Source of the DNA: Raillietiella orientalis
Lineage: Eukaryota
Reading direction: 5' to 3'
DNA: 64,000 bases
Assembly: GCA_036172245.1 (NCBI GenBank)
Contig: JAYWIR010000025.1
Span: forward strand, 992,001-1,056,000
Shown: in pieces, positions 1 to 64,000 of the stretch
Layout of the letters: every line of letters starts with the position of its first letter
How positions within the stretch are numbered: the first letter of the stretch is position 1
The notes under the pieces: generated by a model
Database searches by the model: none
Told to the model about the DNA's origin: nothing
Seen by the model: the letters and a program-made list of their open reading frames with translations, nothing else
Program-made: the position numbers and the translations under genes

Positions 1-869
1 CCGTCCTAGGTGCTCATCTGCTCTTATGTTGTCCTTCAAGCTTTTGTGGTTCACTTTGATCTATACCACTGTGCAAGCTTTCCACAGCATCTTGGATTTT
101 CAGGTGCCTTACGGCTGTTGTTTACAGCCAAGCGATCTCGCTCAGTGAATTTTGGAACTCAGAGACAGCTGTGCGCATTCCTTAAACATCAAATCTGGTC
201 TTCTAAAACATTTTTCTGTTGCCCATGGATGACACTAAGAGACACTGAGATCATCTCAGAGGGTCTTGCCTCTTCCAGAAGCTGTTGCTTCTTGGACATA
301 CCTTTCGCCTTGTCTCTCTGACAAAACTCTGGTTGCCGATCAAGGCTGCACTTCTACCTTCCTACATTCTCCCGTGCTGTACAGAAGGGAAGGTGTCAGT
401 CAGGTCATCTGTCCCATTAGTGAGCCTTGAGTAGGGCCAATCTCCCCATTCGGTCGTTTGCTGTGCTATTTTGCCGCAGGTACCGGAGCTCGGTGCCAAT
501 CTCTTGCGCACTGGTTTCGTCCTTTGCTCTTGGACAACCGAGGAACTTAATCTTTCCCGTCTTTTCATAGGAGAGTTTGTTGGACATCGGCGGGGTTTCT
601 TCTCATTTTCTCGGGAGGATGGGTTCAAGATTACGGGAAGCTTTCCTTGCACATCTCCTTGGTTTCAAGGGAAGAAGGGTGAACTTTGCTCATGAATCGC
701 GGTTTGGTTCCATCAGCAATCAGGACGCTTTCGTGCAGCGTTTGGGTAGGAAGACAGTATGCATGAAAGACAACGGAAGGACATGAGCATGGGTGATGCC
801 ATAGAAATGGAGATTTGAGAGCTGCTTGGAGTGCATGCACAGCGTTCCTTCAGTTCAAAAGGTATCACT

Positions 870-1700
870 TGAATGATTGAAGAACTGAAGGTGAGGAATG
901 ATCAATGCAAAGTAGCAACACTTATCGAATGTCACACCCGTCCAAAATCACATTCCATTGACTGTTTTTTTCTTCTTTATGAGTGCATCAGTGATCAGCA
1001 ACAACTCCTTTTTCTTCAGAAGGCTGCTTCAGACACGATTCTAAAGTCTTGTAACAAATGTGCCATCATTACATTTGTCCACATGCCTTAACCTATTTTT
1101 ATTTTGGTAGACCCTTTTTTCACTGTGCTCATTCTCTAGTGATTGACCAACGTATTGGGAAGTTTAGATTTCGAGCTTTCGGATTTGGATTCTCTGACTT
1201 AGGAAAGAATGATAGCCATTTCATGGGACTGAGGCCAATTACACCCAATCCACGTATACAGGAATGTGACCAAAAATTGCTCTTAATGGAGAAAGGTTTC
1301 AAAGTTTTCCACCGGGAACACCCATGAAGAAGTTTCCTCTGTAGATGTTGAATGCAACAGAAAACCAGAGATGCAAATTTGCAGTCTTCTTCCTAAAGGG
1401 ATCTCTCCTCTTCCAGGTACTCAAGTGTTACACTCTGTTCTTCAGCCTTCTAGCAATCTCAATGAACATCCATCCTCAGATGAACACGTCTTCATTCAAG
1501 TGCCTATATGCACAAAATCTCACGCAAAGAACGACAGGCTGAAGTCTCAACGGAGAACATCCCATTTTAAAGGAAAAATCCTTCATTCTTGCATTGGCAA
1601 AAATCTTGTATTTTTTCACTGCCTAAGGCGTGATACTGGAATCCTTAGCAAGCCAGTAATTTAGCAGCACGTACATTGTCAATGCTAAGATCGAATTCCA
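870..1700 (+). mobile_element. Highly decayed non-LTR retrotransposon RT fragment
   Basis: Broken frames with remnants of LINE RT motifs: 'D*RPITPN' near 1228 (cf. NWRPITLLN) and 'LHWQKS' near 1590 (cf. LDxxKAFD). Confidence 0.35.
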
Positions 1701-1879
1701 GTAAGCGATGCCATGACTGTCAAGAAAAGCAACATCAGTCGAGGATCAAAATATTCTTCAACTGTCTTTCCTCTTTCCCCAAAGAACGGAACCCTATAAA
1801 GCAAGCAATTTTATTTCTTGACTGGTATATTGAGAATTTTCCCTCAGTTCTACCACTATCCACTGTTGACCGCATTACA

Positions 1880-4800
1880 TCACCACACCTCGCACTTAAG
1901 TTGATGATTCATCTCTGAAGAAGATTCGCAACCAAAGTCATCCAGGAACCCTGGTGTGTTGGAAGCTGGACCCGTAACACGAAACATCCTGGGAGTATGA
2001 AATCCACTTAGAATTTTCTTTTTCAGCGCCTCAGGACTCGATTTGCCACACCACACGCTCGCAGAAGAAAGCCAAAAGACTTGGTTAGGTGTGTATTCCG
2101 TCAACCCGGGCAGTCTTTCCTCCTCCCCATGCTTTTGAACCCATCTTTGATAGGCAGCATAGGAATACTTCATCCCACCAACATCCGCGATGTTCTCTCC
2201 TTGAGTTTTACGGCCATTTATCTAGTAAAGAACAGAATGAAATGATTCACAATGCGAGATGATGACAAAATCGATCGATCTACGACCATCGTTCTGGACA
2301 CAGGCATAAACGGTGGCGAAAACAAAAGCGAGCGCCGCAGAGACCTATGGAAGCGATTCCATCCCTTCAGAAATGCGAACGATGGCACGAATTTTGACAG
2401 GGAAGCAAGGAACCTCCTAACTGAGTCAGAGAATGCTTGAAAGTGTGCAGACAAGGAAAACGTTGGAGATCATTTTCGAACAGGATCGTGAGAATGCGCC
2501 AAGGGAGAGTCCATCGCCTGCTCCATACTAAATCCAGGCACCGCGATAAGTGTGCGCATGTGAGGCAAAAGCATTTGTGATTGGAAATTTCTCTTTGAAG
2601 TGGTGATCTCTCTGACACTGTGAGCGCTCGGATTTCTCAGCACAGATCGCCTCACCATTCCACATCCTCGACTCTCGGGAATCATAGTGAAGGTCAAAGA
2701 GGAAAGAAGGATACCTGCAGGAAATCAGAACAAATCAGAATGGGATGCTAAGAAGGATGGGAAGCTGACCTTCATCAAGGCCAAGAAAGTGGCTCAGACG
2801 GCGACTGTGCCATTCAATTTGAGGATGAGCATTGCTGGTGAGGAATTACGGAAGTCTTTGGAAATTCATGCAGATTACCCGTTCAACTCTTCTCCTTTTA
2901 TTTGCGTAACTTCAGGCAATTATATCAATTATATATTATATAATGCTAATTATACATTATAAAATTACATTTGTTATGCAATTATATTAATTACTTATTA
3001 TATTGTATTTATGCAAGAGAATTTGAGAAATTGAAAGCGAGTACCAGAAGACATCGAAACAACAAGCAGTTTCCCTGATTCAGGTCTGCTTCCTGAAATT
3101 CCTTCTTTTGAAACACACACTTTTGGGAGAGAGATCCTTCATGATGACGGTTTCACCTGGATCCAGCTTGCAGGAAGGAAGGCAAACACGAAAACAACAG
3201 GACAAAATCGAGAACGCATTACTCCAGTGTTATTGTTCTCTCTCCATACGGTCCTTTTCCTCTGGTCCACAGGGAGTCGCCGCATCCGAGTTGTAAAAGT
3301 TGCGAAAGATGCGAAATCCTTGGAAAGAGTCTCTTCAGATCAAGCAACAGCAAATTGCTTCCACTGTTGAGCGTTCAGGAAGATTCCGAAAAATCCTTCC
3401 TGTACGAGTTGTGGCTTCCAGATTCTTAAAAGAGGAGAGTTTTCCTGATTTCTGTGCGAACTGAAGCGAAAGATTCAAGGGAAATCCGCGACACGGCCCA
3501 GAGAGGAAACGCTGACAGAGGACAAAAGACCCCCTTCGTAGCAGAAGGCGCATAGCTGCTTTTCTCTTCTCCTGCATTCCGGATGCTGTGTGCTTTAACT
3601 GATACTCATAAGAATCGGGAAGTCTTTTGCTGAGAAAATCCGAGCTCCCAATCCATGCGTGCAGGATGGTGATCTGGCAGAAATCTGTTGGCATTGGAGA
3701 TTTAGCAAATCCTGTGACGAGCGCCTTTCTCACAGAATCCTTCCAGCTCTTAGCATCGAAGCTGCCTTTCAACTCCACGAAACTTTCCAACGCGCGATCT
3801 CATCCGTGACGAATCCCAGTCGAGTGTTCCAACCTCTCGAGATGCTTATTCACAGGTGATGTCACTCCTCGGCGACCTCTCGCCGTTCTCCAGAAGGCAT
3901 AAAAATTGAAACTCAGGCACTGGGGGCACCACCTCTATGTCAAACAGGCAATTTTCAAGAGTGGAGTTGGAGCTGTCAATAAAGTTCCTTGAGCGCTCCA
4001 AGAGGTAGCGACCATAAGAAATTTCTCAGGAGTTCTGGAGTTATTCCGGTCATATACATCGCCTCGCTTGCAGCTCCGTAAAACCCAAAAAAATAAAAAA
4101 GAATTCTTAAAAAAATAAAGCTCTGTTTTGAAACCGATGTGCATTCAATATGAGCAGCGTCAGTGCTTTATCAACAGTCGTTTCTGTACATGGCACGTAC
4201 TCCAGTAGCATCATGACACTGCCTTGGAGCGCTGATTTTTGCTCCACGGCATCAATAAGTGAGGCAAAAATGGTCACAGAAAACCTGGTTGGTCACGGAA
4301 AATGTCTTTTCTGCAAGACCTTTTCCCTACACGAAGAACAAAATCGGATGCTGCTCTCGCAGAGACGCACTTGGCTTTCGTTTTCACCGGAGCCTCCCTC
4401 CCCATTCTCTCCTTTCGTGGATGAGCTGAAATATTGGTTGAGGATGTTGGAATCAGAAGATGGAAATGAGTCCCTGCGTGAGAAGCGCAGCCCCATCTGA
4501 TGACCACACGGGTCATGTGATAAGGCCATGAGAACACGCATGCTCGTCGGCGGAATTTATCGACTATGGTTCCGACTCCCGATTCTCAAAATCCCGTTTT
4601 CTCTTCGACATCCCTGCATGTCGTGGAAACAGATCCTAAAAGTATCCGTGTTCATTGGTCGGTTTTCTATGCTGCTTCCAGTCACGTGTCAATTGGCTGA
4701 CGATTTCCCGCAGACACTTAGTGCAGGAGTGGAAGCATTCTCAGCGTCTTGCCACCTGTGCCACCAGACATTCAGGAATAAGATCAGAAGAGACTATTGA

Positions 4801-7800
4801 CGCCGAATTTTCCTCAAGAAAGGTTACATCTACTCGAGAGTATTCTCATTTTTCTCAGACCTAGAGGCATTATCGTTCTTTTCATCAGTTTTTGTGTTGA
4901 GGATACCGTGGGCGCGCCTGCTACCAGATGCAACCGTCCTGCTCCTGCTTTCACTGCATTCATCCGTCTTACAAGAAAATTTTCTCCAGAACATTCGGGA
5001 CGCCTCCACACCCGACCTGCGCCATTGCCAGTATCCGTTCCCTGGGGGGAAGCCCGATCTGTTGGATTCTGCGCCCGGATCCGACTATGACCTACTCCTC
5101 GATAGCACAACTCTGCTGGGAGCCTCTTCCGAGTGATCGGAAAGGCTCGAAAAGTTTCGCGTGGAGGAAGTGTCCCTAGAGCTCCCCCCACCCTTTCAAG
5201 TTCTCTTCCATTCGGAAACGGCTCCATACCCCTCTTCGGTTTCCTCTGTATCTTCGCACTCTAGGACATGAGTCCATGAACGAAGATGCAAACGCTTTTG
5301 GAACGAGAAGCGGGTAATCCGGCTCTGGCGGTAAACTTTTCGAATCCCTGGAGCAGTCTTACCGTCAGGTTCAGTTCAGGGAATCCGAATTTTTCGTACT
5401 GATCGATGATGCACTGGGCTTTTTCCTTGAAGGTCTTCTCTGCGTCCGAGGTCCACCAGTCATACAAGTTGCCCAGTTTGTCATATTGCCTTCCCTGAAA
5501 ATCCGGAAGCAGGAGCGAAATCAGTTTCTGGATCCTTCGATCCTCTTGCGAAGGCATACCATGTCGTCGAATCCATGGGTGATCTCATGCCCCATGATTA
5601 CTCCAATGGATCCATAGTTGAGGGATTTGGTACTCCGAGCTTGGAAGAATGTTCCCTGAAGGATGGCGGCGGGAAACTCTGCAGGAAAACCACATCAAGG
5701 AGAGCAGAAATCCCACTTTGCTTACGGATGCTGTTTTCTTGCGGCTTGTAGTAAGCGTTGACGGTTATAGAATCCGAGTACTCTTTCCAGTCTCGCCTGT
5801 CCTTTTTCTCCCTCAGCGTCTGTATGCTTTGCTTCCTTTGGAACATGTTGATTCTCATGTTGTTTTCGAAGTAGCCTTTGGGGCTCAGTTGCAGCTGCGC
5901 GAATCAGTGTGGGGTGAATGCGGAAGGCAACTTACATCTTTGTAGTATCCGTTAATAAGGAAAGAGTTGGTCAGTTCGTCGGGAAATGCCATGTGAGAGT
6001 CCATCGCTTCCAGTTTCTCCAGCGCGTGCCTCCTGAAGATTTCGAAACAGATGGAACAAAAAAAGCAGTGGTGGTGTGGCCGCTCGCAACTTTGCAGTCA
6101 CCATGCCGTCTCCCGATGGAGCCCAAAGCAGCCAGAATTTTCGGATCCTGGAAGCCGCGACTCCTCTTTCGCAAACCGATTAGGGCGTCGGGGATCGCGG
6201 AGAAGAAGTTGGACTTTACTTTGGAGGTGATAAATCTCTCGAAAGGTTCAAAGCAAAACGTGGCAGCGAACAGGCTACCTCTCTTGGATCCGGGTCTCAT
6301 TTTCTTCTTACACGTCCTCCAGCACCCAGAAACACGGAAAAAAACTCCCACACAGAAGTCTACTACGACTGTATACCTCTATGAGTTGATGAGAAAACCC
6401 GATAGAAATGTACGGAGTAGCGGCTGGTTTCGCTACTGATATCCCCGTTCTCCGTATCCGTGGAAACAACAGGGTGAAAATTTGATTGCATGCGTGGGCG
6501 CTTGGAGCTCAGAATTTGGGGAAACCTTGACCTTAAACAAGTTCATCGAAATTTAAAGAAGAATCTGGCAAATGAAACATTTAATTCCTGACTGAAGCAT
6601 ACTTGTCAGGAGAAGAGAAAGCTCGGAAGTTCTTAAGGAGAACTGCAGACAAGCTGCCGAATAGGTGGAGACTGCGTCTCGAAACAGAAATTTGAAACCG
6701 TGGTCATCGAAGTGGCGCCATTTGAAAATAGAACCAGAGTGCAATGGGCCTCCAGATGAGAGTGAAAAATCGAAGGTCGTGGGTACGGGAAGAGATGCGA
6801 GCGACGTAGAATCGAGCCGAAGGATTAAGGCACAAGAAGGTGATATCGGTTTCCCAACTGCACTGCTGACTCATTCAGAGGAGGTTATTTCCTCAGAAAA
6901 TATGAGTCCACTTTTTTCAAGGGAAAACTCTACAAGACTTCGCGTTCCTTTCCGGTTTTCTGAGGGTTTGCGGTTCTTCGGCAAACGCACCTTTTCCGTA
7001 AAGTTTGGTCCAAACGAGAGCCAGAAGGGATCGTGAAAGTCCAGCGGAGTGTGACCTTGGAACTTTTACTTTCGGAAGTCAGACAGGAACGAGGGGAAAA
7101 GGTTGCATCTAGCACTGAATAAGACTCGTTGTGTGTGGATATAGTAAAGAAAAACCTTATGATGCTCTTGGACAAAATGACCAGCAGGGATCTGGCAGCA
7201 AGGCGGGCATTCCCAAGTATATCACTCCCGCAAGCGCTGAAAATGCAGCCGATGAAGCGCATTAAAATTCAAGGTACACAGGAGTTAAAGGAGGTCATAC
7301 AGAGCCAGTGCTTGAGTCATTCAGCTTTCTGGAGCCTGCAACAAAAGAACGCTGCCGCAAGCCGACTATCGAAAATTGCAGCTGTAGCTTTGAAAGAAAA
7401 CCGGACCATAGCTCTTTCGAGAAAACTGTTTGGGATGTAAAAAAAAAAAAAAAACAGTTCCTCGTTTAAGTGCGTCCTGTCGGAGGAACTCAGTCTTGAA
7501 AAGGCATTCCTATAACGAGCCTCATCAGACTTGACGTTTCTACCTGTCGAATGCTCGGCGGAGAATCGCTTGGTTTCCTAAAAGACACTCAGTTGAGCAC
7601 TGGCTACCCTACGCATATTCCAGCTGCTGTGACTACGTGATGAATCCTGTCAAGAAAATCATTTTGCTTTTCGGATTTCGATTTCTATGTGCTTGAGAAC
7701 AGGAGAAAGTTGGAAGTGAGATGCGAATTTGGTGTCTTGGGAGGGGAGTGTGCATTCTTGTTGCAGTAAAGAGGCACGAGGGCGGAAATAAAGCACCAAT

Positions 7801-10800
7801 CTTCCGATTGCCTCCGAGGATTACATCTGCAGGAATGCATCCGAGAACAAATCGCTTTGCTATCAGGGAAAACGTCATGAGCGTTGCTCCTTCGACTACC
7901 AAGGAAGCCTACCAACAGTAAGAGGAAGCATTCTGGGACACAGATGAGGCAGATAAAATATGTAGAGCTAAGCAAAAAAACAAAAAGTAGGATCAGCTCT
8001 TGGAACTATGCTATTGGTCTCAAGTCAGTGATGTTAGAAGGTAGAAAGTGGGCGCACAACATCCTCGGAGGCAACCTCAGATCAACCACATGCACCTCTT
8101 CATGCCACCATTGCTAAGAGACAGATTCCCCTTTCGATTATCCAGAGCCGATCGTATCTGTCTGTCTTGTAAGATGACAACCGCACTTTGAATCCGTGGT
8201 CATTCATCTGGAGAAACGCCACCCACCAGAGGTCACAACTCGTCAAATGCAACAGGAAAAAAAAGAAAAAGTCGCAAGAAAAGTGCACTCTCCGCTAGTC
8301 ACTAGACAGCATTAAAAGATATAAAAAAAAAGAACAAGAAAAATAGTGACTACTTAACGGACGGGAAGGAGAGTTTACGGTGAGAGAATTAATCAGATGC
8401 GAGGAAGCCGGAAAAACAAACTCTCCTAGATGATAACATGACAGTTGTTTTCAGGAGACTGCGGAGTGTTCCGTGAGATTCAATCAGACGCAAAGCAAAG
8501 CAAAACACTCCTTGTTGGTTGCAGAATGGGTCAGACTGGAGCCGCATCGCGGTCACCCAAGATTATTGGTGCTCCCGCGGAATTTGTAAATTCTGCGACA
8601 CCATCCTCCGTGCCGTGGCAACCGAGCCGCGTTTCGTTTTCCTTAGAATCGCCCTTTGGTCCCACAGGCTGGCTGAGTTTCCAGTTATTGAAGAACGGAA
8701 GGGTGAGGGTCGTCTGAAAGTGCGCGCCGCCGGACGGTCAGCCTTCCATGGAAACAGAAGAGCGTCTGATCGCGCATCTCTTTGGGAGATATTCTGGGAG
8801 AACGCGCCGACCGAGGGTCCATTTTCAAGAGACCGATTCCAAGCGGCCGCGACAGTGGTGTCTGTCCAGAGGGGTTCTTGTCGATGCCAGCAATCGGCCC
8901 AACTGATGAGACAAGTTCGAAGAATGGCTCCCGCTTGAGCACAGCGGTCAGAAAATCCCTGAATTGCGGACACGACTTGTCGGGCTCCCTTCGCCGATGG
9001 GAGTCGCTTGCTCCTTCGGAATGTACATCAAGAGAAAGAGAAAGTACTCACGAGAGAAGCAGACTAACTGAGGAAACGGTAAGAGCAGTTGCCACGCAGT
9101 CTAAACGGTTTCGCCATCTCGAATCCGTCGGAGGTAGCCATGGCTCTTAGCGTGGGCATCTCTTTGGCTGTTATAATGTCAGTTAGCCCACATCGGAACC
9201 GCTTTTGTTTGTGTCCTCAAGGTGAGTTGCCTCTCGAAATGGCAACACGTTATGGATACCATCCGAATCTCAGACAAAACAGAACAAAAGGAGGGGTAAA
9301 CCATCTTCAGAACCATACAGCAAAACAGCATTTCACGAGCAATGGCGAGCAGTAACTCCTCGAAAGATGCAGCCGATGCAGCTGAGGGTTACTGATTGGT
9401 GATTGAGAGTGCATCAACGAAACTAATGCTTTGTGGGTGAGATGTTCCTCAGTGAAGTGCCTCTTCCGCATTTCACTTCCAAACGCTCCTTCTCGAGGCA
9501 TTCAGGACGGGCACGCACGTGGATAAGGATGAGGAAAGAGGAACTTCAATCGTCTCTTCCCTTTTGGTCAGATCGAAAAATCGGCTAGCTTAGAAACTTC
9601 ATTTGGATAAGCGAGTTCGCAAGCACACTGCAGAAAAGGGATCGTTTTGCTGAGGGCACGAAACCAAATAGCAGAAACTGAGGACCCAGATCCAGTCCAC
9701 GTAAGGGCAGCACGCAAACAGCATACGCACTACCTTATGCACGCAAGGCAGGTGGGCGTGCTTATGGACCGTATCGACTCGAGCCTGGCGACCTTCAGAA
9801 GGACAGCCCCAAGCGCTACGATCCAACAGCATATGATCGTGTTGGTGTCGCGCGCACACTCTTGGGAGGCCGTTTCCATTCGCAAGTTTCAAAACTCTGA
9901 CGCATCGTGTCTTTAAGGATAAGCGCCCGGAGTTCTCCTTTAACCCCACACCAAAACTCAGGGGAGTTCTCCGTGTCTTGGAAATGACCGTGAAACTCTT
10001 CCGACTCGCAAAAAGCACCACACTGAGGTGTTTGAACCGCAGCCAGCTAGCAAGCAGGCACAGAAAGACCTCGACGCATTGCAGGAAAAACAGCGTGAAA
10101 ATCCCATTGCGTTAAGCTCTCGTGGATTATCAGGAAACGGAGTTTCCAGTTACCTGGTCACGGGATCGAGCCAGGCCGATTCCTCGAGACCAATCTTGAA
10201 CTCGCTGCGGATGCTTTCCAGCAACTCGATGACCTCCTGCCTCGAGGCGTTGTCGAAAAATCTCGTCGCGTACAGTGACGAGAGTGCGATGTTCAGTCTG
10301 AAGAGGAAGAGCAAAGAAATGTCTGTTTCTAGAACAACTTCCCAGTTCACTTGTCCTTTGTGTTCGAGAGACAGATTTTCCAGCGTGGTTCTTCAGCCTT
10401 CTGTCCTGATAATACTTCCCAAAATTTCTGGTAGATTCTTCTGGCTTCTTTGTTCAGTAATCGAATATTGTTCATAACATTTCTCCAAATAATGTAATTG
10501 ATGAGTGTTCTGGGAAGAAGCAAAACGAATGAAAGTACTCTGAGAAAAGTGGACACATCCTACCTTTTTTCAACTTTAAGTAGAAGGCTGTTGAGTTTCT
10601 CGAAGTATGATGGAACTTCGATAATAACCTGCTCCTCCTTGGAGATTCTGTGCACGTTTTCGAATTTTTTATTTAGGACTTCTAACCATGGTATGTTGGG
10701 ATACTCGCTTTGAAGCTGAAGTACACTTTTCTTGTTGTACAACTGGCTTACGTTCCGTCTGTCTTCCAGTCGAACCGTGATCTGGCGGAAATGCATCTTT

Positions 10801-13800
10801 CAGTTCCCCTCCTTCAATAGAGGCGTTTCGCACTTTACCTTCGCCAGACTCATCTCCAGCTGCAGGACCTCGTCCATTTCTTTCCGAGCCACTTCACTGT
10901 TGGCATTGAAGAGCGTTGCGACATCGATCATCAGTCTACTGTAAGCTTGCATCTGCTCGTCTTTCAGTCCTCTTTCGAAGTATTCGAGATTCATCCCAAG
11001 GTTCAGCTGATCTATCTGGAAGCAGATGAGCCCAAGTTTCGACGTCCGTGTCAAGAGTCATGTCTGAAATTTGCAGTACGTTTATTATCCTCCAGGAAGA
11101 GTTTCGCGGATCCGGTCTCACGTATAGGTTCCACAGCACGTTCATACTCATTCCGAAATCATGCAGCTTGTACAGTACTTCGAGCCAGTTGGTCTGGAAA
11201 CTGTTTCCGTGCTTCTCTGAGACAGGCCAGCCGCCCATGCTCCTGAGGTAGGTTTCCATCTGACGCAAACCAATGCTTTCCAGCTGATCTAGATCAAAAT
11301 AGGAAAGAAATCTCAGCGAGATCCTCTCTCGAGCAGTCAAGACCCAACAAGCGAACCCGGGAAGCAAGGTGCAGAAATGGAACCTCCTCCGCTCGCGGAT
11401 GTGCGGAATGTGTGAGCACCCGGACAAGTCATTCAATGCTGACCAAAGATGACTTCGGTTACGCGCAGTGAATCAAACTGCGAAGTCTGCAGCCTCCCCA
11501 TTGTCATGCCTCGAGGATTCGAGTTTTCTAGATCCATTTAGGGAAACTACATTGCTTTCAGCAATCGCTCTCGCATGCCAGCCGACCAGCTGACCAAGGA
11601 GAAATTAGAGCACGGAGCAATCGTATCGGCAGAAGCATTACAGCTTCCTCCGCCATTCGAACTCTGCAATCCAAGAACGGATCTTCATCTTGAGCAAGAG
11701 TTCCCAGTTAGTCCTCTAAATCATCAGGTGGTGGTTTGCTAAAATTGAATTCGGTTGCCCACGGTAACCTGCATTCCTTCTCATAAACGCGGCTGACTCG
11801 GCGTACCACTGTCGAAGCTGCTCCTGGAGCACATGAAAATTTCAGTGAGGAACCGTAAACGCACTAGGAATTCGTTCCGTGGGGAGTCCCGAAAATACAT
11901 GGAGTCCAATTCACTTTGCTTGCGCCTCTTTCTGCTGGAAGCACCATCCTGATTGGCAGCTCTTGATGGAAAATCAGCTTAAGAATTGAGAAAGACATAT
12001 GGCTATGCACAGATGTGATGATGCTCCACTCGCGAGAGTGACGAAGGCAGTCGATAAATTCATATCTGATATCGCACGCTCCGTAAGCGTTCCTTTTTCT
12101 CTCTTTCTCACTTCATTCGGTGAGAAGCCTTCCTTCTTCACTCTGCTTCAATCTGGGAAATCTTTCATTCTCTGTACCCCAAACTACGTTTCCCTTGCAT
12201 CTTCTAGAACGAACTCGACGGAGATCAGAAAGCGGGAATGCTCGGTCCTTCTTGTCACGGATGCACGGAAGTCCCCTTCGGATACCATCCAGAAGTTCCG
12301 CCTTTTATCACACGAGTAAAGCATAAATTGATGCGAAGCTCTGAAACGTCATGTTTTTGCTGGCCACAGTCACTTCACACCTCGGAGAAGCAAAGATACC
12401 AAGCTCAGAACACAGAACACAACATGCAGTGGTCCTGTGCATGATTCTCTTTCGCCAAGCAACTGACCGAATGAAGTAGCCCTATCGGTAATCTTCCTGC
12501 GAGAATTCTGTATGACGCGCTCATAGGGAAAATCCGTGTATGAAGAGCTCTGTGATGGGTGGAAGTGCGCTGTGGTTCGAAGAAGCCAGAATTTATCTCT
12601 TGAGTAACATAGGCTCCATCGTCACGATCTAACGGAAAGAAGGTAAGGGAGTCGCTTTAAACTTAGCTCGGTGAGGATCGGAAAAAACCTATCTCGGTCC
12701 CCTCACTGAGAGGCTGTTCCGTATCCGTTCGGACTGGGAACGCTCGACGAAAACCGCTCTTCTCTCAACAGGCGAGCGTTCCTTAGACCGAGCCAAAGAA
12801 GTCGCCGGAAACTCGCGCTACCATTTTGTGCAAAAGGAGCAGCGGAACAGCTCCTCTTCCGACGGAACTAAGTCGACAGCGGCCATCCCTGTGCTAAGAA
12901 GAGCAGAGAGGTGGTCTTCCAACGAAGGAGGATGCCACTGCATCATGCAAGGACTGAGGACCAAGAGGACCGATGCACATCGTTTCTTTCTATCCTCCGT
13001 CACTCCAGATCTCCGCAAATGGTGCGCACGCAAGAGACAGTCTCAGAACTCATTCTCGATTCGTACCCGTATCCAATAAAGACGAGGAAACCTTCATTAC
13101 TGGAATTGGCTGGCCGCGGAAGCCAAGAAGCAAATTTGTCGGTAGTTTGTCCACAGTGGCTCACTTATTTATCCGATCGAATTCCAGTTCCTCTCTGAAG
13201 TGGAGCATCGTGATCGAAAAGACACCCTTCTTTCCGCGTCAAATGTTCCGTCATTTTGACGACGTGGGTGCTTTCCTTCGCACTTCCTTCGCGAGTCCGA
13301 CTTGATAGCCGGCAGCGAAAGTGCCGGGTAGAGTGTTCCCGGAAGCTTGCAAAAATCGATGCTCGGATAGACGATCCAACCCCTGCTTCCCTGCTCACCT
13401 GTCCAGGGGAAGCAGCCCGAAACGTCCCCACGACATTCAGGGGAGAGAAAACGAGCTCTTCCTCCTCCCGAGAAGACTGAATGGACGCGCAAGCCCCATT
13501 CCAGATGAGCCACATGCACTTCGGTGAACACACGTTTCTCACTCTGATGCACCAGCAGAGTGCGCTCCTGTCCTAGATGCATCGCTACATCACCTCCGGC
13601 ACGTCTGTTGCAGCCCTCCATCCCCTCCCCTCCCCGGGAAGCCAAAAGCGCATTCATTCAAGAAGATCCTGGTTTCCTTGCCCTCTGAGGTGCGCAGCAT
13701 GGAATGATGGAGGCGCCAAGCCACCTGGTTTCCTGTTTTCACTTCACCGCTTATCGTAGGTGCTCAGTGAACGCTTTTATGAAGACCATTCTACTTATTT

Positions 13801-14655
13801 GATCGTTTTAAGGTTCCTCACAGTTCGAGGCCTCACAAGAACTCTCTTTGTTCCAATGTACATGGGACGTACATGGGACGTCCCCATGACGCCTGTTGCA
13901 AAGGTTAGGTTAGGTGAGGTGAGGTTAGGTTAGATTGAGTTAGGGTAGGGTAGGGTAGGAACGCAGGTCTCCTTGAAGGTACAGGCCTTTTTCCTGCAGA
14001 GGGCTTTCTTGCTGCTCATCGACATTCCTTTCTCTCATGGAATGGAATGGCAACTCTTTGAGGCGTTGCTAGAAAAGCTCGCAACGTGGATCTTGACAGG
14101 GAACACTTTCTCAAAGCGTCCGGCTCACCCAAACGGGCCGGAGAAGGCATCTGGATTCCTTCCCCCCTTCTCAACAAGCACCATGAAATCAAAACAAAAA
14201 ATCGGATGCGCCCACCCGCCTCTCTTTCGAATGGTTCCGAACGGTCCTCCAGAACGTCCTTGTTCCGAGGAGATCTGACAGCGTTCCCTCAGGAAGTCCC
14301 CAAATGATGCCGAAATCGACGCCGTTCGCTTTCGAGCACGAAATTTCCTCTCCGCTCCATTGGTAGGCATCCTCTCGCGCAGCGCTGACGTGCATTTCTG
14401 TGTACTCACCGACATCCATGCAGCTGCTGTAGAATGACTTCAAGATCTTGACGAAATGAGGGTCGTTGTCAGCAACAGGCTCTTCAACCAGAGCATTCAG
14501 CTGGACATCCACTTCGTCCATCAGCAAGCTGAACTGGCTCACGACTGCCTTGTTTTCCGGTATCTTCGTTTCCTTCACGAACTTTCCGCAAGCGAAGGAG
14601 TAGAAGTCCTTGCAAGGAGAGACGTCCACGTCTATGTTGTTGATGATCCTGGCGG
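1880..14655 (-). CDS. Neprilysin / M13 family zinc metallopeptidase, multi-exon; the 5' TM-coding exon was not located
   Basis: Phase-consistent GT-AG exons on the minus strand: 14655-14410, 11288-11080, 11015-10839, 10781-10564, 10509-10351, 10297-10154, 6032-5936, 5894-5726, 5678-5560, 5494-5363, 2221-1880. Motifs: [39 protein letters not shown] (HExxH), [16 protein letters not shown]-terminal CEVW*. Confidence 0.95.
9600..10000 (-). mobile_element. Decayed LINE C-terminal zinc-finger (zf-RVT-like) remnant in a neprilysin intron
   Basis: '[22 protein letters not shown]' resembles the C..ET..HLF..CP....IW motif of LINE ORF2. Confidence 0.35.
12900..13320 (+). mobile_element. Decayed reverse transcriptase remnant in a neprilysin intron
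   Basis: '[11 protein letters not shown] ... [15 protein letters not shown]' resembles the RT G-x-P-L-S and (Y/F)xDD motifs. Confidence 0.3.
13902..13959 (+). repeat. Degenerate (TTAGG)n-like pentamer array
   Basis: aggttaggttaggtgaggtgaggttaggttagattgagttagggtagggtagggtagg, about 11 units; preceded by a tandem gtacatgggac x2. Confidence 0.8.
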
Positions 14656-16579
14656 CTGGAAACGAAACATTCAAGAAGCTGCTGCTTCTTGGAAGCTGCA
14701 ACCACCCTTGCGTTGGCACGGAAGAGGTGGCTGTAGTTTGTTGTCACCCTCGGGGAGGGCAGCCAGCAGTCGGTAACCGAGACAGTGGAGCCAGAAAGCG
14801 CCGTCCCGAGCGCCGTCGCTTACCGATCCAAGCTCCCCCCCCCTTCCGTCCTCCTCAGCGCCTGCGCTTTCGAGCGAGTCCAGCGTCGTCTGAAGCGACA
14901 GAGTCCTCTGGAGACTTTCCCTTTGGAGGATTCGAAGGAAGCGGAGAGAATTCCTTCCCGGATGCGCGTACTTGCCTAAAGTCACACAGAGAGAGGGACG
15001 TGCAACCTCTGGCTTCCGGAAAGCGAGAGTCGGGGCGAAGACCCTGCCCACGAGATGGGCAGGAAATGGTAAGGACAGAGGGGGTGGAACTGGAGGGAGA
15101 GGAGACGTCAGTAAAGCGACGGGACGCATCAAACTGGTTCCCCGATAACGCCAGGGGCAGCCGTGAGGAAGCTTTGGTCCAGCGAGGACGAATGCTCAAG
15201 GAGGACGCTGCCTCCTTGACGACGCCCGAAATGTCTTTCCACTCCATCACTCTCAGCAGAGCGGAGGCTGGAAGAATTCAAAATCCACCGACTGCAGCGC
15301 CTTGCTGCAGATCGTTTCCTGAACACCCCCCGTTCCGAGGGGTTTCCCCTGAGGAGTGCCTTAGACGCTCGTCGTCCTCTGGAGAGGAAACTCCGGGAGG
15401 AAAACGGGTGGAGATGAGGGAAGAAGCGGGGGGGCGGGGAGGGACTTTGCCTCCCCCCCCCCCGTCACGCAGCGCGTTCGGTTCCGGTATCCGGAAGAAG
15501 AACGGCGCGAGCGGGAGCTACCGGCTCCCCTCCCTTACCCCTCACTTCCCTTTCCGGAAGAAAAATGCAACCCTACCTGCCAGCGTACATTCCTTCGTAA
15601 AGCAGACCCGGGGTCTCTCTGGTGGCGTAGACTGCTGCGGAAGAAGGTCAACGGAAAGGGCCATCGTCGACCTCCCTGCGTGCGCGGCGGCGCGGGAGAG
15701 CGTCCAGCATCCCTGAAGACACAGAAACCAAAACGCGACCGCACACATGTCCGTTCGCATCGAGAGTGGTGTGGTGACAGGCGGCCGGTCTGGGGAGGGT
15801 CCCGCGCTATAACTCTGTGGTCCGCAGTCCAAGAGGAAGCCTCGAGGGCACGATGGTTTCCTGACCTCTGAACCCGTCTTAGGCATCCGCCTGCAGGCGC
15901 GCGCGAGCAGTCCCACGGCAGGCCTCATGTCTCCGCGCCCAGTGTTTTGGCACCTTGGTTACCCCTCCTCCTCCTCCCTCGCAAGGTCAGAGGACGCAGG
16001 GAAAAGTCACCACCGAGAGGATAGACGGCGGCGCGCCGACCATACGCGTGTGGGAAAAATGGAACATGGAGGAGATCTCGAGGATGATCCATCCGTCTGA
16101 GGGAATGTGATTGGCGCGCGCACGTGCCGTATGCCTCCTTCCCCGCACCTCTTTCGTTCGTTTTCCCTTCCAGTTGCGCCCTTTCCAGGGACTCTGTTGC
16201 CCACTCCGGAGGGGAAGGTGGAGAAAGACTTCAGCAGACGCCAACCCCACGCGCATGCGTGAAGGAGCACTCTTGTGCCCGATGGTGTATCCGGGGTAGC
16301 GCCGGCCCATTGCCGAGAGGCTAACCGTTCTTTCTCCGATCCCCTCCCTGGCGTGATTTCGCGAAACGCCCTATCCGGGCGTACGGCTGCAGCGCGCAAA
16401 CGCACCCCAAGGAAGCCACGAGTGCCTCTTCCCCCCGTTTCCTCCTAGAGGCGTATCTGAAGACTCACACGTGGCGGCTCCGAGGGAGAGCACACCTGGG
16501 GCCCTTTGAGAGAGAGAGAGAGAGAAATAACAGCAACAGCCGCCTGTCACCTCCAGAAAGCGGATTACGAGCAACCCCG

Positions 16580-17165
16580 GGGGGGGGGGGGGGGGCAGGA
16601 ACGAGGAGGGGTGACGACCTCACCCTTTGCAGCCGATGGCGGTGAGGAAGAGACTCCTCCACACGTGCCGCCCGACTGCTCGAAACTGCAGAGGGAACGG
16701 GAGCATCTGGTACATCTCTCTCTCCCGAATGGTGACCCCAAGGCTATTCTGCTTCCGGTTCTTCCAGCGCCACAGCGACAGGAAGCCCTCTTCTTTTGCC
16801 CTCAGTGCGGGTGGTGGTGCTGTCAAGAACTCCTCTGGGACTCCGGCAGCGCGACGGCCGGCACGAAGTATTGAGCCCCGCTCCAGCGGATAGCAGCGCG
16901 CAGGGCGGACCTGAGCTGCAGAGGTGGAACGGACGTCGTGGGAATGCACTGTCGCATAGGGAAGGACTCAGGAGAAGTGACCAACCCTACCTTCACACCC
17001 CGTCCCAGCTCAATCCAAACAAACAAAGTTCATTTTTTCATCATGCTCCGCGTGCCGAAGAAATGATGTCCCCACACCTTCCGACCGGCGACCACCTCTT
17101 TCACATTTTTACATTGAGGTTTGTTCATTTTACGTAAAAATAAACGTCCCGGAGTCAGCCGGTTT
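16580..17165 (+). mobile_element. 3' fragment of a GC-rich LINE-like family
   Basis: Degenerate zinc finger 'RNCRGNGSIWYISLS', a T-rich tail, and terminal AATAAACGTCCCGG (17139-17152), identical to the reverse complement of 35006-35019. Confidence 0.45.
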
Positions 17166-17599
17166 AAAGCGGTGAGTGGCTTGCCCTTGGGCATGCTGAC
17201 CTCTGGAAGGCTCAGGGAAGTTGTTCGATGGGATGTCCACGGGCATCGCATTCCAGGTTGGTTCGACTGTGGCGCGGACCGGCCAGTAGAGGCGCTTCGA
17301 TCCGCAGCGACGAGAAGCTCCGGTCCCGTGCATCCTCCTCCGCAAGCAAAGAAGGCTGAGGACTCTTCTCCGGGAGGAGTGGCACCCGGAAGGAGAATCA
17401 AGTTGGACTTCCGCCTTCTGCCGAAAACCTGGCGCGCTCTTCGGGCCGGAACGCGCGCGGCACCCAAGGCGCATCCGGCGTCGCATCTGGCGCCGACTCA
17501 CGTGCGATTGTCGGTCCTCCTTGAGCACTTTGCAGGCAGTGCGAATGGCTAACCCACTGGGGGCGCTACAGTTGACAGGCGGTGGAGCACGTCGGCTCG

Positions 17600-18300
17600 A
17601 TTCTCACCCGGGTGTGCCGGGGCCTTTACTCTCTCGAATAAAAACTTTTACAGAATCTGTGGCTGGGCCGGTGGTCCAGCCATGAGCTAGATGATCAAAG
17701 CCTTCTAGGTCACCGGTGCGATACACCTCGGCAACAGAGGGTAGGGAGCATAAACAAAACGAAAAAACAAAAATGAAACATAAATAAAAGAAGTGGGAAG
17801 GTGCGGGAAGGGATCACAGCCTGATGGGAGGGTCCGTCACGGCTCGAGAACTCTGGGGAAAGGAAACGCTCGTGCCTTTCCCCTGCGTCTTCTGGCCTTG
17901 ACGCGGGAGGAAGGGGCGGGCACGCGTGACCAGTCAAGGCGCTCCTGCTGGCGATCGGCTCGGTCCCGCAGGAACTGAAAGAAAGCAGGTGCCTGTCTTG
18001 TGACTCGCAGGGTCCCGTGCATCCTTTCACCAGCGTCACTGCACCTACCGGCGGACACGCGTCTCGCCACTTCCTTGTGCAGTCCACCCAGAAGTGAAGC
18101 TCCCAGCCGCACTTTCATGCAAAGAAGTGCGGGAGCAGCCTCCCAGTGGAAATTCTTGGATTCAGCGAGTTCAGAGGCGGAGATGGCGGAGAGAGCAAAG
18201 GGAGATCGTTGGCGCTGCCCCGTTGGCTTCAAGAGCTGCGGGAAGTCCACCATCACGAGGGGCAGAGAGGACTGGGTTGCCTAAGAGCCAGTACACCCTT
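17600..18300 (-). mobile_element. 3' fragment of the same LINE-like family
   Basis: Terminus tcacccgggtg..ggggc shared with 28906-28925; minus-strand pyrimidine-rich tail at 17740-17800; 'GGLHKEVARRVSA' resembles 'GALQEMWRRLASA' of the 29 kb copy. Confidence 0.4.
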
Positions 18301-19000
18301 CGGAGTGTTCCAGGCGAATGCTGCGACCCCGAGTGCCCTTCCACGAGGACTACAGCGCTGGGGCGAGCTGCTCGGTCTTCTCAGCGGAGACCGGGAGTGA
18401 GCCCCAGTGCTCAAGAACAACTGCGTCCGCCCCCTGAAGTGGCGGGAGTAGGCATTTCTGTTTTCGCTCTGGAGTCTTTTCTGCAGCGCACGCCGGCACC
18501 ACTGAACGTTGGGTAGAGCATACCCAGATAGTCGCAGTTGTGAGGAACGGAAATGCCCCCTTCCGCAACTGCTTGAGGGCTGCGTTGCCCACGGCCCCTA
18601 TGAGAACGTTCCGAACGACCCTGCGGATCCTGCTTGGCAACCCAGGGACTTTTTACTGCCCCTCTTTGTTCGGGATGTCGTGCAGCCCCTGTGGCCCCAC
18701 TTTGCTGCATCTGCGGGATTGTGGTGGCGCGTGGCGAAGTCGACAGAGGGAGAAACGAGAGGGACGTCGTTCAGTTCGTAGTTCGCTTTTTGCAGATAGA
18801 GGATGGGATCTATTCGAACCGTAAGGATTCCAACTCACATGGGACCTATTGGAACGTACCTGCCTGGCATCCTGGAAAGGATGAAGATCTCCCCAGCGAA
18901 CAATAATCCCCTCCCGATTCTCTCAAGGATTTTTATTTATTTTTATTTACTCTTTGTTTTTATTTTCGTTTTCTCCTATCTCCCTCCGCTGTCGTGGAAA
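18300..19000 (+). mobile_element. 3' fragment of the same LINE-like family
   Basis: 'RSCEERKCPLPQLLEGC' resembles 'RCGAAETLPHLLFDC'; T-rich tail at 18925-18990. Confidence 0.45.
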
Positions 19001-19399
19001 GCCCTGCCAGTCTGCGTACTGCTGACCCGGCAGGTCCATGGGCAAACTGAATGTAGTAGAACCACGTGACCTACCACAATTTGTGAGTTGAAATTAAAAT
19101 TTTAATGAACGGGTGGAATCAGAGTGCTCCAAGCTCTGAAAAGCTGTAGATCTCCAAACCATGCTGAGGTGGCCCGTTCCCAAGCTCGTATGCTGGGGGA
19201 CGAATCGGGCTGCTGTTGCGCTCGTGCTTTGGCTCCAGTGGCGGTTCAGCAAGACGATAACGGTGCGTAGAGCTCTTGGTACTTTTTCACGGAGGAAATG
19301 ATAATCTTCTCACTGTGTGCAAAGTTTCGTGCTCTCCTTCAAGTGGCGACACGAGGTGGCTCTCTTCATGCACCTGGGCCATGGTTCCGCTACGGGAGC

Positions 19400-20950
19400 C
19401 ACCACCTCATGAGGAGCAAGCACTCTTTCCGAACCGTGCCAAGTGCAAGGCGGTAGAATCATAGGGAACAGTGTCCTCATCCCCAAGGCTGCCTTCGAAC
19501 TCTTCTAAGAAATGCAGACGAAAACTGGAAAACAGATGGTGAAGACCCAACGAAAACCTCTGTGGGGAGAACTCGAGTCGAGAATGAAACTTGGACATCT
19601 CTGTCGTCCAACGGGAAAAGGTGGTACGGTGAAAAAATCCATGGAACGTTCGACCCATCTTCCGAACGTTTGGAAACTTCAATAACGAATAGCCCTATGT
19701 CGCCCACAAGAGCTACTTGAAGCTGAGCAACAGCCCGGAGACTTTATGACTTCTTTGATGAAGGAAATGGAACAGTAAATAAACAAAAATCTCCCACGTG
19801 ACCAAGGAAACAAGAGCTGGTAACCATTAACGAATCAAAATGACCTCTAAATCAAGGACTTCGGAAACGACTAGCTATGATGATCCTTTATTTTCTTCCC
19901 TTGCCAAGGGCTGCAGGAAGATGGATTTAACGGAGATGAAGACAATGTGAAGAGTTTGCAATAAGTGGCAAATGCTACAAGATGCTGCTGCTCCATTAGG
20001 AAGAAAGTACAAGACTTCCAAGTTGTGATAACTCTTATGATCGTAGAAGTGCCTGGTCCCTGGTAGAGAAATAAAATTGAAGGATCGTATATCAAGAAGA
20101 GAAACTGGGGAAGTCCAAACTACGGCCTCCACCAATGCTGAATATTCCATAGAAACCAAAAAAACACTGGAGCAAGGTTTGGCAGCCGAAACTGCTACCA
20201 GAGATCCAAGATCTCCTAATATTTCATCATAGAGGTTCGTCATGTGTTCAGAGACTTCAACCACACACATCCACCAAATTATTCGAGGGGAGAACCTCAA
20301 AACAAGTTTAACGAAGCCTACGGGAACTTCATTGTTCACGTGCCAAACATGGAACAGGAAACGTGCAAAATAGAAAAGTGATAAAGCACGTGGCAGAATT
20401 TCAGGACCTTTTGTTTTTGTTTTTAGCCTTTGTTTTTTCCACGGTAGCAGCATCACATTGGCCAGACTGGTCGTTTGTCATCTCCAGGAGCTGCTAGATC
20501 GACGGCTCGTTTCCGGCGCTTTCTCGCACCTTGAGAAGACTTGAACATAGACACGAGTTTTTAGACTGGGCTTGCAGCCTATCAGGACATTCTTGCGCCG
20601 CCGCTGCCCTCATCCATAGTCGTTGCCTCCACTCCACCCTACGCTTTTTTCACTTGCCCGTTTTCCTCGAACAGTAATTATCAGTGTGCCTCTTTGAAGG
20701 GGAAGAGATTTCTCCCCTATACAACTCTATCTTAAGTATCGGCAGCGCCTTCTATGCCATAAGCATGGGGATCAGAATGACAAACTCGGGTGAGGAACAG
20801 TAGTAGCCTTGAAAATCCTCACAAGACTGACGATGAAAGAAATAGTTACTGAGAAAGGGTCCCAGTCTGGACATTTCGGTACGCCTTGCAAAGGGTGCAA
20901 GAGAATGTCCAAGTGCAAAGGCACTATACCACTCAGATCAAATGCTTGAG
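19400..20950 (+). mobile_element. Highly decayed LINE RT
   Basis: Ordered remnants: 'RNWG..TASTNAEYSIETK' (cf. NWRPITLLNxDYKILTK), 'FVMCSETSTTHI', 'GLFEGEEISPL', 'HKTDD'. Confidence 0.4.
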
Positions 20951-22428
20951 AAGTGAAAAGGACTCCGGATTATAGTGTTCTCTTGTGAGAACACTATCGT
21001 ATTGTTGTAAAAAATGCTACAGTCAAGTTTGTTTGTTGATTATATATTGTTTTGTCAGGTGCAGTTGTTTTCAACAGACTACTTTATCGTTATTCGGAGT
21101 GAGGAAATGAAAAATAAGAAATGGAACAAATTATTATAAACTGTGGAGTCTTAAAAGTTTATTTATGCAGTTGATTACTTAATGAATTCCTTCATCACTT
21201 AGTGACTGTTTCTTGCAAAATCTATCTCACTGAGAGCCAGTTATTGTTCTCGTAGATTACCTTTAGGAAAAACTGGACTATTTCGAAGTCCAAGAGATAC
21301 ACAATCTTTAGCAAACGAAAAATGCAGACATGAAAAACGCACATAATTATCCATATAATATATCTCAGAAATATTCCATATCTCAGTAAACAGCGCAATG
21401 ATTTACGTCAAATGCAATTCGAAAGTGATGAAAGGATCAGATGAACAAAATCCTGCTATAGACTACTGAAGTTTGAAATTGATTTGTCAGTAACTACTGG
21501 GAAAAAGAACAATAACAAATGTTTTCTTATGTCCTTTTTTTAAAAGTGTTGTGCTAATGATTGCTTATTTTGTCACTTCAACTTTAGTTTGTAAATTTCT
21601 TCTGTTTTTTCTTTTAACTCTGAAAATTATCTCTGCACTACTTACAATTGATTTGGTAACCATTTATTTACATTATTTGTTCAGAAAATAATAAATATAA
21701 TAAATGAAAGAGAATTAATAATGAAATTGAGACTGTATCGGAGTTCTTTGTATATATTGTACCTACTTGATTTTCTGATTATACTTATAATGAAGAATAA
21801 TTTAGAGCTTGTATAACTTGGTATCACTTTAACATGCTTTGATCTCGAAAATCGTTGGTTGGTTTGAATGTTCTAATACGCTACTTCGTGTAGGAATCCC
21901 AAGTTGAAACAGCCAAAGGCTTCTCGTGCCGTACGCCAGAATGTTCTTAGGTAGGTAGCTTGCATGGTTCTAGTGAATGAAAGGATGATTACGTCAGGTG
22001 AATCTATAAAAAAACTGTAGTCTATACTTTCTCTTTTGCAATTAATGACCATTCAGAATTGTGCCATGGAGTATTAATTCTTAAGATACCTTAAATTTAT
22101 GTTCTTTAATACAAGAGTAAGATTTTCAGATCAGGCTTCATTTCCGGTTCTTTACTGATGCGTTTATTGAGCGCTTGTAACTATGGTCATCCAGAAAATC
22201 GAGATTTCAGCTTGACTTAGTAGTAAGTAATTTGGTGTATTTTGTTTAGTTTGTACTGTCACCAATCGTGACAAACAAAAGACCATGCCTTGTTTAGGTA
22301 AGTGAATATTCTAACTTTGAATTTTTCAATTCAAGCTGCATCCCAAATGCACCGTTCAGATGCTAACTACATGAGAACAGAAGTTCAAAGTACTGACCAA
22401 TGAAATAAATATCAGAAATTTCTTTGCC

Positions 22429-24909
22429 ATGACCATGTTTGTTGAGTGTTCAGAGGAAGAGGAAAATGCAATTGATTCCTTTAAAGAAAATGGATATTTT
22501 GAAAATCTGGTAATGCATTTAGTTTTGTATACATGTTTTTGCCAAAGTTATGTCTAGACATTTTTTAGGGAGCTACATTACTTTGTTCGAGAGCTTTGTT
22601 CTGAAAAGAATAAGTTTGCAAACTAGTTATTGAGTGATAAATATTCATACTTAAAAGTGAAAAGCCAAATCACAAGTTTTCACATTAAGTAACTTCTTGC
22701 TCTAAATTCAAATACACTTGGTTTTAAACAGTGAACTAGAATTTAAAATTATGGTTTAGTGACTTCATAGTTGGTTTTAGAATGAATGTTGCAGAAAGTA
22801 TTCAGATGTTTGAATTTTACCCATATCAATGTCTCAAGATCTTTGTACTGTCTGCATTTGTTATACTTCATAACATAAAAGTGTTATACCTTTGGACATA
22901 TATATTAATGTGCTCTATACTTTCAGCGAAAGAGAAAATTGGAAAATGATTCTGAAGACAAATCAGTCTGTAAAGGAACAAATGAATGCAAACGTGTTTG
23001 CCGACTACCATCAATTGTTCACATGTTTGCTGCTCCAAGCATTCGCAAGATTAACAAGGTGTTTTGCGTAAGAAATGAAATATATTGTATGCGACTTTTT
23101 TTTTTTATTTAAATTTAGAAATCTTTTGCATCCCTTGAGGATGGTAAGCCAGCTGATAGTGTTCAGAATCCAAGCTCTAACCCTGTTGTCTCCAAAAAGT
23201 CACCTACTTTTTTAAGAAAAAGTTACTCAGTAATGAACAAATCACACAATGGATTTCAATCACAATATAAAGGACCTGCTCGAACCATTGTTTGTAATAG
23301 AAAGACATCATCATGGATGGAAAATGAGGCTTGGAAGAATGAGGTTGTTGGTTTGCCGAGACAGGAAATAAAGAGACAAGAGGTTAATCTTTTGATCTTT
23401 AAAGGAGAGCCATGTGCTTTTATTTTAACTTCTGTAGGTTATTCATGAATTATTAGAAGGGGAAAAAGACTTCATTGCTGATTTGAATTTAGTTAAAAAG
23501 GTATATTTATCCTCAATACAGTGCCTGAATCTGCTGACAAAATCGGAAATCAATATTATATTCACTCCCATTCTTAATTTGTTACCATTGCATGAAAAGT
23601 TTCTCGATTCTTTACAAAGTGCTTGTCTGCCCAGTGGAAGAGTACTTAAGTTGGGCAGTATTGTGCATTCTTGGGTAAGTTCTATCTTATATGCCACATG
23701 TAAGGAATTCTTACCCAGCTTCCCTCGTTGAATTCATATAAAGCATACTGTGCCAGCCTTCTTAATGTAAAAACTGTGTTAGAGGATAAGCGTTCTAAAT
23801 ATGTTGCGTTTAAAGAATTTCTAGAGTGTTGTATGCAGAGCTCTTTCAGTCGTCGTCTGGATTTATGGAACTTTCTAGGTAAGTATAGTGATTCTGTATA
23901 GTGATTTATCAACATTAAACTTGTAGATGTGCCTCGACTTCGCATCACCAAGTATCCCATACTGCTTCGTGAGATTATTCACAATACTCCTGAAGGTCAT
24001 GAAGATAAGGATTTATTGTCAACATGTGTGTTTCTGGCAGAGAACATTCTTCATGAGGTTGATAAGGCAGTTGGGAAACAGGAATGCCGGTGGATGTTAA
24101 AAAAATTGTGCATTTCTAACACCAGTATTCACAAGAAAGAGATGTTTGTCACAGCAAGTGCAGTGCTGTTGCATGGAGACTTGCACAATCTGCAAGGCAG
24201 AGTGAGTGGTATATTGTTTTGCAATATTTGCAGCAGTTGATTTGCAGAAATTTTATGTTGTGTTGTTTGATACTGGGCTGGTAATTGCACAACACACCCA
24301 CCAAAGTAAGACAGACAATTATAAAATTCAAACACTCATTCCTGTTGATCAACTGCTGTTTAAGGATTTCAATGGAAAACTGCAACGAAAAGCATCATTT
24401 CGTTTGGTGGTCAATTCTACACCAAAAGGTTTGTTATGGCAACTCATACTGTATCCACTTTTTGTGTAGATAAACCTGCCTTCTGGGTTGGCTCCAACAG
24501 CAAGGCTAATGATGCAGGCCATGTGTTATTTGCTACTGATATTCATACCAAAAAGCAGTGGTTGTCTTCTTTGAAGAAAGCCACTGATTTAGCTACAAGA
24601 CCTGAACAGCATACTGAAAGGAGTGACCATAGTTGCACACAAAGGGAAGCCTTTTTGAAGACACTTCTGGCTACCTGTCCAGAAAATAAAGAAGCTGACT
24701 TCACAAATGATCGATGTACTGTTTCCAAGGAAGCAGAGAACCCTAGAACAGCATTAAAGCAACAAAAGAACCATACTAAAACTGAGAATAACATCCATAA
24801 GCTGAAGAGAAGTGTTTGCAGTCACTTGAGCTTGAAAAATGCACGCTCAAAGACACTTACCAAAACACAATCTTGGAGTCACCTGATTAATGCTGCCCTT
24901 CTAGCATAA
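22429..24909 (+). CDS. Rho guanine nucleotide exchange factor (DH-PH), NET1/ARHGEF3-like
   Basis: Exons 22429-22509, 22927-23067 (or 23058), 23119-23382, 23438-23674, 23719-23878, 23927-24201, 24248-24428, 24470-24909. DH motifs EIKRQEVIHELLEGEKDFIADL, SFSRRLDLWNFLDVPRLRITKYPILLREI..TP; PH motifs FYVVLFDT and HVLFATDIHTKKQWL; basic N-terminal RKRK. The start codon is tentative. Confidence 0.9.
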
Positions 24910-25247
24910 ATGGATCTGCTATTGAATCGATCTGTGGTGGATAGCATTGCAACTTCAAAAAACTGTTTTTGAAATGTTCATTTGACAGTCCTAGATTGCT
25001 TACTCAGAAACCCTAGTGTATTTTCGGATCTACACAGAGGATTGGAAATTTAAGGAAAGACCCCTGTGCAAGGCTTATTCAAAGTAATTCAGAGTTTCAG
25101 ACAATTCTGTAAGACAAAATGGTTGATTTGACATTCAAAAAAATGAACAGTGTAGAAAATGTACCAAATAAACTTGTATTTTAGAACAGTTTTGTCTTTA
25201 GTAAAATTTTAAAGACTGATGCTAATTGGTAAAATTTCAATTAGCAA

Positions 25248-25648
25248 TCAGCAGTTCATTTCCTCTATCAAAACTTTTCCACTTCCTGAATCATCATCTG
25301 AGATGGTGCTTTCACAAATGCTACTTTCTGAATCAGAATCAACTTCTAGTAATGCAATATTCTAAAAGTAAAGCAATTGCCCTGTGATTACCTCTATAGT
25401 AAATTAAAATTCTTAAATTCTAGTACCATTTCAACAATAGGTCCATTTGTATTCTGAATATTCTCTATGTCAAATTCTTCAGGACATCTGTGCTGCATCT
25501 CTTGCTTGAGGTGAAGATCAGCTTCTTGAATTTTAGGAATAAATTCTTTCACTCTCTGAAGCACTCTTGATTCAGCCACTTCATGTGGCACTGATCTGCC
25601 ACCCTTTAAGAGCTGCTTTACAAGAGCTTGCTTTCTTTTAACATCCAT
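25248..25648 (-). CDS. NOPCHAP1: NOP protein chaperone 1 (C12orf45/DUF4598 family), about 111 aa
   Basis: Exons 25648-25427 and 25361-25248 with a 65-nt GT-AG intron. SRVLQRVKEFIPKIQEAD..FDIENI..GPIVEMNIAL, an acidic Ser-rich stretch and C-terminal LIEEM match the family pattern. Confidence 0.8.
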
Positions 25649-26227
25649 GAAAACACTAATTGATTAAATACTTCATGGTTGATATACAAGAATGCGTGAT
25701 TAAACAGAAGATGGGGAGAAAATATCCCTACAAAGTCCTTCAATTTATGAATAATGATGAATTACTTATGCCATGGAAGACGCACAGCATCAAAATCTAG
25801 CTGGAGCACAGAATTCCAAATGAGGTAAAACTTAATCCCTAAAAGTTCCATTCACACTTACTCTCGCAGATCACCTTTTATTTATATCGGTTCCCATCCA
25901 TTATATTCGTGCAAACACTTCACAAAATGCATTCAACCTTCTCACATATTGAACTGTACGAAAAACTGACTTCAAATGACGATCTAATAAATTGTTGTTT
26001 TTATCTTTAAGTGGAAATGACGAAATATACTCAACTGGGCACCGAGAAACACGTGCACTCCCAGCCTTCGTGGTCGCACGAATGCGATGACAGCGTAACG
26101 CTTGGCTGCTTTGCGTGCCATCCGACCACACCATGTGCCTTGCATGCATCTGCAAGCCCTCTGGCCACTTCAGTCATACCAATTGTACAATGCTCCACGA
26201 ACATAATAATACAGAAGATCAGTTCTG

Positions 26228-26830
26228 ATGATCGTTTATTACGAGAATTTACAGCAGTGCTTCAAGTCTCCCCGAACACCACTGCAAACGGATGCTGCGC
26301 GCTTCCATGGCATTGGCGTAGACTCACGCGAGCACCTCCCGAAGAACTGGATGCCCAGCAAAATCTCAGCTCCACGCGCAGAGATACGGCGCTGGTCCGA
26401 ACGGCAGCATCCACACACAAGCACTCGTCGACCCAAACACGGTGCCACGCTGTTTATTTGGGGGCCTAGGAAGTTTCCTCCAAACTTCAAAAGAAAGGCT
26501 CTCGGGTTGGATCCAGCTCATCCCAGAATCCAGTAAGAGCACGAGAGACTGGATGTCGTTTGGCTGAACGCGACCACGGCTTTATCTCCGTTTCACAGCT
26601 TCAGACGAAATCAAGATGCTTTCGCTGGACGACGACGCGCAGGCAGTAATATAAAGCGTGTGGAGCTCAGCATTTGTCCACCTGCTTACAACAGATTTGG
26701 TCCAGAGTTGCGCCAGCAGATTTCAAGCCGCATCCGAAACTTGGCGGGTTCCCTTGCCACAGAGAACCACAAGTATTTCCAAGGAAAAGACACGAATGGA
26801 GAACCGGAAATGCCCTGACACTTTACGGGG
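26228..26830 (+). CDS. Possible small multi-exon gene of unknown function
   Basis: A 102-aa ORF ends at a CA|GTAAG donor (about 26533); further acceptor/donor pairs occur at about 26598, 26694 and 26830 with small-intron spacing. No recognised homology. Confidence 0.2.
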
Positions 26831-27819
26831 TGAGTAAATAGTGTGAAGTGAAGCCACTTCAGAGGCATGGTGTTTCAAGAACTGACTAAATAAAAGTGAA
26901 AACAGCACAATCCACGGATTGCAAATACAATTTTAGAACGCTTCAGATTTTCGTCAAGGGGTAGCCTTGAACTATACGAAGCAACTAAGAATTTCAATGA
27001 AAGGCTGGCATAAATCATTACGATTGCTGTAAGTTATTGGTACGTGAATATTCCACAGTACCGTTTGAACAAAGGTTAACTGAGGACTTTGCATTACTCA
27101 GTTCTACACTGGATACAGTAGCAGGAAAACAGCTGTGATATTCACAATTTTAGAGAAGGTAATCGTGACTGGGCTTGCTGCTCAAAGAACTTTCGAGTAA
27201 AGCATTTCCTAATTTATTGCAAAGAGTGCATTCGTGTGCTTAGCATTCGATAGAAGCTCCAAGGAAATGTTCTTCACCGAGGAAATGCTCCACTTCTGTG
27301 AAAGCAAATAACCAGATAACCAGAGTAACCAGACTACTGTGCACTGTGTAGACATGACCACTGAATATACATGTGATAGACTTGCAAGTTCATTCCAAGG
27401 CGATTCTGCAGCAATGGTGTACGCCAATGCCAGTTTGAACAGAGAATATACTTTGCTTTTTCAGCAAAGCAAACAGCATCCTGGAAAATCATGTGTATAT
27501 CTCTAATGCACTGCAGTGCACAAATACTTCATGTGCACTTGCAAAATTTACTGACTGGAGAGGACCGCTGCAGTTGTATGCTGTGCATGATGTGCATAAA
27601 ATGAATCTGACTGATCAAGTAACATTCTGATCAATGTTTGTGCTGTTGGAAATTGAAAATGAAACAACTATTGCAACCCCTCACGTCATTCTCGTGTTTT
27701 ATTTCTTTGACCATTTCGGACACAAGCAGCGTCTGCTATTCAAGAGGATGGATGGAGAGAATCGGAAGGTTATCCGTTTCTACGATCAATGTGATAAAAA
27801 GGGACCACCACACTTCTTC

Positions 27820-28404
27820 TATCCAGCAAGATGGAAGGAATGGCATTCACTGACTCGTTTTCGAAACCAGGGAAAACAGCATCCACTGGATCCGATTAGG
27901 CTTCATCAGTAAATACGCCGAGAGAGCATGCAGCAATTCTGGATGTACATCTGTGCGTATTTCTCTGAATCCTCATAGCGGAATTTCCAAAAGTTCTTGT
28001 CATTCGTTTTCTGCTGGAAGGTGTGCCTCTCCATATTATGTTTGCTTGTGCTGCTTTCCGATTTTTTCGTTTTCTTCAGTTCACATGCTAATACAGATCT
28101 GTGAGGTTGGTTTTCCCTCACGTGTTTTTTCATTCTTTCGTAGATGAAGACATGATTACAGGATGAATGCGAGTTCAAGCGCATACCTGTTCGACGTGTA
28201 TTTTGGCTTTGGAGTTTGCTCCTGACCCAACTTGGAGATTTTTGATTCCATAAACATCTGCAACGCCTCCCACCCATTATCGTGAATATATGGGCATGCA
28301 TTCCACGGACCGATATTGCAGAAACCCTCTTTGCATTTCTCGAATTGCTCCTTTAGCCAGCTTTTATGTAGGGCATTGTCTACATCACTAAATTGCAATT
28401 CCAT
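27820..28404 (-). CDS. Possible small multi-exon gene of unknown function
   Basis: ORFs 28156-28422 and 27906-28301 join in frame through a 52-nt GTATGC..AAG intron (28186-28135). No recognised homology. Confidence 0.25.
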
Positions 28405-28899
28405 TTTCGACTCCCTACTCAAATACGTAAGACACCTTCGAGATTAGAAGCAATGCTCATCATGCTGTGTGTACACGGATTCCGAAAGGGGAGCATCAAC
28501 CGAATGATGGCCATCATGATTTCTCGAATTCTCTCGGAACAAATATGTAACAATGTGAGTCCATAACAATTTCGTAATGCCTTCCAAAAATTTATGTACA
28601 TAGCAGTTGAAGCACATAAATTGAGCACATAGCAGATTTGGGAACGGGGAGCTTAGAATAGCTTGTCCTTTTGGAGTGCCTGTTCGTTAAAACACGCAAA
28701 AAAAATTAAATTTCGTAAATTTCCGTTTCTCATCACTGAGGTGCATAATTTTCATTTCTTTTTAAATCCCCGTCTGATTTGGAAGACTATAATTTTTATA
28801 ATTGGATCCTCGCAAGATCATTAAAATCGAACTGGCAACTGAATAAGGTAACCATTACAATTCAGATCTAGGTACAATAGGTCCTCGAACAAAGGTGGC

Positions 28900-29870
28900 T
28901 GCTTTTCACCCGGGTGCACTGGGGCGCTTATTTCTAAACTATCCAAGAATAAAGTTCCCGGACAAAGGGCACAGAAAAACGAAGGGAGGGAGGGCTCTCC
29001 GACACGCAGGTCGGTAAGACCGAAAGTCTGGAACAGGAAGGAGGGGACCGCAAATAAATAGAAAGAAAAAATAGAAATAAAGATATGGGGTTTGGGGACA
29101 GGGGTCTTTGGCTTCAGCCGTTCCTTCCTTTCAGAACCGGCGCTGGATTCCCGGGATCTCCTTCCTCACATCTGGAAGATGAGGCCACCTGGCAGCCGTT
29201 GTCATGCTGTCGTCGGTGATTGCGATGGTTTCTCGAGGGATCGCCTACGACTCCAGCTGGCGGCGGGCCGTAACGATGGCGCAGAATGCAACAGGTCGTC
29301 GCGATGACCGCACCTAACGACAGGCCACCTGGCGTGAAGAAGCAGCTCATCAAAATCCTTGCGGTGTCCCCCTGGTGCAGGAGAGCTGAGGCCAGCCTCC
29401 GCCACATTTCTTGTAGGGCACCGCAGTCGAAAAGCAGGTGCGGGAGCGTTTCTGCTGCTCCACACCTTTTACGGTTCGGGAAGGCAGCTCCCCAGAAACA
29501 ACGTTGCTGCGCTGGTTGCAATGGAAGCCCCAATGCACCAGCAAAAGCACGTCCTGCTTCCATGGAAGGGAGAACACAAAAGTGTCCACGCACGAGGGAG
29601 GGAGCACCAGTTCTTCGGGGGCACACTCAGGAGTTCGCTCCACCGAAGGAGTCCCTTAGGAATTTGGCGAGGCGTCTGCCAGCTCTCTGGTTCTCCAGCC
29701 GCCCATGGGTCGGTCGGGTTGCTACTGCGATCGTGCTGGCGACCTCCCACCCCGCCGGTAGGCAACTGTCATCTCTTGCCCTGAGGGCAGACAGCGCTGC
29801 GGCAAGGGGCGTGGCGGCCAGGCTGGTCCACTTGCCCTAGTCTCGCATCACATCCTCCAAGGAAAGATAG
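28900..29870 (-). mobile_element. LINE 3' fragment with zf-RVT-like zinc finger
   Basis: 'RKRCGAAETLPHLLFDCGALQEMWRRL' (C..ET..HLLF.C...W), a pyrimidine-rich 3' tail and a family-shared terminus. Confidence 0.7.
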
Positions 29871-31649
29871 AGGGAAAGGTGCAACAAAATTGCCACACTT
29901 TCCGATGCCTTGCCCAGGACGATGGCGCTTCCTGCCGCCAGGCGTTAAAGTTTGTCGGGCGGAAGGAGATCCAAGAATTTGCTTCCGGCAACCTGTTAAG
30001 CTGCCTCAGTGGTCAGCCGAAGCTTCTAGTGGCGCGCTCCGTGTGCGGCAGCAACGAAAGCAGTCGTTCGCTGCTGGTAGCAGGCGCGCGTGAGCAAACC
30101 ACGGTGTCGACCACAGTTTGGCACAAAGTGCCAACATCCGGAGATGCACCTGCAGTCCGATCCTCTCCAGCGTCAGCATGCCTAAAATGTTTTAGTGCAG
30201 CGTTTCCCAAACTTTTCCACTGACGGAACACTTCAGGAACCCTGAAATTTGAACGGAATACCGTGGTGATTTTATAGGGTAGGTAAATGTCAATGATAAA
30301 TAAATTAAGCAAGTAAATATTATTATAACAGTCAAGAAAGAGAAACAAACGTTCATTCTCAGATTCTAATTATGCAAAATAAAACCCATGAAAATAGTAA
30401 AATTGCATTTAAAACATACGATGAGAAGTAAAATACACATACGACATTGGGAGTAGATCCCAAGCGGTACCGAACACTTCTGATTATCCGATGAACACAT
30501 ACTGCGAAGAAAAACCAAGCATTAACGAAAGCTTTGCAGGAAACTTTTCCTTCTTCTTTCGTTTGATCGTAGTGCCAACGAAAAAGCTTTCGGGTTCCAT
30601 CATAGGTGTTCGTCAGTGTACGCATCGTGGATGGTTAAAGCATCTCAACTGCAATTTCGTTACCACGGGAAGCGTAAAATCCATCACTGCACTGTGAGAT
30701 TCATCCATTTTCCCATTCAGTGCATCCAGTTCTAAAAAAGCTTTTCTCTGTAAGACACAGGTCATGTATTCACTGAAACCATAGTTTGGGCGTCTTCAGA
30801 GGCGAAAGCTTTCTTAAAAGTTAAAACAGAAACTTGAAGAGCACACAACTCCGAAGAAAGCAGCAGTGTTCGTGAAGTCGGAAATGGATACTTCGATGAA
30901 GCTTACTGAATCATTTGATCATTGATAACAAGTTATTTCGACTTTTAGTAAAGTGCCTCAAATTGGGAAAACATTCACAAAACGAAGAGAGGTGAAATTT
31001 ATGATCAGAAAAAAAATGCAACAAAATTGGAGGCACACACATGAAGAAATGAAAGAGTAGCAGTATGAACTTGCAGTGATGAAACGGAGGTGGAGGTAAC
31101 ATTCAGATCATTTTAAGGTGTCTTTATGTTTGCTAAACACGAGATATCTCTCGCTGTTTCGAACCAGATGTTATTATGGGCTTCGTCCTCGACTTTTACG
31201 TGCAATACACTTCAGCAAAAAGCGAAATTGTTCTTTCAGATCAGTTTACTGCTACATTTGTAAGGCGGTCTTCATCTGCAGCCATCGTCATTTGACTTAA
31301 CTACGGTGTCACCATTCTCGTACACGATAGCAGCTTGAGTGAATAGTCTCCGATCACCGTGTTGTCCACTTTCCTCTTTCAAGATGGGAAACGGAAACGC
31401 CTGTGTGCATCAATGGAAGCTCTCGCAGCAGCCTTGGCTTGACTGTCCACGTGTGCAGCCGTCGTCAGATCCATTTCGAAGTTCAGAAAGGCAGGTGGAT
31501 ATGGAATTCTCAGAGTGCAGTCATAGGTACAACGTGGAGTGTCTTCTGAAAGAAGCAGGAGCGCAGAAAACGCGAGGAAACTCGAGGGGAAAGAATGCAA
31601 CATACAGTGGTTACAGGATTCTCTTGGTTCCGGATTCTATTTCTTCATT

Positions 31650-34600
31650 TTGATGCCGAGTTTCATGACAGAAGCACATTGAATTATTGATAAGAAAAAA
31701 ATCGAAACGCGATAGCACTCGAAGCAAACGGAAGCAGCTGAAGGAAGAGGTGGAGAAGGAAATGCCCAAACTCTTGGAAAGTGGAGTAAATTTTTTGACG
31801 AATCTTTGATAAAGGAACGAGGTCCTCTGCCGTGTCCACTCTGTCCGAGAGAACATTGACACGGAAGAGAGTAAGAGCAAAATGAAACGCTTGAGAAGGA
31901 TGCAAGGGACGACTCAAAGGAAGTTGTACTTGGAAAAAGGCAATGCTCAAGAGGACGGGAAAAAACTTGAGCTGGGATATCAGAACACTGAGCTGAACCG
32001 GAGACTAGAGGTTTTAGAAGTCACACAGGAAGAAGTGAATAGACTCCAGAGCACCGCCGCTGAGATGATGGAAGCGCTCAAAGATAAACATTCTTAGCAC
32101 TGACACAAAAGACTCGATGAGTGCAGAGCGCCGCGGCAAGACGCTGATCGGTTGGGCGAGAGAATATACCAGAACGAGATTCAGAAAAATTAAGAGCACT
32201 TGGACATCCCAAATGGAACTCAGATTTTCATACGCCAACTGGATGCTTGACAGATGGCAACCATAACTTCTCAGTGCGAGCAACGACCATCTCTTTAAGA
32301 AGGAAGGTGCATGTGCGAATCAAACAGAAACGCTCTCGGCTTGTCAGTCATATTATGAGAAAATAATATGACTGACAAGGGAGAAGAGGAAGCGTCAGTC
32401 TAGCCTAGAAAACGATGAGATCCAGCTTGCGAGACATCTTTCAAATATCCATTTTCAGATCCTCTGAATGCAAATGTTTTTTTCTCTTCCTTTCTTGCCT
32501 AAGATGGCCGCGGAAGTCGCAGGTCGAGATTAAGGAAGTAACCAACCAGATTGGCGAAGAAGAGAAGATTATCCTGGTTTCAGAGGATAATTAAGAAGAG
32601 TCCAACATTTCATTAGGGCGAAGCACTTTGGACTCTGCGCTGTTTTCATGGTAACCAGTGTCGGAATTAGAAAGGGAATGTTTTCCTTCGCTCTGATTCA
32701 TTATGTGGTCCAAATTTGCAACTTTTAGGGGTTTGTAATCAATTCGAAATCAGCAGATTTCACGATTGTACTTTTGCGCCTCTTCCCGAAGCATCCATTT
32801 GCAGTGAGTGGCAAATTCCCGATATGGAGAGCCGCACAGCCTTCCGATTTCCAGGTTTCACCTTTCTGGAAACCATCAACGCCACTGTGGCTGAAGACTG
32901 GGTAGGGAGCGATGAAGCACGCCATCCACCTCTTCACAAACATGCAGTACGACGACAGAAAGATGATCCAGGAGGCTTACCGGGAGATGAGCACACAAAG
33001 TCTCTCACTCTGCGTACTGGCATCAATATCAGAGTAGGCACGCTTCCACCAACAGCATGCAAGGGGAAGTCGGCATGCTGGAGAAGAGGAACTTGGGTTT
33101 CGACATCTGCCCCATCGAATACGAAGACCGGCATTGGTCAGCGTCCGAAGACATGAAGGCAGCGTTTGAAGGACACCAGAGTTCTTTCTACTCAAAGAGC
33201 TCTACAAAACGGAAAAAAGCTGACCAAACGGATGAAAGATGAAGTCGCGTTTTCCGACTCCTTCCTCGAGAGTGGGACCAAGGCAACGATCTGGTTCTGG
33301 GGTCCCGTGAATGACTTCAGTAGTGAGAATAACAGAGAATTCCTCTCCAGTATTATAGATTGCAACGTATTCTGGCTGAATTTCACATCACGTGGGAACT
33401 GCCTTGACATCAACCAAGACCTCACGTGGGGGAGGAGGACGTTAAATGCTTCCAAGCTGCGGTCATCTTCAATAGGATGGTAGGCAACGTCCTGGTACTG
33501 CCGCTGGCGGGCAATAAGAAAACATTTGACTACGTCGATCACAGCTTGCTTCTCTGGATGCTGGACAAGATGGAATTTCCAAGGCAATTCCGTGGATGTC
33601 AAGGCAGCTATGGGAAAGGCAAGATTCCAGATTGCCATTAGCTGAGAGGAAGCAAGAATGATTTGTATGGGAAATGGCGCCCTCCAAGAGGACTCCTCGA
33701 GTGCAGTGTTCTTTGTCTTGCGCATGAGGACTGCTCCCCAACCATCAACAGAGGTATCTGGATAGAATGGATGTAAATAGAAGAAGGAACAATGAAGCAC
33801 CTGGCATGCGCTGTAGATCTGCTTTTCTTCCTGAGTAGTGAAGCCTGTCGAATGGCGCTCCTGGAAATCACCTGGAACATGGAGATAGGGTCGGATCTGA
33901 AAATCGACCTCCCCAAATCAAAGCTACTGGCAATAGGAATCCCTGAGGTCGTCATCCTGGAAAGAAGGGAATTCTGTATCGTTGATGAGATGGTGGCTTT
34001 GGTATCGACATCGACGATACCTCTTTGCAGGCAGACCAGTGGAAGGACGCCATAAAACGAGCCAGGAGTGAAGCAGCCAAATATATCAAGTCAGACCTCA
34101 CTCTCTGTGGAAGAGCCAAGCCATAGCACGAAGGTTCACCTCCGAAGGTGCAGTTTGAAATGGCGTTGTACTCGCTGCCAGCAAAGAGCGGGACGAGTCT
34201 TGGGAACGTGCAACACAGCCTGATATGGGAACGAGGAGAGCCCAACAGGAAAAACGAAAAGGCCATTTCCATCCAGAGAAGAAGCTGGCTATGGAATGAA
34301 GACCTTAGAGCACACATCAAGGGCTCCTGAGTGCTCGACACATTACCAGAGCTTGGAGCGACTGACCATATGCTGTCCACAGCTCAATTTGTCAGAACAT
34401 TGGATCAGAGAATTTATCAGAGCTCGTGAATGGTAAGGAACGATGGGACATGGCTGATTCCATATGGACGAAAAAACAATAGTTGTCTCGAAGAAGACTT
34501 CAGAGTGGTGTCAAAGGGAAAGGGACCCTGAAGAACTTGATTGGCACGATTCTTTTGTTTATTTTCATAGCGTCACATACAGGGAGCTGGATGGAAACAA

Positions 34601-34900
34601 CAGGTGTCTAACCGTCCAGGAAAGAGAACAGTTTGTAAAAGTTCGGCGGTGGCGTATGGAAAAGTGCTATTACTTTGTAGAATATGTATCGTCGTCGTGC
34701 AACGACGCTTTGGAGCATTAGTGCTTCAACGAGTCAAGGATATGCAAGGGAAGGCAAACAAATGATGGATCGCCAGAGTGCAAAAGAAGAATCTTCCTTG
34801 TTTTTTATCACCATTTTCCACTTAGCATTAGCTATTGCTATTTTTTACTTTATCTTTCTTAGACAGACGAAAATAAAAGAAAGCAGCCTCTTCTATTAAC
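31650..34900 (+). mobile_element. Decayed L1/Tx1-like non-LTR retrotransposon
   Basis: Ordered RT remnants: WGPVN (cf. WRPIS), NKKTFDYVDHSLLLWMLDKMEFPRQF, GALQEDSSSAVFFVL, KHLACAVDLLFFL (cf. YADD), GSDLKIDLPKSKLL. A coiled-coil ORF1-like remnant lies at 31.7-32.1 kb. Many stops and frameshifts. Confidence 0.75.
32340..32379. repeat. Perfect 17-bp inverted repeat with 6-nt loop
   Basis: cttgtcagtcatattat-gagaaa-ataatatgactgacaag. Confidence 0.9.
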
Positions 34901-34994
34901 GTAGCAGTCAGTACTAAGCGTAACTCGGTACTCGATTACGGTGCCGAGAGCACACCGAGACTTCGCCTTTTTCGTTGGAGTACGGAAGGCTCGA

Positions 34995-35630
34995 ACCTTG
35001 TTACGCCGGGACGTTTATTCTAAAAAATAAACTATAAGTTAGAAAGAAAAAAACAAGGAAAACAAGAAATACCAAAAAGAAAAGGAGTTCATCCTAAATA
35101 ACCACCGGCACGCAGGCCGGCTTCCGAAAAGTAGGGAACGGAGGGAGGAGACAATAAATAAGTAAAAAAAGACGGGATGGTGAGTAAGAAAAGTAAAAAA
35201 AGTCTTTGGTACGAGACATTCCTTAATTTCTAGAAGCTGCTCTGGATGGCGGTGATCTCCCTGGCGACTTATGGCAGATGAGGGCACCTTGCTGCTGTCT
35301 CATGAGGGCTGCTGGCATACTGGTGGCCTCTCTTCTCCGAGAACTTGATTCTAACACATGGCGGATGATACCGATTGCTGCGATCACAGCGCCTTTCTTC
35401 AGTCCGCTTTCTGTGAGGAATATTCACAGCAATTCTGCTGCAGTGTCATGCGGGCGACGGAACGCCGAAGAGAGTCTCCGCCGCAAGTCCTCGAGGACAC
35501 AGAAGTCCTTGAACAGTTCGGGGTAGGCAACTCCCACGGGAACCAGGCGTCTGCGCGCCTATCGCTCTGGGATCCCCAGTTCAGAAACAGCAGAACATCC
35601 TGCTTCCACCGTATCCTGTTTGAGTAGGTG
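34995..35630 (-). mobile_element. 3' fragment of the GC-rich LINE-like family
   Basis: 'LRRRLSSAF...GLKKGAVIAAIGIIRH' resembles 'MWRRLASAL...GLSLGAVIATTCCILRH' of the 29 kb copy; T-rich tail; terminal AATAAACGTCCCGG. Confidence 0.6.
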
Positions 35631-38600
35631 GGGGCGGAATGTACGGTGGTTCACGCACGTCCATGACCGGACGTCGTGTTTTTCTACTACTCGCGAGCCA
35701 CGAACTTAACGTATTGAAAATTATTACGTTTACCATGAATTGTGAATTATCAATGTGATAAATTCATTTGGTTATTGCGAATAATATTTAATTTTGTTTT
35801 TATTAACAATAGCTGGTAATTATTAATACAAACCGATTAATCACTTAAACCGTAACATACATATATAAGTAATGAATGTATTTATAGTATTTCTACATTA
35901 CGAATTTGGATTTTCGGTATTTCGGACCAAAGAACAATGGGGGCTCATTGTGAGTTCCGCAAGATTCTTTTGCGATAGGAAGTGCTCCCAGTCCGACCAG
36001 AGGTGGGGCGAATTTGTGAAAAACCATCACGCGAGCGCACCATTTACGCATTTCTTCAGGCATTTTGTTCGGCGTTCCTGCACGCAAAGGTTCAAGGCGC
36101 CGAGTGCCACTTTCTTGTGTCACGTTCGAGATTCGTTCTCCAGGAGAGGGTCGCTAGGGTCTGGTGGACATTCCACTCACCTGAAGTGACATCCGCCGTC
36201 TACTTCGACATGTAGCGGTATGTCCAGGCGGGCACTCTGCTACAGTTTCCACTGAAAGACTCCTTGTGGTATGGCTCGCCGCAGGCACTACTGATCCGGT
36301 GTTCCGTACTTTCTTCCTTCTTATCACGATGCTTGTGATAAAGAGGACGATGGTAGTGCGGACCGTGGGATCATACCGAGTAACGTTCCCGTTTCCTTCA
36401 AACACTCCCTCCATCTTCGTGGTCGTCTGCAGGTCCGTCACCGTCTTCAGCGCTGCCCAATCCTCGTGCAGACTCGGGCGGGAGAGAACGTGAAGCTCGG
36501 TTTCTCTGACTCCACATGCCTTCAACAACTCGTTTTGCAATCGGAATTCCCCATTTTCTTTAGTTTCCGATCCATTCGGCTAACCTTTATCGTTCCATCA
36601 TTTCACGTTTCCATGGATGTAACTGTTGCACAGAAACCAGAAAACAGAAACGTATTTTCCGATCTCTGTTATTTGTATTTCCTTGGGCCCTATCCCTACA
36701 ACTTGCAGCTCTCAAAGGATCACTCACCGACTAGTTGGACCAGAGGAACTACAGGACCCTCATGTTGTAGCGTAAAGAGGAAAAACTGAATAGAAAAGAA
36801 AACAGCTGCTGTGAACGTCTAGTTTAAAAAGTTGGTGTTGATCGGCCTGTGGCCTGCAGCGCTTCTCTCAAACGCACTGTGGTCCGCCTCTCATTTGCGG
36901 ACGAGCATACAGACCGCTAGGACAAAAGCGTTGTCCATGGCTACTTCAGTTCTCGCAGCTGTAGCCAAATTCTTCTAAACAGTATTCGGAGGGACTGCTT
37001 CTCCAGCAAAAGCTGCTTGAATAAGAAGAGCAGCGAACAAGCGCTCCGTTCAGACTCTTTGTTCTCCTTGCGTTCGGAGATCCGAGGTCGCCGCTCGCGA
37101 ATTTTGTAAAGGGAAAATTACGCGGAAGCACAGCGTTTTACCGAGCAAAAAGGAAACCCGTGATCTCCAGGCTGGGAGTGACCGGCCCATTCCTTAGTAT
37201 AGAAGCCTTCCACTACCTTAAGAAGAGGAACTCCAGTCAAAAAAGATCTTCACCATTTCCGAATGTTTCGAGCTTGCGAAGCATCCGAGTTCCTGCAAGA
37301 AGACCGAAATACGTACCTGTAAACCTTTCGTAAACATACACAAAAGTGGTGTTCGAGATCTCTCCAAGGCTGTCACATCGCTGGCATCCATACAGAAGAC
37401 ATTCTATTGCTGAAGGCCTCTTCGAGAGAGCTTTTATGGACAGAAGGAGCATTTTAATACAGCCGAAAAACTGACGTATGCTGTTCTCCTTGTTATAAAT
37501 AGCTGAAGAACTATCAGCGGCTGATGGACATGGGCATTCGAAGGGGCAAACAGTTGGCACAGTCGGTTTTCGGACACCGGAGACCCACAGAGGAAAGGCA
37601 AACAAATGATGGGTCGCTTGGAGTTAAAAATGTCTACCTTAGTAGGGACTGGTTACTATCCGCCATCATTCCTAGAGCTCTCTTTTTGTACATTATAAAA
37701 TTTAGGACGTACATTTTGGCTTGTCCATTTTCTTCTTCCACTAAATTTTTCAAGTCTCTTGCCTCGTGGTGATCCCATGAAATCCAGCCGTTCCCACTCT
37801 TGCAACGCAACACTCCTTTCCGTCTCTTTTGCTGCTGTTGTTTGGATTCCTTCAGACTGTAGTCCATCTTCCCAAAGTCCGAAAATTATCCTGGCTGCAT
37901 TTATGGATTTCCAGAGTTATTTTTTTCTTCATGTTCCAAGACTGGACTAAAGTTTTCATTGAGAGTTCCCCATGCTGTTCCTCTGATTGCACGAATGCAC
38001 TTGTCTTACGGAGGGCTCCGATGTGATCGTCGATCGGAGCACTTTGTTGTTCTTGAGCAAAATCATATGGGACACTGAATAGTGGCCACATTCAAGTCAC
38101 CTCATTCTGCCTCTCTCGTGGAGATTCTCATCCCTTTAGATGAGAACCCCAAATCCTTTCTTCCTATACATGCCTAATGTGAAGCCGTCGCTGTTACGAT
38201 TCCTCTCGCGATTTCAGGTCCCTGAGCTACCGTTAGCATGCTCATGAGCTCTTTGACGAACGACTCCAGTCCAGGATCACACGATACGGAAAGATTTTGC
38301 CCGAGAGCAACTTCCGGTTCATTTAAGCTTCATTAAATAAAGTGGAAAACATGGATGTCAAGTCCTATTGCCAGATCTTTTTGTCTGCATCCCGACTTTC
38401 GAGGCAAAGACACGGGAAGACATCCTGTTGCCCTGTGAGTCCTTAAGGAGGACCATGGACCTTCTTAAGGACTCTCTCAGCGTAAGGACGCCTAGTCCTT
38501 ACGTTGAGAGAGAAGGCGTTGAAGCGAATAGCAGCTGAAGTCCAAATGATCGCCCTTTATTTCCCGATTTTGAAAACAGTACTGATGTCTTCCAGATTCT

Positions 38601-40374
38601 CAGGCGTGCCGTCGGGAAAGAACTTGAGTCTCTGCCTCCTCAAAGCCTCTGCCGGACGAAATCCCTCGGTTTCCCCCTGCTGCAGGTAGTCTCCCTGATG
38701 GAAGCGCGCGAGTGGATCTTTTGCTGCCCCACAAACTTTAATGCATGACGGTGGGAGACGGCCGACACTTGAAGAAACTCACAGGGACACATCCGGAAGA
38801 GTTCTCTTCATGCCTTCGGGGGAATCTCTCGAGGAGATGATGGATGACCTAAAGGAGTGATGGATCTGCACTTCTGCCACGCCCTTAACCAAAGCGCCGT
38901 CTTTCCTAAGGGAATGGAACGACAGTAGTTCACCGGCAGGGTGAGAGTTCACTTTTTGTTAACAAAACACTAGTGTTTGCCAAAAAGCTCCAGGTAGGGT
39001 ATATGGGATGCCCCGAGAGCTCATTCACAGTTTATACAATCTTGATATTGCAGCTGATCCGGGAGTATAGGGCGCAGAACAAAAGACCCCTCTCAGACAT
39101 CAGGAACCCTACACAGAGATGAATTTTCGATTCTCATCTCACATGTAGCCATGAACTGGAGCCGGTAAGCGCCGTTTTTCTCCTTGCAGGACCCAGTGGA
39201 AGTTCGAAGGTTTGACAACCTGGCCTTGGAGTTCCGATCTTTCCTTGTCTTTCGTAAATGGACCAAGACTTCTTGACGACAGCAAAGAAAGCTCATCTTC
39301 TATTCAGCAAAAGAAGATCCAATTAATCTGGACTCGATCTTGATCTCAACTGACCATTTGCCACGAACTTTCTTTCAAGAGGAATGCTTACGCTTTTCTT
39401 TGATGCTACGACGGTCAGATTCTCACTGCATAAAACTGAAAATCCCTCTGGGGTGCATCTCATTTCCGTACCGAGAAAAATGCCATCCCACGTAGTATCT
39501 TGTGGTGCATCAAACCTTACACAGCAACCGCATTTGCGTGACAGATCAAGAATTACAGAGATTCGGGTCCACAATCGATCGGTGGACGATGTGACTGATG
39601 ACAGACATTGAAACTGGGATCACATTTCCGATGATGGATTAAAATATGATCTATCACGCTCACGACCCGATGAATGGGTCCCAAAGTCCGACGGCGTGAT
39701 TCAGGAAGCGCAAACAGAACGTCCCTCGTGAACAGGAAACGAAGCATCATCAAACGCAGAAGTCCACACTTGATCTCTCATAGCGCTTATCGTGCATCGG
39801 ATGAAAGTTTGCTACAACTGAATAGGTGCTGACCCCTTGCACGACTCGCCGAAGTAATGCTCAGTCGATAGTTCTCTCGATGGCATCATCGTGAGTGCTC
39901 TTCGAAAAGGGAACCGAGTTTCCGCCCTTGGCAAGACTCCACTTCTGCAAATGAACTGCACTGAAATTCATATGTCGCGCTTCCTGCTTCCCCCCCAAAA
40001 GGCAGGGATGCACATCACATTCTCTTCCTCGTTTGCTTCCAGCAACAAGCAGCATTCCTGTGGACACACACATTTCCGGTCGTCACTCCCAGCATACAGA
40101 AGCAAGCTGCACATTCGCTTCGATCAGAAACTCACACGTGCAGCCGGCCATGATGGATTGCAACCACTTTTCCAGTGCCTGGAAATCAGCTAACCCGTGC
40201 CCGAAGGCTGTTTGCATCGAACTTTTCTCCACATCAACCTCCAGGATCCTGCTAGAGTACTTGCTGCCATCTCAGCAATGTCTTGCCGATGGAGGCAGCT
40301 CCAGGGAAACTCAACTGTCCCAATCCCCTCATCACTCGCCGGAACCTAAGTTCCTCTGACGCAGGAACGTGGGC

Positions 40375-41200
40375 AGGCTGTCGTCTCGACGCTTGAGCAC
40401 CACTCATCTTCAGAATCGGTTTCTTAGGCAGGTGAGAGGTTGACAACGCTCCTTAGATGATCCCGACTTCCATGGCTGCCATCTTCCTGCTGCCCATAGC
40501 AACCAGCACTTCCCGTGGGTTCTCATGAGGGTCGTCAGACGCCGCAACCCATCTTTTGGGTTCATGCCAGCGCTAGTTCTGCTAACCAAAAGTGACCGCT
40601 GCACACTCATGGATCCCACAGCTTAGCTTCGGCTATCGAGCTTTCCTGACCATTCATTTACAGGATGAGACTCACTTTGCGTTTCCAGGAGTGTCCTCTA
40701 TAAGGAAGGGTCTGTGAGGGACCAGGCTACTAGGTTTGTCTTTCGCCCCTGTATCCGGTTTCCAAGACCAATTTGCACTTCGAGATTTCTGCGGACATGC
40801 ATCAGAGATTCCTCTGGCTTCGTGCTGGCCAGCCGTAACACTTAAGCACCAAATTGTCAAATAAAGCTGTGCGAGTGGAGGGAATGCCTCATCTTCCGAG
40901 ATGGCGGTCGCACGAAACGCGAGTTCCATCTAGGGTGACTTGTCCGAGCTTGCGCCAACTCTGGACGTTTCCTTGGTTTCTCTGATTCATCACGCGTCTC
41001 ACTTGGCAAACAGCACTCGCCAGGCCAGCAGGCAGGCAGAACGTGTGCCACTGCAGGCTGCTGTTGAGCAGTCGATCCCTTTCGCACAGCTTTTCGAGCT
41101 TCACGCCAAGCAGATCCTTTACTTGGAATGCATCTGACTGTCCCGCAGGCTGGCTGTCGTCTCGACGCTTGAGCGCCGCTTGTCTTCAGGGTCGGTTGCT
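40375..41200. repeat. About 45-bp imperfect direct repeat (about 40375-40420 and 41150-41200)
   Basis: ggctgtcgtctcgacgcttgagc(a/g)cc(a/g)ct..tcttcag occurs twice. Confidence 0.8.
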
Positions 41201-42403
41201 CTGGCTTCCGGATCTCCAAAAGCCGTTCCAGGGTAAGAAAAAAAAAAAAATCTTCCGGTTTCCACACTTGGAGGCGAGAGCACGCGAAGCCAGGTAATGC
41301 TAACGGAACGATGGATTCCACGCATCGTTTGAGTTTTCACCTTCCTATCGAAAATTTAGCGGGATATCCGGATTTTAGATGGATATTATGTAATTAGGTG
41401 GTAAGGTAATATGATTTTAGAATCGCGCGAGGTGTGTGGCTTTCCGTTTATCCTTAGGATGAGTTTTTATTCCTCCCTATTCAGGAAAATGCGAACAAAT
41501 TTGGACTCTCATGGAGAGCAGAGAACGGAGTGATCACAGATGAGGGGTCAGGAGCACGGGAAAAATTCGATTCCAGGTGGTTTTCGAGAGAAAATGATTC
41601 GACATTCCATGAAGCACCCAAGTAGTTTCTTGCTTTACGTGCGCATGCGCGTGCATATCTTAGCACTTCAAGTTTATTTGCACTGTAACTGTACATCCAC
41701 GCATTCAGAACTATGAGCCACATGAAGTTTTTGAGGCGAATGGCCACAGATTCCTGCAGCACCATCGTGAGCAACTGAATCAGTGGCAATTCTGTTGAGC
41801 TTTCCCTATCTCCACCATCAGCGTCATGCACGATAACCATACGTTCACCCATTCAGAACTACACATAAGCATCAAAGACGAAGAATGAATTGACGGAAGC
41901 TCAAGAAAAAATGCAAAGGTCACTTTAAAAAAAAAAATAAATGCAAGAATGAGTTGGATTAAAGAGACAGATATTTGTACGGACATCATTGAAAGCAGCC
42001 TGTGCATTTCCCAACATCCTTTTTTTTTTTTGTCAAAATTTCTGCTCCAAGGAGTCATATGTTCTCAGACATGCTCTTCGTATATGAAAGGGAGGCTGTT
42101 GCTGCGTCACATCATTTTTTCTCTCTACTGGATGCACGGCGAAAGCCAATTTTCGCAGACACCCAGAAGGAATGGTCCGTCGGGAGAAGGAATTCAGAGT
42201 AGACAGTGCAGATGGCAATCTCCTCACTTGCTGGAACTCCGCTGCTTTGGCCATGTCCTGAGACTAGAAGTTCAGAGATAATTGCAAGAGAATCATGTCT
42301 TCTTGCTTAGGTCTGCCTCCCCCACGAGCCCAGGAACAATTTGCTACAGATGCTGCTTTCGTGATCTTGCGCCTGCTCTTGTACGATCGCACTTTCCCGG
42401 AGA

Positions 42404-43656
42404 CGGTCAGAATCCCGGAAGATCATAAACGTAAATTAATACGCTTATTGTATATATGAATGCATAAATTTGCATAGAGATTAATGAATAATTAGTATGT
42501 ATTATAAGGATTGTAAAAAATATATGTATGTGTTTATTGTCGATTTTAACATATACTTATGCGTATAATGGATGTATGTGAACTGAATATATAAGCATCG
42601 AATTATAAGCATATATATTTATCGAACGATCAAAATCCCGAAAATGGACTTGATTATTCCCTGAGGAAGTTGCATTCGTCGAGTGTCGGAAAATGAAATA
42701 CGAAATTTCCTTTTTTTTTTCAATTTATTTGCTTTTCTATTTTTTCAAACTATTCTTTGTTGTTGCAACTATTTTTCATTTTTTTAAAATCGGTATCTAC
42801 ATACTTATTGCATATTTTTTACTATGTACATGAACATACATTTATGTGCATAATAAACGTAATGAACGTATACATTTATTTTTATAAACTTCACTATATG
42901 TATTAATAATGTATACTAATACATATTATTAAGTATATCATTAAATGTACATATTAAAATGAATTTGTACATCAATCTATATATTAATTTTTCTATCAAT
43001 ATGCATATTCATATATATAATCAACATATGCATTTATTTTTTATATTCTCCGTAATACATATTGCTCTCTATACAAATGCAAATATTACTATATATAATA
43101 AACACACTGTCAATTATATTCCAATATATAATGATCATATATATTTATTTTCCCAGTCTTTATAGTATATATTATAAAAATATAACATCTACATACAAAT
43201 ATATATATATATATATTTAATATATAATAAGCGTATCATTAACTTTATTAATAATATGTAGATTTGTAAACATTAACACACATGATACGTTGAAATAATA
43301 TCCCTAGTAATGGTATGTCTGTTAAAAAATATCAGCAAATAATGTATGTAAATATATAAACCAGTATAGATAAAAAACACATGTATTTATTTTTTATAAT
43401 CTTTAGATCATACATTAATCTATACGCTAAATTCATATATCAATATGCATATTAATATATATAATAAACATGTCTATTAATTTTTATAATACTTATATCG
43501 TATGTTTATTTCCATATTAATGTATGTCTAATAAAAGTATTATAAATTGTATTAATGATATGCATGCTAAAATAAATTTGCATATCAATCTACATACCAA
43601 TATGCCCATTAATACTACATGCATTTATTTTCAAGATCTTTCGGAATTCTGAGCCG
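42404..43656. mobile_element. MITE-like AT-rich non-autonomous element with imperfect TIRs of about 34 bp
   Basis: Left end cggtcagaatcccggaagatcataaacgtaaat; right-end reverse complement cggctcagaattccgaaagatcttgaaaataaat; very AT-rich non-coding interior. Confidence 0.65.
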
Positions 43657-45003
43657 AACAGGAATTTTTCAGCCTCTGCAGCAAACGTACGATTGACACG
43701 TTTTCGAAAGATCACAGGCCTCTCAGGTCACGTGTTGCTTCCCACATGGAGCAGCTTTCCGGGGTTTGTCTCCATCCCCTTTTACCATTCGGAGGAAGGA
43801 AGCTTTTCTCTCAAGTCATGGATACGGTCTCCAGCCTCCACCCGTCATTCAGCTGCAGAGTGGCGAATTGCAGGGTGCCGTTCGCTTGCCTTCTTTCCAT
43901 TTGAGACTGAACTTCGCGTTTTCGCTTCCTTCTTCAGGAAAGGAAGGGGTCGGTGGTGGGGAGGTGGGGGGGAGATACCTACCCAACTGGAATGCTGTGA
44001 ATGAGCACTGGACTTCAACGAGCTTAGCGACAGGCGAAAGGGACAGCGGCACTTTTTGCGCGTGCGTTTTGCGAAGGCCTCGAAGACATCTGTCTTTTCA
44101 TTTTGTCTGTTTCTTTTCTGGACCACCTCGATCCATAAGTCTACTTTCCTTTCAGCTTCTTCTGTTTGCATTTTTCAAACTGATGCGAGCGCCTTCTCTC
44201 AATCCCAACATGTGGAAAACCTCGACTCGACTCTTTCGCATTTTTTTTCCGACGCAGATTGCATCGGAACCTCGCTGCAGATTCCTGCTTGAATCACCTG
44301 AGCCCGGCGTGATTGAAACGGGATAGGGAGAAAGTACCGTCTCTGCTGGAATGTTGGAAGCTGAAGCTTCGGAGATCGGTCTAGACCAAGTGAGCCAGCT
44401 TCACTCTTCAAATAAAGGCAGTCCATGTTACTTGAACTCGAGAGGCTGCCAGAGCACTGGTTAAGCTTACCTTCTGCCACCTAGAAGCTATCACGAGTTT
44501 CCTGAAATGAAAGGTAATTACCTGATCCAGAATTTCACAACCGATAGGATTTCTGAAAGGCATGTGACAAATCATGATGACCTCGCTGGTTGTAGCAGAT
44601 TGGAAAAAAAAAAGAAGAGAGATTCTGGAAAGTTGGCGCTGTTTGAGAGATTGGATCTGCTCGAGTCTGTAGCAGACATCGCAATGTGTGTCGCTTTTCA
44701 AAAAGCATGATTTTGTATACAATGTATCCCGCCCATGTCGATTTTATTAATGATGAATTAATTATAGTAGCGAAAATTAGGGGAAGGAAAACAAAGCGTT
44801 CTGCAAAGGCAAAACGGAGCTCTTGTTTCTGAGCAAAAGATTGCCATAGGCAGTCCCTCGCAAGGATCATACTTCAAAAATAACTCCAGAAGCGATTTTT
44901 CTGAAGAGCTGTTGATGACATAGGGTATGCATAAAATCGTGTTGTAGGATGAAAGTCACATTCGTAGAGACTTGATGCTGTTCCTGGAAGGAGAAAAAAA
45001 AAA

Positions 45004-45028
45004 ACACACACACACACACACACACACA
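45004..45028. repeat. (CA)n microsatellite
   Basis: acacac run after a poly-A tract. Confidence 0.9.
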
Positions 45029-45699
45029 AGAATCCTGCGTATCCTTAATGAATGACATTTGGGGACATTCTGAGTTCTTTTACTTGCCTCACGTTCCGAA
45101 GCAGGCTGCACAGCAGAACGTGTTTTGCCTGGAAGTGGCTTACTGAAATGACATTCCTGACCTTGAACTTCAGAGAAGCCGAAAACGGAAGCACGGGATG
45201 CGAACTTCCCCAACGAGGCCTAAAACCCTGTTGCAGCAGCTTACAAGCAGTGCTTTGAAGGAGCAATGAAACCATGAACATCTTCCTGTTGCTCGTTCTC
45301 AGTGGATTGGAAACGCTTCCGAGCAGCTCAAAAAATCAAACCACTGTGCTTCATCCTCCACAGGGTGCACGCGAGAACATGCTAAAGTGTCTGCACGCAA
45401 AGGTGTTCGGTATCGCAAGCAAAGAGTTTCCGTTCTCCGTTACACGTCTTTACAGAATCGGCAAGCAGACGTTTTCCTCCAGGAATTGTTTATCCGGCTG
45501 AGGAAGCATTCATCGGGAAAGCTCCATCTGTCCTCATCTTCAGATATGGGCTCCTGACAGAATCACGAAAAGCAGCACGAAGAAAGCCGGAAACGAAAGT
45601 CCGGTGTCTCCTGAAGCATGACGCAGTAATTTAGGATTTTCTTTTTTTATTGAAAATACAATGGCAAGAATAGTGTACAAGAGAGTGTGAAGACACTTT

Positions 45700-47000
45700 G
45701 TCCTACTACAATCTCTACCAGATCCGCAAATCAGCATCGCGTTCGAGAAGAATGGACCTCACCTGAACTGATTCCTTAGTGTCGAGAGCGTTCCTAATGG
45801 GAGCAATGGAACTCTGGTCTAGATGGCTAGATTGGACAATGACATCCCCTTGCTTTGATCGACCAGGCTTGCTTTTTTCCCTTTCCATGACGTCGTTGCA
45901 CAATAACTGCTGTGGAGCTTCAGATCCACGGAGGAGAGTTGAAACCGCTGGAAGGCGCGGGGACCGACACTGTCGGTAGACATTGAGAACAGGGTTTTTC
46001 ACAACACGGAATGACTTGTCCCCTTCTCTCCACTAATAAATTCACGGGAAAATATGACGTCATTTTTGTGCATCTCGAATAATGCAATGGTTATTCAGCC
46101 TTCAGATTGCTTGCCATGGGTCGCATCCTTCTCTTGGATGAGTTGCCACAACATGACTGATATCTCAGATGTACGGCATCTTTGTCGAATTCCAAATGGA
46201 GGCAAGGACTGGGATAACGGACTCCTCCCATCTGTAGAAAGCCAAATGAAGAAGGGAAGCAAAGTGTGGGTGCATCCGAACAGCTCAGAGGACGGCCAGA
46301 TTCCTAGTGAAGTGGGAAGCGCAGTGAAATGGAAGCTGTGCAAGGGAAGGGAGGCAAAAACTGTCTGAAGTAGCAGGAGGGTCAAGAACGGACACCCTCA
46401 AGCCGATGAGAGACTTCCAGTGGCAGAAATGCAGACATAGCTGACGTAGACGGCTTTGTCTGCACACAGGTTCCAAGACAAAACTTTACGACACAAAACA
46501 GTCTCTGGATGGCCGATGCGGGGTCCGATCTCTCTGAAGTTATGAAGCGGTTTTCTCTAACTGTCGCCATTCTTCTGCTGAGGAATGCGTATCTTCACTG
46601 TTTTTTTTCTTTTTTTTATTGCTTGGTGTTTCAACCTTGAAGGCTCTTTAACTTTTCTATGCATCGACAAAAAAGGCTGCTCCTGCCACTTTGTGAGAGG
46701 ATCTTCCGATTGCTGTCTCAAAGTTAAGTTCTCTGGTTGCATCTCGTGTTTCGAAATCTGACCAATGATGCATTGTTCGGTGATGAAACACGTGCTCTGC
46801 CCTCAAGCATTGTTGGAAAACGTGCGTTCATGATGGTCCTCTTTGATCTGTCTCCAAGCAACAAAGAGACCACATGCCCGGCCACCTTGCATCATGCTTG
46901 CAACAAGTGCCGATCCACCATCCTCATCTGGCATTCTCTTTCGCTTGCTGCCATTGGTGTCTGAGAGGAGAAAGAAAAGATGCGTCCTGCCTGCCTTTCC
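45700..47000 (-). mobile_element. Highly decayed LINE RT
   Basis: Ordered remnants on the minus strand: RKVKEPSRLKHQAI, PFGIRQRCRTSEI (cf. GIRQGCPLS), LLCNDV (cf. YADDV). Confidence 0.35.
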
Positions 47001-47832
47001 GAGCACCACCCCGTTTTCTATTCCGTAAAAGCTCACGGACCGAAAGAGTTCATCATTCGTCTTCCGGAGCTCGATGACAAACTTCTGAACCATGGAGAGG
47101 ATGTTAAATGAAGTTTTCAGTGCAACAGTCAGAAGTTTATGCGGTACCCACAAAGAATCTTAGTCTCGGAATCAGCAACTTTGGGGAGGAATGTCATTTT
47201 TCTTTGTTTTTCAGTCTTTACTGCAGCGGCTATTTCTTTTTGGGCGGAAGAAACTACTTGCCTACGTTTCGAATCAGTCGGACAGTTATCTTTGACCAGA
47301 GGACAGTTGGCTCTTCTGAAGATGAAGCTCGCCTGTGCTTTGGAGAGCAGTGCCTCCCTTCCTTTCCTTCTTGTGTATCTCTTCGCCTCTCGGTCTTGTG
47401 GCTAAGACCTTTAGAGCATTTCGTCTTTGTATTCATTCTAAAAGATCGCCCGCGTCTCGTGAATTCTTTTCCTACCGGAACGCTCCAGGGTTCTCTCCGG
47501 GGACAAACAGAAGTGAAGACGGGACAGAGCAACCTGGAAATACTAACTGATTCAGGTTGATGGCTTCAGTACTTGTGGAAAATTTGCTTTTTTTTTTATT
47601 TCGTCAATTATGGAACTGCGTACCAAAGAAGCATCTCCATCTTCAAAGGAGTCGCGGACAACCAAATGGACCAATTATGTTCCGTTTGTACCATGGATTC
47701 TGACACAAGGCTTTGTACGGATGGATCAGAAAGCATAAAATCCGATACTTGAGAATTTATTCCACCCACAGAAGAGGGACGTTCCAACTAATGACCTCAG
47801 ATTGTAACCACTAATCCCCCTTTTCATTTGTA

Positions 47833-47874
47833 CAGTAAGTTTATATATATATATATATATATATAAACTTACTG
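47833..47874. repeat. Palindrome: (TA)n flanked by inverted arms
   Basis: cagtaagttt-(at)n-aaacttactg; a partial second copy starts near 47910. Confidence 0.85.
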
Positions 47875-48499
47875 AACTGATAGTTCAAGTGAAAGATGAA
47901 AGTGGGGGGACAGTAAGTTCATATATTCTTATATATATATATATATATAAAGAGCAAATAGATACTTTAGTGGCGTATTGGAACTTCAAGAGCTCGAGAT
48001 TGTAACTCTGAAGAGAATGACTTCATCTGGAACGTGTGTAAGCCACAGTTCTCGTGGTCCCCCGCGAACGTGATCACGCTCCGTTCTTTTCCATTAGCAA
48101 GAGGACAGGCATGCTTAGGATGAGAGTGCGTCTTAAGCGAGTGGCTCAAAGGCCGGGGGCATTCCATTTGTCCGTGGGCAGCCGGCCTGCTGGTGTGCGT
48201 CGACCACGAACCCACCGGTTATTCAAAGCGACTGCACGCAGTAATCGAGGCGCGAGAGAAGCAGCTCGCACGGAAACGGTGAAGGTTGGGCGCCATGGAT
48301 ACCCGCTCCGGCCGGCGACCAGGAATACCGTGGTGCTTCCCGTAGACTCGAAGCGAATCCGAACGCCGGTTCCCCGCTTCCCATTTCCGGTTTTTTTTTG
48401 CGACTGTGAACACCGCCGGAAGCGTTCGGCCGAGCAGCATGCTGCACACCATCTGAATCGCCCCCCGTGCCTGCAGGTATGACCCGGATTGCATGCAGA

Positions 48500-50000
48500 G
48501 GGTTGGGTCCTGCCGTCTCTGGGTGGAATCGTGGGAAGCGGGGGGGAGGGGAGGAAGGGATGCCTCGAGGTCGTCCGGCTGTCCTCGGCTGTCCGGCCGG
48601 CTGGTCCCAAGAGGGGCACACGCGCTTTCTTGCCGGCTTTCTCGTTCCGAGAAAGCAGAGAACGAAGTGCTCGGCAGAGCGCGTGCACTCTTGGTGTCTC
48701 TGCACCGGGACCTTGGCGGTTTCCAAGAACTGCTGGGAGGCTGCACCTACTCTTGGGGGTGGGTGGGAAGGCGCCTCAGGAGCCGGCACGCAGCCACAGC
48801 GGAAGCAGCCGCCTCTCTCCGCTCCTTGACCACATCACCTCCTCTTTCCCCGGAGTGTCCAGAAGGAGCACTTTCTGTGTCACAGCACGGGAGGGGGTGG
48901 AGGATCGAAGAATCCGTTGTCCCGTGTCACGCCAGCCTCGCGGGAGGAGGGAAAGAGGTGCGAAAGAGGAGGGGGGGGGGGAACGCCGCTCGGCTCCGTT
49001 CGAGTCGCTGCGTTTGCTGCCGCCGGATGGAGGCGTGAGCGACCAGCGTGGCGCACGCGCTCTCCTTCCCCCACGGGAAGGGAGGGAGCAGGGAGAGACG
49101 GCCGAAGGTAAAAGTGCGCTCCTTGGACCGGAAGCCATCAATCGAGGAGTTATCAGTTCCAGCACGGGATTGGACTTGAGGCATCTGAAATGCCATTTTC
49201 GTCACCGCTCCGCTTGGTGGCGCGAAGGCGGAGTCTTCACTCCATCCCTCCCTTGTCACGGGGCAGGTGGGTCCTCGGAGTCCGTTCCCGTCGTGATCGC
49301 CCCGGGATGCCTTCTCGAAGCTGAGGATCACTCTCGCCGGAACCCTTTTTCTTTCCTCCTTTTCCTTCTTTTTTGAGGAGTTGCACGGGGGTCGCCGGCC
49401 CCGGAGGATTTTTTTTCTCCCTCTCCTCCCCCGCTCGCGCCGCAGTCAGTGGCACGCTGCGAGGCCGAGCCGGAGCCGCGGACAATCTGTATGCGTGAGG
49501 CGGCGATCCAGGGACTAGACCTTCCCGGAGCGCCGTAACCAGCGAGCAGGGTCGTCCCGAGTTCGCTGAAGAGAGTGCTCTGGGTGCTAGCTCTCCCGGC
49601 AGGAGGAGGATCCCAGGGAGCCCCTCCTCCCCCGACTGGGATCCCGGGATTATCGAGAGGCGGCAGGCAGCGGTCGGCGTCCGGAACGCCTGCCGAGTCG
49701 CAGGGCGAAACCTCAAGGTCAAAGAATCGCTGGATTCTTCGATGTGTCCTGTAGTCATTCGACCGGGGTGGGGAGGAACATTTCGAGGCCTCGTTCATCG
49801 GGGGACCCAGGAACCGAGCGGAGGGAACGGACGACGGGGACCACGTCCTCTTCCCCTGGGCCGACGTTGACCTCGCGAGATATCTCCGAAAGTCAGGGAG
49901 CGCGGGACTTGCGCACTGCGATCCCTTCCCTCCCCTGTTCAGATGACCACGCGCCGTTGCCTCTGATTCGGTTTGGGTCTCGAGGCAGGTGAACCTTTCG
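48500..50000. mobile_element. Two tail-to-tail remnants of the GC-rich LINE-like family (+ about 48500-49380; - about 49400-50000)
   Basis: 'GPEAINRGVISSSTGLDLRH' (+) and 'GILLLPGELAPRALSSANS' (-) align with 'CFFTPGGLSLGAVIATTCCILRH'. Confidence 0.35.
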
Positions 50001-53000
50001 ACTCCCTTCGACAGCCGAATTTCTCCCCTATCCCGCCGCAGACCTCCCCCACCCTTCCAACGAAAGCTCCTTCTTCGACTTTCCCTCCGCCTCCCCACGA
50101 CTCGATTCCCATCGCAAAGGGTGCGCCGCAGCGGGTCCTCAGTCCTCTCTGAAAGCCGGAAACCTGGAAGCCGCAAGGCTCCCGCCGAGGCGGGAACGCA
50201 GGGAGCTACAGGCGCGCTCTCGCAGGAATGCGACCGCACGGCCCGTCAGGAAGCGCGAACGGGGGCGCCTCTCTTCCTGAGGTACCTGGCAGGTGCACTT
50301 CGGGCTAAAGCCCCGCCGGAAACTGCTCCGGCGAGCGGATGGAGAGAGAGGGCAGGGGAACCTGGAGTCCAGGAAGCGCCCCGAATCCCGGAAGAAGGAT
50401 TCCCGGTTCGGCAAGCCTCTCCTAGCTTCGCCGAAGGAGGGAAAAAAAAAAGCCTCGTGGAGGAAGGGAGGAGGGGGGACGAAATTTTTTCGAGGGTGGC
50501 GGCGGCGGCGGCGGCCCGGGGTAGCTGTGGATTCCCCGACTTCAGTTGGACTCCACAACCGGGAACGATCGGACGGAATGCTCAGAGAGACCGCGAGCCC
50601 TCGGGGAATTTGACCAGAATTCTACAGCACTCCCCGCCTTCACGCGTGGTTCGCTACGCGGCGGCGGAGAGTCTAGGAGAGGGAGGCGTCCGGCCCTGAG
50701 GAACCTCCCATGCGCCCGGACTTTGCGGGACATTCTTTGAGGGGGGAGCCTCCGGCGGATGGCAGGGACCGCTTCCTCGAGAGCAGCTGGGAGGCAGAAG
50801 CAGCAGCGTCGGAAAGCCACCCGTCTACATGGAAAGGCTTCGTCGTCGTCTTCCGGGAGGTTCTGGACACGAAACTCTCGAAGTCTCAAAGGAGGTCTCC
50901 GTCTCCGCCATCGGGTGCTGCCTTCCTGACCCCCCACCCTCACCCCGAACCTTCCCCCACGAGTGCGAGGGGTAGGGATCCCGTGGGGAAAGATCTCTCC
51001 GCGCGCGCTCACAAGAACCTTGCTAAAGGAGTCTTCGAGGACTCCCTAGGAGGGTCCTCAAAGTCCTCCCGTGACGAGGAACCAGGGGTCTCAGTTACCT
51101 CCCAGTCCGCGGGAGAAGGTGTACAGGCCGGCAGTTTCAGGTCGCTGAAAGCAAAGGAGAAGCACTTCCGGTGCAAGAAGGATGAGTGGTAGGACCTTTG
51201 TGGAACATCCTCGAAATGTCGGCACTGCGGGTCCTGGAAAGGCCTCTTTGTGAAGTGATTTTCGCGGCTTGGGATGCGTTTTGTGGGAGCCGGGACGAGA
51301 GGAACTCAGAGGTCGCAGCTGCAACGGTTTTAACGGGACCACGCGTGGCAGGAGGAGTCCCACGTCGACACGCCACTTCGATCACGTAGCCGTCCTCTCT
51401 GGCTTCTTCGGGAGAGTTTCCCAGCGCCGCGCCTGTTTCCCCCAGGCATGAAGGTTTGAGGCACCGGAAGGGCTGATTAACGCAGAGGCTGCTTATGGAC
51501 GCGCGTGCAGAGCGAGAGTGAATGCGTGTTCGACGGGAGTACGGTGACCTCTGGTACGAAGGCTACTTGGAGCGATCCCGCACTGGAGGAACAGGAAGAC
51601 ATCCAGCAGGGAGTTTGAGAACCGGCAGGCACAGGGATGCCAAGTTCGATTTCGAAGAGCGAGCGGTTTCGGGAGCGAATTTCTTCAGAGTTCACACGCT
51701 TCGATGGTGCGTTACATCTGTGTCGGTTCCGTGAGTGCGAATGACTTAACCCTAAAGGACTCAGAGCTTCTCCTTCTAACAGACTGAATCACCGCTGAGG
51801 AAGAGCTACAGTTCTAGACAACACTACCAGCACCCATCCACCCTCACGCAAGCACTTTTCTTTTTTTAGCCCAGCCGTGCACATGTTCGCACAGCCTTCG
51901 ATGAAGGCAGATGAATGACTCTGATTAAACCACGACCTGATACTCAAAGTTGTCTTCCTCTTCCTCACTCGCCTCTGCAACTCTCGTTTTCTTGGAGATC
52001 TCAGACTGCAGCTGCGTCGATCCAGTGCAAACCAGCAAGTGCAAATCGAAACCCATGTTCTTGTCCTTCGTCGATTGGAAATTTCCATTTTTTTTCCCCT
52101 CCTCCGTTCCAGTCACAAGCCAGAGTAGTGGAATTTGCATTCTCGGTCCTTGAAAAAGAGACTTCATTCAGACACTTGAGTGAGTCCCTCGTGATTTCTT
52201 GCATGTAGCCGCGAGATGCACGAAAGCACGGATGAGAACCACCCACCCGTGCTTTCGTTGCAGCTTGTGCAGCCGTGCGTGAGGTTAACCGTTTCGATGA
52301 ACTAGCAGGAGGTGACGTGTGGTGCTTTCGAATGCGTTGGGAGGAATGCGGCCACTGGACTACCCTGCTCAAATGGTGCGCGGGAAGTCCGTGTTCATCA
52401 ACACCATCCGCGCCTGCCATGATGACGAAGTGTCTTGCAATCATCTATGGGTTCGCTTCAAACGAGTTCGGATGGTCCTCACTCCTCCATGAATCCTTCT
52501 TATGCTGAGATTGGTCACGGAGTCTCCCGGTTGGAAGTTCCAGAGATAGTGTATGCAAGCACACAATCTCAACACAGGACAACGTGTTTGTGAGAAAGTG
52601 AGGTTCGGCTCTGTTCAGTGAAGAGAAGGACTCGAATCTTCCTTGGGTTGCCTTTTCGTGTGATCCTATATTGAATTTTCGAGTCTTAGGTGTTTCATTA
52701 TGTAAAAAAAAGGTCTGTTCTCCGAGGAGACCCATTCCTTAATCTAGGTAGGAGTCGGAAAGTCCATTCCCAATTTCCGGCTAATCAAGACGGAGCGGAC
52801 GCGAGAAGCTCTCTGAGGGTGCACATCCGAAACCTCGACCTTCCCACAGTCATCTTGAGGAAAGACTCGAAAGGCGCGGTGCATCCCAATGGGCCTCGAT
52901 CAGCATTCGAAGCTGAGCACAAGAACGAAAGGTGCCACTTCCGGATGCCATGGCAGCACGGCCTCCAACGCAGGCAAATGAGCTCGAACAACTTAATGTA

Positions 53001-53081
53001 CAAAAAGCGTCTTCCGAGAAACAAGCACTGACTTATTCAGGGAAAGAAGAAAGAGGAGCTCAAAGGAAGCTGAAAAAGAAA

Positions 53082-53132
53082 AAGTTTCCACCGTGAGATC
53101 TTGTCAACTGCATGATCTCACGGTGGAAACTT
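53082..53132. repeat. Perfect 19-bp inverted repeat with 13-nt spacer
   Basis: aagtttccaccgtgagatc-ttgtcaactgcat-gatctcacggtggaaactt. Confidence 0.9.
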
Positions 53133-55388
53133 CTGCTGCCTTTGATTGAAATCGACCCGAGAACAACACGCAGACGGCTGGCCTCTTTAAACTTCCGGTA
53201 GACGGAAGAAGACTCATATTAGAAAGCGGTTGTCGGAGGATGGACATGGATCCTGTCTGAACACCAAGGGATCTTCCAAGAGCTCATGCTCCCGAGGACA
53301 CATTTCGGATCCTTGAGCTCAGTCTTCGGTTTGCTCGGTGCTTGAAAGAACTCCTTCGGGAACGGTAGCAGGCTGTTGCTCGCTCCTGCTGAAACACTGC
53401 GCTAATTCCTCTTTAGGTTTGCGTAAACTGTGCTTCTCTCCGGCAAGTTTTGAGGAAGTATAAAGAGTGGATGAAAAATATTCGTATCAGGTGATGCCAG
53501 GAAGTACACCGCACGTGTCTTTATAACTAGCGATGGTTTCCAGCATTCGAAGAATCTCACAAAGCATCGAAGAATAAGAATTTCTGATCATTGCCGCATC
53601 TCTGGCTCGCATTCTCCATGAAAAACAGTCAGACAGTGGAAGCCCTTCTAGCTCCCCTAGATTTCTGATGTTAAGAGCCCGTGTCAGAAATGAACTTTGT
53701 ATCGATCAGCTAGTTTTCTCTACTTGTGTACAGAACCTTCCAAATACATTAGGCACGCTTTAAAGAGAAAGGGAAAAGTCACATCAAAGGGTTCTGATGC
53801 TATGGAATAGGATTCCGTATTTCAAGAAAAAGACCACTAACATCAAACGTACTTGGGACTGCTTAATGAAGAAGTTCTGCGCGCTTCAGCCATGATGAAA
53901 TACAGACGTTGCTTGCAGCCAGATCTGCTGTGACGGTTTCTTCATTTTATTTTATGAGAGGGTGTGAGAATCGCCTAGGAAAAATTTTCATAGAGTTAGA
54001 AACAGATTCGGAAACAACTTGCAGGAAACGTAATCACCACGGTTCGGAGACCAAACCACTCACTTGAGGTCTAGGAAACCGACGGATTGATAGGTCGATC
54101 CGTGAATCATTGCAACACATTCCATTCATGAGGTTTCCAAGTGTCTTCCTTTAGAAGTATTCAGCCGAAATCATTTTCCAGTTTTGTGGGTGCTCCATCC
54201 CTAGATCTAAGTCTCCCTACGGCCGACTCCGAATATCGACCACTGTTTTCTCCCAAGGGATTCTTAGGGCTATTTGACCTTATTACTCTCTGTCCCTACT
54301 TTTTTTGAGAAAAAAAAAAAAGCAAAGAAAAGTTTCTTAGTTGGTCACAGTGATGGGGGCGGAAACCTTTTTCCTTTATCCTATGTAAGTTGAAAACCCT
54401 GTTTTCCTTGGAAGTGCAAATCACATCGCAGTCCGGTTGCAGTGGTGGGGAATTTTCCATCTTCGGAAGAGACTTGGCTCGTACAGTAATGCATTCTGAC
54501 TCTGAGAGCTCTTCAAAGCAATAGCTCGAGCATTTTCGTGATGGTTCGGTTTCCAAGCTCATATATCCCAATGAGCAAGGCAAAAAATCAGTAGAAGGGA
54601 TTTACGTCTCTGATCTGGCAAAGGGAAAATGAGCGCACACCTTACCGGGATCTCGAATGTGAACATTCTAAGGCCATCTCCCGACAAAATGATTTAAGAT
54701 AAAACTGCTGACCCCTCCGAGCATTCATCTCATTTTAATCTTGTACTACATCGTCGATGCCAGAGGCCGGAAGTCAGCACGCATTAAGATGAGCGTAAAA
54801 TTGAATGGATAAATGGAGATGGATGGATCGTTTTGCCAATTTTCGCAATTTTCCTGTGTTTTGCATTGCAGACTTTCTTGGAGGTGCAATTGCCATTCTT
54901 CCTTCATGTGCTCCTGCTTGGTCTGCGATGCCCTGCATTTCTTCAGGCATTTCAAAGTGAGAACGTGTGAATTGCAGCAAAAGGACTGGACGGCTGCTGT
55001 CTCACAGATCATTCCCCATCTAGCGAAACCTCAGTGCACTTTTACCATTTCTTCTGTCGAGGAAGCTAGTCCTTGCTAGGATTTATTGCGTCCACCAGTA
55101 CCAGAGGTTAACCAGATTCTTCTGCTCTTCGTCTGGTGAGTATTCCCTATTAAAAATAACTCGAGTGCTGCAAAAGGTTCAAGTGCCTCCGTTTGTTTGC
55201 TCTCCTTCTAGATTCCAGTCGCCAACTCTCCTGGATTTTGTTTAGCATTCTGTGCAAAAGACATTTTTTCCGGGTTGCGATCACCGTTTGAACTTTTCAG
55301 CGATCGCTTTCAGTTCCCTGCATTCAAAAGCTTCCGGCACTTTCTCATCGAAGATTCTCCCTGATGATTCCAAGATGAAACCCAAGTG

Positions 55389-56474
55389 ATGAAAGCAAAA
55401 GACTTTTCCGAAAATCTGGAATGCCAATCGGAAACTACTAGTGCCGAGTCTTCGTTCCATAGAGTTCTTGGTGAAGAGGAACACACGTGTTCTTTAAGAT
55501 GCCCCGACACAGAAGTAAAGGCATACTGGAAGCAAGTGTTTGACGATTTGGGTGGACAGAACTCGGGGCTCGTGTCCCAAGAGGATTTCAACATCCTCTG
55601 TGAAGTGTTGGGTATTTCCGGGGACACTGTGGTTCAGGAGGATAACCGTTGCGAAGAAATCAGTGTCTTCTCAAAGTTCCTCAAGAGAATGCTGAAATCA
55701 AGAAACAGAGCATCCTCCGTCTGTCGGCCTGATATTTCACTCTCGGATAGGATGATGGAGTTTCCAGTGTTCTACGAAAAAATCTGCAAGATTTGCCTGG
55801 AAAACGTCAAATTTCCGAAGCATGGCTTCAAGGGTTGTGACGAGGTCTCTGGGATTCCTCCGTATTCTTCCATGGGAGAGAATGTTTCCGGGGCAGTGAA
55901 CAATTTCCACAGAAATATGTTTGCCTTATCAGCCAGAAACTTGACTTTGGAAGTCAAGTGCAGAAGAATGTATCTGGAGCTGATAACTAGGAAAGCAAAT
56001 CCTGCCACCGGATGGACCAATTCTTGGAAAAGCAACGCTTCGAGGAAATGTAAAGATTGTGGCACTGAACGGTCTGGGATCTCCACCGAAGGAAAAGAAA
56101 TCGCCCAGCTGCAAAACGATTTGAGACTCGCGAACCAGGCCCTGAAGCAGGCGGAGCATCAGGCAAGCGAACTCAGAACGGAAACGAGGCAGCTGAAGAT
56201 TGCTCTGTCCTTGCAGAAAATGGATTTCGAAGAAAAACTCCACAAATTCTTAGAGACTAGGATGTGTCTTCTCCGATATCACTTTCAGATGCAGAGGCTG
56301 CACTCCACGCTTAGGATAGTGCAAAGAATTCTCTGCGACGCTAAGGGAGAGATGAGAAAGCAATCGGAGGAAATGGCCATCTTGCAATATGAGCTCATGA
56401 GGCATGAAATCTCACTAAAGCACGCTAAAATCCAACTCTCCATCTTGACTCATAATAGGCACGTTTCTTGCTGA
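55389..56474 (+). CDS. EF-hand and coiled-coil domain protein, EFCC1/CCDC48-like; may continue into exons 56520-56652 and 56724-56765
   Basis: 361-aa ORF. 'YWKQVFDDLGGQNSGLVSQEDFNILCEVLG' and 'FPVFYEKIC' resemble the EFCC1-type EF-hand pair; long heptad coiled coil in the C-terminal half. Confidence 0.65.
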   Translation: MKAKDFSENLECQSETTSAESSFHRVLGEEEHTCSLRCPDTEVKAYWKQVFDDLGGQNSGLVSQEDFNILCEVLGISGDTVVQEDNRCEEISVFSKFLKRMLKSRNRASSVCRPDISLSDRMMEFPVFYEKICKICLENVKFPKHGFKGCDEVSGIPPYSSMGENVSGAVNNFHRNMFALSARNLTLEVKCRRMYLELITRKANPATGWTNSWKSNASRKCKDCGTERSGISTEGKEIAQLQNDLRLANQALKQAEHQASELRTETRQLKIALSLQKMDFEEKLHKFLETRMCLLRYHFQMQRLHSTLRIVQRILCDAKGEMRKQSEEMAILQYELMRHEISLKHAKIQLSILTHNRHVSC

Positions 56475-59365
56475 TAGTACTATAAAAAATAACTAACAAA
56501 GAATCTCCTATATTCCCAGGTCCAAGTGGATGAAAACATTGCAGTCTGTGAGGAATCAGTTAAGTTTATGCATGTGGGAGATGAAACATAATCGGGACAA
56601 AGAAGGAAAGATCGATCATGAGGAATTACATCTGCTACCCCTCTCAAGCGAGGTAAGGAGGATCTTAGTATTTTCATGAATTCAATTCATATCGTGGAGT
56701 TCAACTCTAATTTCTTACCTTAGAGTTCATCTGCATTCCTTGCCGTAGAGTCATCATTTTCATAATATCCAAGTGCCACCGTCTGTTTCTCGTCTTTGTT
56801 ACATACTGCGAGAGAACATCTCATGCTTATGGGTGACAGCTAACATTTCTTACCATAGAAACCGCATTTCTTATTCAGGTTCAAACAGAAAAACAAACAG
56901 AACTGCTTCTGGGCTCCACAAATTTATATCTTCATGATCAATCTTCACAATCTTGGATCTGGGCTTATTAATGGGATTGGTCCAAAGCTCTTTGGATTCT
57001 TAGACAACTGATGATGAATCAGTATGCTGATCTGTTCAGATGGTCTCAATATTGATACAGCATAGCGACAATGTTCTTAGCTTCTAAACGGCTAGACTCG
57101 AATGGATCAATCATTTTGTTTTTGCAGAAGAAAATAAAAAAAAAATCCTGTAAGTGGTCTCAGTTGCATTTGGACAATGGGCACTCTTCACTTTACACTT
57201 AAAATGAAAATTTAAAGCCTGATGGATGCAACTGTTTCAGCAACTGTAGCATAATCTGAGATAGATGGCTTCTGATCCTGAAACGCATGAGCACTCGCGT
57301 GTCCCAGCAGCAGGAACGCGGAAGATTAGTAAAGATGTTAAAGACTTTATTGTTGTTGCTTTTGATGCAAAAATGCTAATAACAGCAAACTAATCGCTAA
57401 TCACTCACTATTGAGTGATATTGATCTATCTCGAAGCAGTCATTTTTGCAGGTGCATGAAATAAAAACTAATGATCCATCCATTAAACTTCACTGCTGTG
57501 TCCCGTTGCCTCTTCATATTTTCCATTGCATGAAACTTGACTACAGAGGTGAGCTTGCTTTTCGATATTGTCCTTCGGTATGAGATGCAGTATGTCAGCT
57601 CCTCTATTATAGTCAAGGATCTCGAAATAATGAAGCTAGAGGAGAGAAATCCTACCTAGTTTCCACATCCACTAGCAAATTTGTTACAGCTATACTGTGC
57701 CAAATTGCCAAATGAAATGAGATGCAAATAAAGTCTTAATATCCAGATTAGTTACAGATTTGTTGATGTGCTGGTTCGGATACGTCTCCGTTAACTGTTG
57801 CTCATACTACATTAACTGTGGAGTCCAGCATCAGGCGCACAAAAATTCAAGACGCAGACGTAAAAGATTGGGCTGACGACTTCTGGAAATGATTTCTTCA
57901 TTATCCTTGTATTTGGTGTGTCTCATGTTCGTTTCCTTATACTAATTACTACCACTCCCAAAGCTGTTCTTTAAATCATTTGATTTTAGGAATTTACTCG
58001 ATCTTTAAAGGAGTCTCACTTGCTGATTTCGTCTTTATTTCAGAAACATATCTTTCCTTTATTTTTTACTAGCAATTCAGAAACCTATTTGAATCTCTCC
58101 TAATACAGTTACAGTACTTAGCTATGAATATGGTATACAAAATTTAGCTTAAGGAACAGCCGTTTTTGATTGATAAGATTTGGAAAAGAGCATAAATAAA
58201 TTTTGTAATCGAATGTCAGGTGTCTCCATTGTAAGAATAATCTCATCACAGAGACCACCGAGTATTTTCTAAATGGCGTTGTACAATTTCTTTCAAGTGT
58301 TCATACTGCATCTTAGAAACGAAAAGGACTCCAAGTAATCATGTAGTGTTAACTGGGAAGAAAATGAAAACTTTTCCTTTGAGAGGAAGTCTTCTCCAAA
58401 TTTTTGTAGATCTCATTCCAGAATGTTCTCAACAAATCAATTCACTGAGAACTGTAGACGCGAAACCTTCCCTGTATTCTGATTTCATTTTCTGGTTTTG
58501 TTTCCAGCCAGTTAGTTGAACTCACTCGGTCCTCCGAAGCGTTGAAACATCCTTACATTAATAATCATTATAGCATTGCTTTAGAGCAATACATTTTATG
58601 GAAATTTTCTATTTCCCCTTTCGTCATCGGGTGATAAATGAATCAGTTATTTCATAAAAGTTGTTGAGAACATTTGATTGAGATTTTCAAAGCTGATGTT
58701 AACAGTAAAATGTTTTGACTACTAAATAACCAAAGTATATGGGTCTAAATTCTGCTTGTTACTCTTTCGAAGTATAAATTACAAGAGGACCGTGTTCGTA
58801 TGAAATGAAAGGCAGTAAATGGAGCTATTGAAAATCTTTCCATTCCTCGACTAAACCAGAGCGGTGCTTGAAGTATAGTGTTGGTTGCACAAAAGCTCAA
58901 ATTCCAATATTTCAAAATGTTCTATGAGGGGACAAGAATCTTTAATGTTTCTCCTCATTAAGAGCAATTTCCCCGAATTCAGATTTAGTGATCATCATTA
59001 TGAAGGTTAGGTGACATTGAGAAAAAGCCAAAGAAAATGTTCAAAAACCTTTTATTATAGACTTTCTATTATTTGTTCTCGACTCCAACCCAGAAAATGT
59101 GGTCAAATGAAAATCATTCCTTTCAATACTGTTAAAATTATTCAATACAAGCTTTATATCTTGGTAGTCTTAGTTTTATTTATTTGCAAAGCAGCAATCC
59201 TGATTAGTTTTTCCTCAAATACATGGGTATTCAATAAATAATAAAAAAACAAGTAGTAGTCCATATACAATTATAATCTAGAATTACTTAAATCTGATTT
59301 TAAATGTGTTCGACTTTAATATTTTCAATCTACTTTAGAAGCACTTGAAAACATGAAATGCAAAC

Positions 59366-59387
59366 CCGGAAGTGGAAAGTCGGAAGT
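59366..59387 (+). promoter_or_regulatory. Tandem ETS-type motifs upstream of FARSA
   Basis: CCGGAAGT (59366-59373) and TCGGAAGT (59380-59387), about 200 nt before the ATG; this motif is typical of housekeeping promoters. Confidence 0.5.
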
Positions 59388-59579
59388 TACATATGTTACC
59401 GGCGTGGATTGGTTCATCAGAGATGATGAATGAAACAATGCTAATGAATAGCGAACTAGTTTTGAAAATGGTAGTGCAAACGTAACGTTTCCAGAAATGA
59501 AAGACTACTCATTTTATGTTTCCACTTGAATGTTCAAATTCGTCAGCGGCCCGCCAAAAGTCGTCACAGCAAACATTTA

Positions 59580-61462
59580 ATGAATTCTCAAAACATGATT
59601 GAACTGAGTGATGTGATCCTTAAAACTTTAAGTCAGAAAGACACTGTTAGTTCCCTGGAACTAGCAAACGAATTAAATGTGGATCATCAGAAAATTGTGG
59701 GTGCTATTAAGAGTCTGCAAACTCATCAAAACGTAAGTGAGAATTTCTGCATTTTGTATAACTCATTAAATACAATTTCCTTTTTTTAGCTTTTGGATTG
59801 TGAACAGGTTTGCTCTTTGGAGTGGCATTTGACGGAAGAAGGAAAGGAAATACTACAGAATGGGAGTCATGAAGCACGGTTGTTTGCTAAAATTCCTTCA
59901 GAGGGAATTTCTCAAGCCAATTTGATGGTGAATATATAATTATGAAGCCCACTTGAAATTTGGCACTTCTAAATTTGTAAATTTTTAGAACGAATTTTGT
60001 AATTACAGTGAGTTTTAATTTTTTTTCTCTGTTACAGCAATGTGTTGGAGACAATGCTAAATTAGGTTTCAATAAAGCCATGTCATATGGGTGGATTCAA
60101 ATTAACAAGCATGCTGATGGAGATGTGTGGGTGAATAAGAAAGCAGAAAGCATTCAGGATACCACTCAGAATTTGCTGTCAGCAGTAGATAAGAGGTTAC
60201 CACTAAAAGATAAAGAAAGAAATGAGCTGAAAAGACGCAAGTTAGTTGAAGAAATGTAAGGTGAAGTCATAATTTGAAATTGCTTTTAAATTAATTGATC
60301 GTTAAGACAAGTGAAATACTTCGTTGTATCTAAAGGACCTAGTTTCTCAACAGAAGTGCAAAAACTGGAAACTGAACTAACATCTGATATGATTGCATCT
60401 GGTTCTTGGCAGAAATTGCAGTTTAAAGATTACAATTTTTCTGCAATGGGTGCCTCAGTTTCTCGGGGTTATCTGCATCCCTTACTTAAAATGCGAGATG
60501 AAATAAGAGAAATTTTTATTGAAATGGGGTATGATGCTCAGTGATACATTTTTCATGTTGTCTGGTAGATTTAGTGAAATGGCAACTAATCGCTATGTGG
60601 AAAGTTCCTTTTGGAATTTTGATTCTTTATTTCAACCTCAGCAACACCCAGCTAGGGACTCTCAGGATACATTTTTTGTTTCTGGTAATAATTAATATTT
60701 CAGTATGAAAATTAATGATGTATCAGATCCTGCAGAAGCTCATCTCCCTTTTCCTGATTATGTTGATCGTGTAGCCAGTATGCATAGTAAAGGAGGTCAT
60801 GGATCAGATGGTTATCAAATGCAATGGCAAAAATCAGAGGCATGTCGCAATGTATTGCGTACCCATACCACTGGTGTGAGTGCACGTTGTCTACATGCAC
60901 TGGCCCAACAAGTCAGTAAAGTGGCTAGGGCTTTCTAATGTGCTGTTTAGAATTCTTTCCATCCAGTCAAATGTTTTAGCATTGATAGGGTGTTCCGCAA
61001 TGAAAATTTAGATGCTACACATCTAGCAGAATTCCATCAAGTGGAGGGTATTGTAGCTGATTACAATCTGAGCTTGGCAGATTTATTGGGATTATTGACA
61101 ACATTTTTTGAAAAGTTGGGATTGAAACAGTTACGCTTTAAGCCTACCTACAATCCATACACAGAACCAAGTGCTGAAGTTTATGCATTTCATGAGGGTT
61201 TAGGAAGATGGGTTGAGGTTGGTAATTCAGGAATGTTTCGCCCAGAGATGTTGCATCCTATGGGTTTTTCTGATGATGTGTCAGTGATTGCTTGGGGACT
61301 GTCTTTGGAGAGGTACCTTTTCATTTTTTACAAGTCACATGTAATTTTTTAATCAGGCCAACAATGATCAAGTATGGGATTCAAAACATTCGTGAACTTG
61401 TAGGCCATAAAGTGAACTTGGCAATGGTCATGGACAGTCCCATATGTAGAAGAGATAAGTAA
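59580..61462 (+). CDS. FARSA: Phenylalanyl-tRNA synthetase alpha subunit (cytoplasmic), 499 aa
   Basis: Exons 59580-59732, 59790-59927, 60038-60255, 60307-60528, 60569-60684, 60727-60911, 60951-61312, 61357-61462 total 1500 nt. Motifs: [99 protein letters not shown]. Confidence 0.97.
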
Positions 61463-61497
61463 GTGGAAAAAGAAGTTTTTGTTTGTTATTGCTGCAG
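61459..61497 (+). other. Candidate 39-nt intron containing the FARSA stop codon
   Basis: GTAAGT donor, T-rich tract and TGCAG acceptor; same length as FARSA intron 60912-60950; frame-preserving. Confidence 0.7.
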
Positions 61498-61498
61498 G

Positions 61499-62200
61499 AT
61501 GTTCCATGGTCCTTCCTTGCATGCACAAGCTGAAGAACCTGTGCAAGTAAATTCAATGCTTTCACAAATAGCTGTGATCAGCAATGAGATGGCAAAATGT
61601 CTAATACCAGACACAACACTTGTGGATCTAACAATTGTTGCTTCTCCTCAATGCCCTCCATATTCCTTACCACCTCTGTTAAAAATGCTGCATTCATTGT
61701 ATTCAGTACATTGCACTACATTTGTGCACAGTTCACTGAAGAACTCACCCAAACATCTGAACAATTTTTTGCCAAGCCTTGAAAAATATTGCACAGATAA
61801 AGTTCTCAATGTTAATGTTATTTGGAAGGAAGTCTCTGATATTGAAATCATCACAAGTGCAGAACAACCCACTCTTTATGGAGAAGCTACCATGATACGA
61901 CTTTTAGGAAGAATGGCTCAACAACATGATACTCTAGGCATCAGCATGTCTGTGCAAGTGGATAATTGGATTGATGTTATCTGCAGAGATTTCATATATG
62001 CCTCTGAAGAGGAACGTATGAAACTACTTAACCACATCAGCAACTTGTTTCACAAGGAAAAATACTTGTGCTGTGGCAGGTGGTCTTTGGCTGATCTTTT
62101 TTTGTGGTCTAGTCTCCAGCAAACACAATTAACTCAGAAATTGTCACCTGTGCTGGAGATTTGGAAAAGGAATTGCGAACTGTACATAGAAAAGTTATAG
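61499..62200 (+). CDS. AIMP2: Aminoacyl-tRNA synthetase complex-interacting multifunctional protein 2 (p38/JTV-1), 233 aa, intronless
   Basis: DLTIVASPQCPPYSL..TTFVHSSLK..VNVIWKEV..LYGEATMIRLLGR (thioredoxin-like domain), then VDNWID..YLCCGRWSLADLFLWS (GST-C domain), matching AIMP2 architecture. Confidence 0.88.
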   Translation: MFHGPSLHAQAEEPVQVNSMLSQIAVISNEMAKCLIPDTTLVDLTIVASPQCPPYSLPPLLKMLHSLYSVHCTTFVHSSLKNSPKHLNNFLPSLEKYCTDKVLNVNVIWKEVSDIEIITSAEQPTLYGEATMIRLLGRMAQQHDTLGISMSVQVDNWIDVICRDFIYASEEERMKLLNHISNLFHKEKYLCCGRWSLADLFLWSSLQQTQLTQKLSPVLEIWKRNCELYIEKL

Positions 62201-63555
62201 TTTTACTTTGAAATATAATTTATTGGTGTGGGTAATCCTGCTTCCTGTTGCAAACCAAATTCTATTAAATTGCTAATTTTTGGCCTTAATAGTACTTGTT
62301 TGCAATTTTGGAGGCTGTGAGTGTATGATTACTTCTTAGCTTGTGAATTCAGTTATGAAGTCTGAGTGTAATAGAGTTAATTTATACAAATCAAAGTATG
62401 TTTATAGAGTTACTGGATTAGCAGCATAATTTTGCAGTTGAAATGTGAAGCATGATTTCAATTTTATAAATGCTTCAGCTTAGAAAATGAAAGTGACATA
62501 TCTTTGCCAAAGCATGTTAAGTTATTTGTTGATTGATCTAAATGGTGATTGTAATAAAGCATATGCAAAAGTGTTTTTTAATATTGTGAAGTTTTGGGGT
62601 GGTATACAAAGCTTGGACATCTTCAGTTAATTGGATGTGCATTCATTATCATCAAAGTTCCAGTGCCAAAATCATCATGAAATTAAAACTTTAGTCAAAG
62701 CTATCATAAATGTTTTTGTGATTGCTTACATAATTTATGAATTTTTTCTTTTATTTATTGAAGTTAATGTTATGTCTCCATTTGCTGTCAACACATTTTT
62801 TAAAGGTTTCGAGTACTCGGTAAATGAGTACTTTGTAAATTTGAAATTTTTCAATTTGGATAGTGATGCATGTTACATATCAAGATTTTTATCTATAATC
62901 TGACGTGTTGTCTGGTTGATTTATTGTGCAGTGTGTGATATGTGATTGCCTTATGACCAGCAAACTAATAAAACAAGTTGACTGATTTCAATGTAGGCTT
63001 ATTTTTTTGAGATTTTTGAAACATTCCTTATTGACTGCACTTGTCTTTAGACTCTGTATTTTTAGTGATTTTGTTATAATGAAATAACTCTTTGCTATGT
63101 TTTTAGGACAGAAAATACGTTGAATATCATCAGAAAGTTGAAAAAGATAAAAAAAATCTTAAATTCAACTTTATGACAGAAGAAATCATAAAGCAACATT
63201 TTTATAATATATAACAATGGGAATCGAAGAATAATTTCGTAGAATGATTTCCTTTCATAGAAGTTAGGAGTTCCTTTAAAGCATGTCTGAACTTTTTGTG
63301 TATACATTTTTTTTTTGTCTATTCCTTAGTGCATTAGATTCATGAATTCTTTTTATCATATCCGTGCATTTTTAATAACTAGTAATAAACAACCAAACAT
63401 TCGATAAAAATCCGTTTCTGTGGAAACTATTTTAGAAATTCCTAGGCTCCCCTTTTCACAAAATTATCCATGTCCGCAGAAACCCTGGTTTCACACTTGA
63501 TTCAGCATCCTGGGAAGAATAATCAATGTAGTCCTGATGACTGCCGAGCAGGGGA

Positions 63556-63966
63556 ATGGTTCACATCGACCCGACGTGGAGAAGGAAGCAGGCACTGGTC
63601 AGAAAGCACCAACTCAAAATTGTGCCTAGGAGCAAGAAACTGGCAGATTTCTCATCTATCCTGGTGATCCCCGTCCCTGGGGACACAAGGAGCTGGATCT
63701 ACCAGAGGCCCAGAGTTATCTTCAAGAGAACCGTGCAATGGAGACAGGGAGCCTACTACCACCACTCCCGCATCCTTAGGTACATGGAGATAGTGAGGGG
63801 AAAGTTCATTCACCGGACGCGCGAAGTGTGGAAAAACCACAACTACGCGTGGTCCAGGAAGAACAAGGAAAACCTTCACCTCATACCTGAAGAGGATAAG
63901 GTCATCCATGCCCTCCAGGAAGCTGCCAATCGCTACGGAAGTGACAGTCAACATGTTCGCGATTGA
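63556..63966 (+). CDS. Hypothetical basic protein, 136 aa, single exon
   Basis: ATG-to-TGA ORF with GC3-rich, protein-like composition, sharply distinct from the AT-rich flank. No recognised domain. Confidence 0.45.
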   Translation: MVHIDPTWRRKQALVRKHQLKIVPRSKKLADFSSILVIPVPGDTRSWIYQRPRVIFKRTVQWRQGAYYHHSRILRYMEIVRGKFIHRTREVWKNHNYAWSRKNKENLHLIPEEDKVIHALQEAANRYGSDSQHVRD

Positions 63967-64000
63967 AACGACGCTCAGGAGGAGTGACCTGCCGTCAAAC

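Follow-up and report, generated by a model that had tools for sequence, protein, structure and literature searches.

Two head-to-tail reading frames separated by only 36 nt raise the question of whether this locus is an operon or a single gene with alternative products. The frames encode the alpha subunit of cytosolic PheRS (FARSA) and an AIMP2-like protein, and lie on the plus strand of a 64,000-nt stretch of the Raillietiella orientalis genome, here called the window. A sequence-only reading had assigned both to one operon-like transcription unit. The single transcription unit is supported by our analysis; an operon, with dicistronic translation, trans-splicing or stop readthrough, is not the best reading of it, since a well-formed 39-nt cis intron gives an in-frame fusion and homologous fusions exist in other arthropods. 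In view of the splice signals, the frame, the identity of both halves, the homologous fusions and the recurrence of a stop-in-donor switch in another animal, it is highly probable that a single gene comprises FARSA and the AIMP2-like ORF, in which predicted removal of the 39-nt intron deletes the stop codon and gives a PheRS-alpha/AIMP2-like fusion, while retention gives plain PheRS-alpha.

FARSA (59580..61462) consists of eight exons (59580-59732, 59790-59927, 60038-60255, 60307-60528, 60569-60684, 60727-60911, 60951-61312 and 61357-61462) that form one open frame of 499 aa without internal stop. The product matches PF18552 and PF01409, is 53-62% identical to 47 homologues, and carries the N-terminal DBD domains and class IIc catalytic core of a cytosolic PheRS alpha in one intact frame; exon 7 has a single match in the genome, and this is the only FARSA gene found. 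In a quick FARSA tree its protein sits on a long branch without a clear position. The AIMP2-like frame occupies an intronless exon (61498..62200, 233 aa from the ATG at 61499) that matches PF18569 (5.7e-17) and human AIMP2 chain 5a34_B (9e-16); the identities originally proposed for both genes hold. Upstream of FARSA, two ETS-type boxes (CCGGAAGT and TCGGAAGT, 59366..59387, at 59366 and 59380) are indeed the only ones within 57000-64000 and are likely, by inferred function, the promoter of the whole unit, for which ATTAAA at 62264 and AATAAA at 62553 (62264..62558) are candidate poly(A) signals. An upstream ORF of 30 codons with six in-frame ATGs (59393..59485) ends on a weak phase-2 donor, the previously noted GTAACG, at 59482. 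It may be a first exon: splicing to the AG at 59560 or 59569 would join it in frame to FARSA, and splicing to the AG at 61497 in frame to the AIMP2-like exon. Its peptide has no Pfam match, the LysRS-binding model of AIMP2 (PF16780) included; no Rfam family was found in 59000-63000, and shuffled versions of the 5' region fold just as well as the original (z 0.27).

At the junction, the FARSA stop codon TAA (61460-61462) is followed by a spacer (61463-61498) that is, as had been observed, 36 nt long, open and in frame with both ORFs, and no ATG occurs between the stop and 61499. The AG one base 5' of the AIMP2-like ATG was also correctly placed (61496-61497), and closes a 39-nt, phase-2 intron (61459..61497). 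The stop codon is embedded in a perfect splice donor, AA/GTAAGT (61457..61464, donor G at 61459), an overlap that the sequence-only reading had missed. With its full GTAAGT donor, 13 T in positions -23 to -4, a GCAG acceptor and a length inside the 39-110 nt span of the gene's seven other introns, the segment has the donor, T-rich tract, YAG acceptor and length of a GT-AG spliceosomal intron. The sequence AAGTAAGT was found once in 128 kb (both strands of the window), and 16 of the 1579 TAA triplets in the window (~1%) lie inside GTAAGT. Exclusion of the 39 nt leaves an in-frame 732-aa PheRS-alpha plus AIMP2-like protein, and inclusion the 499-aa PheRS-alpha. The earlier statement that no AATAAA separates the genes is borne out (none between 61350 and 62553); neither AATAAA nor ATTAAA, sought as a poly(A) signal of the upstream gene, occurs from the FARSA stop to 61497, and AGTAAA lies at 61546. 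A direct join of FARSA exon 7 to the AIMP2-like exon is also phase-compatible and was set aside because the aligned fusions all retain exon 8.

Under the preferred explanation, a single pre-mRNA would begin near 59400 and end past 62200. Splicing of 61459-61497 would drop the stop codon and join the last PheRS-alpha codon (AA/G) in frame to the AIMP2-like exon, giving a 732-aa PheRS-alpha whose C-terminal third is an AIMP2-type GST-fold domain; where the intron is kept, translation would end inside the donor. The fusion may be the main product, because a second donor could not fit into the short junction intron, whose signals are among the gene's strongest. A counter-point is the ATG at 61499, which, with A at -3 and one base past the acceptor, also suits a separately translated AIMP2-like protein.

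Public models of the same fusion reach 693-756 aa in bees and locusts (five Apis species, Andrena, Xylocopa, Dufourea and six Schistocerca taxa), with partial models from the stick insect Timema and the copepod Eurytemora; all of these named fusions are gene models. The list is a lower bound, the profile search for longer proteins having scored 8000 candidates and returned 4 fusions. Models from Apis, Andrena, Dufourea and Schistocerca are titled only 'phenylalanine--tRNA ligase alpha subunit (isoform X1)' (e.g. XP_625147.3, XP_076681145.1, XP_047110013.1) and carry no remark on the tail, although like the window they have a full PheRS-alpha with an AIMP2-like thioredoxin and GST-C tail directly after the conserved end. 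The window differs from them in its 39-nt intron switch, which has no room for a second donor, and in a shorter helix ahead of the GST fold. For Andrena and Xylocopa there is, in addition, a 490-aa form that stops at the junction. Among the 120 FARSA homologues listed, 117 reach the C-terminal motif; a tail of at least 40 aa is present in 8 of these and absent from 109, and five of the eight long tails match a profile of 84 ordinary AIMP2 rows with an iE no worse than 2e-29. The tail of the 616-aa Abscondita FARSA does not match the AIMP2 profile and was rejected. FARSA sequence was found on 2 of the best 150 AIMP2 matches, and fusions may hide in FARSA clusters there.

The switch itself recurs in a second animal (L005), where the FARSA stop lies inside the donor AA/GTAACT at the same position and phase as in the window. 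When 12 deletion lengths were tried, only removal of 25 nt from that GT yielded the 725-aa fusion P0079 exactly; the genomic ORF P0144 is consistent with a second donor at the junction, which also makes a junction ATG 19 nt past the stop. Full fusions are borne by transcript-size contigs, P0079 on 10 contigs (each at most 2359 nt) and a 693-aa Apis-type protein on 35 (each at most 2242 nt). A third animal (L006-L010; five contigs with an identical peptide in the part shown) runs from FARSA to the GST-C half in one exon, with no intron or stop. In seven aligned arthropod fusions the junction falls at the last PheRS residue, with no Met and no spacer-like peptide.

In nematode and tunicate operons, head-to-tail housekeeping ORFs are resolved by spliced-leader trans-splicing, and the window resembles them in its ORF arrangement, its very short gap and the AG just before the second ATG. 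Trans-splicing at AG 61497 into a separate AIMP2-like mRNA, with the donor look of the stop a chance effect, would suit the lack of promoter boxes and AATAAA between the genes and the second short gap upstream of the GlnRS gene; moreover, no other AIMP2-like sequence turned up in the genome, and the animal may therefore need a free protein. However, in such an operon the upstream gene is expected to carry its own poly(A) signal ahead of the trans-splice acceptor, and neither AATAAA nor ATTAAA lies there; the window also departs from known operons in its cis donor over the upstream stop and in an in-frame fusion known elsewhere. The rarity of a perfect in-frame donor at a TAA, the ordinary intron length, the identical donor position and phase in L005 and the actual fusion proteins of other species make this explanation improbable, and trans-splicing at AG 61497 may be a minor route. 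An Rfam SL1 search of the genome gave no match, and its control likewise had none anywhere. Nor is it at all likely that the main mode is a dicistronic mRNA that keeps the intron, with PheRS-alpha made from the first ORF and the AIMP2-like protein made on its own when ribosomes re-initiate or enter internally at ATG 61499. The ATG-free path from the stop and the A at -3 would permit it, and in the second animal contigs of ~2410 nt hold a 490-aa and a 236-aa ORF together, but eukaryotic ribosomes re-initiate poorly past a long ORF, the first ATG met in L005 is out of frame, and the aligned fusions lack a junction Met; dicistronic translation may be a minor route.

The splice from donor 59482 to 61498 that had been suggested would skip all of FARSA and give a free AIMP2-like protein from a shared first exon, with no fusion. 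The join is in frame, the upstream ORF offers its six ATGs, and a GTAAC-type donor is in use in L005; yet the upstream peptide lacks any Pfam match, AIMP2's LysRS-binding model included, a match in phase 2 is expected by chance one time in three, acceptors lie nearer at 59546-59569 and the donor at the stop is left unexplained. This account is very unlikely to replace the fusion, and only as a minor route could such splicing occur alongside it. Readthrough of the stop, also raised before, is the least credible source of the fusion and can be virtually dismissed: programmed readthrough expects a leaky stop context and a conserved in-frame spacer peptide, but TAA followed by G, as here, is a tight stop, the homologous fusions are joined at the final PheRS residue and need no spacer-like peptide, and the homologue read at the DNA level is made by splicing. 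The open, in-frame 36-nt spacer that favours readthrough is expected anyway, as 12 open codons, if a 39-nt intron keeps the frame.

The predicted fusion tail comprises a short helix followed by the thioredoxin-like (PF18569) and GST-C subdomains that make up the AIMP2/p38 core, and its fold matches human AIMP2 (Foldseek E 4e-12). A full HMMER search with the ORF gave 202 matches; the ESM Atlas returned AIMP2-type clusters only, under 0.8, a lead at most. PF16780, the N-terminal LysRS-binding peptide, is not matched in the ORF, and across the genome it has four sub-threshold matches; the DNA examined around them contained no AIMP2 core. The best of these (C78, E 0.005) contains a stop, has neither an ATG nor, in 10 kb downstream, an AIMP2 core, and was rejected as chance. 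Helix 17-32, where the leucine zipper that binds AIMP1/p43 would be, was modelled at a pLDDT of about 46-60, and helices are longer in most other fused tails. Compared with human AIMP2/p38 as described in the sources cited (PDB 5A34, 6IY6; PMC4394549, PMC6760448), the tail shares the thioredoxin-like and GST-C fold and the His-Ser of the AspRS-binding loop, whereas it has no LysRS-binding N-terminus, shows a helix both short and modelled at low confidence where the leucine zipper would lie, and is fused to a synthetase rather than stand-alone. Tail His77-Ser78 align to human His155-Ser156 within the loop His153-Ser156, in a numbering verified against residues named in PMC6760448, where Ser156 is described as binding AspRS. 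The His-Ser pair is missing from the Schistocerca tail.

The insect fused tail is probably a paralog of ordinary AIMP2. The window's tail groups with six of seven other fused tails, apart from 26 ordinary AIMP2 rows (SH-aLRT 91), in an unstarred group on a long branch. The Eurytemora tail sits among ordinary AIMP2 rows in the free tree; a single clade of all fused tails is not rejected (p-AU 0.523), and a first FastTree of 152 AIMP2 domains left the fused tails unresolved. Five probes of the genome matched no AIMP2-like sequence but this exon, and a separate gene for ordinary AIMP2 was not found, whereas other species, among the Hymenoptera, have one. An AIMP1-type domain was likewise not found in the genome. 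The genome encodes a GluProRS with an N-terminal GST-like domain, which is divided over exons.

Pairing of an AIMP2-type domain with GluProRS through GST domains is a textbook interaction. Through the tail, PheRS would dock on AspRS and on partners with a GST domain, GluProRS for example, and we infer that the tail tethers it to the multi-synthetase complex. PheRS is absent from the nine synthetases listed for the animal complex in PMC4394549, in which the arthropod picture rests on Drosophila; a single PheRS-alpha polypeptide is listed for Drosophila (PMC4826098). The C. elegans MetRS-p43 fusion, as presented in PMC4394549, also joins a synthetase in cis to a scaffold-type domain, but there a standard complex member carries an AIMP1-like domain, whereas in the window a non-member of the nine carries an AIMP2-like domain, optional by splicing. 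For mammalian ThrRS-L (TARSL2), PMC6794377 describes experiments in which a synthetase outside the standard set is drawn into the complex by an extension it has gained; that extension has N-terminal leucine zippers and belongs to a duplicated gene, whereas in the window the addition is a GST fold at the C-terminus, FARSA is the single gene of its kind found, and complex binding is predicted. No description of a PheRS-alpha/AIMP2-like fusion was found in the literature searched, which covered few subscription journals.

A broader proposal is offered tentatively, and we think it rather doubtful as a whole: that since early arthropod evolution a stop-in-donor splice switch has decided whether PheRS-alpha bears an AIMP2-type docking domain and enters the complex as its tenth synthetase, that in this species, for which neither an ordinary AIMP2 nor an AIMP1 was found, the fusion is the scaffold of a rebuilt complex, and that the exon is perhaps also made as a free protein via the upstream first exon or the ATG past the acceptor, one locus thus giving three proteins. 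With the splice-switched fusion in bees, locusts, stick insect, copepod and the animal studied here, many arthropods may assemble the complex differently, and membership could be tuned by one splicing choice. An apparent animal operon becomes a cis-spliced fusion, and the same check is worthwhile for other tight gene pairs in this genome, in which another short gap sits upstream of the GlnRS gene.

The sequence-only reading had treated FARSA, the gene for cytosolic PheRS-alpha, and the AIMP2-like gene behind it as one operon-like transcription unit. Its coordinates were borne out, including a 36-nt spacer that is open and in frame, as were the absence of AATAAA (none in 61350-62553) and the ETS-type boxes, which occur within 57000-64000 only at 59366 and 59380. 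FARSA comprises eight exons (59580-61462) with a single open frame of 499 codons and seven introns of 57, 110, 51, 40, 42, 39, and 44 nt. The AIMP2-like ORF begins with an ATG at 61499 and runs for 233 codons without an intron. It matches PF18569 (5.7e-17) and human AIMP2 (9e-16), and a PDB structure search with its predicted model (mean pLDDT 76.8) returned AIMP2 chains at ranks 1 to 10. The operon interpretation itself gives way to a cis-spliced fusion in which the stop codon lies within a splice donor, a reading that we consider highly probable.

The FARSA stop codon is embedded in the donor AA/GTAAGT, which together with the AG at 61497 delimits a 39-nt, phase 2 intron starting at the G at 61459. 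This donor is a full consensus, equalled among the other FARSA introns only by intron 1; the acceptor is GCAG, and 13 T are found at positions -23 to -4 (vs. 8-14 in the other FARSA introns). Excision joins AA to G, restoring the last lysine codon, removing the stop, and leading the frame into the ATG, such that the spliced product has 732 residues and no internal stop. A frame-keeping intron of this length accounts for a spacer that is both open and in frame. The sequence AAGTAAGT occurs once in the window, both strands counted, and only 16 of 1579 TAA triplets in the window lie inside GTAAGT; chance is thus a poor explanation for the overlap of stop and donor.

A comparable arrangement was found at the DNA level in metagenome contigs, where scanning with the end of P0079, a 725-aa fusion protein, gave 80 pattern matches at 14 loci. 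In one transcript-like contig of 2409 nt (L005), the FARSA stop lies inside AA/GTAACT and is followed by 25 further bases and then by a tail exon beginning with G. When deletions of 12 different lengths were made from the stop GT, 25 nt alone yielded P0079 exactly, and P0144, a genomic ORF, fits a second donor at the deletion point; this animal therefore uses two donors, the stop-site donor giving the fusion and the later one keeping the stop. Five other contigs (L006-L010; e.g. L010, 4001-4360), with identical peptides where shown, carry a fixed, shortened fusion: FARSA lacks its last few residues and continues without stop or intron, in a single exon, into a tail reduced to its GST-C half (iE 5e-8 against the AIMP2 profile). 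None of the remaining eight loci had a tail match, and in the two that were read (L011 and L013) FARSA ends at its usual place.

Among longer proteins, FARSA exon 7 had at least 120 matches, and 117 of the 120 listed reached the C-terminal motif. Eight of these have tails of at least 40 residues; against a profile built from 84 ordinary AIMP2 rows, five matched at iE 2e-29 or better, two weakly (iE about 0.01), and one not at all. Cluster look-ups gave fusion models of 693-756 aa in five Apis species, Andrena, Xylocopa, six Schistocerca taxa, and Dufourea; the models in Timema and in Eurytemora, a copepod, are partial. The tail begins directly after the conserved PheRS end in all seven aligned arthropod fusions, and Andrena and Xylocopa have an additional 490-aa form ending at the junction. 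Several full fusions, among them an Apis-type protein (35 contigs, each at most 2242 nt) and P0079 (10 contigs, each at most 2359 nt), lie on contigs that barely exceed the reading frame and are probably spliced transcript assemblies. Two counts argue against a wide spread of the fusion. Tails of at least 40 residues were absent from 109 of the 117 rows, including vertebrate, echinoderm, mollusc, spider, and mite rows. FARSA sequence appeared in just two of the best 150 AIMP2 matches, although the library searched would tend to place fusions in FARSA clusters. In a quick tree of 48 FARSA rows, the window FARSA is an unplaced long branch. FARSA of an Oikopleura dioica cluster and relatives (P0160, P0042, P0172, P0180, P0094) occurs in 502-aa and 580-598-aa forms, and the extra 80 residues weakly resemble GST-C/Arc1p-N helices (iE 0.002-0.014); they were either gained independently or are what is left of this fusion in a non-arthropod lineage. 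AIMP2 is also fused in another way, since P0225 and P0327 are ordinary AIMP2 proteins with a C-terminal tRNA-editing domain (PF04073).

We propose that a single promoter would give a single pre-mRNA spanning FARSA and the AIMP2-like exon, with the small intron as a switch: splicing would yield a PheRS-alpha that carries an AIMP2-type GST fold of its own, and retention a plain PheRS-alpha mRNA with a long 3' end. Rival readings are given low probability but could coexist with the fusion: a free AIMP2-like protein is compatible with it as a side product, given that an ATG follows the acceptor, that an in-frame upstream exon is available, and that the second donor of L005 forms an ATG 19 nt past the stop. 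Since the splice signals are strong and a second donor has no room, the fusion may predominate in R. orientalis. Upstream of FARSA, an ORF at 59393-59485 (+) has six ATGs in one common frame and ends on a phase 2 donor that can be joined in frame to FARSA (AG at 59560 or 59569) or to the AIMP2-like exon; it may encode an N-terminal extension or serve in regulation.

The LysRS-binding start of AIMP2 was missing from the tail in a Pfam search, and the predicted model has a short, low-confidence helix at the leucine-zipper position. His77-Ser78 of the tail align to His155-Ser156 of human AIMP2, of which Ser156 is described as essential for AspRS binding (PMC6760448); the AIMP2 GST domain is reported to pair with that of GluProRS (PMC6760448; PMC9136112). 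Given the conserved AIMP2 fold and loop, the most likely role of the tail is to attach PheRS to GST-bearing members of the multi-synthetase complex, and the GST-C half is the probable docking part, as the fixed fusion retains GST-C helices alone. If the fusion is made, the chance that it tethers PheRS to the complex is close to evenly balanced.

In a tree of 42 rows, the tail groups with six of seven other fused tails and six of eight rows without the N-terminus (SH-aLRT 91, unstarred), apart from 26 ordinary AIMP2 rows. The Eurytemora tail sits among the latter, and a constraint uniting all fused tails was not rejected, scoring slightly higher (p-AU 0.523). Because the rows were chosen from 152 after a first tree was left unresolved, this supports but does not prove that the tail is a paralog of ordinary AIMP2. 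Sawfly and wasp AIMP2 models form a separate starred group, and the Hymenoptera tail would therefore be a second copy. In the R. orientalis genome (210 Mb, 491 contigs), exon-by-exon searches with five AIMP2-like probes matched only the FARSA-linked locus, and AIMP1 was not found, the sole EMAPII-type (PF01588) match being TyrRS (L028). As such searches give lower bounds, they suggest but do not establish that ordinary AIMP2 and AIMP1 have been lost; with neither found, the complex may be reduced in this species. A candidate LysRS-binding peptide at L019 (G000:C78:168696-168806, -; E 0.005, under the cut-off) has a stop and no ATG and is probably a chance match. GluProRS at L040 (G000:C22:493000-502500, -) keeps its GST-like domain and has lysine/glutamate-rich repeats in the linker, where a WHEP match is absent.

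The animal complex is described as nine synthetase activities and three scaffolds, likewise in Drosophila (PMC4394549; PMC7470956). 'PheRS' and 'phenylalanyl' do not occur in one review (PMC4394549), and one polypeptide is listed for Drosophila alpha-PheRS (PMC4826098). The fusion belongs to a known kind, a synthetase with an appended scaffold domain; precedents are the C. elegans MetRS-p43 fusion (PMC4394549) and ThrRS-L, whose gained extension brings the synthetase into the complex (PMC6794377). A literature search covering mostly titles and abstract openings, and few subscription journals, found no paper on a PheRS-alpha-AIMP2 fusion, although public gene models contain it with no comment on the tail.

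Elsewhere in the genome, an ORF that we take to be nucleotide-sugar-transporter-like stops roughly 40 bases short of the first GlnRS ATG (L039, ~7700-7740, -), forming another very tight head-to-tail pair. At the window edge, in more G+C-rich DNA, lies a 141-codon ORF (63541-63966, +) without a Pfam match, and exons at ~10900-14750 (-) resemble what is presumably a neprilysin-type peptidase gene.

Follow-up and report, generated by a model that had tools for sequence, protein, structure and literature searches.

Does the stop codon at the end of the FARSA gene in Raillietiella orientalis close that gene, or does it lie within an intron whose removal would join FARSA to the AIMP2 gene directly downstream? 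We examined this question in the window, the whole 64,000-nucleotide stretch of genomic DNA that was analyzed. The upstream gene is the cytosolic PheRS alpha subunit, and its GT-AG exon model yields one complete open frame of 499 aa with a single terminal stop, divided into 8 exons by 7 GT-AG introns (57, 110, 51, 40, 42, 39 and 44 nt, in order):

59580..61462, + strand: FARSA (cytosolic PheRS alpha subunit) coding region
59580-59732, 59790-59927, 60038-60255 and 60307-60528, + strand: FARSA exons 1-4
60569-60684, 60727-60911, 60951-61312 and 61357-61462, + strand: FARSA exons 5-8

Pfam detected the class II PheRS core (tRNA-synt_2d, PF01409) in exon 7 at 159.5 bits (cut-off 19.8) and in exon 5 at 45.4 bits. 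Of the eukaryote-type N-terminal DNA-binding-fold domains, PheRS_DBD1 scored 62.6 bits against a cut-off of 26.2 and PheRS_DBD3 31.8 bits against 26.6, with PheRS_DBD2 (18.6 bits) falling below its cut-off of 25.9. In a Pfam scan of 77 ORFs from the window, each 125 aa or longer, the sole matches were two Peptidase_M13_N exons.

The region where the two genes meet contains the following features:

61357..61458, + strand: final FARSA exon as far as the candidate donor, closing with AA, bases 1-2 of the Lys499 codon
61459..61497, + strand: candidate 39-nt terminal intron, phase 2, with a GTAAGT donor, a T-rich tract and a TGCAG acceptor, containing the FARSA stop
61460..61462, + strand: FARSA stop codon TAA, bases 2-4 of the candidate intron
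61498..62200, + strand: AIMP2 exon, intron-free, with a 233-aa ORF and its stop at 62198-62200

The final FARSA codons read AGA GAT AAG TAA, with the Lys codon at 61457-61459. The donor GTAAGT (61459-61464) has a consensus match equal to the best among the seven FARSA introns, and 12 of the 17 bases at positions -20 to -4 of the candidate intron are pyrimidines (range in the seven FARSA introns, 6-14). Its length is also that of the sixth FARSA intron (60912-60950). Adenines near the usual branch-point distance, read by eye, show poor consensus only. Base 61498 is a G that would complete Lys499, and the AIMP2 ATG follows at 61499-61501. In-silico removal of 61459-61497 restored AAG and left a single 732-aa ORF, open up to its terminal stop; the predicted spliced product would consist of 499 aa of FARSA and 233 aa of AIMP2, with a calculated mass of 83.4 kDa, compared with 56.7 and 26.7 kDa for the two proteins made separately. 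An earlier note on this DNA had described the stop within the donor, the acceptor just ahead of the AIMP2 start, the rebuilt lysine with its 732-aa frame and the existing 39-nt FARSA intron, and every one of these coordinates was confirmed, the long frame by simulated splicing.

The two ORFs share one frame even in unspliced RNA, because 39 is divisible by 3 and no further stop interrupts the spacer. This arrangement raises the question of stop-codon readthrough, in which no splicing occurs and the product is 745 aa long, with 13 residues added. While 61463-61498 is indeed free of stops and in the AIMP2 frame, we estimate that an open stretch of 12 codons arises by chance about half the time, and a G directly after TAA makes for poor readthrough. 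Readthrough is extremely improbable, all the more since relatives described below carry an intron here, 310 or 934 nt long, that could not be read through.

How much weight the splice motifs can bear was assessed by shuffling. The pair GTAAGT-N25-50-YYNCAGG has a single match in the 64-kb window, at the FARSA-AIMP2 junction; the shuffles set the expectation at 0.46 matches, and one or more turned up in 38 of 100 of them, so the motif pair alone is not significant. What is above chance is the exact placement of the motifs on a stop and a start codon, combined with the fact that this junction is conserved in other genomes and proteins.

The ORF at 61499-62200 is AIMP2 by its thioredoxin-like subdomain and GST-like fold. 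Pfam assigned Thioredoxin_16 (PF18569) to residues 40-123 at 62.1 bits (cut-off 26.5) and placed GST_C_3 at 18.1 bits, under its cut-off of 21.6. Human AIMP2 (5a34_B) was matched by phmmer against the PDB over residues 40-227 (E 9e-16). The AlphaFold model (pLDDT 91.1, pTM 0.82) retrieved human AIMP2 for all of the best 11 PDB chains in Foldseek, with E down to 1.1e-15 and TM of 0.62-0.77. Identity to any relative is 26-32%, and searches with 5-residue words (E <= 0.001) gave no match because the window AIMP2 is too divergent for words of that kind; relatives were instead recovered by exhaustive HMMER search and with residues 290-546 of P0051 as query.

The earlier note had treated this part as the core scaffold of the multi-synthetase complex, which overstates it. 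The LysRS-binding peptide (PF16780) was not found by Pfam in the window AIMP2 at E <= 0.01, and near it there is no M-Y-x-V-type motif in an exon-like setting. Just 39 residues precede the thioredoxin-like domain, and in alignment with the canonical P0001 the exon starts past the LysRS-binding part. Nor did we find any convincing LysRS-binding exon between FARSA and AIMP2, either in the window or in the related loci L006/L007, L054 and L032. The leucine-zipper helix of AIMP2 is the part that binds AIMP1; AlphaFold predicts a helix at AIMP2 residues 14-33 (pLDDT ~75-86), from which the L-E-x-R-W/Q motif of the relatives' helix is missing. By these predictions the window AIMP2 begins at a zipper-like helix, lacks the LysRS-binding N-terminus and is an incomplete scaffold.

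Proteins with the same architecture are present in the databases. Five of the six matches to P0051 residues 290-546 carry both PF01409 and PF18569 in precomputed Pfam annotation, and the sixth is a partial Timema podura protein that spans the same FARSA-AIMP2 junction. Among the stick insects, fused Timema-type proteins are 546, 654 and 660 aa long, and a fused Bacillus rossius redtenbacheri protein of 740 aa is filed as 'phenylalanine--tRNA ligase alpha subunit'; P0153 is a fused 700-aa protein whose intron-free ORF lies on a contig of 3972 nt. In the ESM Atlas, a cluster with 85 members (714-aa representative, commonest phylum Arthropoda) has PF01409 in 100% and PF18569 in 96% of them. The junction common to the fused proteins falls after C-R-x-D-K, and the window C-terminus ...PICRRDK aligns with their ...PICRLDK. 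Aligned to the 740-aa protein, the simulated window product gave one HSP (8-725 against 4-729, 46% identity), and it crosses the P0051 junction with the register unbroken. The spliced product predicted in the earlier note is thus matched end to end, at the same junction, by annotated arthropod fusions, and the splice design of three related loci agrees with it. The note's further statement that no FARSA-AIMP2 fusion had been described holds for the papers searched, none of which describes one; the databases, on the other hand, already carry such fusions under the plain name PheRS alpha subunit. With the fused proteins filed under that name only, such genomes may be scored as lacking AIMP2.

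Order along the arthropod proteins is that of the window (DBD domains, class II core, AIMP2 thioredoxin-like/GST), the distance from the junction to P-P-[YF]-S is similar at about 55-57 residues, and, like the window, none has the LysRS-binding domain. They differ in that the window retains an ATG straight after the junction and is missing the L-E-x-R-W helix motif, and in that its candidate intron is 39 nt as against 310, 934 or more nt in relatives. The window fusion is also hypothetical, whereas its arthropod counterparts are annotated as proteins.

The Timema and B. rossius fusions are gene models, and predictors can merge neighbouring genes; several Timema models show obvious retained-intron or missing-exon stretches. 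Together with the non-significant motif pair, such stretches would fit an explanation by coincidence, in which FARSA and AIMP2 are chance neighbours and the fused database proteins are predictor mergers. We regard this as very unlikely. The same junction comes from independent sources, and P0153 looks like a spliced cDNA, because its ORF is intron-free where genomic pieces from the same organism (L052, L055, L056 and L060) contain introns. Further evidence against an artefact is provided by the genomic loci of relatives, where the AIMP2 exon head has no start codon in three lineages, fused ORFs remain open at the DNA level (as in L016) and the phase is compatible across introns of 39, 310 and 934 nt.

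In L006/L007 the AIMP2 exon of P0153 begins exactly at the junction residue K450, behind TTTTCCAG, and its acceptor (CAG/A, with / marking the splice site) supplies the third base of Lys. L054 has AA/GTAACT, a 934-nt intron and TTTTCAG/A, and simulated splicing gave a full in-frame fusion; L032 has AA/GTACTAAG, a 310-nt intron and TTTTAG/A, also in frame. The window splits its Lys codon after base 2 (AA/GTAAGT...CAG/G), matching L054 and L032. In these loci, as in the window, unspliced RNA would stop 0-1 codons past Lys. The AIMP2 exon head has no ATG in L006/L007, L054 and L032, and that of the window has one 1 nt past the acceptor. Junction and splice phase are therefore conserved in arthropod-like genomes and proteins.

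Other relatives depart from this pattern. L001, a contig that is mRNA-like and intron-free, keeps the FARSA stop and has AIMP2 19 nt downstream in a different frame. In L015, L016, L026, L045 and L046 the fusion exists at the DNA level: an open frame runs from FARSA into the GST-C half of AIMP2. AIMP2 lies downstream in 8 of the 38 metagenome loci that hold the last FARSA exon, so the arrangement is far from universal. Drosophila has the two as separate genes (PMC4826098), which would represent either one loss or the outgroup condition. In L044 FARSA ends ...CRLDKHQVD-stop and is followed by a frame with a P-S-V-P-Y-S-L-L-like string, without AIMP2 signal; none was found in L029 or in the downstream ORF of L010 either. 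A FARSA tree of 11 rows, restricted to long continuous FARSA (L008, L010, L011, L017, L024, L034 and L048 were dropped as too short), left 7 of 8 inner branches open with the window on a long branch (1.22), and thus neither places the window FARSA nor tests a single origin of the arrangement. We infer common descent from architecture only, because the window AIMP2 is so divergent from its relatives and its FARSA is unplaced in the tree. On the sequence evidence as a whole, FARSA-AIMP2 is a real and conserved conjoined gene.

If the two genes form one transcription unit, 3' end signals should lie beyond AIMP2. Two hexamers are found there:

62264..62269, + strand: ATTAAA, resembling a poly(A) signal and the first such hexamer after the FARSA stop, 64 nt past the AIMP2 stop
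62553..62558, + strand: AATAAA, the second hexamer

A regex scan of 61301-62263 for AATAAA and ATTAAA, the two hexamers scored, found neither, indicating that FARSA has no separate canonical poly(A) signal upstream of the point where AIMP2 ends. The 36-nt spacer between the FARSA stop and the AIMP2 ATG is probably too short for a separate promoter. FARSA and AIMP2 would then share a promoter upstream of FARSA and a 3' end beyond AIMP2.

One transcription unit could also produce two separate proteins. In an operon-like pair of this kind the TAA is always kept and AIMP2 is translated on its own, either after a spliced leader is joined to the TGCAG acceptor or by reinitiation or internal entry at the ATG, and no fusion is made. 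An Rfam scan of the window returned an LSU rRNA fragment only. The AIMP2 ATG lies 1 nt past the acceptor and has an A at -3, as is typical of trans-splice acceptors, so AIMP2 could be made on its own. The unfused mRNA-like contig L001 provides a relative with just such an order (FARSA, stop, 19 nt, AIMP2), and L032 has an apparent AIMP2 mini-exon with its own ATG, spliced to the same acceptor, suggesting independent AIMP2 expression in the gene family. Nevertheless, a two-cistron arrangement does not account for a full-consensus GTAAGT at the very codon where the fused relatives join, nor for the relatives' three AIMP2 exons without an initial ATG, which require fusion or another first exon. 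The missing AATAAA and ATTAAA upstream of AIMP2 also speak against it, as does reinitiation, which is inefficient in eukaryotes after a 499-codon ORF. We consider two strictly separate cistrons unlikely, and a fusion product made by the predicted splicing likely.

In the conjoined gene that we propose, the phase-2 39-nt intron splits Lys499 and its GTAAGT donor holds the stop. With the intron removed, PheRS-alpha would read into an N-terminally shortened AIMP2 to give the 732-aa, 83-kDa protein, in which the AIMP2 part would comprise the GST-like domain preceded by a short linker and a single helix. In human structures the partners of the AIMP2 GST-like domain are the EPRS GST domain and AspRS, and by analogy the fusion would tether (alpha-beta)2 PheRS to such partners. 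With the intron retained, the TAA would end a normal 499-aa PheRS-alpha, and AIMP2 would form a second cistron, starting from its own ATG 36 nt downstream. Both forms may occur, given the intron-free contig L001 with its stop kept. Splicing of the candidate intron in R. orientalis, the ratio of the two forms and the entry of PheRS into the multi-synthetase complex are what we infer.

It is possible that the choice is regulated, with retention or removal of the 39-nt intron controlled by, for example, tissue or stress and moving PheRS out of or into the complex. Consistent with such a switch, retention of an intron with the stop inside its donor yields normal PheRS-alpha, and fused (P0153) and unfused (L001) forms are both seen, albeit in different species. 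Constitutive or merely leaky splicing accounts for the same sequence, however, loci of the L016 type are fused constitutively in the DNA, and none of the papers searched tests PheRS membership of the complex in an arthropod. A regulated toggle between isoforms is unproven, and we think it rather doubtful. The broader reading, on which we put slightly more weight but which stays tentative, is that PheRS, in R. orientalis as well as in much of the arthropods, would be a covalent member of the complex via AIMP2. PheRS-alpha would replace the LysRS-binding first exon, and splice choice at the stop-holding donor would give either free PheRS plus short AIMP2, or (alpha-beta)2 PheRS tethered twice to the GST hub. 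If true, the complex would have been remodelled in a conserved, as yet undescribed way that includes its own switch, and the stop inside the donor would be a compact design by which one gene makes either a fusion or a normal enzyme. Should the in-frame PheRS-alpha-AIMP2 product be conserved, a major animal clade would have a complex of different composition, AIMP2 would be functioning without the LysRS-binding peptide, and nature would have run an experiment on the effect of tethering a synthetase to the scaffold.

Conjoined or dicistronic animal genes are same-strand, co-transcribed neighbours in which a donor in the last exon of the upstream gene is spliced to an internal-exon acceptor of the downstream gene, and the resulting chimeras are mostly rare and poorly conserved. 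Unlike most of them, FARSA-AIMP2 is conserved, frame included, in lineages that have diverged widely. In PMC4394549 and PMC4636271 the animal multi-synthetase complex is laid out as AIMP1-3 together with a fixed set of nine synthetase activities, from which PheRS is absent. C. elegans MetRS carries in cis a p43/AIMP1-like C-terminal domain, an auxiliary part of the complex that in mammals is a separate polypeptide (PMC4394549), as the predicted window product would carry AIMP2. It involves another synthetase, auxiliary protein and lineage, and is a fixed gene fusion that does not depend on removal of a stop-holding intron. Animal GluProRS (EPRS) is a comparable synthetase gene fusion that joined the complex, and the Drosophila gene makes two polypeptides from one locus (PMC4826098). 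It differs from the window in joining two synthetases via WHEP repeats, with no scaffold protein and no stop within a donor. Human AIMP2-DX2 is a case in which alternative splicing alters the N-terminal part of AIMP2 and hence its association with the complex (PMC4394549). In DX2 it is exon 2, with the zipper, that is lost, whereas in the window the equivalent of exon 1, which binds LysRS, would be replaced by the whole of PheRS-alpha.

Judged from its sequence, the gene upstream of AIMP2 encodes a complete PheRS alpha subunit of the eukaryotic type. The FARSA exon model yields a single 499-aa frame in which all seven introns are GT-AG (57, 110, 51, 40, 42, 39 and 44 nt), and Pfam matches it to PheRS_DBD1 (62.6 bits), PheRS_DBD3 (31.8 bits) and the class II PheRS core (159.5 bits in exon 7 and 45.4 bits in exon 5). 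The frame closes with the codons AGA GAT AAG TAA, where Lys occupies 61457-61459 and the stop 61460-61462. GTAAGT begins at 61459, which places the stop at bases 2-4 of a potential intron; base 61498 (G) rebuilds the AAG of Lys, and ATG follows at 61499.

59580-59732, 59790-59927, 60038-60255, 60307-60528, 60569-60684, 60727-60911, 60951-61312, 61357-61462, plus strand: FARSA exons of the exon model
61459-61497, plus strand: potential 39-nt intron, donor GTAAGT, end TGCAG
62264, plus strand: first downstream ATTAAA, 64 nt past the AIMP2 stop
62553, plus strand: AATAAA, the next signal after the ATTAAA

A simulated splice joining 61458 to 61498 gave an ORF of 732 aa that ends in its only stop; the calculated mass is 83.4 kDa. 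The anatomy proposed in the earlier note, a stop within a GTAAGT donor, a TGCAG acceptor, G-ATG and a 732-aa product, was thus borne out by the exon model and scripted joining. The FARSA and AIMP2 ORFs share a frame even unspliced, because the spacer is 39 nt long and holds no further stop; readthrough of the FARSA TAA is unlikely. The candidate donor matches the best of FARSA's own donors, the remaining ones being GTGAAT, GTAAGG, GTATGA, GTAATA, GTCAGT and GTACCT, and the candidate acceptor has 12 pyrimidines in the 17 positions from -20 to -4 (6-14 in the real FARSA introns). The candidate intron has the length of FARSA intron 6 (39 nt) and an AT content of 67%, compared with 56-81% in FARSA introns and 61% in exons. 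Within the 64-kb window, the motif pair GTAAGT-N25-50-YYNCAGG has a single match, at the FARSA/AIMP2 spacer; shuffling gave an expectation of 0.46, and 38 of 100 shuffles held at least one match. Splice motifs by themselves prove nothing; it is the exact placement that counts. Neither AATAAA nor ATTAAA was found across 61301-62263, suggesting that FARSA transcripts most likely run through AIMP2.

The 233-aa ORF downstream of FARSA is AIMP2. Searching PDB sequences with phmmer matched residues 40-227 to human AIMP2 (E 9e-16), and Pfam detected Thioredoxin_16, the AIMP2 N-subdomain, at 62.1 bits (cut-off 26.5). An AlphaFold model built from 60 aligned sequences reached pLDDT 91.1 and pTM 0.82, and the 11 best-ranked PDB chains in its Foldseek table are all human AIMP2, from EPRS and AspRS complexes. 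Identity to the 59 aligned relatives is 21-28%. The ORF is not a full-length AIMP2: just 39 residues precede the domain, modeled as disordered at 1-13 and helical at 14-33, and the Pfam scan did not detect the LysRS-binding domain PF16780.

Annotated proteins with the architecture of the simulated product are present in other species. With the AIMP2 ORF as query, exhaustive HMMER searching returned 202 proteins (E <= 0.001), and the 150 listed matches show at most 22-35% identity to it. Pfam scanning of the 14 of these 150 that are at least 404 aa long found AIMP2 with a tRNA_edit domain in six, AIMP2 domains with other additions or none in seven, and a PheRS core together with an AIMP2 domain only in P0051. 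When residues 290-546 of P0051 were used as query, 6 proteins were recovered out of 1783 candidates, five of them with both PF01409 (PheRS core) and PF18569 (Thioredoxin_16). These are a protein with the source name Timema californicum, two proteins 92-98% identical to it, the 700-aa P0153 and a 740-aa 'phenylalanine--tRNA ligase alpha subunit' of Bacillus rossius redtenbacheri; the sixth, from Timema podura, is partial and spans the same PheRS-alpha/AIMP2 junction. An ESM Atlas cluster of 85 members (representative 714 aa, Arthropoda the most frequent phylum) carries PF01409 in 100%, PheRS_DBD3 in 99% and Thioredoxin_16 in 96%. The simulated window product aligns to the 740-aa protein in one HSP (8-725 to 4-729, 46% identity), and the fused proteins read P-I-C-R-L-D-K then H or N at the junction where the window reads P-I-C-R-R-D-K then M. 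PF16780 is absent from all fused proteins found. In the alignment with canonical AIMP2 (P0001) the junction falls directly past the LysRS-binding part and directly ahead of the helix, and PheRS-alpha therefore occupies the place of AIMP2's first, LysRS-binding part. The fused database proteins are annotated models; we judge an annotation artefact to be unlikely. The six tRNA_edit proteins (P0041, P0088, P0104, P0113, P0143 and P0106) combine the AIMP2 N-terminal part (Thioredoxin_16) with a C-terminal editing domain of YbaK/ProX type (PF04073), some also with the LysRS-binding domain; no mention of this fusion was found in the parts of the literature covered.

A P0153 query matched 69 loci in metagenome contigs. 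The last FARSA exon is present in 38 of them, and in 8 of these 38 an AIMP2 signal follows downstream in the same orientation (L001, L032, L054 and a single type comprising L015, L016, L026, L045 and L046). L006 and L007, two more loci, contain nothing of P0153 but its AIMP2 exon, running from K450 at the junction through the end, with TTTTCCAG directly 5', the third base of Lys supplied by the exon and no ATG at its start. The remaining P0153 exons are spread over different contigs and separated by introns (L052, L055, L056, L060), and P0153 itself is an unbroken 700-aa ORF on a 3972-nt contig; we therefore infer that P0153 is most readily explained as a spliced cDNA. In L054, FARSA ends GAC AAG TAA, giving a donor AA/GTAACT with TTTTCAG/A 934 nt later, and simulated splicing yields a complete in-frame fusion. 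L032 has AAG TAC TAA, giving AA/GTACTAAG, with TTTTAG/A 310 nt later in frame. L032 may in addition hold a mini first exon of AIMP2, 35 nt long with its ATG at 6168; a GT-AG intron of 39 nt comes next (the two spanning L032:6168-6241) and ends at the acceptor that the FARSA donor would also use. A single acceptor would then permit AIMP2 to be made on its own as well as in the fusion. In the L016 type (e.g. L016:5081-5836), the FARSA last exon is open from ...A-D-N-P-L into the AIMP2 GST-C half, with no stop or intron at the fusion and with the C-R-L-D-K end, helix and thioredoxin-like half missing; the single open frame therefore indicates fusion at the DNA level with an in-frame deletion.

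Contig L001 lacks introns where L054 and L016 have them (~73-87% nucleotide identity) and is therefore mRNA-like; it keeps the FARSA stop, has the AIMP2 ATG 19 nt downstream in a different frame and reads as an unfused two-cistron RNA. This contig, and the window ATG one base 3' of the acceptor, speak for the main rival explanation, in which the organism makes the two-cistron RNA only or adds a leader at the TGCAG acceptor by trans-splicing. We regard this as rather improbable, given that FARSA has no canonical poly(A) signal ahead of the AIMP2 end, that a consensus donor sits at the conserved junction and that some relatives have an AIMP2 exon with no start codon. In another four loci (L003, L004, L011, L042) FARSA closes with Lys and a stop, and no AIMP2 was found beyond it, although L003 and L004 extend less than 150 nt and are uninformative on absence; the Lys codon is AAA in all four, which therefore have no GT donor. 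Common descent of the arrangement would be argued from the shared junction and splice phase rather than from a phylogeny; the window FARSA forms a long, unplaced branch in the tree. The mRNA-like contig L010 (1593-2478) carries a distant FARSA (49% identity to P0153) and, 3 nt past its stop in the same frame, a second ORF that is elongation factor 1-beta/delta-like by eye, with only a weak Pfam match, to Arc1p_N_like, on its first part; either a polycistronic transcript or an assembly chimera could account for it.

Of the 77 ORFs that are 125 aa or longer and lie outside the FARSA-AIMP2 pair, only two had Pfam matches, and these two are probably exons of one minus-strand gene.

10939-11472, minus strand: Peptidase_M13_N (neprilysin-type) ORF, 32 bits
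14192-14743, minus strand: Peptidase_M13_N (neprilysin-type) ORF, 67 bits
40346-40707, minus strand: eukaryotic LSU rRNA fragment, Rfam RF02543, 74.7 bits, model 967-1379 of 3401

The rRNA fragment, the only Rfam match of the window, is isolated in non-rDNA surroundings. GC-rich blocks at 12001-20000 (55-56% GC) and 48001-52000 (61%; 36-37% around FARSA) hold many long overlapping ORFs in several frames with no Pfam match and may be repeats or mobile elements. Sequence shifts sharply to higher GC at 63470-64000, where a 136-aa plus-strand ORF (no Pfam match) and an open-ended 115-aa minus-strand ORF reach the window end.

The locus is best read as a single transcription unit in which a phase-2 intron comes last and its putative donor holds the stop codon. 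When spliced, the RNA would encode PheRS-alpha followed by a linker, the helix and the AIMP2 GST-like domain; when unspliced, it would encode a normal PheRS-alpha and, in a second cistron, AIMP2. Since PheRS works as an (alpha-beta)2 enzyme, the fusion would bear two AIMP2 domains. These could dock on the EPRS GST domain and AspRS, the partners in the top-ranked human structures; we infer this docking, as we do the ratio of spliced to unspliced RNA.

The animal MSC is described as comprising ArgRS, AspRS, GlnRS, GluProRS, IleRS, LeuRS, LysRS and MetRS with three auxiliary proteins, and p38/AIMP2 is bound by LysRS at its extreme N-terminus and binds p43 through its zipper (PMC4394549; PMC4636271); neither 'PheRS' nor 'phenylalanyl' occurs in PMC4394549. 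Drosophila has alpha-PheRS (CG2263) and AIMP2 (CG12304) as separate genes (PMC4826098). The earlier note knew of no described fusion, and none was found in the open-access literature covered (PMC9425024 and PMC7373986 included), but fused proteins are already in databases as PheRS; as far as searched, the fusion is thus present under a plain PheRS name and undescribed in print. The closest described analogue in the literature covered is the C. elegans MetRS, which carries a p43-like domain in cis (PMC4394549).
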